A stretch of DNA of 64,000 nucleotides. Origin: Clostridium sp. CAG:417 (GTDB taxonomy: Bacteria > Bacillota_I > Bacilli_A > RF39 > UBA660). The notes beneath the pieces were generated by a model. The model searched no databases, was not told where the DNA came from, and saw only the letters and a program-made list of their open reading frames with translations. Numbering within the stretch: the stretch's first letter is position 1; each line of letters opens with the position of its first letter. This document shows, piece after piece, positions 1 through 64,000 of this stretch. A program made the position numbers and the translations under genes. The stretch covers positions 62,915 to 126,914 of the forward strand of contig FR890371.1 of the NCBI GenBank assembly GCA_000432835.1, given 5' to 3'.

Positions 1-2
1 CA

Positions 3-827
3 CAGTTAGAAATAAGTAGAAAGTATTTCAATAATAGCATTGATGATGAAGTAAAAAGTACTAGTGAATTAACAAGAGTCTTAAATATAACTAATACTTT
101 TTTATCAGATTATAGATATTTAGGGAAAATAGATATTCTTAAAAATAAGTTTAGTATAAATAATCTCTCATATATATATAGATACGTAAATAATAAGGAA
201 AGTATTAAAGAAGATGGGACATATGAATTTATTCATAATAATGTCGATATTTTAAAAGATAATTTTACGATGGATGAATTCATGATGTGGGCTTTATATG
301 AGAGAAATTATTTGGATTATATAGTTTTTGGAAATAAGGAAAACAAAAAATATTTAGATGAAAAAAGTGGTTACTTTATGAGTAAACTATTAGATTGGTA
401 TAATAATTTGGATAGTGAAACAAAAAATATAGTTTTTCCAACTTTTAATAATTATATTTATAATCTTATTGATTCAAATAAAGATTTATCATTTAAGATG
501 TTTACTCAAAATATTCAAGATAGTATTAATAAAGGTATTTCTACTAATAAAAATTATTTTAGTGAACTTAATAAAGATATACATATTTTATTAAAGAAGT
601 ATTTTGATTGTGAAAGTAGTTTTAGTTTTGATTTTATTAGTTTGGATGATGTTTATGAATTGATAAGAAATATTGATTTAGATGTCAAAATAGATGAACA
701 ATTTATCTTTGATTTATTAGGAACTGTATTAGTATCTAAAAATATAAGTATGGTACAGTCAATTGTTAATAAAGAGGTAAATAGTTCTAATAAAGTATTT
801 AAAAGAAGTAATAGGGATGGTGAATAG
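3..827 (+). CDS. Hypothetical protein, 5'-truncated at window edge. The 270..827 ORF is in frame with an open reading frame running back to position 3.
   Basis: Frame 3 has no stop from nt 3 to 827, so the listed ATG at 270 is probably internal. No recognisable motifs. Confidence 0.4.
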   Translation, partial: QLEISRKYFNNSIDDEVKSTSELTRVLNITNTFLSDYRYLGKIDILKNKFSINNLSYIYRYVNNKESIKEDGTYEFIHNNVDILKDNFTMDEFMMWALYERNYLDYIVFGNKENKKYLDEKSGYFMSKLLDWYNNLDSETKNIVFPTFNNYIYNLIDSNKDLSFKMFTQNIQDSINKGISTNKNYFSELNKDIHILLKKYFDCESSFSFDFISLDDVYELIRNIDLDVKIDEQFIFDLLGTVLVSKNISMVQSIVNKEVNSSNKVFKRSNRDGE

Positions 828-1596
828 AATGAAAAAAGAAATAGATCAATTAATAGAATGTCAAGGTGACATATTATCAGATGAGGCAGTTATGATGCTT
901 TATAAAATTAGAAATATGGACTTATTTGATTTGAAAAATAAGGTTAATGATTTTAAAAATAGAAATCTTACTCATGTAGTAAATAATATTGTTTGTTATG
1001 GAAATGTATATAATTTTGCCCAAGATGAAGTTTTTGCATTAAAAGACGCCAGTAGTAAATGTGGATATATAAAATTTACTAATACATTAAATCTTTATGC
1101 TAAAATAGCACAAGATATATCTTTATATTTAGAAGATCATCCTATAACTGAAAAATGGAATCTTTTAGAAAAATTAGATAAATCTCTTCTAAAGCAAGAT
1201 GAATTAATAGATAAAATAATTAATAATAAAATGGGTCAAGATAGGGAAATAGAAAATGATGAGAAAATAAGAAAGTTATATCAGTATAGAAGAAGATTAG
1301 TAAGCTTAAAAGACTATGATAAAAATATTTATACTGAGTTATTTCCTGATATTGTTAAGTATATTGATATGGGTTATGATATTACAGCCATAAATACATT
1401 ATGTAGTTATATTAATGCGAAAGAAAGAGTTACTACAGGACTAGATACTAATATTTCAACTTTATATTCTAAAATTTATAGATTGCTAGGAAATAATTCA
1501 AATAAAGAGTATAAAGATAGCTATATTTTATGGGATAACATTAAATATAGTTATAAACATAATGATATGGTATTAACAAAATGTTTGAATAAATAA
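817..1596 (+). CDS. Hypothetical protein
   Basis: 259-aa ORF overlapping the upstream gene by 11 nt (operonic). No recognisable motif. Confidence 0.4.
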   Translation: MVNRMKKEIDQLIECQGDILSDEAVMMLYKIRNMDLFDLKNKVNDFKNRNLTHVVNNIVCYGNVYNFAQDEVFALKDASSKCGYIKFTNTLNLYAKIAQDISLYLEDHPITEKWNLLEKLDKSLLKQDELIDKIINNKMGQDREIENDEKIRKLYQYRRRLVSLKDYDKNIYTELFPDIVKYIDMGYDITAINTLCSYINAKERVTTGLDTNISTLYSKIYRLLGNNSNKEYKDSYILWDNIKYSYKHNDMVLTKCLNK

Positions 1597-1733
1597 TTAA
1601 TTATTTGACATAGTTTAAAATGTATGATAATATCTAAATGTTTGAAGCTTCATGCTTTAAACCGCATTGAAAAGGTTTTAAACATTTAGTACCTTAAGAG
1701 CGAGTCTTAAAAATATATAAAGGAGGTATAAGT

Positions 1734-2033
1734 ATGAATGCTGTTATTAAAGTTGGTGGAAAACAATATTATGTAACTGAAGGTAGCGAAATTTTCGTTG
1801 AAAAATTAGATGCTGTAAGTGGTGATGTTGTTAAGTTTGATCAAGTATTAATGCTTGATAACAAAGTAGGTAGTCCTTATCTTACTGATGCAACAGTTGA
1901 AGGTGAAGTTCTAAAAAATGGTAAACAAAGAAAAATCAAAGTTTACAAGTATAAGAATAAATCAAGATCTAACCGTAAGACTCAAGGACATAGACAACCT
2001 TATACTAAGATTAAAATTACAAAAATTGCGTAA
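1734..2033 (+). CDS. rplU: 50S ribosomal protein L21
   Basis: MNAVIKVGGKQYYV... is a typical L21 N-terminus. AGGAGG RBS. First gene of the conserved rplU-prp-rpmA order. Confidence 0.92.
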   Translation: MNAVIKVGGKQYYVTEGSEIFVEKLDAVSGDVVKFDQVLMLDNKVGSPYLTDATVEGEVLKNGKQRKIKVYKYKNKSRSNRKTQGHRQPYTKIKITKIA

Positions 2034-2035
2034 TT

Positions 2036-2338
2036 ATGATTAAAGTAGAGACAAAAAAAGAGAATGGGAAGTATGTACGCATTAAGATTCTTGGTCATGC
2101 TATGTATGATGATTATGGAAAAGATATAGTGTGTAGTGCTGCGAGTAGTATTGTTACTACTACAGTTAATGGAATACTTTCTCTAAATAAAGGTAGTCTA
2201 AGTTATATGATTAGCAAGCAAGGGATGGATATTAAAATATCTGGGATGGATTCAACTACTCAGATTTTAATCCAGAACATGATTAATCTATTGCAAGAGT
2301 TAGAAAACAATTATAGTAATAATATACAAGTAAAGTAA
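2036..2338 (+). CDS. prp: Ribosomal-processing cysteine protease Prp, which cleaves the L27 N-terminal extension
   Basis: 100-aa protein between L21 and L27, with the GH...CSAASS motif typical of Prp/YsxB. Confidence 0.85.
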
Positions 2339-2351
2339 GGAGGAAAATCAG

Positions 2352-2642
2352 GTGAAATTGTTAAAATTAAATATCCAATTATTTGCCCATCATAAAGGAC
2401 AAGGATCAACTTCAAATGGTCGTGATTCAGCTGGTCGTAGATTAGGTGCAAAGGCTGCAGATGGACAATTTGTTACTGCTGGTTCTATTCTTTATCGTCA
2501 AAGAGGAACTAAAATATTTCCAGGAACTAATGTAAGACGTGGTAAAGATGATACTTTATTTACTACAGTTGACGGAATCGTTAATTTTGAACGTTTAGGA
2601 AAAAAGAATACACAGGTTTCTGTATACGAAGTAGAAGAATAG
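2352..2642 (+). CDS. rpmA: 50S ribosomal protein L27 with the Firmicutes-type cleavable N-terminal extension
   Basis: [26 protein letters not shown]... has the pro-sequence ending ...FA|HHKG, followed by the conserved L27 core. Confidence 0.93.
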
Positions 2643-2661
2643 TTTTAACTATTCTTTTTTT
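2637..2661 (+). terminator. Terminator/attenuator between rpmA and obg
   Basis: AATAGT-ttta-ACTATT hairpin followed by CTTTTTTT, directly after the rpmA stop. Confidence 0.5.
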
Positions 2662-2682
2662 GAATAAGAAAGAGGTGAGATA

Positions 2683-3957
2683 ATGTTTGTAGATGAAGTT
2701 GTACTAAAAGTAATGGCTGGTGCCGGTGGAGATGGTTGTACTGCATTTAGACGTGAAAAATATATAGAAATGGGTGGACCATTTGGTGGTAACGGAGGAA
2801 GAGGATCAGATATTGTTTTTCAAGTTGATGAAGGACTTCATACATTATTAGATTTACGTTATCAAAAACAAATAAAAGGTACTAAGGGAGAAAATGGTAG
2901 AGGTAAAAATCAACATGGAAAAAATAGTAGTGATGTTATTGTTAAAGTACCACAAGGAACAGTAGTTACAGATTTAGATACTGGTTTAATTATTTGTGAT
3001 TTAAAACATAAAGGTGAAAGTTTTGTTGTTGCTAAAGGTGGTAGAGGTGGTAGAGGAAATACTGCTTTTAAAACTCAGACTAATACAGCACCAGACTTTT
3101 CTGAAAATGGAGAACCAGGAGAAGAAAAAACACTAAAAGTTGAAGTGAAAATGCTTGCAGATGTTGGATTGGTAGGACTTCCTAGTGTAGGTAAAAGTAC
3201 TATTATTTCATCTATTTCACGTTCTAAGCCTAAAATTGCAGCTTATCATTTTACTACTTTAGTGCCTAATTTAGGAGTTACTAGAACTCAAGATAACTAT
3301 AGCTTTGTAGTAGCCGATTTACCTGGACTTATCGAAGGCGCATCTCAAGGAGAAGGACTTGGCGATAAGTTCTTAAGACATATCGAAAGAACAAAAGTAA
3401 TAGCGCATGTTATTGATATGGGAAGTGTAGAAGGAAGAAATCCATATGATGACTATGTACTAATAAATAAAGAATTGGAAGCTTTCAATGCTAAACTTCT
3501 AAAGAAACCAATGATTATAGTAGCTAATAAAATGGATATTCCAGGAGCCAAAGAAAACTTAGAAGAATTTAAGAAAAAAGTAACAGATAAAAAAATATTT
3601 GAAGTTAGTGGCGCAACTAAAGAAGGATTACAAGATGTTGTCAATTATCTCGGTAAAATATTAAAAGAATTACCGGAAGAAGAGTTGTATGATGAAGATA
3701 GAATAGAAAGCCATGTATTATATAAATTCAAAAGAGATGATAAATATACAATTACTAAAGAAGATGATGTATGGGTAATACATGGAGCAGAAATAGAAAA
3801 ATTATTTAAAATGACTAAGTTTTCATCAGAAGAAGCTGTCCTTCGATTTGCCAAAAAGTTAGCACGTATGGGAATAGATGCTAAGTTAGATGAATTAGGA
3901 GCAAAAGAAGGAGATCAAGTTAGAATCTTAGACTTTTACTTTGATTATAGAAAATAA
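2683..3957 (+). CDS. obg: GTPase Obg
   Basis: MFVDEV...GGDGC..FRREK N-terminal glycine-rich Obg fold, G-domain motifs GLPSVGKST and DLPGLIEGA, and a C-terminal TGS-like domain. Confidence 0.93.
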   Translation: MFVDEVVLKVMAGAGGDGCTAFRREKYIEMGGPFGGNGGRGSDIVFQVDEGLHTLLDLRYQKQIKGTKGENGRGKNQHGKNSSDVIVKVPQGTVVTDLDTGLIICDLKHKGESFVVAKGGRGGRGNTAFKTQTNTAPDFSENGEPGEEKTLKVEVKMLADVGLVGLPSVGKSTIISSISRSKPKIAAYHFTTLVPNLGVTRTQDNYSFVVADLPGLIEGASQGEGLGDKFLRHIERTKVIAHVIDMGSVEGRNPYDDYVLINKELEAFNAKLLKKPMIIVANKMDIPGAKENLEEFKKKVTDKKIFEVSGATKEGLQDVVNYLGKILKELPEEELYDEDRIESHVLYKFKRDDKYTITKEDDVWVIHGAEIEKLFKMTKFSSEEAVLRFAKKLARMGIDAKLDELGAKEGDQVRILDFYFDYRK

Positions 3958-3974
3958 ATTTATTATGTTTTACG

Positions 3975-4008
3975 AGGTAGTATATCTACCTTGTTTTTCT
4001 TTTATTTT
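3975..4008 (+). terminator. Rho-independent terminator after obg
   Basis: AGGTAG-tatat-CTACCT hairpin followed by TGTTTTTCTTTTATTTT. Confidence 0.6.
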
Positions 4009-4305
4009 AGAAGAATATGTGATATCGTTATATGTAGAGATTGGAGAAAAAAAGTGGAAAATACTATAACAGATTATGATTTAGATGATTATTTCAGGGA
4101 ATTAAGCACTAAATATAAAAGCAGAGAAGTACAAATTAGTAGATATTTAAAAAATAAAAAATTAGATGGTAAATTAAGTGATATCAGTATGTATTTAAAA
4201 AAAGAAGCAATTGGGGATGCTTTTGTTGTTATTGCCCTAATTTTACTTTTCAAGATAATAATGAGGCTTATGAAAGACTGGTTAGTGACTTTTATGCTTA
4301 TTTAA
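3991..4305 (+). CDS. Doubtful small ORF. The listed start lies inside the obg terminator T-run; the real start, if any, may be the GTG near 4054.
   Basis: ORF track only. No recognisable motif. Confidence 0.15.
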   Translation: MFFFYFRRICDIVICRDWRKKVENTITDYDLDDYFRELSTKYKSREVQISRYLKNKKLDGKLSDISMYLKKEAIGDAFVVIALILLFKIIMRLMKDWLVTFMLI

Positions 4306-4307
4306 AA

Positions 4308-4517
4308 ATGAAAGATGAAATAAAAAATAATATGGCAAAAGTAGTGAGTGTTTTAGATGAAATGGTTAAATGGAGTAAACAAAAAAATCTAGAATATAAA
4401 CAAGAAAAAGAACAAGTATTAAAGTCTATGACTAATAAATATAATACGTATCTTACTAATAGTGAAATAGAAGATGTTTTTAATTACTGTAGCGATATGG
4501 CATTCAAAATACCTTAG
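4308..4517 (+). CDS. Small hypothetical protein
   Basis: 69-aa ORF with no recognisable motif. Confidence 0.25.
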   Translation: MKDEIKNNMAKVVSVLDEMVKWSKQKNLEYKQEKEQVLKSMTNKYNTYLTNSEIEDVFNYCSDMAFKIP

Positions 4518-4689
4518 AAATAAATACTGATATATATGTAGTAGAATTAAAATAAATTTATGAGGCTTATAAAGTATATTTACATTGATTAATATATAAT
4601 GATGAAATAAGTAGGATAAATAAGAATAATAATATAGAAATAGAAATATTAGATGATTATAAACTTATTAAAATTTAATATTATTAGGG

Positions 4690-5448
4690 GTGGTAGAGAT
4701 GAAGAAAGTTTTTAGACTAATAATTATTCTAATTTTATTAGTAGTTATAGGACTTAGTATTTATTTATTATATAAGTCACCAAATATTGGACTTTTGGGA
4801 AAAAAAGTAGAAATACCAGATAAAGATTATAATTACGTTTTAGGAAAGGAAGACCATAAAAGTTATAGTGTTAAAGAATATCAGAGAATGGATATTAGTA
4901 AAATAAATATTTGGGACTTAAAAAAACAAAATAGTGATACTGTTGCTTGGATACAAGTTGATGCGACAAATATAAATTATCCTGTTGTAGAAAGAAATGA
5001 TAACAATTACTATCAAAATCATGATTTTTTACATAAAAAGATAAACACGGGAGCTATATTTGGAGATAGCAGAAACAACTGGGAAAATCTAAATAATAAT
5101 ACTATAATTTATGGACATCATGTTAAAAATAATACTATGTTTGGTAGTATTGATAAAATGTTTACTAAAGATTGGCAAGAAAAAAGTAGTCATTTGATTT
5201 TAACAAAGACTACTAATAAGATATATGTTTGGGAGATATTTTCGATTTATGAAGTAAAAACAGAAACATATTATTTACAAAATACTTTTCAAACAGATGA
5301 TAGTTATTTAGAATTTTTAAATTTTTTAAGAAAAAGAAGTGCTTATGATTTTAAGATTAATTTAGATAGTGGAAGTAAAATACTTACTCTTTCTACTTGT
5401 AATGATTTAGATGATGGAAGACTGGTAGTGCATGCTAAATTAAAATAA
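4690..5448 (+). CDS. srtB: Class B sortase
   Basis: N-terminal TM anchor, IYGHH catalytic-His region and the TLSTC active-site cysteine motif. GGGGTGG RBS. Confidence 0.75.
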   Translation: MVEMKKVFRLIIILILLVVIGLSIYLLYKSPNIGLLGKKVEIPDKDYNYVLGKEDHKSYSVKEYQRMDISKINIWDLKKQNSDTVAWIQVDATNINYPVVERNDNNYYQNHDFLHKKINTGAIFGDSRNNWENLNNNTIIYGHHVKNNTMFGSIDKMFTKDWQEKSSHLILTKTTNKIYVWEIFSIYEVKTETYYLQNTFQTDDSYLEFLNFLRKRSAYDFKINLDSGSKILTLSTCNDLDDGRLVVHAKLK

Positions 5449-5790
5449 AACTTCCTTTTCTTTTTTGGTTGAAATAATATTAAGATGATCTAAAATTTTA
5501 TAGTCATTTAAAGTATTGCCTTTAAAGACATAGGTAAAATATGTTTTTTTAGGACCTTTAAAACGTTTTTCTGATGCTTCATTTAGAAATATTTTCACAA
5601 TATTATTATCTTTATCAGTCATAACAATGTCTACTTTTTGACAGTAAAAATAAGTATTTATTCTTCTTTTCTTTGGAAAACATAATCCATAGTCGATATC
5701 AGTTAATTTAAAACGAAAACTTATAATTTTTTCTTTTAAGGTTGTCTTGATTTCGATAGGAATTTTTTTGCTTTTTAGTTTTAAATACAT
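5440..5790 (-). CDS. Hypothetical protein, convergent with the sortase gene
   Basis: 116-aa ORF on the minus strand with no recognisable motif. Confidence 0.3.
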   Translation of the reverse strand: MYLKLKSKKIPIEIKTTLKEKIISFRFKLTDIDYGLCFPKKRRINTYFYCQKVDIVMTDKDNNIVKIFLNEASEKRFKGPKKTYFTYVFKGNTLNDYKILDHLNIISTKKEKEVLF

Positions 5791-5887
5791 TTATATCACC
5801 ATAAAAATAATAACATAAATTTAGTAAAATAACTAGATTATATCTATTATTCATGATAGAATAAATAGGAAAAGAAGGAGGATTTTT

Positions 5888-6613
5888 ATGAGTGGACATT
5901 CAAAATGGGCAACAATTCATCGTAAGAAAGGTGAGCTTGATGCAGCTCGTGGTAAAGTATTTCAAAAATTAGCTAAAGAAATTTATGTAGCAGCAAAACA
6001 AGGAACTCCTGATCCTTCAAGTAATGCAGCTTTAAGAATGGTTATTGAAAAAGCACGTGGCGCTAATATGCCTAAAGATAATATAGAAAAAGCTATCCAA
6101 AAGGCGAAAGGTGCAGCAGAAGGTGAGAACTATGAAGCTATTCGTTATGAAGGATATGGACCAAGTGGTGTTGCAATTATAGTTGATTGTTTAACAGATA
6201 ATAGAAATAGAACAGCAGGTGATGTTAGAAGTAGATTTACTAAACGTGGCGGTAATTTAGGAACAACAGGTAGTGTTAGTTATATGTTTTCACGTCGTGG
6301 TATAATTACAATTCCTAGTGACTATGAAGAAGATGAAGTAATGATGGCAGCATTAGATGCTGGAGCATTAGATTTCGTTACTGATGAAGATGTTTATGTT
6401 ATTACAACATTACCAGAAGACTTTATTAAAGTAAAAGAAGCTTTAGAAGAGACAGGAGTAAAGGAATTCCTTACTAGTGAAGTAACTTTTGTTCCAAATA
6501 ATACAGTAGAACTTACAGATGAAGAACAAATAGAAAAAGTACATAGCTTAATTGAACAATTAGAAGAATTAGATGATGTACAAGATGTTTATTGTAATTT
6601 AAAAGAGAATTAA
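5888..6613 (+). CDS. yebC: YebC/PmpR-family transcriptional regulatory protein
   Basis: MSGHSKWATIHRKKG...KARGANMPKDNIEKAI is highly conserved YebC sequence. Confidence 0.92.
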   Translation: MSGHSKWATIHRKKGELDAARGKVFQKLAKEIYVAAKQGTPDPSSNAALRMVIEKARGANMPKDNIEKAIQKAKGAAEGENYEAIRYEGYGPSGVAIIVDCLTDNRNRTAGDVRSRFTKRGGNLGTTGSVSYMFSRRGIITIPSDYEEDEVMMAALDAGALDFVTDEDVYVITTLPEDFIKVKEALEETGVKEFLTSEVTFVPNNTVELTDEEQIEKVHSLIEQLEELDDVQDVYCNLKEN

Positions 6614-6616
6614 TAA

Positions 6617-7045
6617 ATGAAAAAAGTATTACCTTTATTAATTGTTATTGGTTTATTTTTAATAGGTTATTTTTCTACTAGTATAATTATAAATAAGAAT
6701 CGAAAAGAATATAAGAAGAATAATAGTTCTATAGAACCTATTATTATAACTACATATTCTAAGGTAAATGGAAATAAAATAGCAGTTGTAAAGATTACAG
6801 ATGAGAAAGAAATAGAAAAATTTTTGAGTATGACTAAGGATATTGTTATACTTGATGGCCCTATGGCAGTTAGTCTTTTTGTCATTACAGAAGTGAAAGT
6901 TTCATATAAAAATTTAAGAATTTATACGCAAAAAGATTATGAATACTGTTATTATCGGGCAGAAAATAGTAATGAAAGTCCTTTAGCAATGATGAGTAGT
7001 GATTTAGTAAACTTTATCAAAAAATATACTAATGACATTGGTTAG
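6617..7045 (+). CDS. Hypothetical membrane-anchored protein
   Basis: N-terminal TM helix. Separated from yebC by 3 nt. Confidence 0.4.
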   Translation: MKKVLPLLIVIGLFLIGYFSTSIIINKNRKEYKKNNSSIEPIIITTYSKVNGNKIAVVKITDEKEIEKFLSMTKDIVILDGPMAVSLFVITEVKVSYKNLRIYTQKDYEYCYYRAENSNESPLAMMSSDLVNFIKKYTNDIG

Positions 7046-7064
7046 AATATAAACATTTGTTTGA

Positions 7065-7091
7065 AAAAAGCTTGATGTATAGCTTTTTTTT
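7065..7091 (+). terminator. Rho-independent terminator before ruvA
   Basis: AAAAAGCT-tgatgtat-AGCTTTTT hairpin followed by TTTT. Confidence 0.65.
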
Positions 7092-7118
7092 AGTTATAAT
7101 TAGGAAGAGAGTGATGTT

Positions 7119-7685
7119 ATGTATGATTATATGAATGGTTTAATAACAGATGTTAGACCAGATGGAATAGTTTTAGAGGTTAATAATATTGGATATTTTA
7201 TAAATGTATCCAATCCATATACTTTTGAAATTAATAAAATGAGTAGAGTATACTTATATCAACAAGTAAAAGAAGATGAGCTTAATTTATTTGGCTTTAA
7301 AAAGAAAGAAGAAAAAGAACTTTTTCTTAAATTAATTAATGTTAAGGGACTTGGATGTAAGATGGCTTTACCAATTTTAGCTACGGGATCTATAAATGGA
7401 ATAATGGAAGCAATAGAAAGAGAAAATATTGCTTATTTGAAAAAGTTTCCAAAGATTGGTGATAAATTAGCAAGACAGATGATACTTGATTTGAAGGGTA
7501 AAATTGGGAGTGTACATACTTTATTTGATGATAATAGTATTAATTATACTAGTAATGAATTACACGATGTTTTGATTGGATTAGGATATAAAGATAAAGA
7601 GATAAAAAATGTAGTATCTAAGGTTGATAAGAGTTTAACTATTGAGAATCAGGTAAAAGAGGCTTTAAAACTGTTATTAAAATAG
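7119..7685 (+). CDS. ruvA: Holliday junction branch-migration protein RuvA
   Basis: RuvA N-terminal OB domain, HhH motifs (LINVKGLG.K.A..IL) and a C-terminal domain. Immediately upstream of ruvB. Confidence 0.9.
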   Translation: MYDYMNGLITDVRPDGIVLEVNNIGYFINVSNPYTFEINKMSRVYLYQQVKEDELNLFGFKKKEEKELFLKLINVKGLGCKMALPILATGSINGIMEAIERENIAYLKKFPKIGDKLARQMILDLKGKIGSVHTLFDDNSINYTSNELHDVLIGLGYKDKEIKNVVSKVDKSLTIENQVKEALKLLLK

Positions 7686-7695
7686 GAGGATTTAA

Positions 7696-8709
7696 ATGGA
7701 TGATGAGAGAGTAATTACTACGAGAGAGTTATATGATGATGGGGAATTAGATAATACTATTAGACCTGAGTCGATTGTTGAATATATTGGACAAAGTGAT
7801 GTAAAGGATAATATTAAAGTATTTATAGAAGCAGCTAAAATGAGAAATGAAGTTCTTGATCATGTTTTATTATATGGTCCTCCAGGTCTTGGTAAAACTA
7901 CTCTTGCTTATATTATTGCTCATGAACTTGGGAGTAATTTAAAGACGGCTAGTGGACCTAGTATTGAAAAATCTGGAGATTTAGCAGCAATCCTATCTTC
8001 ATTAGAAAAGGGAGACGTATTATTTATAGATGAAATTCATCGTATGCCTAGATTTATAGAAGAAATCTTATACCCAGCAATGGAAGACTTCACTTTAGAT
8101 ATTATTGTAGGAACTGAGGGAAATACTAGAAATATAAAAATAGATTTACCACCCTTTACTTTAGTTGGGGCAACAACGAGAGCAGGAGATTTATCAGCGC
8201 CTCTTAGAGATAGATTTGGAATTATTTCAAAGTTACAATATTATACCGTAGAAGAATTAACACAAATAATAAAAAGAACAGCTAAAGTATTAGGTGTTGG
8301 AATAGAAGATGATGCAGCTGTAGAGTTGGCATCACGTAGTAGAGGAACTCCGCGTATCGCTAATAGATTATTTAAAAGAGTTAGAGATTTTGCTTTAGTT
8401 AAAGGAGACGGCAATATCGATAAAGATATAATTAATATAGCATTGGATAGATTAAAAGTAGATAATATGGGATTAGATGAAACAGACCATGAGCTTTTAT
8501 TAGCTATTATAAAGAAATTTAATGGAGGACCTGTTGGAGTTGAGGCAGTAGCGTCAGCTATAGGTGAAGAAGTAACTACAATAGAAGATGTATATGAACC
8601 ATATTTATTACAAACAGGCCTATTAAAAAGAACCTCAAGAGGACGTGTTGCGACTCCTAAGGCTTATGAGGTTCTACATTTAAATTATGAAGATTTTAGA
8701 AAAAAATAG
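7696..8709 (+). CDS. ruvB: Holliday junction ATP-dependent helicase RuvB
   Basis: Walker A (GPPGLGKTT), Walker B (DEIHR) and the sensor TTRAG..S.PLRDRFG. Confidence 0.95.
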
Positions 8710-8718
8710 AGGTGTATT

Positions 8719-9747
8719 ATGAAGTTAGAAGATTTTGATTATTATTTACCTGAAGAGTTAATTGCACAAACTCCTCTTAATAAACGTGATGAGTCAAGAC
8801 TAATGGTACTTGATAAGAAGACAGGAAATATTGAAGATAAGAAATTTTATGATGTGATAGATTACTTAGAAGAAGGAGATGCTTTAGTACTTAATGATAC
8901 TAAGGTTTTACCGGCAAGACTTATTGGAGTAAAAGAAGAAACTCAAGCAGTGATTGAAGTATTACTTTTAAAGCAAATTGAAGATAATGTTTGGGAGTGT
9001 TTAACTAAACCGGCAAGAAGAATTAAAGAGGGTACTATTGTAACCTTTGGTGAAGGTAAGTTAAAGATGGAGTGTGTTAAAGTCTTAGATGAAGGATTAA
9101 GACATTTCAAGATGCTATATGAAGGTATTTTTTATGAAATATTAGATGAGCTTGGAACAATGCCACTTCCACCATATATCCATGAACAATTGGAAGATCA
9201 ATCAATGTATCAAACAGTATACGCAAAAGAAGTAGGAAGTGCAGCTGCTCCAACAGCGGGACTTCACTTTACAAAAGAGTTATTACAAAAAATAGAAGAG
9301 AAAAAAGTAAATATATGTTATGTTACTTTACACGTAGGACTGGGAACGTTTAGACCTGTGAGTGTTTCAAATATAGAAGAACATCAGATGCATAGTGAAT
9401 TTTATTCTATGAGTGATACAGTGGCATCTATTTTAAATGATACTAAGGCTAGAGGAAAAAAGATTGTCGCTGTTGGGACAACCTCAACTAGAACACTAGA
9501 AACTATAGCTACTAATAATGATGGTAAATTTGTAGGATGTAGTGGTTGGACTAAAATATTTATTTATCCAGGATATAAATTTAAGGCTGTTGATAGTTTA
9601 ATAACCAATTTCCATTTACCTAAGTCTACACTTGTAATGCTAGTATCAGCACTGGCGGGAAGAAAAAATATTTTAAATGCCTATAACGAGGCTGTTAAAA
9701 GAAAATACCGTTTCTTCTCATTTGGAGACGCTATGATTATAAAATAA
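8719..9747 (+). CDS. queA: S-adenosylmethionine:tRNA ribosyltransferase-isomerase
   Basis: [19 protein letters not shown]...R.SRLMVL is the diagnostic QueA N-terminus. Confidence 0.93.
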
Positions 9748-9864
9748 AAAAGTAGGTATCTAGTAAAACTTGGATACTTGCTTTTTATTATGTTAGAGAA
9801 AGTTAGATAGTTGTTGCTATTATTTATAAATTATGATATAATCTAGGCGTTTAGGGAGGACACT

Positions 9865-11055
9865 ATGATAAATTATGATGTAGTAGATACTAGAATTCAT
9901 CATGTGTATAACGGATTAAAAGTGCAAGTTAATTGTACTTCAGAACTTAATAATCAACAGGCTTTTTTTATGAATAAACTAAAAAGTAGTGATACTTATA
10001 AAAATATGGATATTTTGGATATTTATAAAAAAGAATATGAGAGAATAGATAAAATAACAGAAGAACATGTAAAAAGAGGCGTTAGAGATATCCAAAAAGT
10101 ATTTACTAATTTAGGTTTAGGGCAAGACTATATAGAATTAGCTAAAACGGCTCATGAATTACATGATGTAGCAAGAAGAGTCCAATTTATGAAAACAGGA
10201 ACAGTAGTTGATGCTGATAGTTATGATCAACAAGTAATAGCGTCAAGAGGATTAGAAAGCGGTGTAGATCCTAAAATAACGTCACATGCAGCACATGGAG
10301 CATATCTTTTAGATAACTTTTTATTTTCAAATCTACATATAGAAGAAAAATATCGAAAAATAATTAGTACAGCAGTAAGATATCACTCTAATCATGTATT
10401 ACCATTTGAACTAGGAAAAGCCGTAAGTGAAAACTTGTTTGATGGACTTTGTTTGGATGAGGCCTTAAAAAAAGAAAAATATAATGATTTATTAAGACTT
10501 TATACTCAAACAGTAAGAAGTGTTGATAACTTTGATTTAAATAACAAAGTATTATTAGGGGCAATACCATTAGTAAGAGAAAGATTTGGACTAGATGTCT
10601 TAAAGGAAGACAGTATAAAAACATTTTCAAATCTATGGGGAGTTAGTGAAAAAAGACTAAGAGAATACAATAAAATGGAAGAAGGAAAAGAACTAGAAGC
10701 AGGACAAATAATCTTAATTCCTACAGAAGATGTTCCGCTAGAAAAATTTGTAATACCTAAAGACTATATAGAAATGCTAAAAAATAATACATTTCCAGCA
10801 AAAGTATCAGATTTACAAAAAAGAAAAGATTATACCTTCTTAACTGCACAAGTATGGAGGTTATCATTACTTAGAAACATAGAATTTAAATCCCTTTTAA
10901 AAATAGTAAAAGATGAAAATATGTTAGAAAAAATATTAGATAGTTATCCAAAAAAATATCAAGAAATAATGCAAGAAGTATTTAAATATGCTGAAGAAGA
11001 AATAGTTTGTTTTGGACTAGAAAATGGAAAAAGCAAAATATATACAAAAAAATAG
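9865..11055 (+). CDS. HD-domain phosphohydrolase-like protein with an embedded LysM-like segment
   Basis: H..HD motif (TAHELHDVARR) and later His residues (SHAAHGAY). The segment LWGVSEKRLREYN....GQIILIP resembles LysM. Confidence 0.35.
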   Translation: MINYDVVDTRIHHVYNGLKVQVNCTSELNNQQAFFMNKLKSSDTYKNMDILDIYKKEYERIDKITEEHVKRGVRDIQKVFTNLGLGQDYIELAKTAHELHDVARRVQFMKTGTVVDADSYDQQVIASRGLESGVDPKITSHAAHGAYLLDNFLFSNLHIEEKYRKIISTAVRYHSNHVLPFELGKAVSENLFDGLCLDEALKKEKYNDLLRLYTQTVRSVDNFDLNNKVLLGAIPLVRERFGLDVLKEDSIKTFSNLWGVSEKRLREYNKMEEGKELEAGQIILIPTEDVPLEKFVIPKDYIEMLKNNTFPAKVSDLQKRKDYTFLTAQVWRLSLLRNIEFKSLLKIVKDENMLEKILDSYPKKYQEIMQEVFKYAEEEIVCFGLENGKSKIYTKK

Positions 11056-11276
11056 ATAAAAACTATCTATTCTTTACTTTACTTAAAGTTTTCTCATCTA
11101 CTCTTTTAGAAAGAACGAGACTTGAAAAAATAAATAATAAAAATAACATAATTGTAAAAATTATTAAAGATAAAAATAAAATTTTAATAATATCATCTCC
11201 TAATATTAGTTTATCTAAATATGTAGAAGAATATTATTAATTTGTCAAAAAAGTAGGAAAATATGGGGCGAGGTTT

Positions 11277-12410
11277 ATGAATAAAAACTATTGGGATTAT
11301 TATTTTAAAAAAGAAAATAATAATGAGCATGATAATAAAATAAATGTTTTAGTAATAAAATCTAAAAATAAAATTAATAAGTTAAAAGTTGGAGTTTCAC
11401 TGATATCATCATTATTAATATTTTATTTGATGATTGGAAAAAATTTGTCTTTAAATAAGGAAAGTCCAGTAGAAAAAGATATATATAAAGTTCGAGATAG
11501 TGATCCAACAGATTTATATGATGCGATTAATAAAAATGATAATTTAGATGAAAAAGAAAAACGATTAATAGATAACTCATGGATTTTTATAAATGATTAT
11601 TATCAATATATTGATTTTACTAACGTAGAGAATGTTTTAGAAGATTTTGATATTTTATATTCTAGTGATTCAAGTGGAGGAACTGCGGCTACTTGGAACA
11701 ATGATAAAAAAGTAATAACTATATATGGAGATACTGATATCCTAGAGAAAAGTTCTAGTGCTAATCATGAATTTATTCATATGCTTAGTACTTCAGATAA
11801 AGATTATTCAAACTTCTTAAGTGAAGGAGTTACATCACTTATCTGCTCAGAATATGATTTAACACCAGATGCTTACTTTAGACAAGCGGTAGTAGTAAGA
11901 ATGCTTTGTGAAATAATAGGTAGTGATATAGTCATGGAGAGTTTTTTACAAAGTGATTTTAAACTAATAGAAGATGAATTACTAAAATTAGATAATGATA
12001 AAGAAAAAATAAAAGAATTAACAAATTACTTTGAAGAATTTGAAAAGGACTTTTATGAAAGAGCTGATTTACCTGCAAAATTGGTAAATAAAGAACAGGA
12101 AGAACAACATAATAAATTAGTAAAAGAAGAAGATGAGTTAGCAATAAAAATTAATAATATTTTATGTTATTATTATACTCAAAAAACAGGAAAAGATGTT
12201 TTAGCATTTAATAAAATTGGAGTTAATAGGTGTGATGCTGATATAGTAATGGGAATTTATTCTGATAGTTTAATTAATAACTCTAATCCAGAAAATTTTA
12301 ATACTAACTATTTTAATAAAAGATTAAAAGATTACAATATGAGTTTTTCATATGGTGGATATGATATAGAATGCAATAAAGATGGGAAATATTTAATGAA
12401 AAAAAAATAA
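11277..12410 (+). CDS. Membrane-anchored putative zinc metallopeptidase
   Basis: TM helix after a Lys-rich N-terminus. HExxH motif (ANHEFIHM). Otherwise unrecognised. Confidence 0.3.
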   Translation: MNKNYWDYYFKKENNNEHDNKINVLVIKSKNKINKLKVGVSLISSLLIFYLMIGKNLSLNKESPVEKDIYKVRDSDPTDLYDAINKNDNLDEKEKRLIDNSWIFINDYYQYIDFTNVENVLEDFDILYSSDSSGGTAATWNNDKKVITIYGDTDILEKSSSANHEFIHMLSTSDKDYSNFLSEGVTSLICSEYDLTPDAYFRQAVVVRMLCEIIGSDIVMESFLQSDFKLIEDELLKLDNDKEKIKELTNYFEEFEKDFYERADLPAKLVNKEQEEQHNKLVKEEDELAIKINNILCYYYTQKTGKDVLAFNKIGVNRCDADIVMGIYSDSLINNSNPENFNTNYFNKRLKDYNMSFSYGGYDIECNKDGKYLMKKK

Positions 12411-12496
12411 AAATTTTTTTTCATTTTTAGTTCTCAGCTAATTGACTTTTGTCGTTATTTAGCGTATAATGAATGCCAGTTTAGAGGAGCGTAAAA

Positions 12497-13168
12497 ATGG
12501 AGCAAATTGATTTAGCTGAGTTTTTTAGATATTATTTATCTAAAATAATAATTGTTGTGATCGGGATAGGGTTAATGGTTGTAGTAGGAAATGTTTATAG
12601 CTTAATAGCTAGAAGACCGCTATATGAAAGTAATACAACTATTGTTTTAGCAAGTGAGTCAAAGGATAGTGCGACTTATACACAGAATGATTTACAATTA
12701 AATCAAAAACTTGTTTCTACATATAGTCAAATAATTAAAAGTAGAAAAGTAATGCAAAAAGTAATAGATACTGAGAGATTAAATTATACAGTAAGTCAAC
12801 TTTCAGAAAATGTTACTGTTACTAGTGTTCAAGATACTGAACTTATAAAAATATCTGTTAATGATAGAAATAGCATTACTGCTATGAAAATAGCAAATGA
12901 TATTGTACCTGTCTTTTCAGAAGAAGTTAAACGTATTTATAAGATAGATAATGTAAGTGTTGTAGATGAGGCAGTTGAAGCTAGTAAACCATATAATATA
13001 AACTATGTAAAAGAAAATCTAATATATATATTAGTAGGTTTTGTATTAGCAAGTGCTGTTATATTTATTATTTATTATTTTGATACGACAATTAAATCTA
13101 GTGAAATAGTAGAGGATAAATTAGGTTTAACAGTAATAGGAATAGTTCCTAAGGAAGAAAAGGAGTAG
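12497..13168 (+). CDS. Capsular/exopolysaccharide chain-length determinant (Wzz/CpsC/YwqC family, tyrosine kinase modulator)
   Basis: Two TM helices flanking a periplasmic domain, plus a C-terminal IGIVP motif. First gene of the cps module. Confidence 0.8.
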   Translation: MEQIDLAEFFRYYLSKIIIVVIGIGLMVVVGNVYSLIARRPLYESNTTIVLASESKDSATYTQNDLQLNQKLVSTYSQIIKSRKVMQKVIDTERLNYTVSQLSENVTVTSVQDTELIKISVNDRNSITAMKIANDIVPVFSEEVKRIYKIDNVSVVDEAVEASKPYNINYVKENLIYILVGFVLASAVIFIIYYFDTTIKSSEIVEDKLGLTVIGIVPKEEKE

Positions 13169-13172
13169 AGGT

Positions 13173-13895
13173 ATGAAGTCAACAGATTTAATTATTAATG
13201 TAAATCCTAAATCAATATTTAGTGAATCAATAAAAACAATTCGTACAAATTTAGCTTTTTCAGCAATTGGGAATGAAATGAAAGTATTACTAGCAACATC
13301 ACCAGCAGCTGGGGATGGAAAAAGTTTTATTTCGGCTAACTTGGCAGTAGCATATGCTCAAGAGGGCAAGAAAGTACTAATGATAGATTGTGATTTACGT
13401 AGAGGTAGACAACATGAAATATTTGAAGTAATGAATTTAACTAGTGGGGGGTATTCTAACTTAATATTAAATTATAAAGAAGATGTGAATTTAGGTAAAT
13501 ATATAATGAAAACATCAAATGCAAATGTTGATTTATTACCTACTGGTCCAACTCCACCTAATCCAATAGAGTTATTAGCATCAGAAAATAATCAAAAGTT
13601 ATTAAATGAGTTAAGAAAACTGTATGATATAATTATATTAGATTGTCCACCAGTTATAGGATTAAGTGATACTATGATTATGACAAAATTTAGTGATGCT
13701 AATATAATAGTTGTTTCAAATAAAAAAACTAAGATAGAAAGTTTAGATAGGGCAAAAAAAATATTTGCTCAAGCAAATGCTAAAATTACAGGGGTTGTTA
13801 TTAATAAAGCTTCAGTAAAGGGGAGCAGTTATTATAGTTATTACTCAGATGAATATTATAGAGATACAGATAGTAAAAAGAAGAGAAAAAGATAA
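13173..13895 (+). CDS. BY-kinase (CpsD/YwqD family tyrosine-protein kinase)
   Basis: Walker A (SPAAGDGKSFISANLA), Walker A' (LMIDCDLRR), Walker B (IILDCPPV) and a C-terminal tyrosine cluster (SSYYSYYSDEYYRD). Confidence 0.88.
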   Translation: MKSTDLIINVNPKSIFSESIKTIRTNLAFSAIGNEMKVLLATSPAAGDGKSFISANLAVAYAQEGKKVLMIDCDLRRGRQHEIFEVMNLTSGGYSNLILNYKEDVNLGKYIMKTSNANVDLLPTGPTPPNPIELLASENNQKLLNELRKLYDIIILDCPPVIGLSDTMIMTKFSDANIIVVSNKKTKIESLDRAKKIFAQANAKITGVVINKASVKGSSYYSYYSDEYYRDTDSKKKRKR

Positions 13896-14623
13896 TGAAG
13901 GATTTACATTCGCATCTGTTACCAGGAATTGATGATGGAAGTAAAAGCTTTGAAGAAAGTATTAAAATACTTAAAAAAGCAAGTATAGAAGGGGTTACAG
14001 ATATAGTACTTACACCTCATTATATTGAGGATACAAAATATAATTGTAATAACAAAAATAAGAAAGAATTATTTGAAGAACTAAGAGAGAAGATAAGAAA
14101 TGAAAATATAAATATAAACTTATACTTAGGTAATGAAGCATATATTAGTGAAAATTATATAGATTTAATAAAACAACATGAAATAATGACAATTAATAAT
14201 ACAAGATATTTATTATTAGAATTTCCTTTAGGAAATATGTTTAGAAATACAAAAGAAATATTATATGAACTTATAGTGGCTGGTTGCATACCAATTTTAG
14301 CTCATCCTGAAAGATATAAAATATTTCAAAGACATCCAGATTATATAGAAGAGTATTTAAGAATGGGTGTACTATTGCAAGGAAATTATAAGAGCTTATT
14401 TGGTAAATATGGAAGTGATGCTAAAAAAACTTTAAAATATTTCTTAAAGAGAGGATGGATTACTTTTTTAGGAAGTGATACACATCATGAAGAAGACTTT
14501 GATATAAAAAAATTAGGAAAAAAATTGAAATCAATAATTAAAGACGAGGAAATAGTAGAAGATTTATTAGAAAATAATTTTGATAAAGTTATAAATGATT
14601 TAGATATCGGTATAAGAAGATAG
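13895..14623 (+). CDS. PHP-family protein-tyrosine phosphatase (CpsB/YwqE)
   Basis: N-terminal DLHSHLLPGIDDG motif, with further His motifs (TPHY, LAHPER, GSDTHH). Confidence 0.85.
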   Translation: MKDLHSHLLPGIDDGSKSFEESIKILKKASIEGVTDIVLTPHYIEDTKYNCNNKNKKELFEELREKIRNENININLYLGNEAYISENYIDLIKQHEIMTINNTRYLLLEFPLGNMFRNTKEILYELIVAGCIPILAHPERYKIFQRHPDYIEEYLRMGVLLQGNYKSLFGKYGSDAKKTLKYFLKRGWITFLGSDTHHEEDFDIKKLGKKLKSIIKDEEIVEDLLENNFDKVINDLDIGIRR

Positions 14624-14644
14624 AAAATTAGTGAGGGAAAAATT

Positions 14645-15310
14645 ATGAATGATGCAATTACTTTAGAAAAAAATAAAGTATCTGTAAAAGAAGTAGGCTA
14701 TTTGTTCATTAAGAGGTTGTTTGATATAGTTTGCGGGTTATTAGGTTGTATACTTATATTACCGATTGCTATTGTAGTGAAGATAGCTTACGTTTGTGAT
14801 AAGGATTTTGCTAGTATATTTTATTCACAAATTAGAATTGGAAAGAACGGTAAGAAATTTAAGTTGTATAAATTTAGATCAATGGTTCCTAATGCAGATG
14901 AAATATTAAGTAAGACACTAGAAATGGATAAAGTTGCTGCTGAACAATGGAGAAAATATCAGAAATTAGAAAATGATCCAAGAATTACTAAAATGGGTAA
15001 TAAATTGAGAAAAACATCTTTAGATGAAATTCCACAAATGTTTAATGTATTAAAAGGTGATATGTCTATGATTGGCCCTAGACCATTAGTGATTGGAGAG
15101 TTAGATGCACATAAAGGAAATCATGAAATATATGAAAGCGTAAGACCTGGAATAACTGGTTGGTGGGCATGCAATGGAAGAAGTGCTACTACATATAAAA
15201 AGAGATTAGAATTAGAATATTACTATTGTAATAATAGAAGTTTATGGTTAGATATAAAATGTGTTTTTCTGACAATTAAAGCTGTTTTGTTTAAAGACGG
15301 TGCAAAATAA
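14645..15310 (+). CDS. Undecaprenyl-phosphate sugar phosphotransferase, the small 'bacterial sugar transferase' priming enzyme
   Basis: KR.FD motif, IGKNGK.F..YKFRSM and PGITG motifs of the WbaP/CpsE C-terminal domain family. Confidence 0.85.
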   Translation: MNDAITLEKNKVSVKEVGYLFIKRLFDIVCGLLGCILILPIAIVVKIAYVCDKDFASIFYSQIRIGKNGKKFKLYKFRSMVPNADEILSKTLEMDKVAAEQWRKYQKLENDPRITKMGNKLRKTSLDEIPQMFNVLKGDMSMIGPRPLVIGELDAHKGNHEIYESVRPGITGWWACNGRSATTYKKRLELEYYYCNNRSLWLDIKCVFLTIKAVLFKDGAK

Positions 15311-15396
15311 GAAATGTACAATATTTAATTAATACTACTTAGGTACATACTGAAAACTTTGATATGTATCTTTTTTTATCAAGGAGGTAGCAAAAA

Positions 15397-16509
15397 ATGA
15401 AGAAAAAAGAAGAGCCAATTAGAATTGCTCAAATTGTTGGTAAATGGTTAGGTGGAGGAGTAGAAGCTGTAGTAATGAATTATTATAGACATCTTGATCA
15501 TGATAAAATTCAATTTGATTTTATATGTGATGATGACTCTACTAATATTCCTTATGATGAAATAGAAAAACTTGGGGGAAAAGTAATATTAATACCACCT
15601 TATCAGAAAGTATTTAAATATCAAAAAGAATTGCGTAGAGTATTAAGAGATGGTAAATATAAAATTGTACATTCTCACATTAATACTTTAAGTGTATTCC
15701 CTTTATATGCGGCTAAAAAGGTAGGAGTGCCAGTAAGAATAGCTCATTCTCATTCAACTACAAATAAAAAAGAATGGAAGAAAAACTTATTAAAGCAAGT
15801 CCTAAGACCCTTCAGTAAGAAATATGCAACTAACTATATGTGTTGTAGTGAACTTGCTGGTAGATGGTTATTTGGTGATAAGGCATATGATGAGGGAAAA
15901 GTTTATTTACTTAATAATGCAATTGATTTAGACAAGTTTAAATATGACAAAAAGATAAGGGATAAAAAGAGAAAAGAACTTGGTATTAAAGAAGATACAA
16001 TTGTTATTGGGCATATAGGAAGATTTGTAGCTCAGAAAAATCATACTTTTTTAATTGATATATTTAATCAATTTCATAAAAAAGAAAAAAATTCTATTTT
16101 ATTGCTTGCTGGTCAAGGACCTCTACAAGAAGAAATTAAAAATAAAGTTAGAGAATTAGGATTAGATGATAGTGTCAGATTTTTAGGACAAAGAAATGAT
16201 GCCAATGAATTATATCAGGCATTTGACGTTTTCTTACTACCAAGTTTATATGAGGGATTACCAGTAGTAGGAGTTGAAGCTCAAGCATCTGGGCTGTTAT
16301 GTTTCTTTTCAGATGATATGACTAAAGAAACTAAGGTCCTTGATTCCACTGTTTTTATGAGTTTGTCTAATACAGCTGAAGAATGGACTGGTGAAATATT
16401 AACTAATCTAAAAGATTATAAAAGAATTAATACAAAGAATGAAGTATCTGATAATGGGTTTGATATTGAAATTGAAGCACGAAAATTGGAGAAATATTAT
16501 ATAAATTAA
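15397..16509 (+). CDS. Glycosyltransferase family 4 (GT-B)
   Basis: GHIGRF....K and E...P motif (LYEGLPVVGVEAQASG) typical of GT4. Confidence 0.8.
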   Translation: MKKKEEPIRIAQIVGKWLGGGVEAVVMNYYRHLDHDKIQFDFICDDDSTNIPYDEIEKLGGKVILIPPYQKVFKYQKELRRVLRDGKYKIVHSHINTLSVFPLYAAKKVGVPVRIAHSHSTTNKKEWKKNLLKQVLRPFSKKYATNYMCCSELAGRWLFGDKAYDEGKVYLLNNAIDLDKFKYDKKIRDKKRKELGIKEDTIVIGHIGRFVAQKNHTFLIDIFNQFHKKEKNSILLLAGQGPLQEEIKNKVRELGLDDSVRFLGQRNDANELYQAFDVFLLPSLYEGLPVVGVEAQASGLLCFFSDDMTKETKVLDSTVFMSLSNTAEEWTGEILTNLKDYKRINTKNEVSDNGFDIEIEARKLEKYYIN

Positions 16510-16528
16510 AGAGATAGGAGTTTTAGGT

Positions 16529-18199
16529 ATGAATATTAGGCAAGTTTTAAAAAATATTAGATTAAAGTTTAACATGGTTGGATCTGGTCGTAGAAAAAAT
16601 AAGCTAAATTCAATCGATTTTTCGATAATCTCTAATAATTGCTTTGCTGGAATTGTTTATCAACATTTTAATTTACAATATAATACTCCAACTGTTGGCT
16701 TGTATTTTTATCCAGATGAATATATTAAATTTTGCAAAAAATTTGATTATTACATAGGTCAAAAATTAACATTTATTAAAGCATCTAATTCTAAATATTT
16801 TGATGATTTAAAGAAGAACCATTATGAAAATGTTATTGTTGGAATGTTGGACGATGTAGAAATAGTATTTTTGCATTATAAAACAGAAAGAGAAGCTAAG
16901 GATAAATGGGAAAGAAGAGTGCACAGACTTAGCAAAAATATTATTTTTAAATTTAATGATCAAAATGGTGCTACATATGAAAATTTAAGGGATTTTGATG
17001 CTTTACCTTATAAAAATAAAATAATGTTTACAGCAAGAAATTATCCTGAGTTTACTTCAAATGTTTTTTGTAAAAAGTATAAGAGTGCTTCTTTTATAAA
17101 GGAAGACTATTATAGTGTTTATAAATATATTAATTTAGTTAATTATATAAATCATAGTATTGTAGGAAAGAAGGTATTACATATTATTCCAACCTACAAT
17201 TATTCGGGTGCTGAAAATGTGGCCATAACAATAATAGATTCATTAAAGAAAAAATATAATTTTGATTATTGTTCTTTTAATGGAAATACAAAAGATATTT
17301 TGAATGAACATAAAATAAACTTTATCTGTATCAATAAATTTAATCCTAAATCAATAAAAAAAATTATTCGTGAAGGTAAATATGATATTATTCATGCACA
17401 TGACTATAAAGCAAGTTGTATGTGTGCTTTAGTCAAGGGAAAAACCAAATTGATTATGCATTTACATAATAATTCTCCATGGCTAAAAAAGGTATGTTTC
17501 AATTCTTTTGCCATTTTATTTGCTGCTTTTAGAGCTGAAAAGATTTTAACTGTTTCAGAATCTATAGAAAATGAATATATATTTTCTAAGTTTATAGATA
17601 AAAAAATTGAATGTATTGATAATCCCATTTCAAGAGGTAAAATATTGTCTATGGTTTCTAAAAACGATTATCAAAAGAAATATGATATATGTTGTGTAGC
17701 AAGATTAACGGAACAAAAAAATCCAATGAAATTTTTAGATGTGTTATATAGCATAAAAAAATCCAAATCTGATGTGAAGGCAGTATGGGTAGGAGAAGGA
17801 AGTCTTGAAGTTGAAGTTAAGAAAAGAATATACGAATTAGGACTTGCAGATAATGTAGAAATGGTAGGATTCCAAAAGAATCCGTATAAATATATGGCTT
17901 GTTCAAAGATATTTATGCTTACCTCTGATTGGGAGGGTTATGGGTTAGTAGCGTTTGAAGCATTAACTTTGGGTCTGCCATGCATTGTTTCTAACGTTGG
18001 TGGTTTACCAAAGATTGTAGATGATAGTTGTGGTATGTTGTGTAATAAAGCTGGCGATTTTGTTCATGAAGCAATTGAACTTTTAAATGATTCTAATAAG
18101 TATGTATCTAAAAGTAAAAATGCAGTAAAAAAATCAAAAAAAATAGAGAATATTGTTACATATATTAATAAAATAGATGATATTTATAGCAATTTATAG
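16529..18199 (+). CDS. Fusion protein: N-terminal DUF1919-like exopolysaccharide biosynthesis domain plus C-terminal GT4 glycosyltransferase
   Basis: N-terminal SIISNNCFAGIVYQ...PTVGLYF resembles DUF1919. C-terminal EGYGLVAFEALTLGLPCIVSNVGG is the GT4 EX7E motif. Confidence 0.6.
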   Translation: MNIRQVLKNIRLKFNMVGSGRRKNKLNSIDFSIISNNCFAGIVYQHFNLQYNTPTVGLYFYPDEYIKFCKKFDYYIGQKLTFIKASNSKYFDDLKKNHYENVIVGMLDDVEIVFLHYKTEREAKDKWERRVHRLSKNIIFKFNDQNGATYENLRDFDALPYKNKIMFTARNYPEFTSNVFCKKYKSASFIKEDYYSVYKYINLVNYINHSIVGKKVLHIIPTYNYSGAENVAITIIDSLKKKYNFDYCSFNGNTKDILNEHKINFICINKFNPKSIKKIIREGKYDIIHAHDYKASCMCALVKGKTKLIMHLHNNSPWLKKVCFNSFAILFAAFRAEKILTVSESIENEYIFSKFIDKKIECIDNPISRGKILSMVSKNDYQKKYDICCVARLTEQKNPMKFLDVLYSIKKSKSDVKAVWVGEGSLEVEVKKRIYELGLADNVEMVGFQKNPYKYMACSKIFMLTSDWEGYGLVAFEALTLGLPCIVSNVGGLPKIVDDSCGMLCNKAGDFVHEAIELLNDSNKYVSKSKNAVKKSKKIENIVTYINKIDDIYSNL

Positions 18200-18224
18200 T
18201 TATCTATCTTTTTAGAAGGGAATA

Positions 18225-19331
18225 TTGATATTTATGTTTGAAAATAATAAATTAATTAATAAATTCAATTTTGTAGAAATTATTATTATATTTTTCTCTA
18301 TATTATTAAAATATTTGATTATACATAAAGTGTCTAATTTGGTTTTATATCCTTATCTATGTGGACTTCTTTTTCTTGCTTTCTGTGTAGTATTTAGGAA
18401 AAAGGTAAAACATTCAGAATTAATGAAAATTATGTTTTTATTTTTGATATCTGTGTATTTTGTTGTTTACTATAAGGATGTTAATTTTTTGATTTCATTT
18501 TTATTGGCGATTGTATGTTTAGATAAGGAAAATAAATCTTTTATTAAAATATTTATGGTATCTTCCATTGTTCTGTATATTCTAAATATTGTTTTTAACT
18601 TTATGGGCATTTTACCTAGTAACAATTTAGTTAGGTATACTGAAAGTGGGGTCATTACAAGATATGATTTAGGATTTGGACACCCAAATGAAGTTTTTCT
18701 TTTTTGGTTACCAATTTTATTTTCTGCGTATTACCTTTATGGTGAGAATAAAGCTTTCTATTTAATTACTACATTAATATCGTTGATATTATTCTATTTA
18801 TCTAATTGTAGAACTGGAATAGTGTGTGCTTTATTGTTACTTGTTTTAGGATGGATTCAGAGTTTTACTGGTAAATTAAAAAATTTTCGTTTTATATCAA
18901 TTATATTTTTAATGTACTCGTTTATTTCTATATTGATTGCATCTAAGTTTGGCAGTAATATTAATGATCCAATTAATATAGCATTATCTTATAGACCATA
19001 TTATTGGAATTTATATTTGGATAATAATATGTTGTTTAGTATTTTTGGTCATAACTACAATACGGTTTGGTATATTGATAACTTTTATTTATATTTATTG
19101 ATTGATTTAGGTATAACTGGTTTCTTATTATATTTCATCTTATATTTTTTATCATTGAAAAGATTACATTTCGATTATAAATTGGTGTTAATAATATTTG
19201 TGTTTTTACTATATGGTTTGTTTGAATCTAATGTTATAATTGGTAGTATTCAGTTTGCCTTTGCAATTCAACTTAAAATTTTGATAGAAGACAAAAAAAC
19301 TAGGATTATATTAAAAAATATTGAGGAGTGA
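18225..19331 (+). CDS. Polysaccharide polymerase (Wzy/O-antigen ligase-like, multi-TM)
   Basis: About 10 predicted TM helices and no soluble domains. Located within the cps locus. Confidence 0.6.
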   Translation: MIFMFENNKLINKFNFVEIIIIFFSILLKYLIIHKVSNLVLYPYLCGLLFLAFCVVFRKKVKHSELMKIMFLFLISVYFVVYYKDVNFLISFLLAIVCLDKENKSFIKIFMVSSIVLYILNIVFNFMGILPSNNLVRYTESGVITRYDLGFGHPNEVFLFWLPILFSAYYLYGENKAFYLITTLISLILFYLSNCRTGIVCALLLLVLGWIQSFTGKLKNFRFISIIFLMYSFISILIASKFGSNINDPINIALSYRPYYWNLYLDNNMLFSIFGHNYNTVWYIDNFYLYLLIDLGITGFLLYFILYFLSLKRLHFDYKLVLIIFVFLLYGLFESNVIIGSIQFAFAIQLKILIEDKKTRIILKNIEE

Positions 19332-20167
19332 TTTTAGTGAAAAAAATAAATATAGTTGAACAAAAAAAAATAATGGTAGAAATTTTGGCTTATTTTGATA
19401 AAGTATGTAGGCAAAATAATATTAATTATTCTTTAATAGGTGGATCGTTGATAGGGGCTATCAGACATCAAGGAATTATACCATGGGATGATGATATCGA
19501 TGTAATTTTATCTAGGGACAATTATCTAAAAATAATAGAAATATTGGAAAAGGATGATGATGCTAGATTCAAAATTTTAACAAAAAATAATACCAAGGAT
19601 TATTTTTTTCCATTTCCTAAATTAGTAGACAAAAGAACATATGTTGTTGAACATCAAAATTTAGAACAAATTTCTGAATATGGAATATATATTGATATTT
19701 TTTCATATAATTTTATGCCAAATAGTCAAAAAGAGCGAACAAAAGTAGTAAAAAAAATTAAACTTTATAATAGTATGATGTCAAGAAAAAAATTAAATTT
19801 CAAAAAAGAAGGGATAAAACAAAATTTTCTTCGCTTTAATAAAAATATGATTTCAAAGGTTATTGGATATGATTCTATTTATAAAAAATTAGAAAAAATT
19901 TATAATAAGTATTCAAAAAATAAATCTGATTATGTTGTTTCCAATTGGCCAATTTATGATATTAGTAAGGAAATACAAAATTCTAATAATATTGCTGAAT
20001 ATATTAATGTTTCGTTTGAAAACATTCAGGTTATGATTTTTAAAAATTATGATGAAATATTAAAAACAACATTTGGAGATTATATGCAATTACCACCAGA
20101 AGGTAAAAGAAAATCTCATGGTTTAGAGGCATATTGGAGGAATGATAATGAAGAAAAGGAATGTTAA
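19328..20167 (+). CDS. licD: LicD-family phosphotransferase (phosphocholine or polyol-phosphate transferase)
   Basis: LIGGSLIGAIRHQGIIPWDDDIDV is the LicD/fukutin nucleotidyltransferase-fold DXD signature. Confidence 0.8.
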   Translation: MILVKKINIVEQKKIMVEILAYFDKVCRQNNINYSLIGGSLIGAIRHQGIIPWDDDIDVILSRDNYLKIIEILEKDDDARFKILTKNNTKDYFFPFPKLVDKRTYVVEHQNLEQISEYGIYIDIFSYNFMPNSQKERTKVVKKIKLYNSMMSRKKLNFKKEGIKQNFLRFNKNMISKVIGYDSIYKKLEKIYNKYSKNKSDYVVSNWPIYDISKEIQNSNNIAEYINVSFENIQVMIFKNYDEILKTTFGDYMQLPPEGKRKSHGLEAYWRNDNEEKEC

Positions 20168-21653
20168 AAAAATTACTCTTATAAATATAATTTCAAATAT
20201 AATATTGCAAATAGCAAACATTTTTTCATGGTTCATAATTCCAAAGATAATTTTGACTTATTTTGGTTCTGATGTTAATGGTTTAGTATCCTCTATAACG
20301 CAGTTTTTAAGTTATATTACTTTAATTGAAGGTGGTGTAACTGGTGTTGTAATGGCTAGCTTATATAAACCATTAGTAAATAATGATAATAAAAAGATAA
20401 GTGCAATAATAAAAACATCTCAAAAATTTTACAAAAAAGTTGGTATAATTTTTTCTATATATTGTCTAATCTTGGCAACTGTTTACCCATTATTATTTAA
20501 TACAGGATTTAATTATCTCTATGTGTTTTCTTTAGTGATTGTTTTATCTATTAATTTACTGATTCAATATATGTATTCATTAGCTTTTAGAAATTTGTTA
20601 AACGCTGATAAAAAAGGTTATGTTGTTTCTTTTACTCAAACTTTGATATTAGTTTTAGGAATATTATTGTCATATATTTCTGTTGCTATTTATCCTAGTA
20701 TTCATATATTAAAATTAATAACTGGTTTGTTATTTGTTTTACAGCCTATTATTTATAATAAATATGTAAAAAATCATTATAATATAATGCATGATGCAAA
20801 GGATGATAAAAATTTATTAAAAAATAGATGGAATGGTTTTGCAATTAATATTGCCGCTTTCATTCATAATTGTACTGATATAGCAATTTTAACGATTTTT
20901 ACTAATTTAGCAACAGTTTCCATATATAGTGTTTATTCTATTGTGACAAATGGGCTTCGTTCTATTTTTAATGCTGTTTCTAATGCTATAGTTCCCAATA
21001 TAGGACAGGCTTATGCTAGTGAAAATACAGAAGAAATAAATTCTAAAATGGATCTTTATGAATTTGTCACATTTAATTTGGTTTTTTACATGTTTACGAT
21101 TGCTGCATTACTTATAACTCCTTTTGTAATGATTTATACACATGGAATAAATGATGCAAATTATAATCAGTTAATATTTGGAGTATTATTGGTGGTATCT
21201 GAGGCCATATATTTGATTAAATTTCCTCATTTAAATCTTTCATATTCTGCAAATAAATTTAAAGAATTAACCATTCCTGCCTTTTTGGAGGCCGGTATTA
21301 ATATAATTGTTTCACTTGTTTTTGTTAGTAAATTAGGTCTGATTGGTGTTGCAATAGGAACGATTTGTGGAATGATTTATAGATTGATTTACCAAGTTTA
21401 TTTTAGTACTAAGTTAATTAGAAATAGACCTCAAAAGGTATTTTATAAAAAATTACTTGTATATATTATTTTCACCTTAATTGGTTTAACTTTATGTTAT
21501 TATTTTGTACCAATATCTAAATTTAATATAGGCAGTTTCATTAAGACTTCAATTGTGTATGCGTGCTTGTTCGGAGTTATGTATTTTGTTGCTAGTATAG
21601 TTGCATTTAATAATGAGTTAAAATATTTAAAGAACTATCTAATTAAAAGATAA
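20142..21653 (+). CDS. Wzx-type flippase (MOP superfamily polysaccharide biosynthesis protein)
   Basis: 503 aa with about 12-14 TM helices. Located within the cps locus. Confidence 0.7.
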   Translation: MIMKKRNVKKITLINIISNIILQIANIFSWFIIPKIILTYFGSDVNGLVSSITQFLSYITLIEGGVTGVVMASLYKPLVNNDNKKISAIIKTSQKFYKKVGIIFSIYCLILATVYPLLFNTGFNYLYVFSLVIVLSINLLIQYMYSLAFRNLLNADKKGYVVSFTQTLILVLGILLSYISVAIYPSIHILKLITGLLFVLQPIIYNKYVKNHYNIMHDAKDDKNLLKNRWNGFAINIAAFIHNCTDIAILTIFTNLATVSIYSVYSIVTNGLRSIFNAVSNAIVPNIGQAYASENTEEINSKMDLYEFVTFNLVFYMFTIAALLITPFVMIYTHGINDANYNQLIFGVLLVVSEAIYLIKFPHLNLSYSANKFKELTIPAFLEAGINIIVSLVFVSKLGLIGVAIGTICGMIYRLIYQVYFSTKLIRNRPQKVFYKKLLVYIIFTLIGLTLCYYFVPISKFNIGSFIKTSIVYACLFGVMYFVASIVAFNNELKYLKNYLIKR

Positions 21654-21699
21654 GTTTTTAGGGTAATGTGGTTTTTGTTTGTAGTGACAAGGAGAATAT

Positions 21700-22875
21700 A
21701 TGAATAAGAAAAGGGTTTTGATTGTTTTACTTAGTATTTTATTAATACTTATTATTGGTGTTAGTATTCATTTTTATAGAATTAAACATGCTAGAGTTGA
21801 TATTACTTATAATGACTTAGTAGTGGAGGTTTATGAAAAAAGACATGTTTCTTCATTTATTAAAAGTATTAATGGTAAAATTATTGATGACTATATTATT
21901 GATAGTGATAGTCTTGGTAAAAAGAATATTAGTTTTCAATATATTAATACTGATAATATCAAAGTCACTAGTTTCTTTGATATAAAAGTCGTTGATAAGA
22001 CTGCTCCTTTGATATGGATTAGTGATACTTATAGTTTAGGTGTTGGTTCTAAGAGAAGTTTAACTGATCTTATTCTATGTGGTGATAATTATGATAAAAA
22101 ACCAAAGTGTTATATAGAAGGGGATTATGACTTAAATAAAATAGGAAAATATGATTTAGTCATTCATGCCTCTGATAGTAGTAAAAATAAGACTAGTAAG
22201 TCTTTTACTTTAAATGTATATGATCCTAAAAACGTAAAAAGTAAAGAGAGAGAAACAGTTTATTTTTCTGATGTTTTGGGGAAATATAAAAATAATAAAG
22301 TTGGACTTGATTTATCTAAGTGGCAAGGTAATGTCGATTTTTCAAAATTAAGTCAGGCTGGAGTTTCCTTTGCAATTCTTAGAGTAGGGAGTACTAGGGG
22401 AAATGGTGGAGAATATGTTTTAGATGAAATGTTTAAGAAAAATATAAGCGAGGCTTTAAAATATAAAATTCCTGTGGGAGTATATTTTTATTCATATGCA
22501 TCTAATATAAAAGAGGCAAGAAATGATGCTAGATGGGTAATAAAACAAATAAAAGATTACAAAGTAAAATTAGGCGTTTCTTTTGATTGGGAGGACTGGT
22601 CCTACTTTAATTCTTATAATATTAGTTTTCATGATTTAAATGAAATTTCAAATGCATTTATGGATGAAATTAGTAAAGCTAAGTACAAAACAATGTTATA
22701 TAGTAGTAAAAATTACTTAGAGTTAATTTGGAACAATAAAAAATATGATACTTGGCTTGCCCATTATACAGATAAAACAAATTATTTGGGAAAATATAAA
22801 TACTGGCAAATATGTGATACAGGAAGAGTAGATGGTATTAACGGAAATGTTGATATTGATATAATGTATGAATAA
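21700..22875 (+). CDS. Membrane-anchored GH25 muramidase (lysozyme) domain protein
   Basis: N-terminal TM helix. C-terminal region carries GLDLSKWQGNVDF...FAILRVG....D and GVYFYSY motifs of glycoside hydrolase family 25. Confidence 0.7.
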   Translation: MNKKRVLIVLLSILLILIIGVSIHFYRIKHARVDITYNDLVVEVYEKRHVSSFIKSINGKIIDDYIIDSDSLGKKNISFQYINTDNIKVTSFFDIKVVDKTAPLIWISDTYSLGVGSKRSLTDLILCGDNYDKKPKCYIEGDYDLNKIGKYDLVIHASDSSKNKTSKSFTLNVYDPKNVKSKERETVYFSDVLGKYKNNKVGLDLSKWQGNVDFSKLSQAGVSFAILRVGSTRGNGGEYVLDEMFKKNISEALKYKIPVGVYFYSYASNIKEARNDARWVIKQIKDYKVKLGVSFDWEDWSYFNSYNISFHDLNEISNAFMDEISKAKYKTMLYSSKNYLELIWNNKKYDTWLAHYTDKTNYLGKYKYWQICDTGRVDGINGNVDIDIMYE

Positions 22876-22895
22876 TACTTTGAATGGAGGATTAA

Positions 22896-23372
22896 ATGAG
22901 CAAGAAAATAATTTTTATAATATTGGGATGTTGGATGTGCATGATGTTTTTATTTTCTAATCAGAATGCTACTAAATCCAACCATACTAGTGATAAAGTA
23001 ACTATTTCACTAATTCATTTAGTTGATAAATTTATGGGAAAGACTACTGGGAAGGCTCAAGAGAAAAAAATAATTAAAAATGTTCGCTTGCTAGTTAGAA
23101 AAACTGCTCATATGAGTGAATATTTTGTATTAGCTGTTTTAATCTTTTGCTTAGTCAGTAATTATGTTTCTAGTAATAAAAAAGTATTTTTGATTACTTT
23201 TATATGTTGTGTTTTATTTTCAATAGGAGATGAGATTCATCAACTTTTTATTCCAGGAAGGACGGGTAGAATATTTGATGTAGGAGTAGATAGTTGTGGT
23301 ATATTACTTGGATGTATTTTACTGACATTTATTAAGTATAAAACAGATAAAAAGAGGCTGCAAAATATCTGA
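22896..23372 (+). CDS. VanZ-family membrane protein
   Basis: RKTAHMSEYFVLAVL motif and a 4-TM topology typical of VanZ-like proteins. Confidence 0.65.
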   Translation: MSKKIIFIILGCWMCMMFLFSNQNATKSNHTSDKVTISLIHLVDKFMGKTTGKAQEKKIIKNVRLLVRKTAHMSEYFVLAVLIFCLVSNYVSSNKKVFLITFICCVLFSIGDEIHQLFIPGRTGRIFDVGVDSCGILLGCILLTFIKYKTDKKRLQNI

Positions 23373-23490
23373 AAAATTAAAATTATATACTTCAATTTTG
23401 TAATAATTGGTCTATTTTTAGGATCAATTTTTATTTTTTTATATTTGTCATTTCTATTTAATATCTGTATATTGATGACGAGGTGGAGAA

Positions 23491-23589
23491 ATGTATATTA
23501 TTTTAGTAATTATAATTAGTTTAATATTTATTATTTGGACTATGTTAAGAATAGTTAGTATTAGTGAAAATAGACATTATAAGGCTTGA
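23491..23589 (+). CDS. Candidate 32-aa hydrophobic small peptide (MYIILVIIISLIFIIWTMLRIVSISENRHYKA)
   Basis: Strong SD (GGTGGAG) 6 nt upstream of the ATG, a single TM-like helix, located in an intergenic gap. Confidence 0.25.
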   Translation: MYIILVIIISLIFIIWTMLRIVSISENRHYKA

Positions 23590-23633
23590 CTATCCTTATT
23601 ATTTATACTATACTTAAATAGTAATCATTACTA
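23586..23633 (+). promoter_or_regulatory. sigma-A type promoter (TTGACT, 17 nt spacer, TATACT) followed by a perfect 7-1-7 palindrome TAGTAATCATTACTA, a probable Fur/PerR-family operator
   Basis: -35 at 23586-23591 and -10 at 23609-23614. The palindrome at 23619-23633 lies between the -10 and the RBS of the Fur-family gene, with the same architecture as the PerR box TTATAATnATTATAA. Confidence 0.5.
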
Positions 23634-23641
23634 ATAAGGAG

Positions 23642-24019
23642 ATGATGTCTTTGCGAAACACAAAACAAAGAGATCTCATATTATCAATTGTTAATAATAG
23701 TTATTCTCATCCAGGTGCTTTAGATATTTATAATGAGGCAGTAAAATTAATTCCTAATATTAGTTTAGGGACAGTTTATAGGAATTTAAATAGGCTTGTA
23801 GATGAGGGGTTAATTAAAAGAATTAAAACTCCTGATAATATTGATAGGTTTGATCATACTAATAAGCATGCACATTTTATATGTATGAAGTGTGGTTCAA
23901 TTATTGATTTGGGAGAGGAATATCTTTTTAATCTAGAAAAAATTGATGATAATGAAGTATTGGATTGCGAAGTTAGTTTTAAAGGTATTTGCAAGAATTG
24001 CAAGAAGAAAGGATGTTAA
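23642..24019 (+). CDS. Fur-family transcriptional regulator, probably PerR-like
   Basis: DNA-binding helix region plus C-terminal CxxC...CxxC zinc motifs (CMKCGS...CKNCKKKGC). Sits upstream of rubrerythrin. Confidence 0.8.
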
Positions 24020-24021
24020 TT

Positions 24022-24561
24022 ATGGAATTAAAAGGATCTAAAACAGAACAAAATTTAATGGCAGCATTTGCTGGTGAAAGTCAAGCAAGAAATAAATATA
24101 CTTATTTTGCTTCTAAGGCTAAAAAAGATGGTTATGAGCAAATAGCAGCTATATTTGAAGAAACAGCTAATAATGAAAAAGAACACGCTAAGATGTGGTT
24201 TAAAGAACTTAATGGTGGAAGTATTCCTTCTACTGAGGAAAATCTTTTAGCAGCAGCAGAAGGTGAAAATTATGAGTGGACAGACATGTATGATAACTTT
24301 GCTAAGACTGCAAAAGAGGAAGGCTTTGATAGAATAGCTTACTTATTTACAGAGGTTGCTAAAATTGAAAAGGAACATGAAGAACGTTATCGAAAATTAC
24401 TTGCTAATGTTAAAGATGGTTTAGTATTTAGTAAAGATGGAGATAGAATTTGGCAATGTCGTAATTGTGGACATATTGTTATTGGAAAAGAAGCTCCAAA
24501 GGTTTGTCCAGTATGTAATCATCCACAATCTTATTTTGAAATCAAAAAAGAAAATTATTAA
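24022..24561 (+). CDS. rbr: Rubrerythrin
   Basis: Di-iron ferritin-like E..EH motifs ([16 protein letters not shown]) and a C-terminal rubredoxin CxxC...CxxC (CRNCG...CPVCN). The true start is the ATG at 24022 after the AGAAAGGA RBS; the listed ORF at 23989 overlaps the fur gene. Confidence 0.88.
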
Positions 24562-24621
24562 TATTAAGGGAGGTTTACTCCTTTTTTTGTTGTATGTTAT
24601 AATAACAAGTGGAGTGATAGT

Positions 24622-25488
24622 ATGGAAGATAATATTTATTTATTTTTACAAGAACCTAAAAAATATGAAATTAATATCGATTATATAGCTAAGATAGAAA
24701 AATTTTATCAACAACATGGTTTTATTCCAGAAAATTGTGTTAATACTTTTTTGGATTGGTTGGTAATGGAGGCCCGTAAGAAGTGTTTAAATTCAGAGGA
24801 GGATTTTCTTAATTTCTCTTATAAGGGCTGCTGTGGTAGGGTTCAGGGAGCTCTAAAGGATTTATTAGATAGGATGAGGTTTCCTAATAAAGCATTTAAT
24901 ATTGGGAATGTTGTAGCACATAAACCAATTCATGCTTTAAATATGTTAACGATTCCGATATTAAAGAATGATAAAGTTGTACTAGATAATTATATACTTG
25001 ATCCAACATTTAGACAATTTACGTTAAAGGAAGAAAATAGATTTGAAAGATATTTTGAAGAAGAGAGAGGGGCTATAAAGGTTGCTACTCCTCATCCAGG
25101 ATATTTCTTAAATTTAACTCCACAAGTAAGAGAATTTGCTAATGAACTTATTAAAGATGGTTATTTTTTGATGAATGATGAAAATACAAAGTTATATTGT
25201 GATGCTTTTCAACTTTATGTAACGCCTAAAGAAGATTATACAGATAAAAGTTTAGTAGGAAAGGTTAGTTTTACTGGTTATAGTGGGGCAGATTATATAA
25301 AACTTATAAATACTAATTTAACCAATTTTACCATGTCAGATATTTATATAGAAGATCCTGTAGTGAGTGCTAATAAGATAAGTAGAAAGATTAAAAAGTT
25401 ATTTAAAAAGAAGGATGATCCCATTGAAATAGAAAAAATGCTTAGTGATAGTACCTCTAATGTTCCAGATTCAAAGTTTTATAAATAA
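24622..25488 (+). CDS. Hypothetical protein with possible Cys/His/Asp thiol-hydrolase-like residues
   Basis: 288-aa ORF with a GGAGTGAT RBS. The only features are C(GCCGR)...H(KPIHALN)...D(ILDPTF). Confidence 0.35.
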   Translation: MEDNIYLFLQEPKKYEINIDYIAKIEKFYQQHGFIPENCVNTFLDWLVMEARKKCLNSEEDFLNFSYKGCCGRVQGALKDLLDRMRFPNKAFNIGNVVAHKPIHALNMLTIPILKNDKVVLDNYILDPTFRQFTLKEENRFERYFEEERGAIKVATPHPGYFLNLTPQVREFANELIKDGYFLMNDENTKLYCDAFQLYVTPKEDYTDKSLVGKVSFTGYSGADYIKLINTNLTNFTMSDIYIEDPVVSANKISRKIKKLFKKKDDPIEIEKMLSDSTSNVPDSKFYK

Positions 25489-25548
25489 CTATTGCCAAAT
25501 ACTAATATTTTTGTTAGAATGATATTGTCTTTTAAAGAGATATCATTT

Positions 25549-25625
25549 GGTCTGTTGGTGAAGTGGTTTAACACGCGCGCCTCTCAAGCTCGTATTCACG
25601 GGTTCGAACCCCGTACAGACTACCA
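25549..25625 (+). tRNA. tRNA, anticodon CUC (Glu-type by anticodon). 77 nt with encoded CCA.
   Basis: Acceptor stem GGTCTGT/ACAGACT (G1:U72), TΨC arm ACGGG-TTCGAAC-CCCGT, anticodon loop CTCTCAA with U33 and A37, and a 3' ACCA. D-stem is only 3 bp and the anticodon stem has one C:T mismatch. Confidence 0.7.
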
Positions 25626-25669
25626 TTAAGAATTTTACTTGAAATTTTATTATTTCTAGTTGATAATAA

Positions 25670-25697
25670 CTAATCCTTATCGTGGATTAGTTTTTTT
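25670..25697 (+). terminator. Rho-independent terminator after the tRNA
   Basis: CTAATCC-ttatcgt-GGATTAG hairpin followed by TTTTTTT. Confidence 0.7.
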
Positions 25698-25807
25698 GTG
25701 CTATTAATACAGGAAATTTTAAAGGCGTCGAATTAGATGCGTTTGAAAAAAGGTTTACTTCAATTAAAAGTTATGTTATAATACGTAACTAGTGATGGAG
25801 GTTTAAA

Positions 25808-26680
25808 ATGAAAATATTAAGAAAGAATGATAATTGGAACAAAATAAATACTAGAGAAGAATTACTTGAATTATTAAAAAAATATAACAGAATACTTCGT
25901 GGTTCAATGATCCATTATTTAAATGATTTAGTAGATTTAGAATTTTCGGTTATTAAAGATAATATTAATGTTAGCGAAGATGATAAAAAAATTTTATCAG
26001 AATTAGAGATATATAAAAGAATAGCAATGTATAATATTTATAATATGGCATTAAACATATTTGAAGAAGCAAATCCAGAAATTATGATATCCGGCAATAA
26101 TGATGTAATTGAGGGATTGAATGTATACGCTTCATTTGGTGAAAGAAGCTTTCAAGTATTTGATTTTTATTATCAGGAAGGACCTATTGGGTTTGAATTA
26201 GAAATACCAAGTGGTTATAAAACAATGAGAATAGGAGATATTTCTTTATTTCATACAATGGCTAGTGAGGAACTAAGAGAAGCTGAGTTGATGCGAGTAA
26301 TGGATGAATTGGATAGATTATATGATCAAAAAAATCCATATGGTTATAGTTCTTATGGCGATAGTAGACATTTTGGTGGTTGTCGACATGTTGGTGGACC
26401 TGCTGCACAATGGAGTTTTGAACACAATAAAAAAATAAAGGCAAACGAAAAGAGATTTGAATTATTAGATTCCAAAAAAGAATTAACAGATGATGATAAG
26501 AGAGAAATAGAAATTACAAATAGATTTTATGAATTATTATTAAAAGATTATGGCTTGACAGATAAAGACTTTGAAGAGGAAGATGATTTAGTCTTTCCTG
26601 AGAGACAAACAAAATTACAAAAAACTCTTGTTAAAAAAACGCCAAATATAAAAATTTATAATAATATTAAATATATTTAA
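25808..26680 (+). CDS. Hypothetical protein
   Basis: 290 aa with a GGAGG RBS. No recognisable domain. Confidence 0.4.
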   Translation: MKILRKNDNWNKINTREELLELLKKYNRILRGSMIHYLNDLVDLEFSVIKDNINVSEDDKKILSELEIYKRIAMYNIYNMALNIFEEANPEIMISGNNDVIEGLNVYASFGERSFQVFDFYYQEGPIGFELEIPSGYKTMRIGDISLFHTMASEELREAELMRVMDELDRLYDQKNPYGYSSYGDSRHFGGCRHVGGPAAQWSFEHNKKIKANEKRFELLDSKKELTDDDKREIEITNRFYELLLKDYGLTDKDFEEEDDLVFPERQTKLQKTLVKKTPNIKIYNNIKYI

Positions 26681-26877
26681 ATAATGTAAATGAGAGCTAG
26701 TGATGTGTTACTATGTTCTTTTTTATTTAAACTTCATAAGCAATTAAAGCATTGGCAAATTATCATTACTTTTAATTGATATACGTTTTTATGTAAAATT
26801 TAGTTGCACAAATTTTTAAATACGCTATACTTTTAGTAGGGGTGTTAAGTGATATAGTGGTATTTGAGGAGAAAATT

Positions 26878-27753
26878 ATGAAAAAAATACTTGGGATGGT
26901 TGATGATAATTCTGTTACTCACTTTTTATCTGTTGAGTTGAATGGGATTGATGAGGTTTGTTCTGCTATTGATGATAGTTTCAGCTATAAGATTGATAGA
27001 ACTATATCTTGTGAGGTACTTAATCGGAAGTTATATAGTTTAGGTAAATATCAAGATGATATTTTACATGGTAGAGCACAAGTCCTAAAGGCTTCAATTG
27101 TAAAAATTGATAAAAAACAGCAGAAAGATAATTTTATTGATGAAGTTGATCCTGATATTAGGATGGGATTAGTAAATGTGTCTTTAGTTTATCCATCACA
27201 GATAAGTAAAATTATTAAAAACACTTTTTATGATGATGGGACTTATGGTGAATATAAGTTAATAGATTTAACTGATTTAGCAAAGCTTGCTAATAAAATA
27301 TCAAAAACGAAAAATAATTTTTCTTATGATGGAACCATTGATGCAAAAGTAGGAGAGTTTTCGAGTGCTGGTTATTATAATTATTTAAAAGATACGACTG
27401 CTAATAAACCAATATGGCTTAATAAAAAAGAAAGACAACTTACTAGTGAGATGGTAACGGATATTTTTCAGTGTGTTAGTGAATGCCTTGATATTAAATA
27501 CTTAGGAAGTAGTTTCCTTGATGATTCTTCAAGTCTTGAAACAGAAAAGATGAATAGATTTGCGTTACGTAATAGTGATGCTTTAAAATCTCTAGAACTT
27601 TCGCCGCTTCTTTCTAGAATTCTCAATACTTTAAGTGAAGTAGAACAATATAGAGATATTTCTTATTTTAATATTAGCTTACCTAATTATTTATTAGATG
27701 GTAAACTATATGGTGAGAATGAGAAAAGTCTTGCAAAATCAAAGAAAATGTGA
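26878..27753 (+). CDS. Hypothetical protein
   Basis: Start moved to the ATG after the GAGGAG RBS (MKKILGMVDD...). No recognisable domain. Confidence 0.4.
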   Translation: MKKILGMVDDNSVTHFLSVELNGIDEVCSAIDDSFSYKIDRTISCEVLNRKLYSLGKYQDDILHGRAQVLKASIVKIDKKQQKDNFIDEVDPDIRMGLVNVSLVYPSQISKIIKNTFYDDGTYGEYKLIDLTDLAKLANKISKTKNNFSYDGTIDAKVGEFSSAGYYNYLKDTTANKPIWLNKKERQLTSEMVTDIFQCVSECLDIKYLGSSFLDDSSSLETEKMNRFALRNSDALKSLELSPLLSRILNTLSEVEQYRDISYFNISLPNYLLDGKLYGENEKSLAKSKKM

Positions 27754-27785
27754 TATAATGTGGACAATTAAGAGGAGTGATATGT

Positions 27786-28853
27786 ATGAATAATTTTCAT
27801 GGAGGACCAGGTGGTCCATTTCCAGGTCCAGGATTTGGTCCGGGATTTGGGCCAGCACCAGGTCCAGGATTTGGTCCAGCACCCGGTGGAGTACCATTAG
27901 AAGTTGAATCTCAATTTATGTATGGCGGTGTCGGTGGAGGAAGTAGTAATGAACACAGAATTCCACTTGATATATTATCTGCTAAAAAACTTCCTAGTTC
28001 TAGATTTTTTTCTAGACTTAAGGTTAGATTAAAAAGAGCTAATCTTAGAAGTAATATTAGAAGTGTAAATAAATATTTGCGTAGAGCACAAATTCAACAA
28101 ATGATTTTGGAAAATATGGGAAGTTTATCTCATAGTTATGGAGATAATGCCAGAGTGTTTGCCGATATTACAACTGATGAAATTATAGATACTTTAGACC
28201 AAAATAATAAAAAGATAAAACTAAAAGAAAAATTTTTATTTAATAATCTTCGCAATAAAATTGAGAGAAAAAAAGAAAGATTTTATGTAGGATATTATAA
28301 ATTTAAGTCTTATATAAAGTATGGAAAGTCAGAAAAGAAGAGGAGTTATCAACTAAGAAAAGCTAATCAAGATGTTGATTATAGAAAAGATAAATTACTT
28401 GATGGTTGGTTACTTCATAATTATAATATTTATTCAATATTATTAGGTGATATAAGCAAGAAAAATGGCTTTAAGGGATTACTTCCAGATAGTGCTGATT
28501 TAGAAACCGTTAAAAATGCTAATAAACAAAAAACAGCACCTCAAAATATTCAACAATCAAATACTCAAAATAAAACCGTAAGTCAAAATAACACGAATAC
28601 ACAGACTAATACAAAAACTCAAAGCAATGTAAATACTCAAAATAATGCAAAGACACAAGTAAATGCTACACCACAACCTGCTAAAATACAATCACAACCT
28701 TCACCAGTTAAAATTAGTGATATTAATGATTATCCACCAGTTTATGTAGATCCATGGATTGAAGGAATGTTTAGTAATGATTGGGAAAAAGCTGATGAAT
28801 CAGTAAGCATGGATGTAGAAATTTTAGATGATAAAACTCATCACCATAAATAA
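27786..28853 (+). CDS. Low-complexity hypothetical protein with an N-terminal Gly/Pro/Phe repeat and a C-terminal Gln/Asn/Thr-rich repeat
   Basis: Start at the ATG 8 nt after the AGAGGAG RBS, with an extended -10 TGtGATATAAT upstream. GPGFGPA repeats are encoded by a DNA tandem repeat. The C-terminal NTQ(N/T)K(T) repeats are also present. Confidence 0.45.
   Translation: MNNFHGGPGGPFPGPGFGPGFGPAPGPGFGPAPGGVPLEVESQFMYGGVGGGSSNEHRIPLDILSAKKLPSSRFFSRLKVRLKRANLRSNIRSVNKYLRRAQIQQMILENMGSLSHSYGDNARVFADITTDEIIDTLDQNNKKIKLKEKFLFNNLRNKIERKKERFYVGYYKFKSYIKYGKSEKKRSYQLRKANQDVDYRKDKLLDGWLLHNYNIYSILLGDISKKNGFKGLLPDSADLETVKNANKQKTAPQNIQQSNTQNKTVSQNNTNTQTNTKTQSNVNTQNNAKTQVNATPQPAKIQSQPSPVKISDINDYPPVYVDPWIEGMFSNDWEKADESVSMDVEILDDKTHHHK
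27803..27895 (+). repeat. Imperfect tandem repeat of about 15-18 nt units (ggtccaggatttggtcc...) encoding (G-P-G-F-G-P-A)n
   Basis: Visible in sequence as ggtccaggatttggtccgggatttgggccagcaccaggtccaggatttggtccagcaccc. Confidence 0.6.
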
Positions 28854-28854
28854 T

Positions 28855-28883
28855 AAAGTTGGTTAATTCTAACTTTATTTTTT
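28855..28883 (+). terminator. Rho-independent terminator
   Basis: AAAGTTGG-ttaatt-CTAACTTT hairpin followed by ATTTTTTG, immediately after the stop at 28853. Confidence 0.55.
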
Positions 28884-28908
28884 GTATAATGATATTAGGA
28901 GGAATAAA

Positions 28909-29646
28909 ATGATTGGCGTGTTTGATTCAGGAATTGGTGGGGTAACGGTATTAAAAGAACTTTTAAAAATTTTACCACATGAAAAGTTTATTTATTATTC
29001 TGACTCTTTAAATAATCCGTACGGTGATAAGAGCTTTGATGAATTAAAGAAAATTGTTTTTAAAGTGGTTGATACATTAATAGATAATAACTGCAAAATA
29101 ATAGTTATAGCGTGTAATACTGCTAGCACTTTGAGTACCTGTTTAAGGGAAAAATATAGTATACCGATAGTCGCTATTGAACCGGCTTATAAAATGATTT
29201 ATGATAATGATTTTTCAGAGAAAACCTTGGTAATGGCAACGAAAGCAACTATTAATAGTGATAAATTTCAACAACTTTATCATAAGTATGATAACCATAA
29301 TACAACTCTTTTATCTTGTTCTGGACTAGCTGATTTAGTTGAGACAGGGGATCAGGAGAAGATAGATAATTATTTAAAAAATACTTTGATGCCTTATAGG
29401 GGAGTAAAATGTGTCGTTTTGGGATGTACACATTATCCATTGATTAAAGAAAACATTCGGAAAGTATTAGGTGATGTTAAATTTTATGATGGAAGTGTTG
29501 GAGTTAGTAAACAGACACGCAAGATTTTACTTGAAAAAGATTTAATTAATGAAGATGGTGATACTTATGTTCAGTTTATTGATTCTTCAAATGATTTAAA
29601 AAAGAAAAAAAGATTTTTTTCTTTATTAGGTGACTTGAAATTTTAA
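28909..29646 (+). CDS. murI: Glutamate racemase
   Basis: MIGVFDSGIGGVTVL and CNTAS motifs. Start at the ATG after the AGGAGG RBS and a TATAAT -10 at 28886. Confidence 0.9.
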   Translation: MIGVFDSGIGGVTVLKELLKILPHEKFIYYSDSLNNPYGDKSFDELKKIVFKVVDTLIDNNCKIIVIACNTASTLSTCLREKYSIPIVAIEPAYKMIYDNDFSEKTLVMATKATINSDKFQQLYHKYDNHNTTLLSCSGLADLVETGDQEKIDNYLKNTLMPYRGVKCVVLGCTHYPLIKENIRKVLGDVKFYDGSVGVSKQTRKILLEKDLINEDGDTYVQFIDSSNDLKKKKRFFSLLGDLKF

Positions 29647-29663
29647 ATAAGTTTTACTATAAT
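29635..29663 (+). promoter_or_regulatory. sigma-A promoter (TTGAAA, 17 nt spacer, TATAAT) driving the glyQS T-box leader
   Basis: -35 at 29635-29640 and -10 at 29658-29663. Confidence 0.5.
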
Positions 29664-29664
29664 A

Positions 29665-29800
29665 TATGTGATGACGCGATGATGGAGGTTGGAAACTCCT
29701 AGCGCTACAAAGAAAGAGATTCTTCTGGAATAAGTAAGGTGGAACCGCGGGGTAACTCGTCCTTACATTTATTCTGGGAGTTTTATTTTTTTAGGAGGAA
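29665..29800 (+). promoter_or_regulatory. T-box riboswitch leader (tRNA-Gly-responsive) upstream of glyQS
   Basis: Conserved T-box sequence AAGGTGGAACCGCGG at 29736-29750. Terminator helix GGAATAAgTAAGG / CCTTAcaTTTATTC followed by TTTTATTTTTTT, immediately before the glyQS RBS. Confidence 0.75.
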
Positions 29801-29806
29801 AATAAT

Positions 29807-31168
29807 ATGAAAATGGAAGAATTAGTTAATTACTGTAAACAATATGGTTTTATATTTCAGGGTAGTGAAATATATGGTGGACTTGCAAATACATGGGATT
29901 ATGGTCCATTAGGAAGTAGACTAAAAAATAATATTAAAGATACTTGGAGAAAAAGATTCATTCAAGAAAGACGTAATGCTTATGAAGTTGATGCAGATAT
30001 TTTAATGCATCCGAAGGTTTGGGAAGCAAGTGGACACGTATCATCTTTTTCTGATCCATTAATTGATTGTAAGAATTGTAAAACAAGACATAGAGCAGAT
30101 AATTTAATAGATGATTTTTCAGAGGATGCAGATGCTGATGCAATGAGTCAAGATGAAATGATGGAATATATTAAAACTCATCACGTTCCATGCCCAAAAT
30201 GTGGGAAATCAGATTTTACTGATATTAGACAATTTAATTTGATGTTTGAAACCCATAGAGGAGTAGTAGAAGATGGTAAAAATAAGGTTTATTTACGTCC
30301 AGAAAACGCTCAGGGGGAATATGTTAACTTTTTAAATGTTCAAAGAACTACTAGATCAAAACTTCCTTTTAGTATAGGTCAAATAGGTAAGGCTTTTAGA
30401 AATGAAATAACACCTGGTAACTTTACTTTTAGAACAATAGAATTTGAACAAATGGAATATCAAACTTTCTGTAAGGAAGGAAATGATTCTGAATTATATA
30501 ATTATTTTAAAGAATATGCTAAAAAGTATTTTATGGATTTAGGAATTCCAGAGAGCGATTTAAGATTCCATGATCATGAAAAATTAGCTCATTATGCTAA
30601 GGAAGCATGTGATATAGAATATAAATTTCCTTTTGGTTGGGGAGAAATCAATGGAACACATAACAGAACTAATTATGACTTATCTCAACATCAGAAGGTA
30701 TCAGGAGTTAGTCAAGAATATTTAGATCCTGAAACAAACGAGAAATTTATACCTTATATTGTAGAATCTACTATAGGTTGTGATAGAGCAGTACTTGCAG
30801 TTTTATTTAATGCTTATCATAAGGAAACACTAGAAAACGGTGAAGAACGTGATGTAATGAAGTTTTTACCTTCAATAGCACCATATAAAGTAGCAGTTTT
30901 ACCTCTTGCTAAAAAATATCATAGCGAAAAAGCCTCTGAGGTATATGATATGTTATCCAAAAACTTTATGTGTAGTTATGATGAGGCTGGTTCTATAGGT
31001 AAACGTTATAGAAGACAAGATGCTATTGGAACACCTTTTTCAATTACTATTGATGATAATACTATTAATAATAATACTGTTACTATTAGAGATAGAGATA
31101 CAATGGAACAAATTACATTGGAATTAGATAAAGTAATACCTTATATTGAAGAAAAAATTAAGTTTTAA
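29807..31168 (+). CDS. glyQS: Glycine--tRNA ligase (alpha2 type, GlyQS)
   Basis: Class II aaRS motifs and the conserved GlyRS N-terminus (YGF.FQGSEIYGGLAN.WDYGPLG). Confidence 0.93.
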   Translation: MKMEELVNYCKQYGFIFQGSEIYGGLANTWDYGPLGSRLKNNIKDTWRKRFIQERRNAYEVDADILMHPKVWEASGHVSSFSDPLIDCKNCKTRHRADNLIDDFSEDADADAMSQDEMMEYIKTHHVPCPKCGKSDFTDIRQFNLMFETHRGVVEDGKNKVYLRPENAQGEYVNFLNVQRTTRSKLPFSIGQIGKAFRNEITPGNFTFRTIEFEQMEYQTFCKEGNDSELYNYFKEYAKKYFMDLGIPESDLRFHDHEKLAHYAKEACDIEYKFPFGWGEINGTHNRTNYDLSQHQKVSGVSQEYLDPETNEKFIPYIVESTIGCDRAVLAVLFNAYHKETLENGEERDVMKFLPSIAPYKVAVLPLAKKYHSEKASEVYDMLSKNFMCSYDEAGSIGKRYRRQDAIGTPFSITIDDNTINNNTVTIRDRDTMEQITLELDKVIPYIEEKIKF

Positions 31169-31183
31169 TACTATTTTATACTC

Positions 31184-31211
31184 AAGACCTAGTACTTTAG
31201 GTCTTTTTTCT
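31184..31211 (+). terminator. Rho-independent terminator after glyQS
   Basis: AAGACCTA-gtactt-TAGGTCTT hairpin followed by TTTTCTT. Confidence 0.7.
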
Positions 31212-31264
31212 TGCATATTTTTAAATTTTATGATATAATAGCAACTACTTTAAGGGGTGTAGAT

Positions 31265-32224
31265 ATGAAGAACTTAGAAGAAGATAGTTATGGATTTATC
31301 ACAGATATTGATGATGTTGTTGGAAGTGAGGAATATCAGCAATTACCTACGGAAGAGAAGAAAAAGATTTTACTTTCCATTCTAAATACTAATAATAAGA
31401 AACTAAAAAATAATGATGAACATAGAGGAGAGTTAATAAATGTTATCTGTGATAATGGAATAGTCGAAAAGAAGAGTAAACACATTTTAGAAGAAAATGA
31501 AGAAAGCTATAATGTTTTGTCTCTTGATTTTTTGATGCAATGTGATAATTATCAAGACATGATTAGATGTGGACTTTTACCACGTAAGGATAAAGCTACT
31601 TATAATAAAGAAATGAAAAATATTTTACTTGCCGTTAGAAATGAACTTGATGCATATGAGGTTGCTAAATATGAAGATGAGGATGATTTATTTAGTGAAG
31701 AAAGGCAGAATTGTGAGAGACTTTTTTCTATATTGCTTGACTATGATGAGTATGAAGAAGAAGAAATTAAAATTGATGTTCAAAGTGATTTTCATGTAGT
31801 TTATTTACCTAATAGTGTTAGAGAACTTGATAATTCACCAATAATTAAAGATGTTTGTAAAAATTGTCAAAAAGATATTTTAGTTAGAATGATTAATTCA
31901 ATTAAAGAACAAGAATTTAAAGGATTGAAGAGATTTACTTGCCATTATTCAGAATTTTATGAACTTAGAGCTAATCAACAAAGAGTAGTTTTTCATTTTT
32001 TAATGCCTAACGTCGTAGTAGTTATTTCTGCTTTTACTAAAAAAGTAGATACTAATAAGAGATATCGTATGGAACTTAGAAATAGAGTTAATAGATATCG
32101 TAGTGTAAAAGATAAATTGAAAAAAATTATAGATAGTTCATCAAGAGAACAGTTTTTTAAGTTACAAGATGATATAGAACAACAGTTTATGAACGATATT
32201 GATAAAAAGTTAATAAAGGGGTAG
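31265..32224 (+). CDS. Hypothetical protein with an acidic N-terminal region and a C-terminal RelE/ParE (HigB/Gp49-like) toxin-fold domain
   Basis: Start at the ATG after the AAGGGG RBS. A TTGCAT-17-TATAAT promoter lies at 31211-31239. The C-terminal FYELRANQQRVVFHFLMPNVVVVISAFTKKVD matches the RelE/ParE core (yELRv..yRviy.....v.il.v.hRK). Confidence 0.4.
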   Translation: MKNLEEDSYGFITDIDDVVGSEEYQQLPTEEKKKILLSILNTNNKKLKNNDEHRGELINVICDNGIVEKKSKHILEENEESYNVLSLDFLMQCDNYQDMIRCGLLPRKDKATYNKEMKNILLAVRNELDAYEVAKYEDEDDLFSEERQNCERLFSILLDYDEYEEEEIKIDVQSDFHVVYLPNSVRELDNSPIIKDVCKNCQKDILVRMINSIKEQEFKGLKRFTCHYSEFYELRANQQRVVFHFLMPNVVVVISAFTKKVDTNKRYRMELRNRVNRYRSVKDKLKKIIDSSSREQFFKLQDDIEQQFMNDIDKKLIKG

Positions 32225-32229
32225 TTTAT

Positions 32230-34131
32230 ATGAATGAGTTATTAGTACAATTACAAAGAGATATTGCAGTTAATAGCATTGAAAAAGGTTTTTATAAAGA
32301 TTATGTGAAAGTGTGGAGCCAATTACAAACTATTTGTGATAGTGCCTTAGCAGCTAATGATGAAATTTTTAATAAAACTATTAGAGAAATAGACTTAGAT
32401 GAGTTGATTAGATTTGGTGTTATATCTTGTGATTATGAACAAAATTTGGCTTCCGTTTATAATGCAAGTGATGCTTTAGAGAAACTAGTTAATTTACGTG
32501 AACTTCGTGATAGAGGAAAACTTACTTTATTGACATATTTAAATGTAAATATGGAAGATGTAGAAGAAACTGATATAGAAAGAGTTAAAAAAAATAAAGA
32601 AGTGGCAACTGTATTTTTAAAAACTTGTTTTGATAAAAATTATATTAATAGTATTAATTGTATATGTAAAAGTGATATAGCTAGTCCTATTTTAAGATTG
32701 ATTATAGAAATTAAAAAATTAAAACAGGAAAAATTTACTAGGGAGGAATTATTAACTTCAACCTTTCTTGCTAAAAAAATGGATGGCTTTGATGTTGTGG
32801 ATGTAACAGATGATTTAATGCATTCCTTAATTTATTTTGAAATGGTCGATGCAGAAGTTATTTGTATTACGAGAGATGAAATAATACCTAAATATAAAGA
32901 AAAAATTAGCAATATAAATAAAGTTCAGAAGAAAAAGGAAAAAGAAGTAAAAGCCTTTAAGCATCTCCAAAAGAAAATTGATGAAGGACAAGTAACTGGA
33001 GATGAAATAGGCAGATTTTTCGAAGATTTTGATATTAGTGAAAGAATGCAAGTTAATATATTAGAAGATGCTGTTTCTCATAATATTTCTTTTGTAAAAG
33101 TGCATGAACAAACATTAACAAAAGATAAAAAATATAAACAATTATTTTTAAAATATAGATATGATTATGATAAGATAGATGACGATTTCAAAAAGATTAT
33201 TGAAACAATAGATCTAGGTGCTTTAGAAGATAAATTTACTGTTTTGGCTAAAACGGGAATATGTCTTACTTATAGTAACTTAAGTTATATTTTACAAAAA
33301 GATATTACAGGTGATTTAGGGTTAATTGAAATGCTTTTAAATCGTAAATATATTAATACTAAATTTATAAATAATAATATAGATATATTAGTTGATAATG
33401 AGGAACTAAAGAAGGTATGTGATAACATTTTATTATTAGCAGATAATGGTGCATATGATATAGATCACATTAATTATAAAGTACTTAGATATGAAAATTC
33501 ATATTTAAAAGCTATATTAGATTTATATCATATCTATGATATTAGTATTTGTGGTAATGTAGACTTAGCAAAATTACTTGATGTTAAAAATTTTGATATA
33601 ATTGATTCGTTAATAGAAGAAAATATAGATAAAAATGTTATTGAAGAAATACTTTGTAGAGATGATGCTTTAAATATAGTTAAAAGAATTCATATTAATA
33701 ATTTAATAGAAGCAGATTCTTTAAATGATGATGGTAGTTTAGGTAATGAAGTTAAGAGCAATAAGTTTTTTGTAGCTAATAGTAATTTAGATAAACTATC
33801 TTGTAATCATGTTAGTGAATTTCAAAATAGTGATATAAGAGAGTTATTTTCTCTTTCACCAAGATTAGATATTAGTGAAGAGATTATTAATAGTAATTTT
33901 ATAAAATATATGGATGAAAATTATTTAGACCAGGGAAATTACAATATAGGAGGAAATATAATTTCTAGAGTGAAGGTACTTAGAAATTTAGAATGTCTTA
34001 AAAATACAGCTAATCTTAATGAAGAAGCTTTGTTTGATAGTATAATTTATAATTCAATGTTATCAGTTGATGAATTATATACTATTAAAGATAGTTTGCA
34101 GGGCAAAGACAAAAAGCGTCTAATTGTGTAA
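32230..34131 (+). CDS. Large hypothetical protein (633 aa)
   Basis: Starts 6 nt after the preceding gene (operonic). No recognisable motif. Confidence 0.4.
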   Translation: MNELLVQLQRDIAVNSIEKGFYKDYVKVWSQLQTICDSALAANDEIFNKTIREIDLDELIRFGVISCDYEQNLASVYNASDALEKLVNLRELRDRGKLTLLTYLNVNMEDVEETDIERVKKNKEVATVFLKTCFDKNYINSINCICKSDIASPILRLIIEIKKLKQEKFTREELLTSTFLAKKMDGFDVVDVTDDLMHSLIYFEMVDAEVICITRDEIIPKYKEKISNINKVQKKKEKEVKAFKHLQKKIDEGQVTGDEIGRFFEDFDISERMQVNILEDAVSHNISFVKVHEQTLTKDKKYKQLFLKYRYDYDKIDDDFKKIIETIDLGALEDKFTVLAKTGICLTYSNLSYILQKDITGDLGLIEMLLNRKYINTKFINNNIDILVDNEELKKVCDNILLLADNGAYDIDHINYKVLRYENSYLKAILDLYHIYDISICGNVDLAKLLDVKNFDIIDSLIEENIDKNVIEEILCRDDALNIVKRIHINNLIEADSLNDDGSLGNEVKSNKFFVANSNLDKLSCNHVSEFQNSDIRELFSLSPRLDISEEIINSNFIKYMDENYLDQGNYNIGGNIISRVKVLRNLECLKNTANLNEEALFDSIIYNSMLSVDELYTIKDSLQGKDKKRLIV

Positions 34132-34184
34132 TATTTATTTTCAAAAACTAATAGTTGTGCTATTCTAAGAATGATGGAGGCAGT

Positions 34185-35210
34185 ATGAATAAGTTAGAAT
34201 TTGATGAAAGCGTTAAAGTTTTGGAAGTTGGCGTAATTGGGAGTAGTAGATTATTTAATTCTAATGGTAATGATAAAAGTTATGTTTTAGGAAACATTAG
34301 TTTTTTATATGATCAAGATAGAGTTTTAGTAGAGGGCTCTGACATTTATGATATAAGTAATGAAGTGATGATAAGTTATCCTAATAATAATTTTGGTATC
34401 TTAAGACTTGATGATAAATTATCTATAGAAAATAAGGAAGGCTTTATAGCGTTTGTTTGTGCGGCTAGGGATAAATTTAGAAAAAGAGATATTTCTTATG
34501 ATGATTTTTATGAGGCTTTGGAAAGAGTGACTTCGGTTCTTATTAGTAAATATAATCTTAGAGTTAGTACTGATGAGTGGATGAGGAGTAATGATCAACT
34601 TTCTAAAAAATATTTTAATACAATTAAAAAGAATGCCCATTTAACTTTTAGAAAAACAGGTAAGAAGGCTTATGAACAGAATTGTAATCAAACACTTAGG
34701 AGAAACTTGATAGAATTTGATAATTGTGTTAATCCGTTTATGAGTAATAAATATAGTTCTTCACAAATGGAGGATGCTTTAAGAAAGATGGAGATTTCAT
34801 TTGATACTAATAATAGTGATGGTTCTGTTGTTACAATAAGTGATCTTGAAACTAATAATTATGTTACATATAGAAGAGCAAATGATGGCTTTAGTTATGG
34901 ACTTACTTATAAAGATTCAAGTGATATGATATTTTCTTTATTTCATACATTTAATTTAGATAATAGTAATTCAATGTATGATGGTGAATATATAAAATAT
35001 GAATTTGGAAGTAATGATTATAATATTACTCCTACAACTACTATATATAATTTAACCCATAATATAATTCAACATAATAGTGGGGCTATTGTTGATGCTA
35101 GTGTTGATGATAAGATAGAAATGTATCAACATTTAATTACAGCTAATGCTTATGCAGCGCAAGTTACTTTGGATAATGTATCTAAAGGATATAGTTATTC
35201 AAAAAAATAG
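34185..35210 (+). CDS. Hypothetical protein
   Basis: Start at the ATG after the GGAGG RBS (MNKLEFDES...). No recognisable motif. Confidence 0.4.
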   Translation: MNKLEFDESVKVLEVGVIGSSRLFNSNGNDKSYVLGNISFLYDQDRVLVEGSDIYDISNEVMISYPNNNFGILRLDDKLSIENKEGFIAFVCAARDKFRKRDISYDDFYEALERVTSVLISKYNLRVSTDEWMRSNDQLSKKYFNTIKKNAHLTFRKTGKKAYEQNCNQTLRRNLIEFDNCVNPFMSNKYSSSQMEDALRKMEISFDTNNSDGSVVTISDLETNNYVTYRRANDGFSYGLTYKDSSDMIFSLFHTFNLDNSNSMYDGEYIKYEFGSNDYNITPTTTIYNLTHNIIQHNSGAIVDASVDDKIEMYQHLITANAYAAQVTLDNVSKGYSYSKK

Positions 35211-35211
35211 T

Positions 35212-35240
35212 TGACTTTTACTAGAGTTTATCATATACTA
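35212..35240 (+). promoter_or_regulatory. sigma-A promoter (TTGACT, 17 nt spacer, TATACT) for the infC-rpmI-rplT operon
   Basis: -35 at 35212-35217 and -10 at 35235-35240. Confidence 0.5.
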
Positions 35241-35337
35241 ATAACAGTTAAGAAATGGAAAGAGATTTATATCCACCTGATTGCTGTTAGTAGCGATGGG
35301 TAAATGCCTTTAGAAAACTGGTGTTTTCAATTGTGTT

Positions 35338-35373
35338 TAAAAGCGGATATGAATTATCTGCTTTTCTTATTTT
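35338..35373 (+). promoter_or_regulatory. Leader hairpin plus U-tract (attenuator) directly upstream of infC, consistent with an L20-responsive leader
   Basis: AAAGCGGATA-tgaat-TATCTGCTTTT hairpin followed by CTTATTTT inside a roughly 135-nt leader. In Bacillus-type organisms L20 binds the infC leader and causes termination. Confidence 0.4.
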
Positions 35374-35922
35374 ATGGAGGTGTTAGTTATCGCAAACGGT
35401 AAGAACGATTTGCCTATCAACGAACAGATTAGAGCAAAAGAAGTTTTGGTGGTTGGACCTAAGGGTGAACAAGTAGGGGTTAAAAACATAAAAGATGCTT
35501 TAACACTTGCTAGTTATGCTAATTTAGATTTAGTCTTAATTAGTCCTAATGCTAATCCACCAGTATGTAAAGTAATGGATTATAATAAATTCCGTTATGA
35601 AAAACAAAAGAAACAAAAGGAAGCATTAAAGAAACAAAAAGCTAGTAGATCTGAATTGAAAGAATTTAGATTATCACCAACTATTGATGTTGGAGACTTT
35701 GAAACAAAACTTCGCAATGTCATCAAATACTTAGAAAAAGGTGACAGAATTAAGGTATCAGTTCGTTTTAGAGGACGTCAAATGGCTCATACTGAGCTTG
35801 GTGAAGAAGTATTAATGCGTTTTTCTTCTAAACTAGAAGAGTATGCTGATATACAAGAAAAACCAAAATTAGAGGGTAGACAGATGACAATGTTACTAGT
35901 ACCTAAGAAAGATAAAAAATAA
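35374..35922 (+). CDS. infC: Translation initiation factor IF-3
   Basis: Conserved IF3 N-domain (INEQIRAKEVLVVGPKGEQVGV) and C-domain (KQKKQKE...EFRLSP.ID.GDFETK). The listed ATG sits inside the SD-like ATGGAGGTG; the true start is possibly the ATC at 35389, a non-canonical start typical of infC. Confidence 0.85.
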   Translation: MEVLVIANGKNDLPINEQIRAKEVLVVGPKGEQVGVKNIKDALTLASYANLDLVLISPNANPPVCKVMDYNKFRYEKQKKQKEALKKQKASRSELKEFRLSPTIDVGDFETKLRNVIKYLEKGDRIKVSVRFRGRQMAHTELGEEVLMRFSSKLEEYADIQEKPKLEGRQMTMLLVPKKDKK

Positions 35923-35937
35923 TAGGAGGAATTAAAT

Positions 35938-36126
35938 ATGCCAAAAATTAAAACACATAAAGGAACAGCCAAAGTTCTAAAAGTTAGAAAAAGTGGAAAA
36001 GTAAAAATTTATTGCCCAGGTTCTCGTCATAACACAGGTAGTAAAAACGCTAAATTCAATAGAAAAAATAGAAAAGGAAATAGTTTAAGTAAAGCTGATC
36101 ATAACAGATTAAAAAACTTAATCTAA
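35938..36126 (+). CDS. rpmI: 50S ribosomal protein L35
   Basis: MPKIKTHKGTAKVLKVRKSGKVK is canonical L35. Confidence 0.92.
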   Translation: MPKIKTHKGTAKVLKVRKSGKVKIYCPGSRHNTGSKNAKFNRKNRKGNSLSKADHNRLKNLI

Positions 36127-36149
36127 GATAAGTAAGAGGAGGAAGAAAG

Positions 36150-36731
36150 ATGGCAAGAGTAAAAAATGGAGCTGTTACTAAGGCTCGTCATAAGAAAGTA
36201 TTAAAACAAGCAAAAGGATACTTTGGTAGTAAACATCGTTTATATAAAACTGCAAAAGAACAATTAATGCATTCAGGACAATATGCATTCCGTGATCGTA
36301 AACAAAAGAAGAGAGATTTCCGTAAATTATGGATTACAAGAATTAATGCTGCTTGTCGTGAAAATGAAATTAGTTATTCAAGATTTATTGAAGGACTTAA
36401 CAAAGCAGGTGTTGAAGTTAACCGTAAAATGTTATCTGAAATAGCTATTAATGATCCTAAGGCTTTCAGTGAATTAGTAAAAGTTGCTAAAGATGGAAAA
36501 GCTGGTAAGATTGCTGCTAACAAGAGTGAAAATACTAAAGAAGTAACTATTAACAAAACAGCAAGTAAGAAAACAAAAAAAGAAACAGTAAAGAAAGCTG
36601 TTAAAGAAGAAGTAAAGGATGTTGATTACAGTAAAATGACTGTTGCTGAATTAAAAGAAGTTGCAAAAGAAAAAAATATTAATGTAACGGGTATGAAAAA
36701 AGCAGAAATAGTTGCTGAATTAAGTAAATAA
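36150..36731 (+). CDS. rplT: 50S ribosomal protein L20 with a roughly 75-aa C-terminal extension
   Basis: L20 core ([19 protein letters not shown]...[12 protein letters not shown]). Extension ends ...[31 protein letters not shown], a Rho-N/SAP-like helix-loop-helix. Confidence 0.9.
36507..36731 (+). other. C-terminal Rho-N/SAP-like extension of L20 (domain-level annotation)
   Basis: Residues about 120-193 beyond the canonical roughly 118-aa L20. Lys/Glu-rich linker then [31 protein letters not shown]. Confidence 0.5.
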
Positions 36732-36824
36732 AAAAATAGACATATAAGTTATTTTCTTGCCTAGTGCCTATATGGTGGTAAGTTATAAGACTTGTAGATG
36801 AAAAAAACAAAAGGAGAAAAATAT

Positions 36825-37736
36825 ATGAGTACAATTGTATCAATGAATTATTTATTAGAAGCTGGTGTTCATTTCGGACATCAAAGAAGAAGATGGAATC
36901 CAAAAATGAAGGAATACATCTATACTACAAGAGATGATATTTATATTATCGATTTAACAAAAACAGTTAAGAAGTTAGAAGAAGCATATGAAGCTATGAA
37001 AAAGATTGCTGAAGAGGGTGGAAGGGTTTTATTTGTAGGTACAAAGAAACAAGCTCAAGAAGCAGCTGAAGAATGTGCTGTTCGTACTAATAACTATTTT
37101 GTTACTGAAAGATGGTTAGGTGGAACTCTTACAAACTTTAGAACTATTCGTTCAAGAGTACGTAGAATGGATGAAATCGATAAAATGGAAGAAGATGGAA
37201 CATTTAATCTTTTACCTAAAAAAGAAGTTATCCAAATTAAGAAAGAATATGAAAAATTAAATAAAAACTTACGTGGTATTCGTGAAATGAAGAAATTACC
37301 TCAAGCATTAGTTATTGTTGATCCACGTAAAGAAGAAAACGCTATTAAAGAAGCTCGTATTTTAGGAATACCTGTATTTGGTATTGTTGATACTAACTGT
37401 GATCCAGATTTAGTTGATTATGTTATTCCTGGTAATGATGATGCTGTTAGAGCTGTTAAATTAGTAATGGGTGTACTTACTAACGCTATTGCTGAAGTTA
37501 ATGGTAATGAAGTTGTTGATTATGTTACTGAAGATGACAAAAACAACAAAAAAAATGTAAAAAAAGAAGCAGTTAATGAAGTAAAAGAAGAAGTTAAAAA
37601 AGAAGAGAAGAAATTTTTTGAAGAAGATTTAAATACTTTAACTTTATCTGATTTAAAAAATAGAGCAAAAGAAGCTGGCGTTAAAGGCTATTCTGCAATG
37701 AAAAAAGCTGAATTAATTGAAGCTTTAGAGAAATAA
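36825..37736 (+). CDS. rpsB: 30S ribosomal protein S2 with a C-terminal Lys/Glu-rich extension
   Basis: Start at the ATG after the AAGGAG RBS ([20 protein letters not shown]). The C-terminal tail ...[30 protein letters not shown] resembles the L20 tail. Confidence 0.92.
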
Positions 37737-37746
37737 GGAGATAATT

Positions 37747-38622
37747 ATGTTTAAAGCTAGTGATGTTAAGGAATTAAGAGAACGTACTGGAGCAGGTATG
37801 CTTGATTGTAAAAAAGCTTTGGATGCCTGTGAAGGTGATATGGACAAGGCTATTGATTGGTTAAGAGAAAAAGGAATTAGTAAAGCTGCTAAGAAGGAAG
37901 GACGTATTGCTGCTGAAGGTGTTTGCGTTGTTAAAGCTGAAGGTAGTAATGCAGTTATTCTTGAAGTTAACTCTGAAACTGATTTCGTAGCGCAAAACAA
38001 AGAATTCTTAGATTTTACTAATTATTTGGCAGATGTATTATTAAAAAATGATGCAACAACAGTAGAAGATGCTTTAAAAATTAATGATGGCGGAGAAACT
38101 ATTGGTGATAAGCTAATTAATTTAACAGCTAAGATTGGTGAAAAATTAAGCCTACGTCGTTTTGAAAAAGTTACTAAAACTGATGATGAGGTTTTTGGAA
38201 CTTATACTCATATGGGTGGAAAGATTGGTTCTTTAGTTGTTTTAAAGGGTGCTAATAGCGATGTTGCTAAAGATGTTTGTATGCATATAGCAGCTATGGC
38301 TCCAGTTTGTTTAAATAAAGAAGATGTTCCAGCTGATATGATAGAGCATGAAAAAACAGTAATTACAGAACAAGTTATGAATGAAGGAAAACCTCAAGAA
38401 ATAGCTTTAAAAATGGTAAACGGACGTATTAATAAATTCTATAAAGAAATTTGTTTAGCTGATCAAGAATTTATTAAAGATTCAAGTGTTAATGTTTCTA
38501 CATATGTTAAAAATAATGGTGGAGAAATTGTTAAATTTGTTAGATTTGCTGTTGGCGAAGGTATTGAGAAAAAAGAAGAGGATTTCGCTCAAGAAGTAAT
38601 GAATCAAGTAAATGGAAACTAG
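37747..38622 (+). CDS. tsf: Elongation factor Ts
   Basis: UBA-like N-terminus (VKELRERTGAGMLDCKKAL) and dimerisation domains. Confidence 0.93.
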   Translation: MFKASDVKELRERTGAGMLDCKKALDACEGDMDKAIDWLREKGISKAAKKEGRIAAEGVCVVKAEGSNAVILEVNSETDFVAQNKEFLDFTNYLADVLLKNDATTVEDALKINDGGETIGDKLINLTAKIGEKLSLRRFEKVTKTDDEVFGTYTHMGGKIGSLVVLKGANSDVAKDVCMHIAAMAPVCLNKEDVPADMIEHEKTVITEQVMNEGKPQEIALKMVNGRINKFYKEICLADQEFIKDSSVNVSTYVKNNGGEIVKFVRFAVGEGIEKKEEDFAQEVMNQVNGN

Positions 38623-38645
38623 AACCTTAGGGTTCTTTTTTTCTT
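38622..38645 (+). terminator. Rho-independent terminator after tsf
   Basis: AGAACC-ttag-GGTTCT hairpin followed by TTTTTTTCTT. Confidence 0.6.
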
Positions 38646-38699
38646 GCTTGATATACTCTTACGTGTTATGCTAAGTAATATGTGAAGGGATGGTTCGTT

Positions 38700-38948
38700 A
38701 TGAAAATCAAAAATTTAAATATTAAAAATAAAGCTGCAGTTTTAACAGCAGGAGGGATAATCTTGGGCCAAGGGGCATTTTCAGCTGCTTTCTTTGCCAA
38801 TGATAGATATCCTTTTGTAAAAAATGATTATACTGCCCATTTAGTTCAAGTTCAAGAAACTACTAAAGATGGTGATTTTACTTATCAAAAATATGCTGTA
38901 TCTTCTTATGATACAGGAGATGCTATTCTTTTGAAGAGACCATATTAA
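38700..38948 (+). CDS. Small secreted hypothetical protein with a signal peptide
   Basis: Probable start MKIKNLNIK... Hydrophobic h-region AAVLTAGGIILGQGAFSAA. Confidence 0.35.
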   Translation: MKIKNLNIKNKAAVLTAGGIILGQGAFSAAFFANDRYPFVKNDYTAHLVQVQETTKDGDFTYQKYAVSSYDTGDAILLKRPY

Positions 38949-38981
38949 GATAATACGAATGGTAAATATGAAAGAGAAGTT

Positions 38982-39353
38982 TTGATTGTTCCTAAAAAGT
39001 GTTTTTCTAATGTTGAATATCAATACACTAAAGAAAATATTGATAATCAAGAATTGCTTTTAGAACAAGATTATATTTCAGAAATTATCGATTTATCAAA
39101 TGAAGCTACCGATATGAAAATATTTACTTATGATGAAGTAGAAGAATTACCTCAAGAAAATCCATATGAGATAAGTTGCGCAACATTTGATGTTTATTTA
39201 GATGATACTATTACTGTTAATGACAGAGGAAAAGACTTCATCGTTACCTCATTATATATATCTGGTTTATTAGCCATTTTAGGAGGCGGTGTAGCTCTTA
39301 ATAAGATATTTGTCAAAGAAAAAGAAGACAGTAAAGTGAAAAAACTTAAATAG
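38982..39353 (+). CDS. Hypothetical protein (C-terminal TM helix), in frame with the preceding ORF across a single TAA
   Basis: TTG start only. The same reading frame as 38682..38948 continues with one stop codon at 38946-38948. Confidence 0.3.
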   Translation: MIVPKKCFSNVEYQYTKENIDNQELLLEQDYISEIIDLSNEATDMKIFTYDEVEELPQENPYEISCATFDVYLDDTITVNDRGKDFIVTSLYISGLLAILGGGVALNKIFVKEKEDSKVKKLK

Positions 39354-39419
39354 ACATTTTAAATATCTTTTCTTATTTTAAAACTTGGTATATAATTAAA
39401 AAGAAAGATGGAGGTAAAA

Positions 39420-40256
39420 ATGGCAAAGAAAAAAGATGTGGTTACAGTAGGGGCACCTAGTTTAAAGCCCAAGAAAAAACATATTTTTGGAAAGATTTTA
39501 TTAACGTTAATTATTGGTATTTGTTTAGGTGGAGTTATAATGTATTATTATTTAGATATATACATGAAAGATGATAAGAAAAGTGTAAATACATCAGTAC
39601 CTAAAAATAATACAAATAGTAATGAAGAAAAAGAGGTAAGTCTTCCGACTGATAGCTATGTTGTTAAAAGATTAATAACGGGAATGCATTTTGTCGATGG
39701 TACTAATATTGAAAAAGCATTATATGTTAATGAAAGAACAATTGCGAAAGATTTACCAGGGGATTTTTTGGATAATCTGTTATTAAAAGAAGCTTATAGA
39801 ACAGAGTCTAACTTCAATGAAGAAGTTAAAGTTAAAGACTTAGAACAGGCAAGAATAAACTTATTTGGAAAAAACTATGAAATAATTATTCCAACTGATA
39901 AAGAAGTAGGTAGTTGTCCAGTATTTAAATATAATACAGAAAAGAGAAGTTATAAGAGAGATAGTAGTGAGTGTAATATTACAAATGATATTTCTATTTC
40001 GTATGATGTAGTAGAGGCTCGTATTATTGAAAATAAAAGTATTACTATTTATGAGGCAGTAGCGTTTATTAAAGATGATAAAATTTATAAGAAGATAGAT
40101 GGCTCTAATAATGTATCAGATGAAGTTAAAGATGTTACTACAGATGGATTTAATGTTTTGGATAATGTTAAAAAATTAAATCAGTACAAATATACATTTA
40201 CTTATGATAAGGATAGTAATAATTATGTATTTAATAGTATAGAATTGGTGAAGTAA
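39420..40256 (+). CDS. Hypothetical membrane-anchored or secreted protein
   Basis: Start at the ATG after the GGAGGT RBS (MAKKKDVV...). One N-terminal TM helix. Confidence 0.4.
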   Translation: MAKKKDVVTVGAPSLKPKKKHIFGKILLTLIIGICLGGVIMYYYLDIYMKDDKKSVNTSVPKNNTNSNEEKEVSLPTDSYVVKRLITGMHFVDGTNIEKALYVNERTIAKDLPGDFLDNLLLKEAYRTESNFNEEVKVKDLEQARINLFGKNYEIIIPTDKEVGSCPVFKYNTEKRSYKRDSSECNITNDISISYDVVEARIIENKSITIYEAVAFIKDDKIYKKIDGSNNVSDEVKDVTTDGFNVLDNVKKLNQYKYTFTYDKDSNNYVFNSIELVK

Positions 40257-40495
40257 AATTTTATAATTATTAATTTTACAAACAATATGTTTGTATAAAT
40301 AAGAAACCCTTCCATGATGAAATAAATATAATGGAAGGATTTTTATTATGGAAAGTAGTAGATTCTTATTTAAAACGACAGACTATGGTTATAGAAATTA
40401 AAAAAATCTAGATGACAATACTTATTTAATTAGTGAGTTATAAAAAAAGAAGCAAAGTAAGATTTGCTCCATATTTTACTATAATAAATAATAAC

Positions 40496-41080
40496 TTATT
40501 TTGTTATTTTTATACTTTCTATTACTGGTTGATTTTCTTTTTTGACTGTACCATTATCATCTTCTGTTTTGGTGTCTTTGCAAATCTTATCGACTATTTC
40601 CATACCAGATGTTACGTGACCAAAACCGGCGTATGAACCATCTAGAAATGTACTATCGCTTTGAACTATAAAAAATTGTGATGAAGCACTGTCATTTGCT
40701 TGGCTTCTAGCCATAGATATTGTACCTCTAGTGTGAGAAATATTATTTTCAACACCATTATTTTTAAATTCGCCCTTTATAGTTTTTTCGGAACCACCAG
40801 TACCGTTTCCTAGAGGGTCTCCACCTTGGATCATAAAACCATCTATTATACGATGAAAAGTAAGTCCATCATAGAATTTGTCATTTACCAGATTTACGAA
40901 ATTAGTAACTGTAATAGGAGCACTATCTGCATCTAGTTCTAATTTAATAACTCCATAATCCTTGATGTTTATTTCAGCATTTATTTTTCCGCTTAACATT
41001 TTATCATCACCATCACTACTACAACCAGTTATTAGAAAACAAGTTAAAACAACTATTAATAAATAACCAATCTTTTTCAT
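40496..41080 (-). CDS. Peptidyl-prolyl cis-trans isomerase, cyclophilin type, lipoprotein
   Basis: Lipobox LITGC|SS and cyclophilin motifs (FHRIIDGFMIQGGDP, GTGG). Confidence 0.88.
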   Translation of the reverse strand: MKKIGYLLIVVLTCFLITGCSSDGDDKMLSGKINAEINIKDYGVIKLELDADSAPITVTNFVNLVNDKFYDGLTFHRIIDGFMIQGGDPLGNGTGGSEKTIKGEFKNNGVENNISHTRGTISMARSQANDSASSQFFIVQSDSTFLDGSYAGFGHVTSGMEIVDKICKDTKTEDDNGTVKKENQPVIESIKITK

Positions 41081-41200
41081 TTTTCCATCCTTTCGCTTAT
41101 AAAGGTATCATATTATTAAAATTATTTCAACTGATTGTGAGGTTAAAGACTTGTATATATTTTTAAATTATAGTAAACTAAACATAGAGGAGAGAGATTC

Positions 41201-41746
41201 ATGCAAGAAGATTTGATAAAAGAGACTAAAGAAAAAATGGAAAAAAGTATGGAAAACCTTAATAAGAGGATGTCTACTGTTAGAGCAGGAAGAGCTAATC
41301 CATCAAGTTTAGATGGTGTTATGTGCGAATATTATGGTGTTATGACACCATTAAAACAACTTAGTATTATTTCAGTACCAGAAGGTAATCAATTACTTAT
41401 TAAACCATTTGATAAGAGTGCATTAGGCGCAATTGAAAAGGCTATAATAGCCGCTAATCTTGGATATAATCCATCTAATGATGGAGAAACAATAAGAATA
41501 ATCGTTCCAGCACTTACAGAAGAAAGAAGAAAAGAACTTATTAAACAAGTTAAAGGTATTTGTGAGGATGGTAAGGTAGCAGTTAGAAATATTAGACATG
41601 ACGCTATTGGAGATGCTAAAGACTTAGAACTTTCTGAGGATGAACTTAAGGGTGTTGAAAATAGAATTCAAGAATTAGTTAATACATATAATAAAAAAAT
41701 AGATGAATATTTAAAACAAAAAGAACAAGAATTATTAACTGTTTAG
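41201..41746 (+). CDS. frr: Ribosome-recycling factor
   Basis: Canonical RRF (MSTVRAGRANPSSLDGV...VRNIRHDA). Confidence 0.93.
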   Translation: MQEDLIKETKEKMEKSMENLNKRMSTVRAGRANPSSLDGVMCEYYGVMTPLKQLSIISVPEGNQLLIKPFDKSALGAIEKAIIAANLGYNPSNDGETIRIIVPALTEERRKELIKQVKGICEDGKVAVRNIRHDAIGDAKDLELSEDELKGVENRIQELVNTYNKKIDEYLKQKEQELLTV

Positions 41747-41789
41747 TAAAATGTCAAATTTAGACAAAAAAAACATATAAATTAGTGAG

Positions 41790-42491
41790 GTGATTTATAT
41801 GTTTTTTCATGTGTTTGAAATGGTTCATCATTTGTTTTTTACGGGAAGTTATTCTAATCAGGTGTTTCCAGAACCATTGTCTTTAGAAGAAGAAACAGTT
41901 ACTATTGAAAAAATGTTAAAGGGGGATAAGGAGGCTCGAAATAAATTAATTGAACATAATTTACGTTTAGTCGCACATATAGTAAAAAAGTTTGATTTTA
42001 AAGAAGGAGACCAGGATGATTTAATTAGTATAGGTACTATTGGATTAATTAAGGGAGTAGATACTTTTTCTAATCTTAAAAGCGTTAAATTAACAACATA
42101 TTGTGCTAGATGTATAGAAAATGAAATTTTGATGTTTTTTAGGTCAAATAACAAAAATAATAAGAATGTATCCTTAAATGATGCGGTTGGATATGATAAA
42201 GATGGCAATGAAATAGCTATTTTAGATGTTTTAAAGACTCCGAAGGAGGACTTTTTTGAGGGAATTGCCTTAAAGGATGATATAAATCTTTTAAATCAAT
42301 ATTTTGAAGTCCTTTCAGAAAGGGAAAAAGATATATTGATACGACGATATGGACTTTATGGAAATGATGAACATACACAAAAAGAAATAGCTAAAACACT
42401 ACATATTTCTAGAAGTTATGTTTCTCGAATAGAAAAAAGAGCACTTACCAAAATTTTACGGGAATTTATTAAGAATAATCAAATAGATTAG
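41790..42491 (+). CDS. sigK: RNA polymerase sporulation sigma factor SigK (pro-sigma-K, uninterrupted)
   Basis: Pro-sequence ...NQVFPEPLSLEEE, NLRLVAHIVKKF, TYCARCIENEILM and ISRSYVSRIEKRAL closely match Bacillus SigK rather than SigE. Confidence 0.8.
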   Translation: MIYMFFHVFEMVHHLFFTGSYSNQVFPEPLSLEEETVTIEKMLKGDKEARNKLIEHNLRLVAHIVKKFDFKEGDQDDLISIGTIGLIKGVDTFSNLKSVKLTTYCARCIENEILMFFRSNNKNNKNVSLNDAVGYDKDGNEIAILDVLKTPKEDFFEGIALKDDINLLNQYFEVLSEREKDILIRRYGLYGNDEHTQKEIAKTLHISRSYVSRIEKRALTKILREFIKNNQID

Positions 42492-42546
42492 AAAAAATGT
42501 TTTCAAAAAGTTAATTTAGGGTATAATAAGACTAGTGGTGATATTT

Positions 42547-44304
42547 GTGGCAAAGAAAAATGGCAAAAAAAAGAAGAAAAATAATAAAAAGAAAAATGGG
42601 ACAAAGTTAAAAAATATAAATCAAGTTGGTAAAAAAGTAAACTATAAACAAAGCTCAAAAAGAATTAAGGCAAGTAGTACTACTGAAAATAAGGAAAATA
42701 ATTTGGAAGAGGATTTTCTTAAGTTGCAGGAAAAAATAAACTTGAAAAATGGAACATTGAAAATGGATTTAACTACTAGTTCTTCTGATACTCATGGTAG
42801 TAAAAGTGAGAAAAAGGAAAATACTAAAGATGTTAATATTTCAGATGATGTAGATGATTTATTTGACGTTTTGGATACGACAGTAAAACTTGATGATTTA
42901 TTTTTAGAAAATGATGAAAAAGAGCATAGGAATAAGAAACTTGTGGTTGGTGTTATTTTGAGTATAATTATACTTCTTGCATATTTTATATTCTTATTTA
43001 TTGTACCGCAAGTAAGATTAAAGGGTAAAAGAGTAATGGTTATTAACTATAAAGAAAAGTATGTTGAACCCGGTTATAGAGCTTATTTTCTAAATAAAAA
43101 ATTAACTAATAAGGTTGTAGTCACAGGAGGAGTTAACTCCTCTAAACTTGGTACTTATAAAATAAAATATAGTATGGGGTATAAAGGTTTTAACAATAGG
43201 AGAGTAAGGATTGTTAAAGTTAAAGATTTATCAAAGCCTGTAATTAAGCTTAATGGTCATGAAAATACTTCTGTGTGTCCTAATAAAGAATATAAGGAAG
43301 AAGGATATAGAGCTTATGACAATTATGATGGTGATATTACTAAAAAAGTAGAAGTTATAAAGAATGAGAAATTTTACTTATATAAAGTAAGTGATAGTAA
43401 TGGTAATAAAACTTCTATTAAAAGAAATATTACTTATGAAGATAAAGTTAAACCTGTTATTTCAGTTAATAAAAATATTTATCTTTTAGAAGGGGAAGAG
43501 CTTAAAAAAGATTATAAGGCGTATGATAACTGCGATGGCGATATTACTAAAAATGTTAAGGTTGTTGGAAGTATTGATACAAGTAAGGCAGGAGAATATA
43601 GTTTAAAGTATTCTGTTAAAGATAGTTCTTTAAATCAAGATGATGTTTTGCAGAAAATACATGTAATGAAAAATGATGCTCCAGGTACTATTTATTTAAC
43701 TTTTGATGATGGGCCTCGTGAAGGAACGACTGATGTTATTTTGGATATTTTAAAAGAAGAAAATGTCAAAGCAACATTTTTTGTAACTAACGGTGGACCT
43801 GATTACTTGATAAAAAGAGAGTATGATGAAGGTCATGCTATAGGATTACATACTGCGAGTCATGATTATAAAACGGTTTATCAAAGTGTTGATGGTTACT
43901 TTAATGATTTACTTAGTGTTCAAAATAGAGTAAAAAATATAACAGGAATTAATACTATGATTATTAGGTTTCCTGGTGGTAGCAGTAATACAGTTAGTAG
44001 AAGATATCAAAACGGGATTATGAGTATTCTTACGACAGAAGTTTTAAATAGAGGATATCGTTATTATGATTGGAATTTAAGTAGTGGTGATGCTGAAGGT
44101 GGAAGACATGATGCGGATGAGATTTATAATAACGTTGTTAATGGTCTTTCCAAAGATAGAGTAAACATGGTTTTGATGCATGATATAAAACCTTATACCC
44201 GTGATGCTTTAAGAAATATAATTCAGTATGGAAAAAGCAATGGTTATACCTTTGCATCTATTACTGATAATACACAAATGATAAAGCAAAAAGTTAATAA
44301 CTAG
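42547..44304 (+). CDS. Polysaccharide deacetylase (CE4/NodB domain) with a Lys-rich N-terminus, a TM helix and three Ig-like repeats (each roughly 80 aa)
   Basis: C-terminal NodB motifs (TFDDGP, HTASH, RFPGG). Three repeats contain EEGYRAYDNYDGDITKKV-like sequence. Probable GTG start after the GGTGAT SD. Confidence 0.7.
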   Translation: MAKKNGKKKKKNNKKKNGTKLKNINQVGKKVNYKQSSKRIKASSTTENKENNLEEDFLKLQEKINLKNGTLKMDLTTSSSDTHGSKSEKKENTKDVNISDDVDDLFDVLDTTVKLDDLFLENDEKEHRNKKLVVGVILSIIILLAYFIFLFIVPQVRLKGKRVMVINYKEKYVEPGYRAYFLNKKLTNKVVVTGGVNSSKLGTYKIKYSMGYKGFNNRRVRIVKVKDLSKPVIKLNGHENTSVCPNKEYKEEGYRAYDNYDGDITKKVEVIKNEKFYLYKVSDSNGNKTSIKRNITYEDKVKPVISVNKNIYLLEGEELKKDYKAYDNCDGDITKNVKVVGSIDTSKAGEYSLKYSVKDSSLNQDDVLQKIHVMKNDAPGTIYLTFDDGPREGTTDVILDILKEENVKATFFVTNGGPDYLIKREYDEGHAIGLHTASHDYKTVYQSVDGYFNDLLSVQNRVKNITGINTMIIRFPGGSSNTVSRRYQNGIMSILTTEVLNRGYRYYDWNLSSGDAEGGRHDADEIYNNVVNGLSKDRVNMVLMHDIKPYTRDALRNIIQYGKSNGYTFASITDNTQMIKQKVNN

Positions 44305-44332
44305 AACTTTAGGTGTTCTAGTTTGCTTTTTT
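44301..44332 (+). terminator. Rho-independent terminator
   Basis: CTAGAAC-tttaggt-GTTCTAG hairpin followed by TTTGCTTTTTT. Confidence 0.7.
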
Positions 44333-44357
44333 ACAATAATATTGTATAATAAGACTG

Positions 44358-44882
44358 GTGATTTATTTGAAGTATATTCCGTATATATATAAAAGAACTA
44401 TTTTTGATATTCCATACGATAAGTTAAAGAAAGAGAATATTAAATGTTTGATATTTGATTTAGATAATACTTTGGCATTGATTGATGAAAGAGAATGTCC
44501 TCTTAAAACAATGAAATTAATTGAAAAGTTAAAAAAGGAATTTACGGTTTTAATTATTACTAATAATACAAGAAAACGTATAATTCCTTATCAAATGACT
44601 TTAGGAGTTGATGCTATATACTTAGCAATGAAACCATTTACACGAGGACTTAGAAAAGTTCAAAAGAAGTATGGATTTCAGAAAAGTGAAATGATAATGA
44701 TAGGAGATCAATTAGTTACTGATATTAAATCTGGCGTAAAATTTGGTATTAAAACTATTTTGGTTGATCCATTAGGTAAGAAAGATTTAAAAATTACTAG
44801 TTTTAATAGATTTATAGAGAATCAAAAAATTAGTAAATATAAAAAAGAAAACTTATTCGAAAGAGGTAGATATTATGAATAA
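44358..44882 (+). CDS. yqeG: YqeG-family HAD phosphatase
   Basis: Aligns by eye with B. subtilis YqeG (DLDNTL, GDQLVTDI). GTG at 44358 or TTG at 44367 as start; the exact start is uncertain. Confidence 0.8.
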   Translation: MIYLKYIPYIYKRTIFDIPYDKLKKENIKCLIFDLDNTLALIDERECPLKTMKLIEKLKKEFTVLIITNNTRKRIIPYQMTLGVDAIYLAMKPFTRGLRKVQKKYGFQKSEMIMIGDQLVTDIKSGVKFGIKTILVDPLGKKDLKITSFNRFIENQKISKYKKENLFERGRYYE

Positions 44883-45876
44883 GAAATGTCTTGGATGTGG
44901 AGTAGAATTACAAGATGAAAATATGCTCTTGGATGGGTATACAGTTAATTTAGAAAATGATTTGTGTCAAAGATGTTTTAGGTTAAAAAATTATGGAGAA
45001 TATCAAGCAACAACTAAAACAAATGAAGAATACCAACAAATACTTGAAGCAGTTGGAAAGACAAAGGATTTAGTTGTTTATGTTACAGATGTTTTAAATG
45101 TAGAACAAGATTTATATGATATTAGAAAGTTTTTACCTAATAAAATATTATTAGTATTAAATAAAAGAGATGTAATTCCTAAATCTGTAAAAGATGAAAA
45201 ATTGATTCAATACTTTAAAGACAAATATGATTTCTTTAATGATATAGTAGTAGTTAGTTGCGAGAAAAATATGAATATTGATCATTTATTAAATAGGATT
45301 AAGTTTTTTCAAGTAACTAAACAAGTCTATGTAGTAGGTCATACTAATGCAGGTAAGAGTAGTCTAATTAATAAACTTATAAAAAATTATTCAGATAGTA
45401 AACAAGAACTTACAATTTCACCACTTCCTTCTACAACACTTAATCTAATAAATATAGAGATTAATGATTATTTAACAATCATCGATACTCCTGGACTAAT
45501 TGATGAAGGATCTATTACAAATTATGTTGATAATGAACTACTAAAAATAATTACACCTAAAAAAGAAATAAAAACAAAGACTTATCAGTTAAGAAGAGGG
45601 CAATCTATTATCATAGGAGATTTAGTTAGAATTGATTATGTTGATGGGGAAAAAAATAGTTTTACCTTATATATATCTAATGATATCAAAACTAAAAGAA
45701 TTATTTCATCGAGACATGATGACCTTAAAAATTTAGCAAAAAGAACATATCAACTTCCTTTTAATCAAGATATTGTTATCAAAGGACTTGGTTTTATAAA
45801 AGTAGTAAATAGAGGAGTAGTTGATATATATTTAAATCAGAGAGTAGAGACATTTTTAAGAGATAATCTTATTTAA
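44875..45876 (+). CDS. yqeH: Ribosome biogenesis GTPase YqeH (circularly permuted)
   Basis: N-terminal CxGCG...CQRC zinc finger and a permuted G-domain (G4 LNKRD before G1 GHTNAGKSS). Confidence 0.85.
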   Translation: MNKKCLGCGVELQDENMLLDGYTVNLENDLCQRCFRLKNYGEYQATTKTNEEYQQILEAVGKTKDLVVYVTDVLNVEQDLYDIRKFLPNKILLVLNKRDVIPKSVKDEKLIQYFKDKYDFFNDIVVVSCEKNMNIDHLLNRIKFFQVTKQVYVVGHTNAGKSSLINKLIKNYSDSKQELTISPLPSTTLNLINIEINDYLTIIDTPGLIDEGSITNYVDNELLKIITPKKEIKTKTYQLRRGQSIIIGDLVRIDYVDGEKNSFTLYISNDIKTKRIISSRHDDLKNLAKRTYQLPFNQDIVIKGLGFIKVVNRGVVDIYLNQRVETFLRDNLI

Positions 45877-45961
45877 TAAGTAAAATGGCATGTAAAGTAT
45901 ATGCTGTTTTCTTTTTCTATTAGTTTATTATGTTATAATCTGTATAGGTAAGGTGATATTT

Positions 45962-47722
45962 ATGACAAAGTTAGAAGAGGCTTTAGGAAGACTTGGCAAT
46001 TTAGAATTAGATAAAAATACAGATGATATTATTAATTACTTAGAAAATAATAAAGAAAAAATAGTAATTGAAAAGCAGGAATTTTCTCTCACTGATATTA
46101 TTTCTTTTGCTAAGAATCCTTCGCTAATCTTAGAAAAAAGGCAAATAGAGGTGGCTGATAATGGTATTAAGACATATCACTTTAATAAAAAATTTATAGA
46201 TTTAGTTAGTAAACATATGTCTTCTTCTATATCTTCATTAACTATTCCAGCTTCTTATTTTAATAAAAATAGTGTTTTTAAATATCCAAATTTAGAAGAG
46301 CTTAACCTGAATATAAATAAATATGATTTATTTAAAATAGATTTGAAGACAATGAAACAATTATTAAATCAAACAAAAATAAGAAAGCTTGATGTAGATT
46401 GTTATCTTGATGATCAGGTATTATTAGAGAATTGTTGTGGAATTAAGTCCTTTATGGGAAGTAAACTTAATATGGATGGCTTAAATATAAATTCAAGAAA
46501 CTATCAATTTAATCCTAAAGTAGAAGGCTTCGTAAAAAAGGATGGTACGGGAGTTAATGAAGTTTTGGATTTAGCTTTAAAAAATAAAACCTCAGATATA
46601 GAAGGTATAAAAATTTATAATAACTATAAATGTGGGTATGGAAATGATAAAATTGATTATCAGAAATATAAAAAAGGCTCAATTATTGAATTTGGTGATA
46701 CCGAATGTCAAAAAGATGTTAAAGCTATAAAAATAAAAAATATAGAGCATATAATGGATGTTTTTGATATAGTTAACAGCTTTCAGGAAAGAGGATTTGA
46801 GGTAGAAGCAATTTATTTATTTTTAGAGAATAAAACTTATGATGATATGAATTTATTAAGACAACTAGACAAAAAATATGATTTAAAGATAAAATATGAT
46901 GGGTCTTTACAGGTAATAGATAGTAATACTTTTGTGGGAATGAGAGATAGCATAGACTATTATAAAGATGTAATAAATAATAGTAACTCATCTAATTTAG
47001 AAAAAATAATGCTTGCTTATGATATTGTTAAGTCTTTTCCTTATAAGGAAAGAAAAGATAATTTAAGGATACCTCGAGAGGTAGCGACTATTATTAAAGA
47101 TGGTAATATTGTTTGTGTAGGATATTCACAATTATTATCTCAAATTCTAAAAGAAACAGGAGTAGATAGTTATACAATAAGTACATCTGTTCCGGTAGGG
47201 GATGATGTTATAGGTCATGAAAGAAATGTGATAGTTGTTGATGATGATAAGTATGATATACATGGAAATTATGTCTTTGATGTAACATGGGACTCTGCTA
47301 AAAACATAACTAAATGTATTGATAGTGAAGAAAAAAATGTTTTAAGAAGTAAAAGTAGTCCTATATTAGATACTGATCAAGTAGTAAAACATTATGATAA
47401 TTTAGTTCTTTATAGATACTTTTTAATTTCTGATAACAGATATAATAGTTGTTTTCCAGGGGAGCCTTATCCAGATTTTAAATATGCGGAAAAGATTTCT
47501 TCATCAGGAGAGACATTTGATGATGATACCTTAGGTAGTAAGGAGTTAGAACAATCTAAGTTTATAGAATTACTTTATAATGTAAAACTTAGGGAGGGTT
47601 ATTCTGACGCTAATGTAGAAGAGGAAATAGAAGATATATTTGATTTTTTAGGAAATTACTCTAAAGATGATATTAAAAAAGAGATAGAAAAGATTATTAA
47701 CAATAATTCTAAACAAGTATAA
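45962..47722 (+). CDS. Hypothetical protein with a transglutaminase-like (Cys-His-Asp) core
   Basis: C(VGYSQLLSQIL)...H(ERNVIVVDDD)...DVTWD resembles the transglutaminase-like cysteine protease fold. Start at the ATG after GGTGAT; extended -10 TGTTATAAT at 45931. Confidence 0.4.
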   Translation: MTKLEEALGRLGNLELDKNTDDIINYLENNKEKIVIEKQEFSLTDIISFAKNPSLILEKRQIEVADNGIKTYHFNKKFIDLVSKHMSSSISSLTIPASYFNKNSVFKYPNLEELNLNINKYDLFKIDLKTMKQLLNQTKIRKLDVDCYLDDQVLLENCCGIKSFMGSKLNMDGLNINSRNYQFNPKVEGFVKKDGTGVNEVLDLALKNKTSDIEGIKIYNNYKCGYGNDKIDYQKYKKGSIIEFGDTECQKDVKAIKIKNIEHIMDVFDIVNSFQERGFEVEAIYLFLENKTYDDMNLLRQLDKKYDLKIKYDGSLQVIDSNTFVGMRDSIDYYKDVINNSNSSNLEKIMLAYDIVKSFPYKERKDNLRIPREVATIIKDGNIVCVGYSQLLSQILKETGVDSYTISTSVPVGDDVIGHERNVIVVDDDKYDIHGNYVFDVTWDSAKNITKCIDSEEKNVLRSKSSPILDTDQVVKHYDNLVLYRYFLISDNRYNSCFPGEPYPDFKYAEKISSSGETFDDDTLGSKELEQSKFIELLYNVKLREGYSDANVEEEIEDIFDFLGNYSKDDIKKEIEKIINNNSKQV

Positions 47723-47788
47723 GAGAGTATAATATAATTGAAATTATACTAAATTTATGACATAATATAAATGTTTGGAGACGATACT

Positions 47789-49525
47789 ATGAATGGACAG
47801 ACTGTTAGTAATTTAATTAGAAGTAAAACTGATATAGTAGATATTATAGGAGAAAGAATACCTTTAGTAAAAAAAGGAAAGAACTTTTTTGGAATTTGTC
47901 CGTTTCATGATGATACTAATCCTTCAATGTCTGTTTCTAGAGAAAAACAAATATATACTTGTTTTACTTGTCACGCTACGGGAAATGTTTTTAAGTTTTT
48001 AATGGATTATGAAAAAATGAGTTTTCCTGAGGCTTTAAAGTATTTGGGGGATAGAGTAGGAGTAGATACAAATAGTGTAAGGCTAAAAAAAGTAAATAAT
48101 AATAATGATAAATATTATGAAATGTATGACTTTGCAACTAAATATTATCAAAATAATATTTTATCTCCAGCTGGTAGTATGGCTAGAACTTATCTTTCGA
48201 AAAGAGGAATAGATAAAGATATCATTAAAAAATTTGAAATAGGTCTTTCTCTTCCTAATAATGCTGATTTAACAGAATTACTTTTGAAGAAGAAGTATGA
48301 TATAGTTGATCTTAATAAAGCAGGGCTTACTAATAGTAATTACGATGTGTATAAAGATAGAATTATGTTTCCCCTTTTTGATATAAATGGAAAAGTAGTA
48401 GGATTTTCAGGAAGAATATATAAAGATAGCCAAGATAATAAGTATTTGAATACAAAAGAGACTCCTATATTTGTTAAGGGAGAACAACTATATAATTATC
48501 ATATTGCTAAAGAGAAAGCTAGAATTTTAAAATATGTAATTATTATGGAAGGGTTTATGGATGTTATTAGAGCTAGTACTATTGGGTATGAAAATGTAAT
48601 AGCTTTAATGGGAACAGCTCTTACTCATGAACAAATGAAATTAATAAAGAGACTTTCTAATAACATTATATTGTGCTTAGATGGAGATAATCCAGGAAAA
48701 GCTGCGGCCTATAAATTAGGAGAAGAATTTTTAAAAGAAAAAATAGAAGTAAAAGTCGTTACCTTACCTAATAATGATGATCCAGATAGTTTTATTTTAA
48801 AAGAAGGAAAAGAAAAGTTTGCAAGATATATAGAAGAAGCAGAAAATTATAATGATTATAAAATTAGAGTAATGCGTGATAATGTTAATTTTCAAAGTGA
48901 TATAGAAAAAGCTAATTATATTAATAACGTTTTAAAAGAATTAACAGAAGTAAATGATGAAATAAGAATAGAAATTATTTTAAAAAAGCTTGCAAAAGAG
49001 TTCAATTTGGGGTATAATACGTTGGAAAAAAAGTTTTCTAACATTAAAAATAACAAACCTCAAGAAGAGATTAAATTTGTGCCAAAAAATACATCGAAAA
49101 GAAAAGATAAATATAGACAAGCCATAGAACAGGTAATATATTATATGCTTACTAATGAATGGGTAATTAGTGAAGTCGATAAAGAAAGACTCTTATTACC
49201 AGATGATAAAATTAGAATACTAGTACAAGAAATAATATATTATTATAAAACATATGGGGCAGTTTCAATTGCTGATTTTTATACATATTTACAAGATAAA
49301 CAAGAATTATTAGAGACTTTTAATAGTATTTTAAATAGCAATTATAATGATGAAGTTAGTAAGGAAGTTTTATATTTATATTTTGATGTTATTAGGGAAA
49401 ATGTAAAGAATAAAGAGATTAAGAGGTTGGAAGAAAAATTAGTCAAAGAAATAGATCCACTAGAACAAGCTAAGTTGGCTGATATGATTAGAAAGTTACG
49501 AATAGGAGAAAGTAATAATGGTTGA
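47789..49525 (+). CDS. dnaG: DNA primase
   Basis: Zinc-binding domain ([14 protein letters not shown]....CFTCH), TOPRIM (EGFMDV, DGDNPG). Start chosen at the ATG after GGAGA. Confidence 0.92.
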
Positions 49526-50612
49526 AGAAATAAAAACAATGGATGAGAGAAAAAATAAGTTAATCAATTTAGGTAAGAAGCAGGGATATATTACTTATGA
49601 ACAACTTGCTGATGAGTTAAAAGGATTAGATATTGATAGTGATGTTTTAGATGACCTTTATAATTCCTTGGTTGAAGTGGGTATTGAAATAGTAGCAGAA
49701 GATGGTAGCAGTGATGGTGATGATGGTAGTGATATTACTCAAGATATATCAGTTGAAGAGTTAACTTTATCAAAAGATGTTAAAATCAATGACCCTGTTA
49801 GAATGTATTTAAAAGAAATTGGTCGTATTAACTTACTTACATCAGATGAGGAGTTTGAATATGCTAGAAGGGCTATTGATGGAGATGAAGAAGCAAAGAA
49901 AATGCTTGCTGAATCAAATTTAAGATTAGTTGTTTCTATTGCTAAACGTTATGTAGGACGTGGTATGTTATTTCTTGATCTTATTCAAGAGGGAAATATT
50001 GGACTTATGAAGGCAGTAGATAAGTTTGATCCAACTAAAGGATATAAGTTTTCAACTTACGCTACTTGGTGGATAAGACAAGCTATAACTCGTGCTATTG
50101 CAGATCAAGCAAGAACTATCAGAGTTCCTGTTCATATGGTTGAAACAATCAATAAATTATCTCGTGTTCAAAGACAATTAACACAAGAGTTAAATCGTGA
50201 ACCTACAGATGAAGAAATCGCTAAAAAATTAGATATTCCAGTAGAAAAAGTAAGAGAAGTATATAAAATAAGTCAAGATCCTGTATCATTAGAAACACCA
50301 ATTGGTGAGGAAGAAGATTCACATCTTGGAGATTTCTTGCCAGATGAGAGAACAATGGGACCAGAAGAATTTACAACGCAAGAAATGTTAAAAGAAGAGT
50401 TAGATGGTGTCTTACTTACCTTGACTGATCGTGAAGAAAAAGTTCTTCGCCTTCGTTTTGGACTTGATGACGGTCAGTGTAGAACACTAGAAGAAGTAGG
50501 CCAAATCTTTGGAGTTACTAGAGAACGTATTCGTCAAATTGAAGCTAAGGCTTTAAGAAAATTAAGACATCCATCACGTTCAAGAAAATTAAAGGATTTC
50601 ATGACTGACTAA
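49518..50612 (+). CDS. rpoD: RNA polymerase sigma factor RpoD/SigA
   Basis: Regions 1.2-4 ([50 protein letters not shown]). Overlaps dnaG by 8 nt. Confidence 0.95.
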
Positions 50613-51292
50613 TGATAGTAAATAAAAGATTAAAAGAGGTTTCAAAACTTGTAGATGATGGAAGTAGTATTTTAGATGTAGGGTGTGACCATGCTTTTTT
50701 AGATATCTTTTTGGCACAAGATAAAACTAAAAAACTAAAAAAAATAGTAGCTAGTGATAATAAAGAAGGACCACTAGAGCAAGCTAAAAATAACATTTTA
50801 CAACATAAGTTAAGTGAACTTATAGAACTTAGACTCGGAAATGGATTAGATGTTTACACTAGTGATATAGATACAGTAATTATTTCTGGAATGGGTGGCA
50901 GAAATATGATTGGAATTTTTAAGGCTCATCCTGAATACCTTAAAAATATAAATACTTTTATCTTATCACCAAATAATTTTCAAGTTGACTTAAAAAAATT
51001 TTTAGTAAAGTCTAATTTTAAAATAGAAAAAGAAGTTTTAGTGAAAGATGGAAAGTATATTTATCAAGTCATTAAATTTGTGAGGGGTAAGGCCCACTAT
51101 AGTAGTCGAGAATACTTTTTTGGACCTTTATTACTTAAAAATAAAGATAAATTATTTATAGAATATTATACTAGAGAACTAAAATCTAGACAGATAATCA
51201 TAAAGTTATTGCCTGCTGGTTTTAGTTTCAGAAAAATAAAACTAAAAAAAGAGATAAAGATTATTAGTTTAGAACTTGCTAATACTAGATAG
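50612..51292 (+). CDS. trmK: tRNA (adenine22-N1)-methyltransferase TrmK (YqfN)
   Basis: SAM-binding DVGCDHA motif. Conserved position after sigA, as in Bacillus. Confidence 0.75.
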   Translation: MIVNKRLKEVSKLVDDGSSILDVGCDHAFLDIFLAQDKTKKLKKIVASDNKEGPLEQAKNNILQHKLSELIELRLGNGLDVYTSDIDTVIISGMGGRNMIGIFKAHPEYLKNINTFILSPNNFQVDLKKFLVKSNFKIEKEVLVKDGKYIYQVIKFVRGKAHYSSREYFFGPLLLKNKDKLFIEYYTRELKSRQIIIKLLPAGFSFRKIKLKKEIKIISLELANTR

Positions 51293-51316
51293 AGGACTTA
51301 GTCTTCTTTTTTTTGC
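51291..51316 (+). terminator. Rho-independent terminator of the dnaG-rpoD-trmK operon
   Basis: AGAGGA-cttag-TCTTCT hairpin followed by TTTTTTTTT. Confidence 0.65.
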
Positions 51317-51400
51317 CACTTTTATTAGAATTGTTTAATCTTTTATATAGAATATTTTATTATTGTCTGATATAATTAATTAGAATAGAAAGGTGATTTG

Positions 51401-54034
51401 ATGAAATACGTTTATTTATTTAGTGAAGGTAATAAAAATATGAGGGAAATTCTAGGTGGTAAGGGTGCAAACCTTGCCGAAATGACTTCTCTAGGATTGC
51501 CAGTGCCACAAGGTTTTACGGTATCAACTGATGCTTGCCTTAGCTACTATAATAATGGAGAAAAGATAATACCAGAAATTGAGACAGAAATTTTTTCTAA
51601 ATTAGAAGAATTAGAAAAAATTACAGGTAAAAAGTTTGGAGATCTTTCTAATCCACTTTTAGTATCTGTTAGAAGCGGAGCAAGAGTTTCAATGCCTGGA
51701 ATGATGGACACTGTTTTGAATTTAGGAATGAATGATGCTATATGTGATAATTTAGAAAAAACTTTGGATAATCCAAGATTTGCTTTAGATAGTTATCGCA
51801 GATTAATTCAAATGTATAGTGATGTTGTTATGGGCTTTCCTAAGAGTAGTTTTGAAGGAGTTTTTGATAAATTTAAGGAAGATAAGGGCATAACCCTTGA
51901 TACTGAACTTTCAAATGATGATTTAAAAGAAATTATTAGACTTTATAAGAATGAATATTTAAAATTAGCAGGAGATAATTTTCCTAGTGATCCAAGGGTT
52001 CAATTGTTAGAGGCAGTTAAGGCTGTTTTTAGAAGTTGGAATACAGAAAGGGCAATTACTTATCGTAGATTAAATGATATTCCTTCTGATTGGGGAACAG
52101 CAGTTAATGTTCAACAAATGGTTTATGGAAATAGAGACAAAAATTCTGGTACTGGTGTTTGTTTTACAAGGAATCCGGCAACAGGGGACAAAAAGTTGTT
52201 TGGCGAATATCTAATGAATGCTCAAGGAGAAGATGTAGTTGCTGGTATTAGAACACCACAGGATATAAGTACATTAAAAGATGTAATGCCAGAGTGTTAT
52301 GAACAATTTCAAAATATTTGTAATGTGCTTGAAAATCACTATCATGATATGCAAGATATGGAATTTACTATTGAAGATGGTAAACTTTATATGTTACAAA
52401 CTAGAAATGGTAAAAGAACTGCAAAAGCAGCAATTAAGATTGCAGTTGATTTAGTTCATGAAGGACAAATTAGTATAAATGAAGCTTTGATGATGGTTGA
52501 TGCTAAAGACCTTGATCAGTTGTTACATCCTGTTTTTAATGAAGATGATTTAAAAAATAAAGAGGTTATTGCGACTGGTCTTGCGGCATCTCCTGGAGCA
52601 GCTACTGGTAAATTGTATTTTAGTGCGGAAGATGTGTTAAATGCTCATAAGGCAGGGGAAAAAGATATTATTTTAGCGCGTGAAGAAACTTCTCCTGAAG
52701 ATATAGAAGGTATGAATGTAGCACATGGTATTTTAACTGTTAGAGGTGGTATGACATCTCATGCAGCTGTTGTTGCTCGTGGTATGGGAACTACTTGTGT
52801 AAGTGGATGTAGTAGTTTAATTGTTGATAGTAGTAATAAAACTTTACAAACGAGTGATGGTAGAGTTTATCATGAAGGAGACTATTTAAGTCTTGATGGT
52901 ACTAGTGGTAGGGTTTATAGCGGAAAAGTAGAGTTACTTGATGCTAAAATTAGTGGTGAATTTGAAGAGTTTATGAACTGGGCTGATAGCGTTAGAAAGC
53001 TTGAAGTAAGAGCTAATGCAGATAATCCTAGAGATGCGAGAGTAGCTCATAATTTTGGAGCTCAAGGTATAGGACTTTGTCGTACTGAGCATATGTTCTT
53101 TAGTGAAGAGAGAATCTTTAACTTTAGACGTATGATAATTGCGACGACTGAAGAGCAAAGAAAAGAAGCTCTTAGTAAAATTTTACCTTATCAAAGAGAG
53201 GACTTTGAAGGGTTATTTTCTGAGATGAATAATTTACCTGTTATCATTCGTTTCCTTGATCCACCACTTCATGAATTTTTACCACATACGGATAGTGAAA
53301 TGGAAGAATTAGCTAATAGTATGGGAGTAGCGTTTGATGTAATTAAAAATAAAGTTGAGAGTTTAAAGGAATTTAATCCAATGATGGGACACAGAGGATG
53401 TAGACTTGATGTTACTTATCCTGAGATTGCTAGAATGCAAACAAGAGCTGTTATTGAGGCCGCTATTAATGTTACTTTACGAGGATTCAAAGTTATTCCT
53501 GAAATTATGATTCCGCTTATTGGAGATATGAATGAGCTTAAATATGTCAAAAAATTAATTACTGATGAAGCTTCTAAGGTATTTGAAGAAAACAGGATGA
53601 GGATTGATTATAAAGTAGGAACAATGATAGAAATTCCTAGAGCAACACTTATTGCTGATGAGATTGCCAGTGAAGCTGAGTTCTTTAGTTTTGGTACTAA
53701 TGACTTAACTCAACTTACTTATGGTTTCTCTAGAGATGATGCTTCTAAATTCTTGAAGGATTATTATGATAAAAAGATATTCCTACATGATCCTTTCCAA
53801 TCTATAGATGAAGAGGGAGTTGGAAAGTTGGTTGATATTTCTGTTAGAAAATCAAGGACAGTTCGTAGAGACATTGAACTTGGTATTTGTGGAGAACATG
53901 GTGGAGATCCTAAATCTATCGATTTCTGTCATAGGGTAGGACTTAATTATGTTTCTTGTTCTCCTTATAGAGTTCCAGTTGCACGTTTAGCTGCTGCGCA
54001 AGCTGCGATTAGAAATAGTATTGATGTAATATAG
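51401..54034 (+). CDS. ppdK: Pyruvate, phosphate dikinase
   Basis: ATP-grasp N-domain (GGKGANLAEM), central phospho-His domain (GGMTSHAAVVARG) and PEP-utilising C-domain (RTEHMF, GTNDLTQ). The last 12 codons lie in a direct repeat; see the repeat features. Confidence 0.95.
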   Translation: MKYVYLFSEGNKNMREILGGKGANLAEMTSLGLPVPQGFTVSTDACLSYYNNGEKIIPEIETEIFSKLEELEKITGKKFGDLSNPLLVSVRSGARVSMPGMMDTVLNLGMNDAICDNLEKTLDNPRFALDSYRRLIQMYSDVVMGFPKSSFEGVFDKFKEDKGITLDTELSNDDLKEIIRLYKNEYLKLAGDNFPSDPRVQLLEAVKAVFRSWNTERAITYRRLNDIPSDWGTAVNVQQMVYGNRDKNSGTGVCFTRNPATGDKKLFGEYLMNAQGEDVVAGIRTPQDISTLKDVMPECYEQFQNICNVLENHYHDMQDMEFTIEDGKLYMLQTRNGKRTAKAAIKIAVDLVHEGQISINEALMMVDAKDLDQLLHPVFNEDDLKNKEVIATGLAASPGAATGKLYFSAEDVLNAHKAGEKDIILAREETSPEDIEGMNVAHGILTVRGGMTSHAAVVARGMGTTCVSGCSSLIVDSSNKTLQTSDGRVYHEGDYLSLDGTSGRVYSGKVELLDAKISGEFEEFMNWADSVRKLEVRANADNPRDARVAHNFGAQGIGLCRTEHMFFSEERIFNFRRMIIATTEEQRKEALSKILPYQREDFEGLFSEMNNLPVIIRFLDPPLHEFLPHTDSEMEELANSMGVAFDVIKNKVESLKEFNPMMGHRGCRLDVTYPEIARMQTRAVIEAAINVTLRGFKVIPEIMIPLIGDMNELKYVKKLITDEASKVFEENRMRIDYKVGTMIEIPRATLIADEIASEAEFFSFGTNDLTQLTYGFSRDDASKFLKDYYDKKIFLHDPFQSIDEEGVGKLVDISVRKSRTVRRDIELGICGEHGGDPKSIDFCHRVGLNYVSCSPYRVPVARLAAAQAAIRNSIDVI

Positions 54035-54046
54035 AGTAAAAGTAGA
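53999..54046 (+). repeat. Direct repeat copy 1 (48 bp, 47/48 identical to 63326..63373), spanning the last 12 codons and stop of ppdK
   Basis: caaGctgcgattagaaatagtattgatgtaatatagagtaaaagtaga occurs twice. Candidate attL-like junction. Confidence 0.85.
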
Positions 54047-54353
54047 AAAAATAACAAAAATGTTTTTAGGTGGCATAATCATTATGAATGACGATATTAT
54101 AAGGTATAGAATGATATACCTGAATGTAAAAATATAGTCATTAAAAATCACTTATTCCTGATGTTTATATATAATTTTAAGACTGAGATGACTTTTATGT
54201 CGCAAAGCTCAGTCTTTTTATGTGAAAAATATATATGTGCGATAAGTTGTTGGAAAATTAAAAAATGGAATTAATATATACAAAATGTAAGTTAATGAAT
54301 TTATCATAATAATCAAGAATTGATTTGTAAGACGTTTTAGATTTTTAATATAG

Positions 54354-54489
54354 GATGATGTATCAGATAAACTTGGTTTGTTTGGTTATTGTAAAAGAAG
54401 AATAATAGCAAGATATGAAAAAGAAGATAGAATCCCAAAAGATGAAAGATTAATATAAATAGCAAATATTTTAAATGTAAGTTTTAATT
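54354..54489 (+). pseudogene. Fragment of an XRE-family HTH regulator, missing helix 1 and the start codon and carrying an internal stop
   Basis: In-frame translation ...ISDKLGLFGYCKRRIIARYEKEDRIPKDERLI*IANILNVSFN matches the C-terminal half of Cro/C1-type HTH domains (IskwE.G...P....L..iA.il.VS.d). Confidence 0.4.
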
Positions 54490-54909
54490 AAATTAAAAAA
54501 TATGATTATAACAATCTAATAGGCTTAATTTATACTTTAATGTGGTTAAAAGAATTAATTCTCAATTATTATATTAAAGATTTTGATGATGATGAAGCAA
54601 TTATATGTATGGTAGATTCAAATAAGATATCTCCATTTTAAAAAGAATTGAGTCAGTAATTTCTTGTCAAATACTTGGAAGAGATAAAAGATATATTAAA
54701 AAATATATAATTGGAACAATTAAATTATACAATAAAAATAATAGACAAAGTAAACTTTTTACAAAAAATGTGGTATAACATTGTTGATAAAATTTTCGGG
54801 TGAATGATACAATGAAGAAGGAAAATATTCTAAATTTATTTATAGGTAATATTATAAATATTATTATTACTGTCATACCTCCTATTGCAATATTTAGTTT
54901 TTATAATGA

Positions 54910-55038
54910 ATTGGTCGTATTAACTTACTTACATTAGATGAGGAGTTTGAATACTCTAGAAGAACTATCAATAGAGATGAAGAAGCAAAGGGAATGCTTG
55001 CTGAATCAAATTTAAGATTAGTTGTTTCTATTGCTAAA
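54910..55038 (+). pseudogene. 129-bp partial duplicate of rpoD (nt 49818..49946, sigma region 1.2/2.1), about 92% identical, with no start codon
   Basis: 119/129 identical positions by manual alignment. The encoded peptide [43 protein letters not shown] matches the host [43 protein letters not shown]. The two sequences diverge immediately after. Confidence 0.8.
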
Positions 55039-55464
55039 CATAATACGAGAATAGATTATATTGGACATATTGCTGATACTCTTGGAGTATCTTTAGAACA
55101 ATTATTTGCAGAAATATTAAGAAGTTTCGTTTAGAAAAATATAATAAGTTTAATAAGAAAAACTTAAATACATCTATTAATCCATATTCTACTGAGAATA
55201 TTTCTGCATTTTTAGATTATAATCACAATTTTTATAGGAAATTTGAAAGTGATAATGAGATGATACTTTTAGAAAAACTAGTTAAATTATCTATTATTTT
55301 AGATAAAAAATTGAATGATTTTATTAGATAACTAATTGTTAAAAAAGCTTTGACTTTCCAGGAAAAAAATGGTAAGATATGCCTCAAAAAGAGGAGTATC
55401 ATTAATAAATTTAAAATTACAAAAATATTCTTTTTTACATTTTAAATGAAAAGGAGGAAATAAT

Positions 55465-56109
55465 GTGTTTGAAACGGAGGTTAGATTTTATTTTAATAAA
55501 AATGAATCTACAAAAATTATATCTTATTTAAAAAATATAGATTTGCTTTCTTTTGATGGTAGATTTTATGAGGTAACTCAACAATTTGATCATCCAGAAA
55601 TTTCTAAGTCTTTTTATTCATTGCAAGTTGATGGCAGATTTAGAGTTAGATTGTCAAAAGGTGAATTGTTTAGTAAGTTAAAAGTATCATGGAAACAGCG
55701 TTTAAAAAAAGATAGAATTGATAATAAAATTCATAGGGAAAGGGAAGTTGAAATTAATTTAAATCCAAATGAGTATGATAATTTAATGTATATATTGAAT
55801 GAAGTTATTGATATGAAACTTGTAGAGAGTTATGAAAGATATAGGAGTGCTTTTTCTAATAAAGAAGTAGAAATAGTTGTGGATGAGTATCCATTTGCTA
55901 CAGCTATTGAGATTGAAAGCAAAACTGATGACTCTATATCATTAAATTTGTGGATAGACAGATTGGGTTTAAAATTAGAGGATGCTTATAGTTTATCTTG
56001 GGATGATAAATATAATGAATTATGTAAAGAACAAGGGAAAACAGCAACTAAGTTTGTTACATTTGAATCTGATATGCCAGAGTTAAAAAATTGTATTTTT
56101 GGAGAATAA
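55465..56109 (+). CDS. CYTH-like triphosphate tunnel metalloenzyme (class IV adenylyl cyclase/triphosphatase fold)
   Basis: N-terminal ExExR (FETEVRF), an R-rich strand (GRFRVRLSKGE), REREVEINL, and a C-terminal ATAIEIESK acidic strand, matching the CYTH motif pattern. GGAGG RBS. Confidence 0.5.
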   Translation: MFETEVRFYFNKNESTKIISYLKNIDLLSFDGRFYEVTQQFDHPEISKSFYSLQVDGRFRVRLSKGELFSKLKVSWKQRLKKDRIDNKIHREREVEINLNPNEYDNLMYILNEVIDMKLVESYERYRSAFSNKEVEIVVDEYPFATAIEIESKTDDSISLNLWIDRLGLKLEDAYSLSWDDKYNELCKEQGKTATKFVTFESDMPELKNCIFGE

Positions 56110-56110
56110 A

Positions 56111-56980
56111 ATGGAAAGTATAAAGAAAATTGAAAATGGTAATCTTAATGATGTATATAAATTAGTTCTAAATAATAAAAAGTATATTTTAAGAGTGACA
56201 AAATTTAATAATGATTGTGAGATAAATACATTGCTAATTTTAAAAAAATATAATTTAAATGTGCCAAATCTGTTAGCTCATTTTAGTGTTTATAATAAAA
56301 ATGTAATGTTATTAGATTATATTGAAGGGAGTAATCCTCTGAAAATTGATACTAAATTTATTACTGAACTTTTAAAACAGTTAAAAAAACTTCATAATAT
56401 TCCATATGAACATTTGGAAGAAAAATCAATAAATACAATAGAAAATTTTGAAAGATTGAGTGAATATTATGTTGTAAGCAAAGAATCAAATTTTTTAAAG
56501 CAAAAAATTCATTTAATTAATTCTATTTTGGAAGATGTTAGAGATATACCTTTTGATAAAATACCAAAATGCATAGTACATTCTGACATAAAAAAAGAGA
56601 ATGTGCTAGTAAATAATAATATTGTTTACATAATTGATTTTGGAAATAGTTATATAGGAAATAGGCTAATAGATTTAGTTAGAATAATTATGTGGTTTTT
56701 TTTGAAAGAAAATGATTTTAATATTGACGAAATAGAAAACAGTTTTAAAGTATATTTTGAAAATAATCATCTTATTGATTTAGAATATAATAATCTTAGT
56801 AAAATAATAAAATTTTGTGTTATTTATAATTTAATTAAAGATGTTTATTTATTTGAAAAAGGATTCTTATCTGAAAATTATGTTGTTAAAAATGATACAA
56901 AATGGTTAAATGCATTGGAAAATGAACAATTATTAGAGAAAGTAAAGGAGGCTTTAAATAATGCTAGTAGATATTCATAA
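56111..56980 (+). CDS. APH/choline-kinase-like small-molecule phosphotransferase (protein-kinase-like fold)
   Basis: Gly-rich loop region (GNLNDVYKL), catalytic VHSDIKKENVL (HxDxxxxN) and IIDFGNS (DFG-like). Confidence 0.6.
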   Translation: MESIKKIENGNLNDVYKLVLNNKKYILRVTKFNNDCEINTLLILKKYNLNVPNLLAHFSVYNKNVMLLDYIEGSNPLKIDTKFITELLKQLKKLHNIPYEHLEEKSINTIENFERLSEYYVVSKESNFLKQKIHLINSILEDVRDIPFDKIPKCIVHSDIKKENVLVNNNIVYIIDFGNSYIGNRLIDLVRIIMWFFLKENDFNIDEIENSFKVYFENNHLIDLEYNNLSKIIKFCVIYNLIKDVYLFEKGFLSENYVVKNDTKWLNALENEQLLEKVKEALNNASRYS

Positions 56981-57752
56981 AAATAAAGATTTAAGGAATA
57001 TAGAGGTTAATAATATAGGAATTTGTGATTATAAATTGCCAATAATATTTAAAAATAAGAGCAATATTTTTCCTACTATTGCAACTATTACTTCTACAGT
57101 AGTTTTAGATAGGAACCTAAAAGGCGCTCACTTAAGTAGAATTTCTGAGGTTATTAATGATTCATTAATAAACAAAAACATTTCATTGGGTGATATTAAT
57201 GATATAACTAAAGAAGTTGCAGAAAGATCAGAAACTAAAGGTGCTAATTTAATATTATCATTCGATTTAATTAACAAAAGATTAACACCTGTATCTAAAA
57301 AGGATTCTTATTTATCTTCTAAAATTACAATAATTAGTGATATTTTTGATAAAAGTGTTAGCAATAAATTGATTGTAGAGACTGTTGGTACAATGCTTTG
57401 TCCATGTTCAAAAGCAATTTCTAAGTATGGTGCACATAATCAAATATGTAATTTAAAAGTTTCGTTAACAGGTAATATTGAAAGTATAGATGTTGAAAAA
57501 ATTATTGATATTATGGAACAACAATTTAGTTCACCTGTTTATAGTACTGTTAAAAGAGAAGATGAAAAATACATTACTGAAAAGGCTTATGAAAATCCTA
57601 AGTTTTCAGAAGACTTGATTAGAGATACTATAATAGCTATTCATAATTATTATTCTGCTTGCGATATAAGGGTAGAATTAGTCAACAATGAATCAATTCA
57701 TCAACATAATGTTTATGCAATGGGAGAACAAAATGCTGATTTTAACTCATAA
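56961..57752 (+). CDS. folE2: GTP cyclohydrolase FolE2/MptA family (GCYH-IB)
   Basis: KGAHLSRISE (the ..H.SRF motif), CPCSKAIS...GAHNQ and C-terminal NESIHQHNVYA (ESIHNHSAYA-like), diagnostic of FolE2/MptA. AAGGAGG RBS. Confidence 0.7.
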   Translation: MLVDIHKNKDLRNIEVNNIGICDYKLPIIFKNKSNIFPTIATITSTVVLDRNLKGAHLSRISEVINDSLINKNISLGDINDITKEVAERSETKGANLILSFDLINKRLTPVSKKDSYLSSKITIISDIFDKSVSNKLIVETVGTMLCPCSKAISKYGAHNQICNLKVSLTGNIESIDVEKIIDIMEQQFSSPVYSTVKREDEKYITEKAYENPKFSEDLIRDTIIAIHNYYSACDIRVELVNNESIHQHNVYAMGEQNADFNS

Positions 57753-58581
57753 AGAATTGTATGATAGATATTTAATCAATGTTGGTGATGACTCTAAAAA
57801 GGAAATTAAATCTATATTAACGGCTATGGAAAAACATGGCTATTCTAGTTTGATAAAACAAAAAATTAACATGAATGAAGAAACATTTTATTATTTATAT
57901 TCTTTGTTAATAAAATTAAAAGAAATATTTGATACAAGATATAACAATAGAAATGATTTAGAAATCTTTTTTGATTATGTATTACAAGGTATCGATAGTA
58001 TTCCAATTAACTTTTATGCTATTTTTTGTCCTGGTTATAATGATGATGGATACAAAGATAGGCTAGGTAAAACTACTACTACTAAAATACAAAAACTTTT
58101 TCAAATGAAACAATTATTAGATAAGGAGAATGTTTTACATAATATTCATTGTTTATATGCAGATATTTTTTTAGAGAATTGTGATGAACTTAAAAATCCA
58201 AATTGGGAAAAGGAATTAGAGGTTAATAAAAATCTATTTAAGGAATATGCCATTAAATATTTAGAATGTGCAGATATTGGTTTTTTATCAAGTTATTTTT
58301 CTGATAGTAAATATCAGAGAGGCTTTGTTGATTCTAGTATTATTAATGGTAATAATTATGAGTCATTTAGAAAATATAATAATAATTTTTATATGAAAAT
58401 GGGCTGGGATGATGCTAAAACAAAAGAACGTAATGATAAGTTATATACAATTTATAATATAATTGCTGAATATATTATCAATACAAAATCAAATGGTGTT
58501 TATTTACCGATGGAGAATATGTATGCACGAACTAAAGTGTTTACTAAGAAAAAAGTGAGTTCAATGTATTTTAAATTGTAG
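57733..58581 (+). CDS. Hypothetical protein (283 aa), unique to this operon
   Basis: Start at the ATG after GGGAGAA, overlapping folE2 by 20 nt (translationally coupled). No recognisable motif. Confidence 0.4.
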   Translation: MLILTHKELYDRYLINVGDDSKKEIKSILTAMEKHGYSSLIKQKINMNEETFYYLYSLLIKLKEIFDTRYNNRNDLEIFFDYVLQGIDSIPINFYAIFCPGYNDDGYKDRLGKTTTTKIQKLFQMKQLLDKENVLHNIHCLYADIFLENCDELKNPNWEKELEVNKNLFKEYAIKYLECADIGFLSSYFSDSKYQRGFVDSSIINGNNYESFRKYNNNFYMKMGWDDAKTKERNDKLYTIYNIIAEYIINTKSNGVYLPMENMYARTKVFTKKKVSSMYFKL

Positions 58582-58591
58582 AGGAGTAAAT

Positions 58592-60604
58592 ATGAATTAT
58601 AAAGAAAAAGGTAATCTGTTTTGTAAAGAAATAAATCAATTATTGGCAAATAAAAATGAATACTATGCTTTGGTTACTGGAGGTGGATTTGCTTATGATT
58701 CTGTAAAGTATTCGGATACTATACAGGGTGATTATGATTTTATGATAGTATATAAGGATGTTGAGCAATTAAATTCTTTAATAGAAGAATTAGAAAAAAT
58801 TCCATTTGATTTTGAAAAGAAATATTTAGTTTCTGATTTACATTTATTAAAAAGTAAAGTAATAGATATCATAAGATTAAGTGGTAAATATCGTGGTACC
58901 AAGAGTACTATTAACTTAGTAAACATAGAGTTAATTAAAAGAATAGCAAATTTGGAAACAAGAATGTCTTTAAAGAAAATTGCTCATAATAGAAATACTG
59001 GTCTGTTTTTTGCATATGGTTCTGATAATAGCAGAATAATTGTAAACTTTTTATCACCATCATTTGTTAGTAATGATGGTGAAGATCACTATATTCATTT
59101 AGATTTTTCTAATATTATTGTAGATAATAATATTTATTTTGGTATATTAGCAGATGCTATTTTAAAGGGTTTTAATAGTAATTATGATAATGTAGGCTTT
59201 AAGAAAGTACGTCAAAAGATGATAAAAAATATTAATAACTTTTTTAAAAATAATAAAATCGATAATAGTAATTATCTAAACTTGTATGCTAACAATATAT
59301 ATTTTCCAGAAAGTTTAAAAAGACAATTACTTGAAGAATTCAATAAATATGGTAAAAATGTTTTTGCAGAAAAAAATACTATATCTAATACAAAATATCC
59401 AATTATTTTTGCTGTTGATAATCCAATTAATAGAAAAATGAATCCATTTAATTTTATAAATAATAAAAGTTACAGATGTTCTTTTGATGATTATATTAAT
59501 GAAATGCAAAAAAATGAATATGATAGACAATATTTGCTAGACGCATTAGCTAAATTGTTTGGATATGTTGCTTTTTCGAATAGTAAATTAGAGGGTGATA
59601 ATTATATAGAAAATATCATATCTAAATTCAGTGTATATGGTAATAATGATTTGTATTTTGAAGGAATTGAAAAATATTCTGTTAATACTATTTTTGGTTC
59701 ATTTATTAATGATTTAAAAGTAAATAGATTTAAATATAACCCTATTTTATATAAAAATTATTTGCTAATGTTGTTAAGTTTTTTGTCATTTTATAATAAT
59801 AAGAATATTTTTGATATGTCCTTAAAATATGAAGTTAATGTTCAAAAATTGGTTAAACCTGAATTAGATAATACTAAAATGAATAGTAAAGTAATATTGA
59901 AGTTGTTTAATTTTGATGATATAGGTATGTATCATAATTATACATCAAAGGTTATGCCTGGATATACACAAACTGAATGTGATTTTTTAGAAAAAGTATT
60001 TATAGATAAAAAAGAGCCTGTTTTAGATATTATGTGTGGATATGGAAGAATAGCTAATGAATTAGTTAAAAGAAATTATAAAAATGTGTATGGCGTTGAT
60101 TTTTCTGGTTATTCTTTTTTGAATGTAGATAAGAATTTTATTTTTTCTAAAGATGATTTCTTTCATTATCGACCAGGTATATTATTTAAATATTTATATA
60201 GCTTATATAATTGTTATGAAAATAAGGAATATTTGAGAAAAGTAATCAATAAAATGGCAGAATTGTCTGCTGATAATGCTCTTGCTATTTTAGATGTTTT
60301 TAACAAAGAATGGCGAGATAAAATAGATCCTGAATTTTATAAATTGCTTTTTGATAGTTCTCCTGTAAAATTAGAAATTAGTAGGCATTATGATGATACA
60401 ACAGGCGTTGAAACAACTAAATATTTAAAAACAATGTCTGATAATGAACAAGAAGAATATAGTTTTTCTCAAAAGTTTTTTACACAGACTGAGATAGAGG
60501 AGTCTATAGATTATAAAAAATGGAATATAGATTTTTTTACATCTGCTGAGGTTGGATCAAGAAATAATAATCAGAAAAGAATTTTGGTTTTAAGGAGGCG
60601 ATAA
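58592..60604 (+). CDS. Two-domain protein: N-terminal nucleotidyltransferase (pol-beta-like) fold plus C-terminal class I SAM-dependent methyltransferase
   Basis: N-terminal LVTGGGFAYDSVKYSDTIQGDYDFMIV fits hG[GS]x(9-14)DhDh. C-terminal VLDIMCGYGRIANEL...VYGVDFS is SAM-MTase motif I plus the post-I acidic residue. Confidence 0.5.
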   Translation: MNYKEKGNLFCKEINQLLANKNEYYALVTGGGFAYDSVKYSDTIQGDYDFMIVYKDVEQLNSLIEELEKIPFDFEKKYLVSDLHLLKSKVIDIIRLSGKYRGTKSTINLVNIELIKRIANLETRMSLKKIAHNRNTGLFFAYGSDNSRIIVNFLSPSFVSNDGEDHYIHLDFSNIIVDNNIYFGILADAILKGFNSNYDNVGFKKVRQKMIKNINNFFKNNKIDNSNYLNLYANNIYFPESLKRQLLEEFNKYGKNVFAEKNTISNTKYPIIFAVDNPINRKMNPFNFINNKSYRCSFDDYINEMQKNEYDRQYLLDALAKLFGYVAFSNSKLEGDNYIENIISKFSVYGNNDLYFEGIEKYSVNTIFGSFINDLKVNRFKYNPILYKNYLLMLLSFLSFYNNKNIFDMSLKYEVNVQKLVKPELDNTKMNSKVILKLFNFDDIGMYHNYTSKVMPGYTQTECDFLEKVFIDKKEPVLDIMCGYGRIANELVKRNYKNVYGVDFSGYSFLNVDKNFIFSKDDFFHYRPGILFKYLYSLYNCYENKEYLRKVINKMAELSADNALAILDVFNKEWRDKIDPEFYKLLFDSSPVKLEISRHYDDTTGVETTKYLKTMSDNEQEEYSFSQKFFTQTEIEESIDYKKWNIDFFTSAEVGSRNNNQKRILVLRRR

Positions 60605-60606
60605 AT

Positions 60607-61143
60607 ATGTCAATTATAGCAATTGAAGGAAGTAACTGTAGTGGAAAGTCAACATTGATAGATTATTTAGTTAAATATTATAATTTTAAATCTTCAAAAT
60701 CAGTACCTGAGTGGTTTAGACCATATATACCTTTTGCAAGAGAATTACAACCTCAAATACAACGAAAAATATATGAGATAGGACATATTGCAGCGTACTA
60801 TGATGCACTAAAAGAAAAAAAATGTACTATTTTTGACCGTTGTTACTTTTCAACATATATTCGATTATCATATCAAGAAAGTAAAACTGTAAATGAGTGT
60901 GTAGATCAAATTGCTTCTTTTCACTATAAGCCTGATTTAATAATTGTTCTAACTGTTCCTAAAGAAATTATGGAGCAGAGGTTGGTAGAAAGGAATAAAC
61001 AGTTTAATCAGGATTTTTTTGAATATGAAAATTCTGTTTATTTACAATTATCACTCAAATATGATAACATTATATTAGTTGATAATAGTAAAAATATAAA
61101 ATTTTGTACGAATGAAATATTGAGAAAAATAAAAGGGAGATAA
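60607..61143 (+). CDS. Deoxynucleoside-kinase/thymidylate-kinase-like P-loop nucleoside (nucleotide) kinase
   Basis: IAIEGSNCSGKST P-loop in the dNK context (I.IEG..G.GKST), FDRCYFS (DR/ERS motif), and a lid/base-binding region. Confidence 0.6.
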   Translation: MSIIAIEGSNCSGKSTLIDYLVKYYNFKSSKSVPEWFRPYIPFARELQPQIQRKIYEIGHIAAYYDALKEKKCTIFDRCYFSTYIRLSYQESKTVNECVDQIASFHYKPDLIIVLTVPKEIMEQRLVERNKQFNQDFFEYENSVYLQLSLKYDNIILVDNSKNIKFCTNEILRKIKGR

Positions 61144-61146
61144 GTT

Positions 61147-62085
61147 ATGAATGATGTAAGAGAGCAATTGAAATATGTAGTGGAAAATAGTGTTTATGTA
61201 AAAATTAATTATACTCAATTAGATAATTTTATAAATAGTTTAGGAAAGCCAAATTATCGACATTGGTATAATTTTACTTCTTTAAATTTAAACGAAAAGG
61301 AAAAAATTATTTTAGCCTTTATAATAGAAAGTTTAAATTTTTGTTTTTGGCAAAAGCCAAAATTTAAAATTGAATATAAAGGTAATATTATAAAAGGGTC
61401 TGAGGCTTTATTTTATTCAATTATAAGAGAAGTAGAATCTAATAAAGATTTTTTAGATATAGAATTTTTAAATAAATTAACAAAAGATGATTTTGAAAAA
61501 ATATTTTATTCGCCTGATAGTATAATACCTTTATTCGATTTGAGATATGATCTTTTTAAAGATACTGTTAAAACAATGTATAATAAAGGACAGAGTTTTT
61601 TTGATGAATTGTTTAATAAGAAATCAGATGTTGATTTATTAAAGTATATTGTGTCAGAATTTAAGTATTTTGATGATAGTAGTATATATAAAGGTAAAAG
61701 AATAAAGTTTAACAAACGTGCTACTTTACTTGTTAATGACTTATATTATATGTCATCTACAATACATAATAATTTAAAAAATGTTGATAATTTAACAGGT
61801 TGTGCTGATTATGGTATACCAAGGACTTTAAGAACGTATGGGATTTTAGAATATAATGAGGAATTATCTAACATAATTGATAGTGAGATAGAGTTAAAGC
61901 ATGATAGTAATATGGAAATTGAAATTAGAGCTAATATGCTTTATGTATTAGAATTAATTAGAGAAAAATTAGAAAGTAAAGGTATTAAAATTAATTCTGT
62001 AGAATTAGATAATATTATTTGGCAGATGGGAACGAAGAAGAAAAATGTAAATCCATATCATCATACAATTACAATATTTTATTAG
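61147..62085 (+). CDS. qng1: Qng1/DUF2419-family protein (queuosine 5'-phosphate N-glycosylase/hydrolase homologue)
   Basis: Block-by-block similarity to human QNG1 (C9orf64): SLNFCFW vs TLNFSFW, KGKRIKFNKRATLLVNDL vs EGKRVSFYKRAQILVADT, GCADYGIPRTL vs FADYRLPQVL, EIEIRANMLYVLELIRE vs EVEIRGCSLWCVELIRD, C-terminal HHTITIFY vs HRIRCIYY. Confidence 0.65.
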   Translation: MNDVREQLKYVVENSVYVKINYTQLDNFINSLGKPNYRHWYNFTSLNLNEKEKIILAFIIESLNFCFWQKPKFKIEYKGNIIKGSEALFYSIIREVESNKDFLDIEFLNKLTKDDFEKIFYSPDSIIPLFDLRYDLFKDTVKTMYNKGQSFFDELFNKKSDVDLLKYIVSEFKYFDDSSIYKGKRIKFNKRATLLVNDLYYMSSTIHNNLKNVDNLTGCADYGIPRTLRTYGILEYNEELSNIIDSEIELKHDSNMEIEIRANMLYVLELIREKLESKGIKINSVELDNIIWQMGTKKKNVNPYHHTITIFY

Positions 62086-62423
62086 ATTCTATTATAAACT
62101 AAATTTTAGACAAGTTAGTAACCCACTATGATATTGACGGAGCCAATAATGAATTTGGGTAAAGGGAGTTTCCCTTTGAGGACCCACTTAGAGTAACAAA
62201 TTACAAAGTGTTATAACACAATAATGTTGTATAAAAATAACCATGTTGCTAAAAAGTGAAATGTGCCTCATACAGTAGACATCAATAAAAACCTATTTAA
62301 TAAAAATGTGGTAGAATACACTTCTGAAGGTGGTGTATTCTTATGATTTAAAAAGGAAAAAAGCATATTAAACATATTGATGAATTTAAAAAAATTAGAA
62401 ATGAACTTAAATATATTAACAAA

Positions 62424-62987
62424 ATGTGTGAAAAGTATAATGATAATATAAATTCAATAAATCACTATACTAAACCTGCAAATCTAGGAGATGGGTATGA
62501 TATTATAAGACCTATTCTATGGGATTATATAATTCAAATGGCGGTTGCAAATTCAGAAACACACAATATAATCCAGTTCTTAAGAGGTAAGGCTGAACTA
62601 TATGAGTCACAATTTTCTCAAAATGCATATTTTCACAGTATAGAAAGTTTTATTAACACTTTAAAAAATAGTAATAATTGTATTGTCGTTAATTTAGTTT
62701 CTAATTTAGAAACAAGAAAAAATAGAAATAGAATAAGATTTGAAAATGGTGGACATTATGTTTCTGATGATACTATGGACAAAATATATTCAAAAGACAT
62801 ATTTGAATATACAAAAACTGGCGAAAATTTTGGATATTTATTAGTTGCTGGTCAAACTATTCCAGTATATACTATTGTTAATGATAAAACACTTAACGAG
62901 ATTGCATTAAATAATTTTTTAGAATATAATGTCAATAGGGTAATAAAATATTACAATGATTTTAAGGAAGGAAAAACATGGAATTAA
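62424..62987 (+). CDS. Hypothetical protein, possibly the C-terminal part of a P-loop kinase-like fold. No ATG-initiated upstream extension.
   Basis: KNRNRIRF..GGHYVSDD is reminiscent of the lid region of adenylate/zeta-type kinases. Preceded by a TGgTAGAAT extended -10 and an AGAATACAC...GTGTATTCT hairpin in the 5' leader. Confidence 0.3.
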   Translation: MCEKYNDNINSINHYTKPANLGDGYDIIRPILWDYIIQMAVANSETHNIIQFLRGKAELYESQFSQNAYFHSIESFINTLKNSNNCIVVNLVSNLETRKNRNRIRFENGGHYVSDDTMDKIYSKDIFEYTKTGENFGYLLVAGQTIPVYTIVNDKTLNEIALNNFLEYNVNRVIKYYNDFKEGKTWN

Positions 62988-63277
62988 AAAAGATTCAAAA
63001 AGATGTTTGGCAGAATAAGTTAAACAAAGGATTTAATACAACAGATGTAAATAAAGAGTTTTGTTTATTATATGGAGAAGTTTCTGAAGCGTATGATGCT
63101 TGGAAAAAGAAAAAAGATGATTTGAATGAAGAATTAGCAGACATTGCTATTTACTTAATGGGTCTATCTGAAATGTTGGGTTTTGATTTAGCAGATGAAA
63201 TAGAGAAGAAAGTTTCTAAAAATGAAAAACGAGTATATAAAAATATAGATGGGGTTAATGTAAGAATAAGTGATTAA
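62978..63277 (+). CDS. MazG-like nucleoside triphosphate pyrophosphohydrolase (small all-alpha NTP-PPase)
   Basis: LYGEVSEAYDAWKK....EELADIAIYLMGLSEMLGFDLADEIEKK..KNEKRVY is the EExxE...ELADxxxY MazG/HisE-type signature. Confidence 0.6.
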   Translation: MELKKIQKDVWQNKLNKGFNTTDVNKEFCLLYGEVSEAYDAWKKKKDDLNEELADIAIYLMGLSEMLGFDLADEIEKKVSKNEKRVYKNIDGVNVRISD

Positions 63278-63325
63278 TATTTAGATTTAAATTTGTATTA
63301 AGATATTCCGAACTAAATCTTGGTA

Positions 63326-63373
63326 CAAACTGCGATTAGAAATAGTATTGATGTAATATAGAGTAAAAGTAGA
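63326..63373 (+). repeat. Direct repeat copy 2 (displaced native ppdK 3' end), followed by a terminator-like hairpin TTGTTTCTT-gaaaaa-AAGAAACAA
   Basis: 47/48 identity with 53999..54046. Still encodes ...TAIRNSIDVI* in frame. Candidate attR-like junction. Confidence 0.85.
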
Positions 63374-63455
63374 TAGCAAAAATATGCAAATTTGTTTCTT
63401 GAAAAAAGAAACAAAAAATAGTATAATTTTATGTGTTAAACGAGTAGCTTTTAAG

Positions 63456-63498
63456 AAAGAGGCGTAAATCCAGTTTATGGATTTTGCCTCTTTTTTCT
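63456..63498 (+). terminator. Rho-independent terminator (or attenuator) upstream of the MATE gene
   Basis: AAAGAGGC...GCCTCTTT stem, with an internal sub-hairpin, followed by a T-run. Confidence 0.5.
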
Positions 63499-63519
63499 CG
63501 TTAAATAAGGAGGAAAATT

Positions 63520-64000
63520 ATGAAGGATGAAAGTCAAAATAAAATGGCAATAGAGCCAATTAATAAACTTATTTTAAAAATGGGTTTACCTATGATTGTA
63601 TCTATGGTTTTACAAGCATTATATAATGTAATCGATAGCATCTTTGTTGCTAATATGGGTTCTACTGGTGCTATTGCAAATCAAGCATTAACTTATGCTT
63701 TTCCAATTCAGATAATGATTATTGCGATTGGAGTTGGAACAGGTGTTGGTTTAAATGCTTTACTATCTAAGAGTTTAGGAGAAAATGATAAAAATAAAGT
63801 AAATAAGATAGCGGGGAATGGAATATTTTTAAGTATATGTATTTATATTTTCTTTTTGATATTTGGATTATTCTTCTCTAAGTGGTTTATTTCTTTATTT
63901 ACTAATGATAAAGAAATTATCAAGATGGGAACTACTTACTTAAAGATTTGTACTTGTTTGTCATTAGGTTCTATTGGATATACTGTTTATGAGAGATTTT
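63520..64000 (+). CDS. MATE-family efflux transporter, 3'-truncated at window end
   Basis: AAGGAGG RBS. MATE N-terminal helix pattern (MAIEPINKLILKMGLPMIVSMVLQALYNVIDSIFVAN.G). Confidence 0.7.
   Translation, partial: MKDESQNKMAIEPINKLILKMGLPMIVSMVLQALYNVIDSIFVANMGSTGAIANQALTYAFPIQIMIIAIGVGTGVGLNALLSKSLGENDKNKVNKIAGNGIFLSICIYIFFLIFGLFFSKWFISLFTNDKEIIKMGTTYLKICTCLSLGSIGYTVYERF

Follow-up and report, generated by a model that had tools for sequence, protein, structure and literature searches.

Introduction

Pseudouridine kinase YeiC phosphorylates its nucleoside, after which the pseudouridine-5'-phosphate glycosidase YeiN cuts the glycosidic bond. Cytokinin LOG and MilB/BlsM (mildiomycin, blasticidin S) are nucleotide 5'-monophosphate N-glycosidases that act within biosynthetic pathways. 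GTP cyclohydrolase IB (GCH-IB, FolE2) starts the pathways to folate and, via QueD, QueE and QueC, to preQ0/queuosine, and FolE/FolE2 genes often cluster with queuosine genes. The Qng1/QNG1 enzymes of Sphaerobacter thermophilus and human (7uk3, 7u07, 7ugk; PMC9881137) prefer queuosine 5'-monophosphate (Q-5'-MP) as substrate. Hung et al. (2023; PMC9881137) still describe the kinase that forms Q-5'-MP as 'unidentified', and the same work argues that Qng1 needs no kinase, since 5'-NMPs are direct products of RNA degradation. A published survey of Qng1 neighbourhoods looked for transporters, and kinases go unmentioned in it. A full-text literature search for 'queuosine kinase' retrieved no paper.

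Here we analyze a stretch of 64,000 nucleotides from Clostridium sp. CAG:417, referred to as a whole as the window, in which a P-loop kinase gene directly precedes a Qng1/DUF2419 homologue. A reading of the DNA alone (the sequence-only reading) had proposed that both genes form a queuosine kinase and Q-5'-MP hydrolase salvage pair, with the kinase as the enzyme still to be assigned, a premise that the literature bears out. The order of the genes, their coupling and mobility, the pattern of conservation, the folds and the conserved residues could be established directly. The kinase and the Qng1-like gene are translationally coupled and close a seven-gene operon that is horizontally mobile, rather than forming a self-contained two-gene salvage unit. 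No description of this gene cluster was found in literature searches.

Results

Organization of the Operon

The seven cistrons of the operon (55465-62085) overlap or are closely spaced, and the kinase and Qng1-like genes are the last two (Table 1). The junctions comprise overlaps of 11 and 20 nt and gaps of 10, 2 and 3 nt; an extra 20-nt overlap arises at the fourth gene if its start is taken as in Table 1, the mechanical ORF beginning at 57688. As the sequence-only reading had stated, the kinase ends 3 nt before the Qng1 homologue: its stop codon TAA (61141-61143) is followed by GTT and then by the ATG at 61147. A Shine-Dalgarno-like stretch, AAAGGGAG, is located ahead of this ATG within the 3' end of the kinase gene. 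Promoter and terminator scans were uninformative in this AT-rich DNA. At gathering score, Rfam gave no match near the operon, the single match in the window being a tRNA (25549-25622). At E<=1, nothing was found in 54000-64000, neither a preQ1 nor a THF riboswitch, and control of the operon by a riboswitch or another RNA was discarded on this absence of matches.

Table 1. Coordinates of the operon genes and of the surrounding island within the window.
Feature	Position	Strand	Remarks
Left 47-nt direct repeat, att-like boundary	54000-54046	+	last 35 nt of ppdK incl. stop codon, plus 12 nt
Non-coding, decayed left part of island	54047-55464	.	longest ORF <=69 aa
CYTH-like (triphosphate tunnel) protein	55465-56109	+	214 aa; weak PF01928 match (0.0036)
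APH/protein-kinase-like-fold small-molecule kinase	56099-56980	+	293 aa; PF01636, 1.6e-19; core gene
GTP cyclohydrolase IB (FolE2)	56961-57752	+	263 aa; PF02649, 5e-64; core gene
Class-Ic aaRS/cyclodipeptide-synthase (CDPS)-like Rossmann-fold protein	57733-58581	+	282 aa; no Pfam family; core gene
NTase-like/N-methyltransferase fusion	58592-60604	+	670 aa; always directly upstream of kinase; core gene
Divergent TMK/dNK-fold P-loop kinase	60607-61143	+	178 aa; operon gene 6/7
Qng1/DUF2419-family N-glycosidase homologue	61147-62085	+	312 aa; operon gene 7/7
Island protein without family	62424-62987	+	187 aa; not conserved with cassette
MazG-like pyrophosphatase, island gene	62978-63277	+	99 aa; not conserved with cassette
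Right 47-nt direct repeat	63327-63373	+	repeat family D1; 98% identical to left copy

The P-Loop Kinase

The kinase displays the hallmarks of the TMK/dNK-fold P-loop superfamily, namely a Walker A motif (GxxxxGK[ST]), a DR motif after strand 3 and a LID Arg. The motifs IAIEGSNCSGKST (residues 4-16) and FDRCYFS (76-82), from which the same fold had been proposed earlier, are indeed present, and an alignment of nine divergent family members shows the Walker A residues G8-T16, D77-R78 and R125 to be invariant. In Pfam, Thymidylate_kin (PF02223) matches best (1.4e-14, 54.6 bits, cut-off 27), followed by AAA_28 (6e-9) and dNK (2e-7). TMK structures in the PDB are matched at 1.5e-11 and dNK structures at 4e-3, and the PHROG thymidylate kinase family at 1e-18. 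Mycoplasma deoxyguanosine kinase aligns along the whole kinase, yet weakly (E 0.004). In PADLOC, the viperin-associated kinase VakA (3.5e-8) and PDC-M51B were matched weakly. By these affinities, the kinase appears to resemble NMP (thymidylate) kinases more closely than nucleoside kinases. No eukaryotic members of its family were detected.

The kinase scores 51.1 bits versus a cut-off of 83.25 for the dTMP-kinase equivalog TIGR00041 (NCBIfam), and TMK structures align to residues 68-176 only. The acceptor region 25-67 (KSVPEWFRxYIPFAR..YEIGH) is specific to the family, aligns to no TMK or solved kinase and has its own invariant motif, composed of S32-x-P34-x-W36, R45, Y56 and H60. Nucleoside kinases of the dNK type carry a general-base Glu in an E-P-x-x-x-W segment after the P-loop helix. 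The S-V-P-[EDN]-W segment of the kinase family is out of register with this motif in an alignment that is sequence-based rather than structure-based, and position 35 varies between E, D and N (N in locus L027).

The Qng1-Like Enzyme

The identification of the second gene as a Qng1 homologue is confirmed by its match to PF10343 Q_salvage (1.4e-54, 186 bits, cut-off 25) and to the crystal structures of S. thermophilus Qng1 (StQng1; 7uk3/7u07), which are matched at 3.5e-38 by the protein itself and at 2e-47 by a profile of its clade. Residue roles of StQng1 were taken from PMC9881137 and conservation was read across 21 clade members. The catalytic residues of the HhH element are kept (StQng1 D231 corresponds to D221 and K199 to K190), as are D207 (D198) and N72 (N64), while D69 is conservatively replaced by E61. 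Of the residues that recognize the 7-deazaguanine moiety, D288 (D298 in StQng1) and W292 (W302) are retained, with the aliphatic L194 in place of I203. The residues that stack on the ribose (F67 for F75, Y222 for Y232) and the carboxylate of the terminal Tyr (Y312) are kept as well.

The aromatic pocket for the cyclopentenediol, in contrast, is not conserved: Y93 is replaced by S85, W94 by E86 and W299 by N289, and W40 (W48) is the one aromatic residue of four that is left. H53 is replaced by S45, and P46 aligns to a gap. In the phosphate pocket R80 is conservatively exchanged for K72, K233 has become G223 and Q306 has become T296, which is followed by K297/K298. Within the clade, S85 is invariant, N289 nearly so and G223 invariant or nearly so. 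R226, which is nearby in sequence, could compensate for the changed phosphate pocket. Because residues of both the side-chain pocket and the phosphate pocket are replaced, the substrate specificity has probably shifted, and the enzyme may act on a substrate other than Q-5'-MP.

The Upstream Genes

Four of the five upstream genes belong to the core of the operon. The first gene, encoding the CYTH-like protein, of which the N-terminal ETEVR resembles an ExExK motif, is accessory: it occurs as an APH-like fusion in L005 and is missing from L026, L029, L033, L025 and L027. In the APH-like kinase, the catalytic loop HSDIKKEN and IDFGN are invariant across the alignment, and its profile retrieved generic protein-kinase-fold matches only from the PDB. 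Judged by homology, the GTP cyclohydrolase is a bona fide FolE2. It matches the FolE2 structure of Neisseria gonorrhoeae (3d2o) at 7.5e-49 and retains KGxHxSR, LCPCSK..YGAHNQ and ESIHxH, with a score of 189 that is slightly below the NCBIfam FolE2 equivalog cut-off of 215. The fusion protein combines an N-terminal Pol-beta-type NTase-like domain (GGG..DxD..D), a helical middle part and a C-terminal SAM-dependent small-molecule N-methyltransferase fold that is closest to CcbJ/CypM/TylM1. PDB sequence searches with the 282-aa protein, the CYTH-like protein and the N-terminal domain of the fusion gave no match.

The cassette holds no queD, queE or queC, no folate genes (FolB/K/P/C), no QueF and no known pterin genes. 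A QueD/E/C route hidden in the genes without a family was considered and rejected, since the 282-aa protein is aaRS/CDPS-like and not of the PP-loop type and the fusion consists of an NTase-like part and a methyltransferase. Inspection of the translations by eye revealed no radical-SAM Cys motif.

Elsewhere in the window, queA (8719-9747), which the sequence-only reading had taken as a sign of queuosine synthesis, is intact (PF02547, 8e-140), and a scan of about 35 ORFs of the window for tgt, queL and other que genes returned queA only. The presence of queA points to a Tgt route of the preQ1 type, in which free queuine would not be directly usable, and this weakens the sequence-only reading.

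A Mobile Island

The operon is located on an island of ~9.3 kb that is inserted at the 3' end of ppdK, between two 47-nt direct repeats. In its decayed left part, a sigma-70/HTH-like gene fragment (54994-55134) repeats 13 residues of the resident rpoD, and DNA homology to other cassette-bearing loci starts at 55032/55103. DNA identity of ~96% to three loci in metagenome-assembled genomes (MAGs) is limited to 55103-62256, while the flanks are unrelated. The cassette proteins are 94-97% identical to those of gut MAG loci ('uncultured Tenericutes', 'uncultured Bacilli', 'Candidatus Faecimonas gallistercoris'), in agreement with the gut-type Firmicute that had been presumed. The two genes at 62424-63277 have no counterpart beside the cassette in loci L022-L024. 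A terminator-like hairpin (~63457-63498) follows the right repeat, and a new gene starts at 63521.

Across relatives, the cassette occupies at least five chromosomal sites: after ppdK, folD, an alpha/beta-hydrolase gene or tsf, and between dnaA and rpmH. In Bacterium D16-56 it adjoins genes for a topoisomerase and a methylase that belong to a mobile element. A search of viral contigs for the aaRS-like and Qng1-like proteins detected no copies.

Linkage and Distribution

We obtained 17 informative contexts of the kinase, all of them from AT-rich gut Bacilli. The kinase family does co-occur with DUF2419 elsewhere: a Qng1-like gene follows the kinase, directly or past one NUDIX gene, in 13 of the 17 independent contexts, with kinases that are 41-83% identical, and the tight coupling is maintained across clades in which kinase identity is 41-54%. 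This conserved adjacency goes beyond chance and could partly be a product of shared descent, the Bacilli concerned being very AT-rich and forming a fairly narrow group.

Linkage of the kinase to the four upstream core genes is tighter than its linkage to Qng1. The fusion gene lies directly upstream of the kinase in 16 of 16 contexts, and the kinase never occurs without it. Four operon variants, on the other hand, have the kinase and no Qng1. In two of these, Bacterium D16-56 and L027, the order APH-like kinase, GCH-IB, aaRS-like protein, fusion and P-loop kinase is kept at 24-44% identity; in two others, L033 and L034, the operon ends in NUDIX. The five core genes (the APH-like kinase, GCH-IB, the aaRS/CDPS-like protein, the fusion and the P-loop kinase) thus always travel together, whereas CYTH, NUDIX and the Qng1-like gene are add-ons, the last of which is found in most but not all versions from AT-rich gut Bacilli.

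The kinase family is also far rarer than its partner, with 13 clusters among 5.8 billion proteins versus 354 Qng1-like clusters. Both counts come from one word-indexed search, from which at least the kinase of L026 escaped. In many relatives (e.g., L018, L020, L021) the Qng1-like gene stands alone, in some cases with pseudogene remnants of the kinase upstream. Since it persists alone, it works without the kinase.

Discussion

We tentatively favor, with slightly less than even confidence, the explanation that the kinase belongs to the core enzymes of an undescribed pathway for a nucleotide derived from GTP, and that the Qng1-like enzyme cleaves a guanine-like 5'-monophosphate of this pathway. 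In this scheme, we infer every substrate as well as the direction of flux. The module would begin from GTP, the activity of GCH-IB being deduced from its strong homology, and would make or process a guanine-derived nucleotide metabolite tailored by acylation, nucleotidylation, methylation or a combination of these. The TMK-like kinase, along with NUDIX in sister operons, would set the 5'-phosphorylation state of this nucleotide. The sequence affinity of the kinase makes a phosphate (XMP to XDP) more probable as its acceptor than the 5'-OH of a nucleoside. The Qng1-like enzyme would then cleave a guanine-like ribonucleoside 5'-monophosphate to the free base and ribose 5-phosphate, either to release the product or for salvage or self-protection. 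The conversion of queuosine via Q-5'-MP to queuine would be one special case of such a scheme.

Several points count against this explanation. GCH-IB normally consumes the ribose of GTP and its pterin product is devoid of an N-glycosidic bond for a Qng1-type enzyme, which leaves unexplained how the first and last steps of the operon would connect. The cassette is without queD/E/C, folate or known pterin genes, and the conserved adjacency could in part stem from common descent. In addition, the survival of the Qng1-like gene on its own in many relatives implies a function independent of the module. A more specific version is possible but rather doubtful. Here, the cassette would be a mobile pathway of gut Bacilli in which GCH-IB, a Cys-containing CDPS/TyrRS-like enzyme, the fusion and the two kinases produce a tailored guanine-derived (pterin- or deazapurine-like) nucleotide, and the base of this nucleotide would be released, recycled or detoxified by a Qng1 of shifted specificity. 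The kinase and the Qng1-like enzyme would then handle a new modified nucleotide and not queuosine.

As the missing queuosine kinase, the enzyme is a candidate, though not the most probable one. That it is a dedicated queuosine/7-deazaguanosine 5'-kinase feeding the Qng1-like enzyme, with the rest of the operon engaged in related 7-deazaguanine metabolism, we regard as unlikely, even if part of the proposal stands: the adjacency recurs in most contexts, the 3-nt spacing comes with a ribosome-binding site inside the kinase gene, the kinase is no ortholog of the dTMP kinases and has a weak full-length match to a deoxyguanosine kinase, and a Q-5'-MP-forming kinase is still to be assigned to the Qng1 enzymes that prefer this substrate (PMC9881137). 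GCH-IB, as the first enzyme of preQ0 synthesis too, would be a second queuosine-related gene of the operon. The idea of a salvage pair is weakened, however, by the tighter upstream linkage of the kinase, which is found without Qng1 in four variants and never without the fusion, and by the Qng1-like genes that are kept after the kinase has decayed. Moreover, the TMK matches are far stronger than the dNK matches, no residue stands out in the sequence alignment as the counterpart of the general-base Glu in the ExP motif of dNKs, and the cyclopentenediol pocket is not conserved. The NUDIX enzyme that several operons insert between kinase and Qng1 has no role in a route from nucleoside via NMP to base, and queA points to preQ1 rather than queuine as the substrate of Tgt.

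The kinase might instead supply nucleotides to the upstream module as an NMP/NDP kinase (GTP to GCH-IB or NTP to the NTase-like domain), comparable to the kinases beside prokaryotic viperins, while the Qng1-like gene would be an independent salvage gene that only happens to be on the same transcript and whose product acts on Q-5'-MP or related nucleotides set free by RNA turnover. The TMK-like affinities, the weak matches to VakA and PDC-M51B, the universal linkage to the fusion gene and the solitary Qng1-like genes of L018, L020 and L021 agree with this division of roles, as does the view that RNA degradation provides 5'-NMPs without any kinase (PMC9881137). It too appears unlikely, as coupling to the Qng1-like gene has been kept across clades at 41-54% kinase identity, the cassette and the Qng1-like gene relocate together to different chromosomal sites, and no housekeeping NMP kinase has an acceptor-site region like that of this kinase.

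A conflict system is decidedly less plausible still. The cassette, either as a producer of a small-molecule toxin or antibiotic or as an anti-phage nucleotide system, would then make a toxic guanine-nucleotide analogue, with NUDIX and the Qng1-like enzyme for self-protection and the lone Qng1-like genes as orphan immunity genes. The att-like repeats of a mobile island, the mobile-element genes next to the cassette in D16-56, the patchy distribution and frequent decay that leaves the Qng1-like gene only, and enzyme classes typical of secondary-metabolite clusters (APH-like, NTase-like, N-methyltransferase, CDPS/aaRS-like) speak in its favor. Yet the cassette contains no conserved exporter, regulator or effector gene, and no toxin-like component was recognized. 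A known anti-phage system is ruled out by PADLOC matches that are limited to generic kinases, by PHROG matches that are limited to 'thymidylate kinase' and 'pyrophosphatase', and by the lack of copies on viral contigs. Finally, although thymidylate kinases are its best Pfam, PDB and PHROG matches, it is most improbable that the kinase is the thymidylate kinase (tmk) of the cell or another canonical dNMP or deoxynucleoside kinase in a coincidental position, because it scores far below the equivalog cut-off, has its dTMP-binding region replaced by a family-specific motif, belongs to a very rare family, and is encoded on a mobile island and pseudogenised in relatives.

Returning to the undescribed GTP-derived pathway that we favor, the conserved mobile cassette of five to eight genes, which mostly encode proteins without a family, is a candidate for a new metabolic pathway in the gut microbiome. 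A kinase coupled to a Qng1 homologue is at the same time the first genomic lead to a Q-5'-MP-forming activity, but a family without detected eukaryotic members would on its own not identify the human kinase. The large clade of gut-bacterial Qng1 proteins with a remodelled side-chain pocket means that 'Q_salvage' annotations may hide a different substrate; speculatively, this could be nucleotides of the preQ0/preQ1 type, glycosylated Q that stems from host tRNA or the product of the operon.

The kinase shares with the TMK/dNK fold (PF02223, PF01712), as in Aquifex aeolicus TMK (2pbr) and Mycoplasma dGK (2jaq), the Walker A motif, a DR(Y/H)-type motif (D77-R78), conserved Arg and Glu residues in the LID region and the overall length, and differs from it by a score below the dTMP-kinase cut-off, an acceptor motif of its own, its rarity and its location on an island. 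The Qng1-like enzyme is homologous over its full length to the described Qng1/QNG1 proteins and keeps the catalytic Asp/Lys, the Asp and Trp that recognize the 2-amino-6-oxo face of the base, the Phe and Tyr that stack on the ribose and the C-terminal Tyr carboxylate. In contrast to any described member, its gene is predicted to share a transcript with a kinase and with a GCH-IB module, and three of the four aromatics of the cyclopentenediol pocket, H53 and the phosphate ligand K233 are replaced. Like the FolE2-initiated pathways to folate and preQ0/queuosine, the operon encodes what homology identifies as a bona fide FolE2, but instead of the next enzymes of these pathways it provides an aaRS/CDPS-like protein, an NTase-like/N-methyltransferase fusion and two kinases. 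The YeiC/YeiN pair resembles the salvage pair that was proposed for this locus, since a modified nucleoside derived from RNA is phosphorylated and then cleaved as 5'-monophosphate by the products of adjacent genes; it is, however, a stand-alone pair from protein families unrelated to those found here, a PfkB kinase and an enzyme of the YeiN fold, whereas here a TMK-like kinase is part of a larger module. LOG and MilB/BlsM have other folds and act on other bases than the Qng1-like enzyme, and they offer a precedent for a ribonucleoside 5'-monophosphate pathway that ends or begins with the release of a free base.

Operon organization

The kinase and the Qng1-like gene are the final two of seven cistrons on one strand, and their junctions are overlaps of 11 or 20 nt or gaps of 2-10 nt. 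No riboswitch was found for the operon. Its cyclohydrolase matches the N. gonorrhoeae FolE2 structure (7.5e-49) with signature motifs intact and is, judged on sequence, a bona fide FolE2 (GTP cyclohydrolase IB, GCH-IB). The 670-aa fusion (predicted-structure pLDDT 91.5) combines an N-terminal domain bearing the Pol-beta nucleotidyltransferase-like signature GGG...DxD...D, for which a PDB sequence search gave no match, with a C-terminal small-molecule N-methyltransferase fold nearest to CcbJ, CypM and TylM1/DesVI.

Cyclodipeptide synthases (CDPSs) possess an acyl-accepting Ser and catalytic Tyr/Glu/Tyr residues. In the aaRS/CDPS-like 282-aa protein (alignment A2) an invariant Cys99 occupies the place of this Ser, and Y257-x3-E261 and Y279 are spaced like the catalytic trio. 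The protein may be a CDPS-like enzyme that forms a thioester, a type of which we know no description.

Coordinates of features in the window and in numbered loci of relatives (L)
Feature	Locus	Coordinates	Strand
queA	window	8719-9747	
Capsule/exopolysaccharide-type locus	window	12497-21653	
Resident rpoD	window	49518-50612	
Left repeat copy	window	54000-54046	
Island	window	54047-63326	
Short ORF	window	54994-55134	
CYTH-like	window	55465-56109	+
APH-like kinase	window	56099-56980	+
GTP cyclohydrolase IB	window	56961-57752	+
282-aa protein, no family	window	57733-58581	+
670-aa protein	window	58592-60604	+
Kinase, 178 aa	window	60607-61143	+
Qng1-like, 312 aa	window	61147-62085	+
MazG-like pyrophosphatase	window	62978-63277	
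Right repeat copy	window	63327-63373	
Terminator-like hairpin	window	~63457-63498	
New gene	window	from 63521	
NUDIX gene	L012	6834-7277	
NUDIX gene	L001	4809-5252	
NUDIX gene	L031	4913-5353	
NUDIX gene	L033	8563-9003	
NUDIX gene	L027	7543-7986	
Peptidase_U32-family gene	L025	10510-11232	
Peptidase_U32-family gene	L027	630-1847	
Neighbourhood with the deletion	L021	9881-10936	
Same neighbourhood, undeleted	L006	1291-7907	

Kinase and Qng1-like enzyme

The sequence-only reading had described a TMK/dNK-fold kinase ending 3 nt before a Qng1 homologue, in an organism with queA, and these points were borne out. The kinase, with its quoted motifs, matches Pfam Thymidylate_kin (1.4e-14), AAA_28 and dNK, its neighbour matches Q_salvage/DUF2419 (1.4e-54) and solved Qng1 structures (3.5e-38), and queA is intact. 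At the junction, GTT separates the kinase stop codon (TAA, 61141-61143) from the ATG of the next gene, and the kinase 3' end contains the ribosome-binding stretch AAAGGGAG.

Thymidylate kinases are the best kinase matches (PDB, 1.5e-11; PHROG, 1e-18; NCBIfam dTMP kinase, 1.3e-13, under the equivalog cut-off), whereas deoxynucleoside kinases reach only E 0.004-0.02. The TMK alignment covers residues 68-176 only, and the acceptor region (25-67) carries the family-specific invariant residues S32, P34, W36, R45, Y56 and H60. The sequence leans, though not decisively, towards a phosphate-acceptor (NMP-type) rather than a nucleoside kinase.

The Qng1-like residues were mapped onto Sphaerobacter thermophilus Qng1, with roles from Hung et al. 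(2023). Catalytic D231 and K199 are kept, as are D207 and N72 (D69 is conservatively replaced by Glu), ribose-stacking F75 and Y232, base-reading D298 and W302, and the C-terminal Tyr. In the cyclopentenediol pocket W48 is the sole residue kept (Y93 to S, W94 to E, W299 to N, H53 to S), and the phosphate pocket shows K233 to G, Q306 to T and R80 to K. Within the Qng1-like clade, S85, N289 and G223 show little or no variation, and each of the remaining replacements is the majority residue. The protein is predicted to be a glycosidase of the Qng1 family that acts on a guanine-like ribonucleoside or ribonucleotide, with a likely shift in side-chain specificity and perhaps in phosphate preference.

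Linkage across relatives

The kinase family is rare (13 clusters among 5.8 billion proteins). In 13 of 17 informative contexts the Qng1-like gene lies 3' of the kinase, either immediately or with a single NUDIX gene between them; four variants (D16-56, L027, L033, L034) have the kinase without Qng1. All 16 contexts with upstream DNA have the 670-aa gene, or what remains of it, directly upstream. Because of this linkage pattern we regard the run from the APH-like kinase through GCH-IB, the aaRS-like enzyme and the fusion to the kinase as the conserved core. The Qng1-like gene is often added at the operon's end and outlasts the other genes when they decay. The Qng1-like clade is far commoner than the kinase (354 clusters) and the gene is often alone. 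Lone copies in L021 and L018 have kinase remnants 5' of the gene, and in L001, L010 and L035 upstream genes survive only as fragments.

L021 and L006 share a chromosomal neighbourhood and differ by a clean deletion from CYTH through most of the kinase, leaving its last ~110 nt and an intact Qng1-like gene. The NUDIX family (146-147 aa, 57-87% identity between operon variants) is encoded between kinase and Qng1-like gene or operon-terminally; the window cassette is without it, and its island has a MazG-like pyrophosphatase. A gene of the Peptidase_U32 family, which includes RNA-base hydroxylases, adjoins the operon in the two most divergent cassettes (L025, L027), both without adjacent Qng1, and is paired with an O-methyltransferase in L027. 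The neighbour relationship could be accidental or functional.

The mobile island

The operon is carried by an island of ~9.3 kb bracketed by a 47-nt direct repeat (copies 98% identical). The left copy comprises the final 35 nt of ppdK plus 12 nt, the ppdK 3' end being duplicated by the repeat; the hairpin and a new gene follow the right copy. DNA identity of ~96% to three MAG loci is limited to 55103-62256, with unrelated flanks. Related cassettes occupy other sites (after folD, a hydrolase gene or tsf; between dnaA and rpmH), and in Bacterium D16-56 the cassette adjoins mobile-element genes encoding topoisomerase and methylase. The bearers are gut Bacilli, very AT-rich (23-27% GC).

The short ORF in the decayed left island repeats a 13-residue rpoD peptide, followed by an HTH-like segment, and looks like a sigma-factor gene fragment; small sigma-70-family genes also occur close to the cassettes of L027 and L018. 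Elsewhere, the capsule/exopolysaccharide-type locus encodes Wzz, a tyrosine-kinase-like ATPase, CpsB, a priming sugar transferase, GT4 glycosyltransferases and LicD.

Discussion

In the simplest reading, to which we give not quite even confidence, the kinase would be a core enzyme of an undescribed pathway beginning from GTP, and the Qng1-like enzyme would act on a connected guanine-like 5'-monophosphate. Because the N-glycosidic bond of GTP is lost in the GCH-IB reaction, this reading has a major gap in the chemistry between the first and last enzymes of the operon. A literature search found no published description of the cassette.

The salvage pair proposed from sequence is supported in part: the pairing itself is real and conserved, but a dedicated queuosine kinase is improbable. 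In the queA region (8719-11055), this gene follows ruvB, the usual order in Firmicutes, and is itself followed by a LysM-protein gene in place of tgt, which was not found among the window ORFs scanned. That the kinase supplies NTPs and Qng1 acts independently is equally improbable. A toxin or immunity cassette is more doubtful still. No known defence system matched the cassette, and no viral copy was found. The pair belongs to known families, Qng1 and the TMK-fold kinase, newly combined in a setting that may represent a new pathway.
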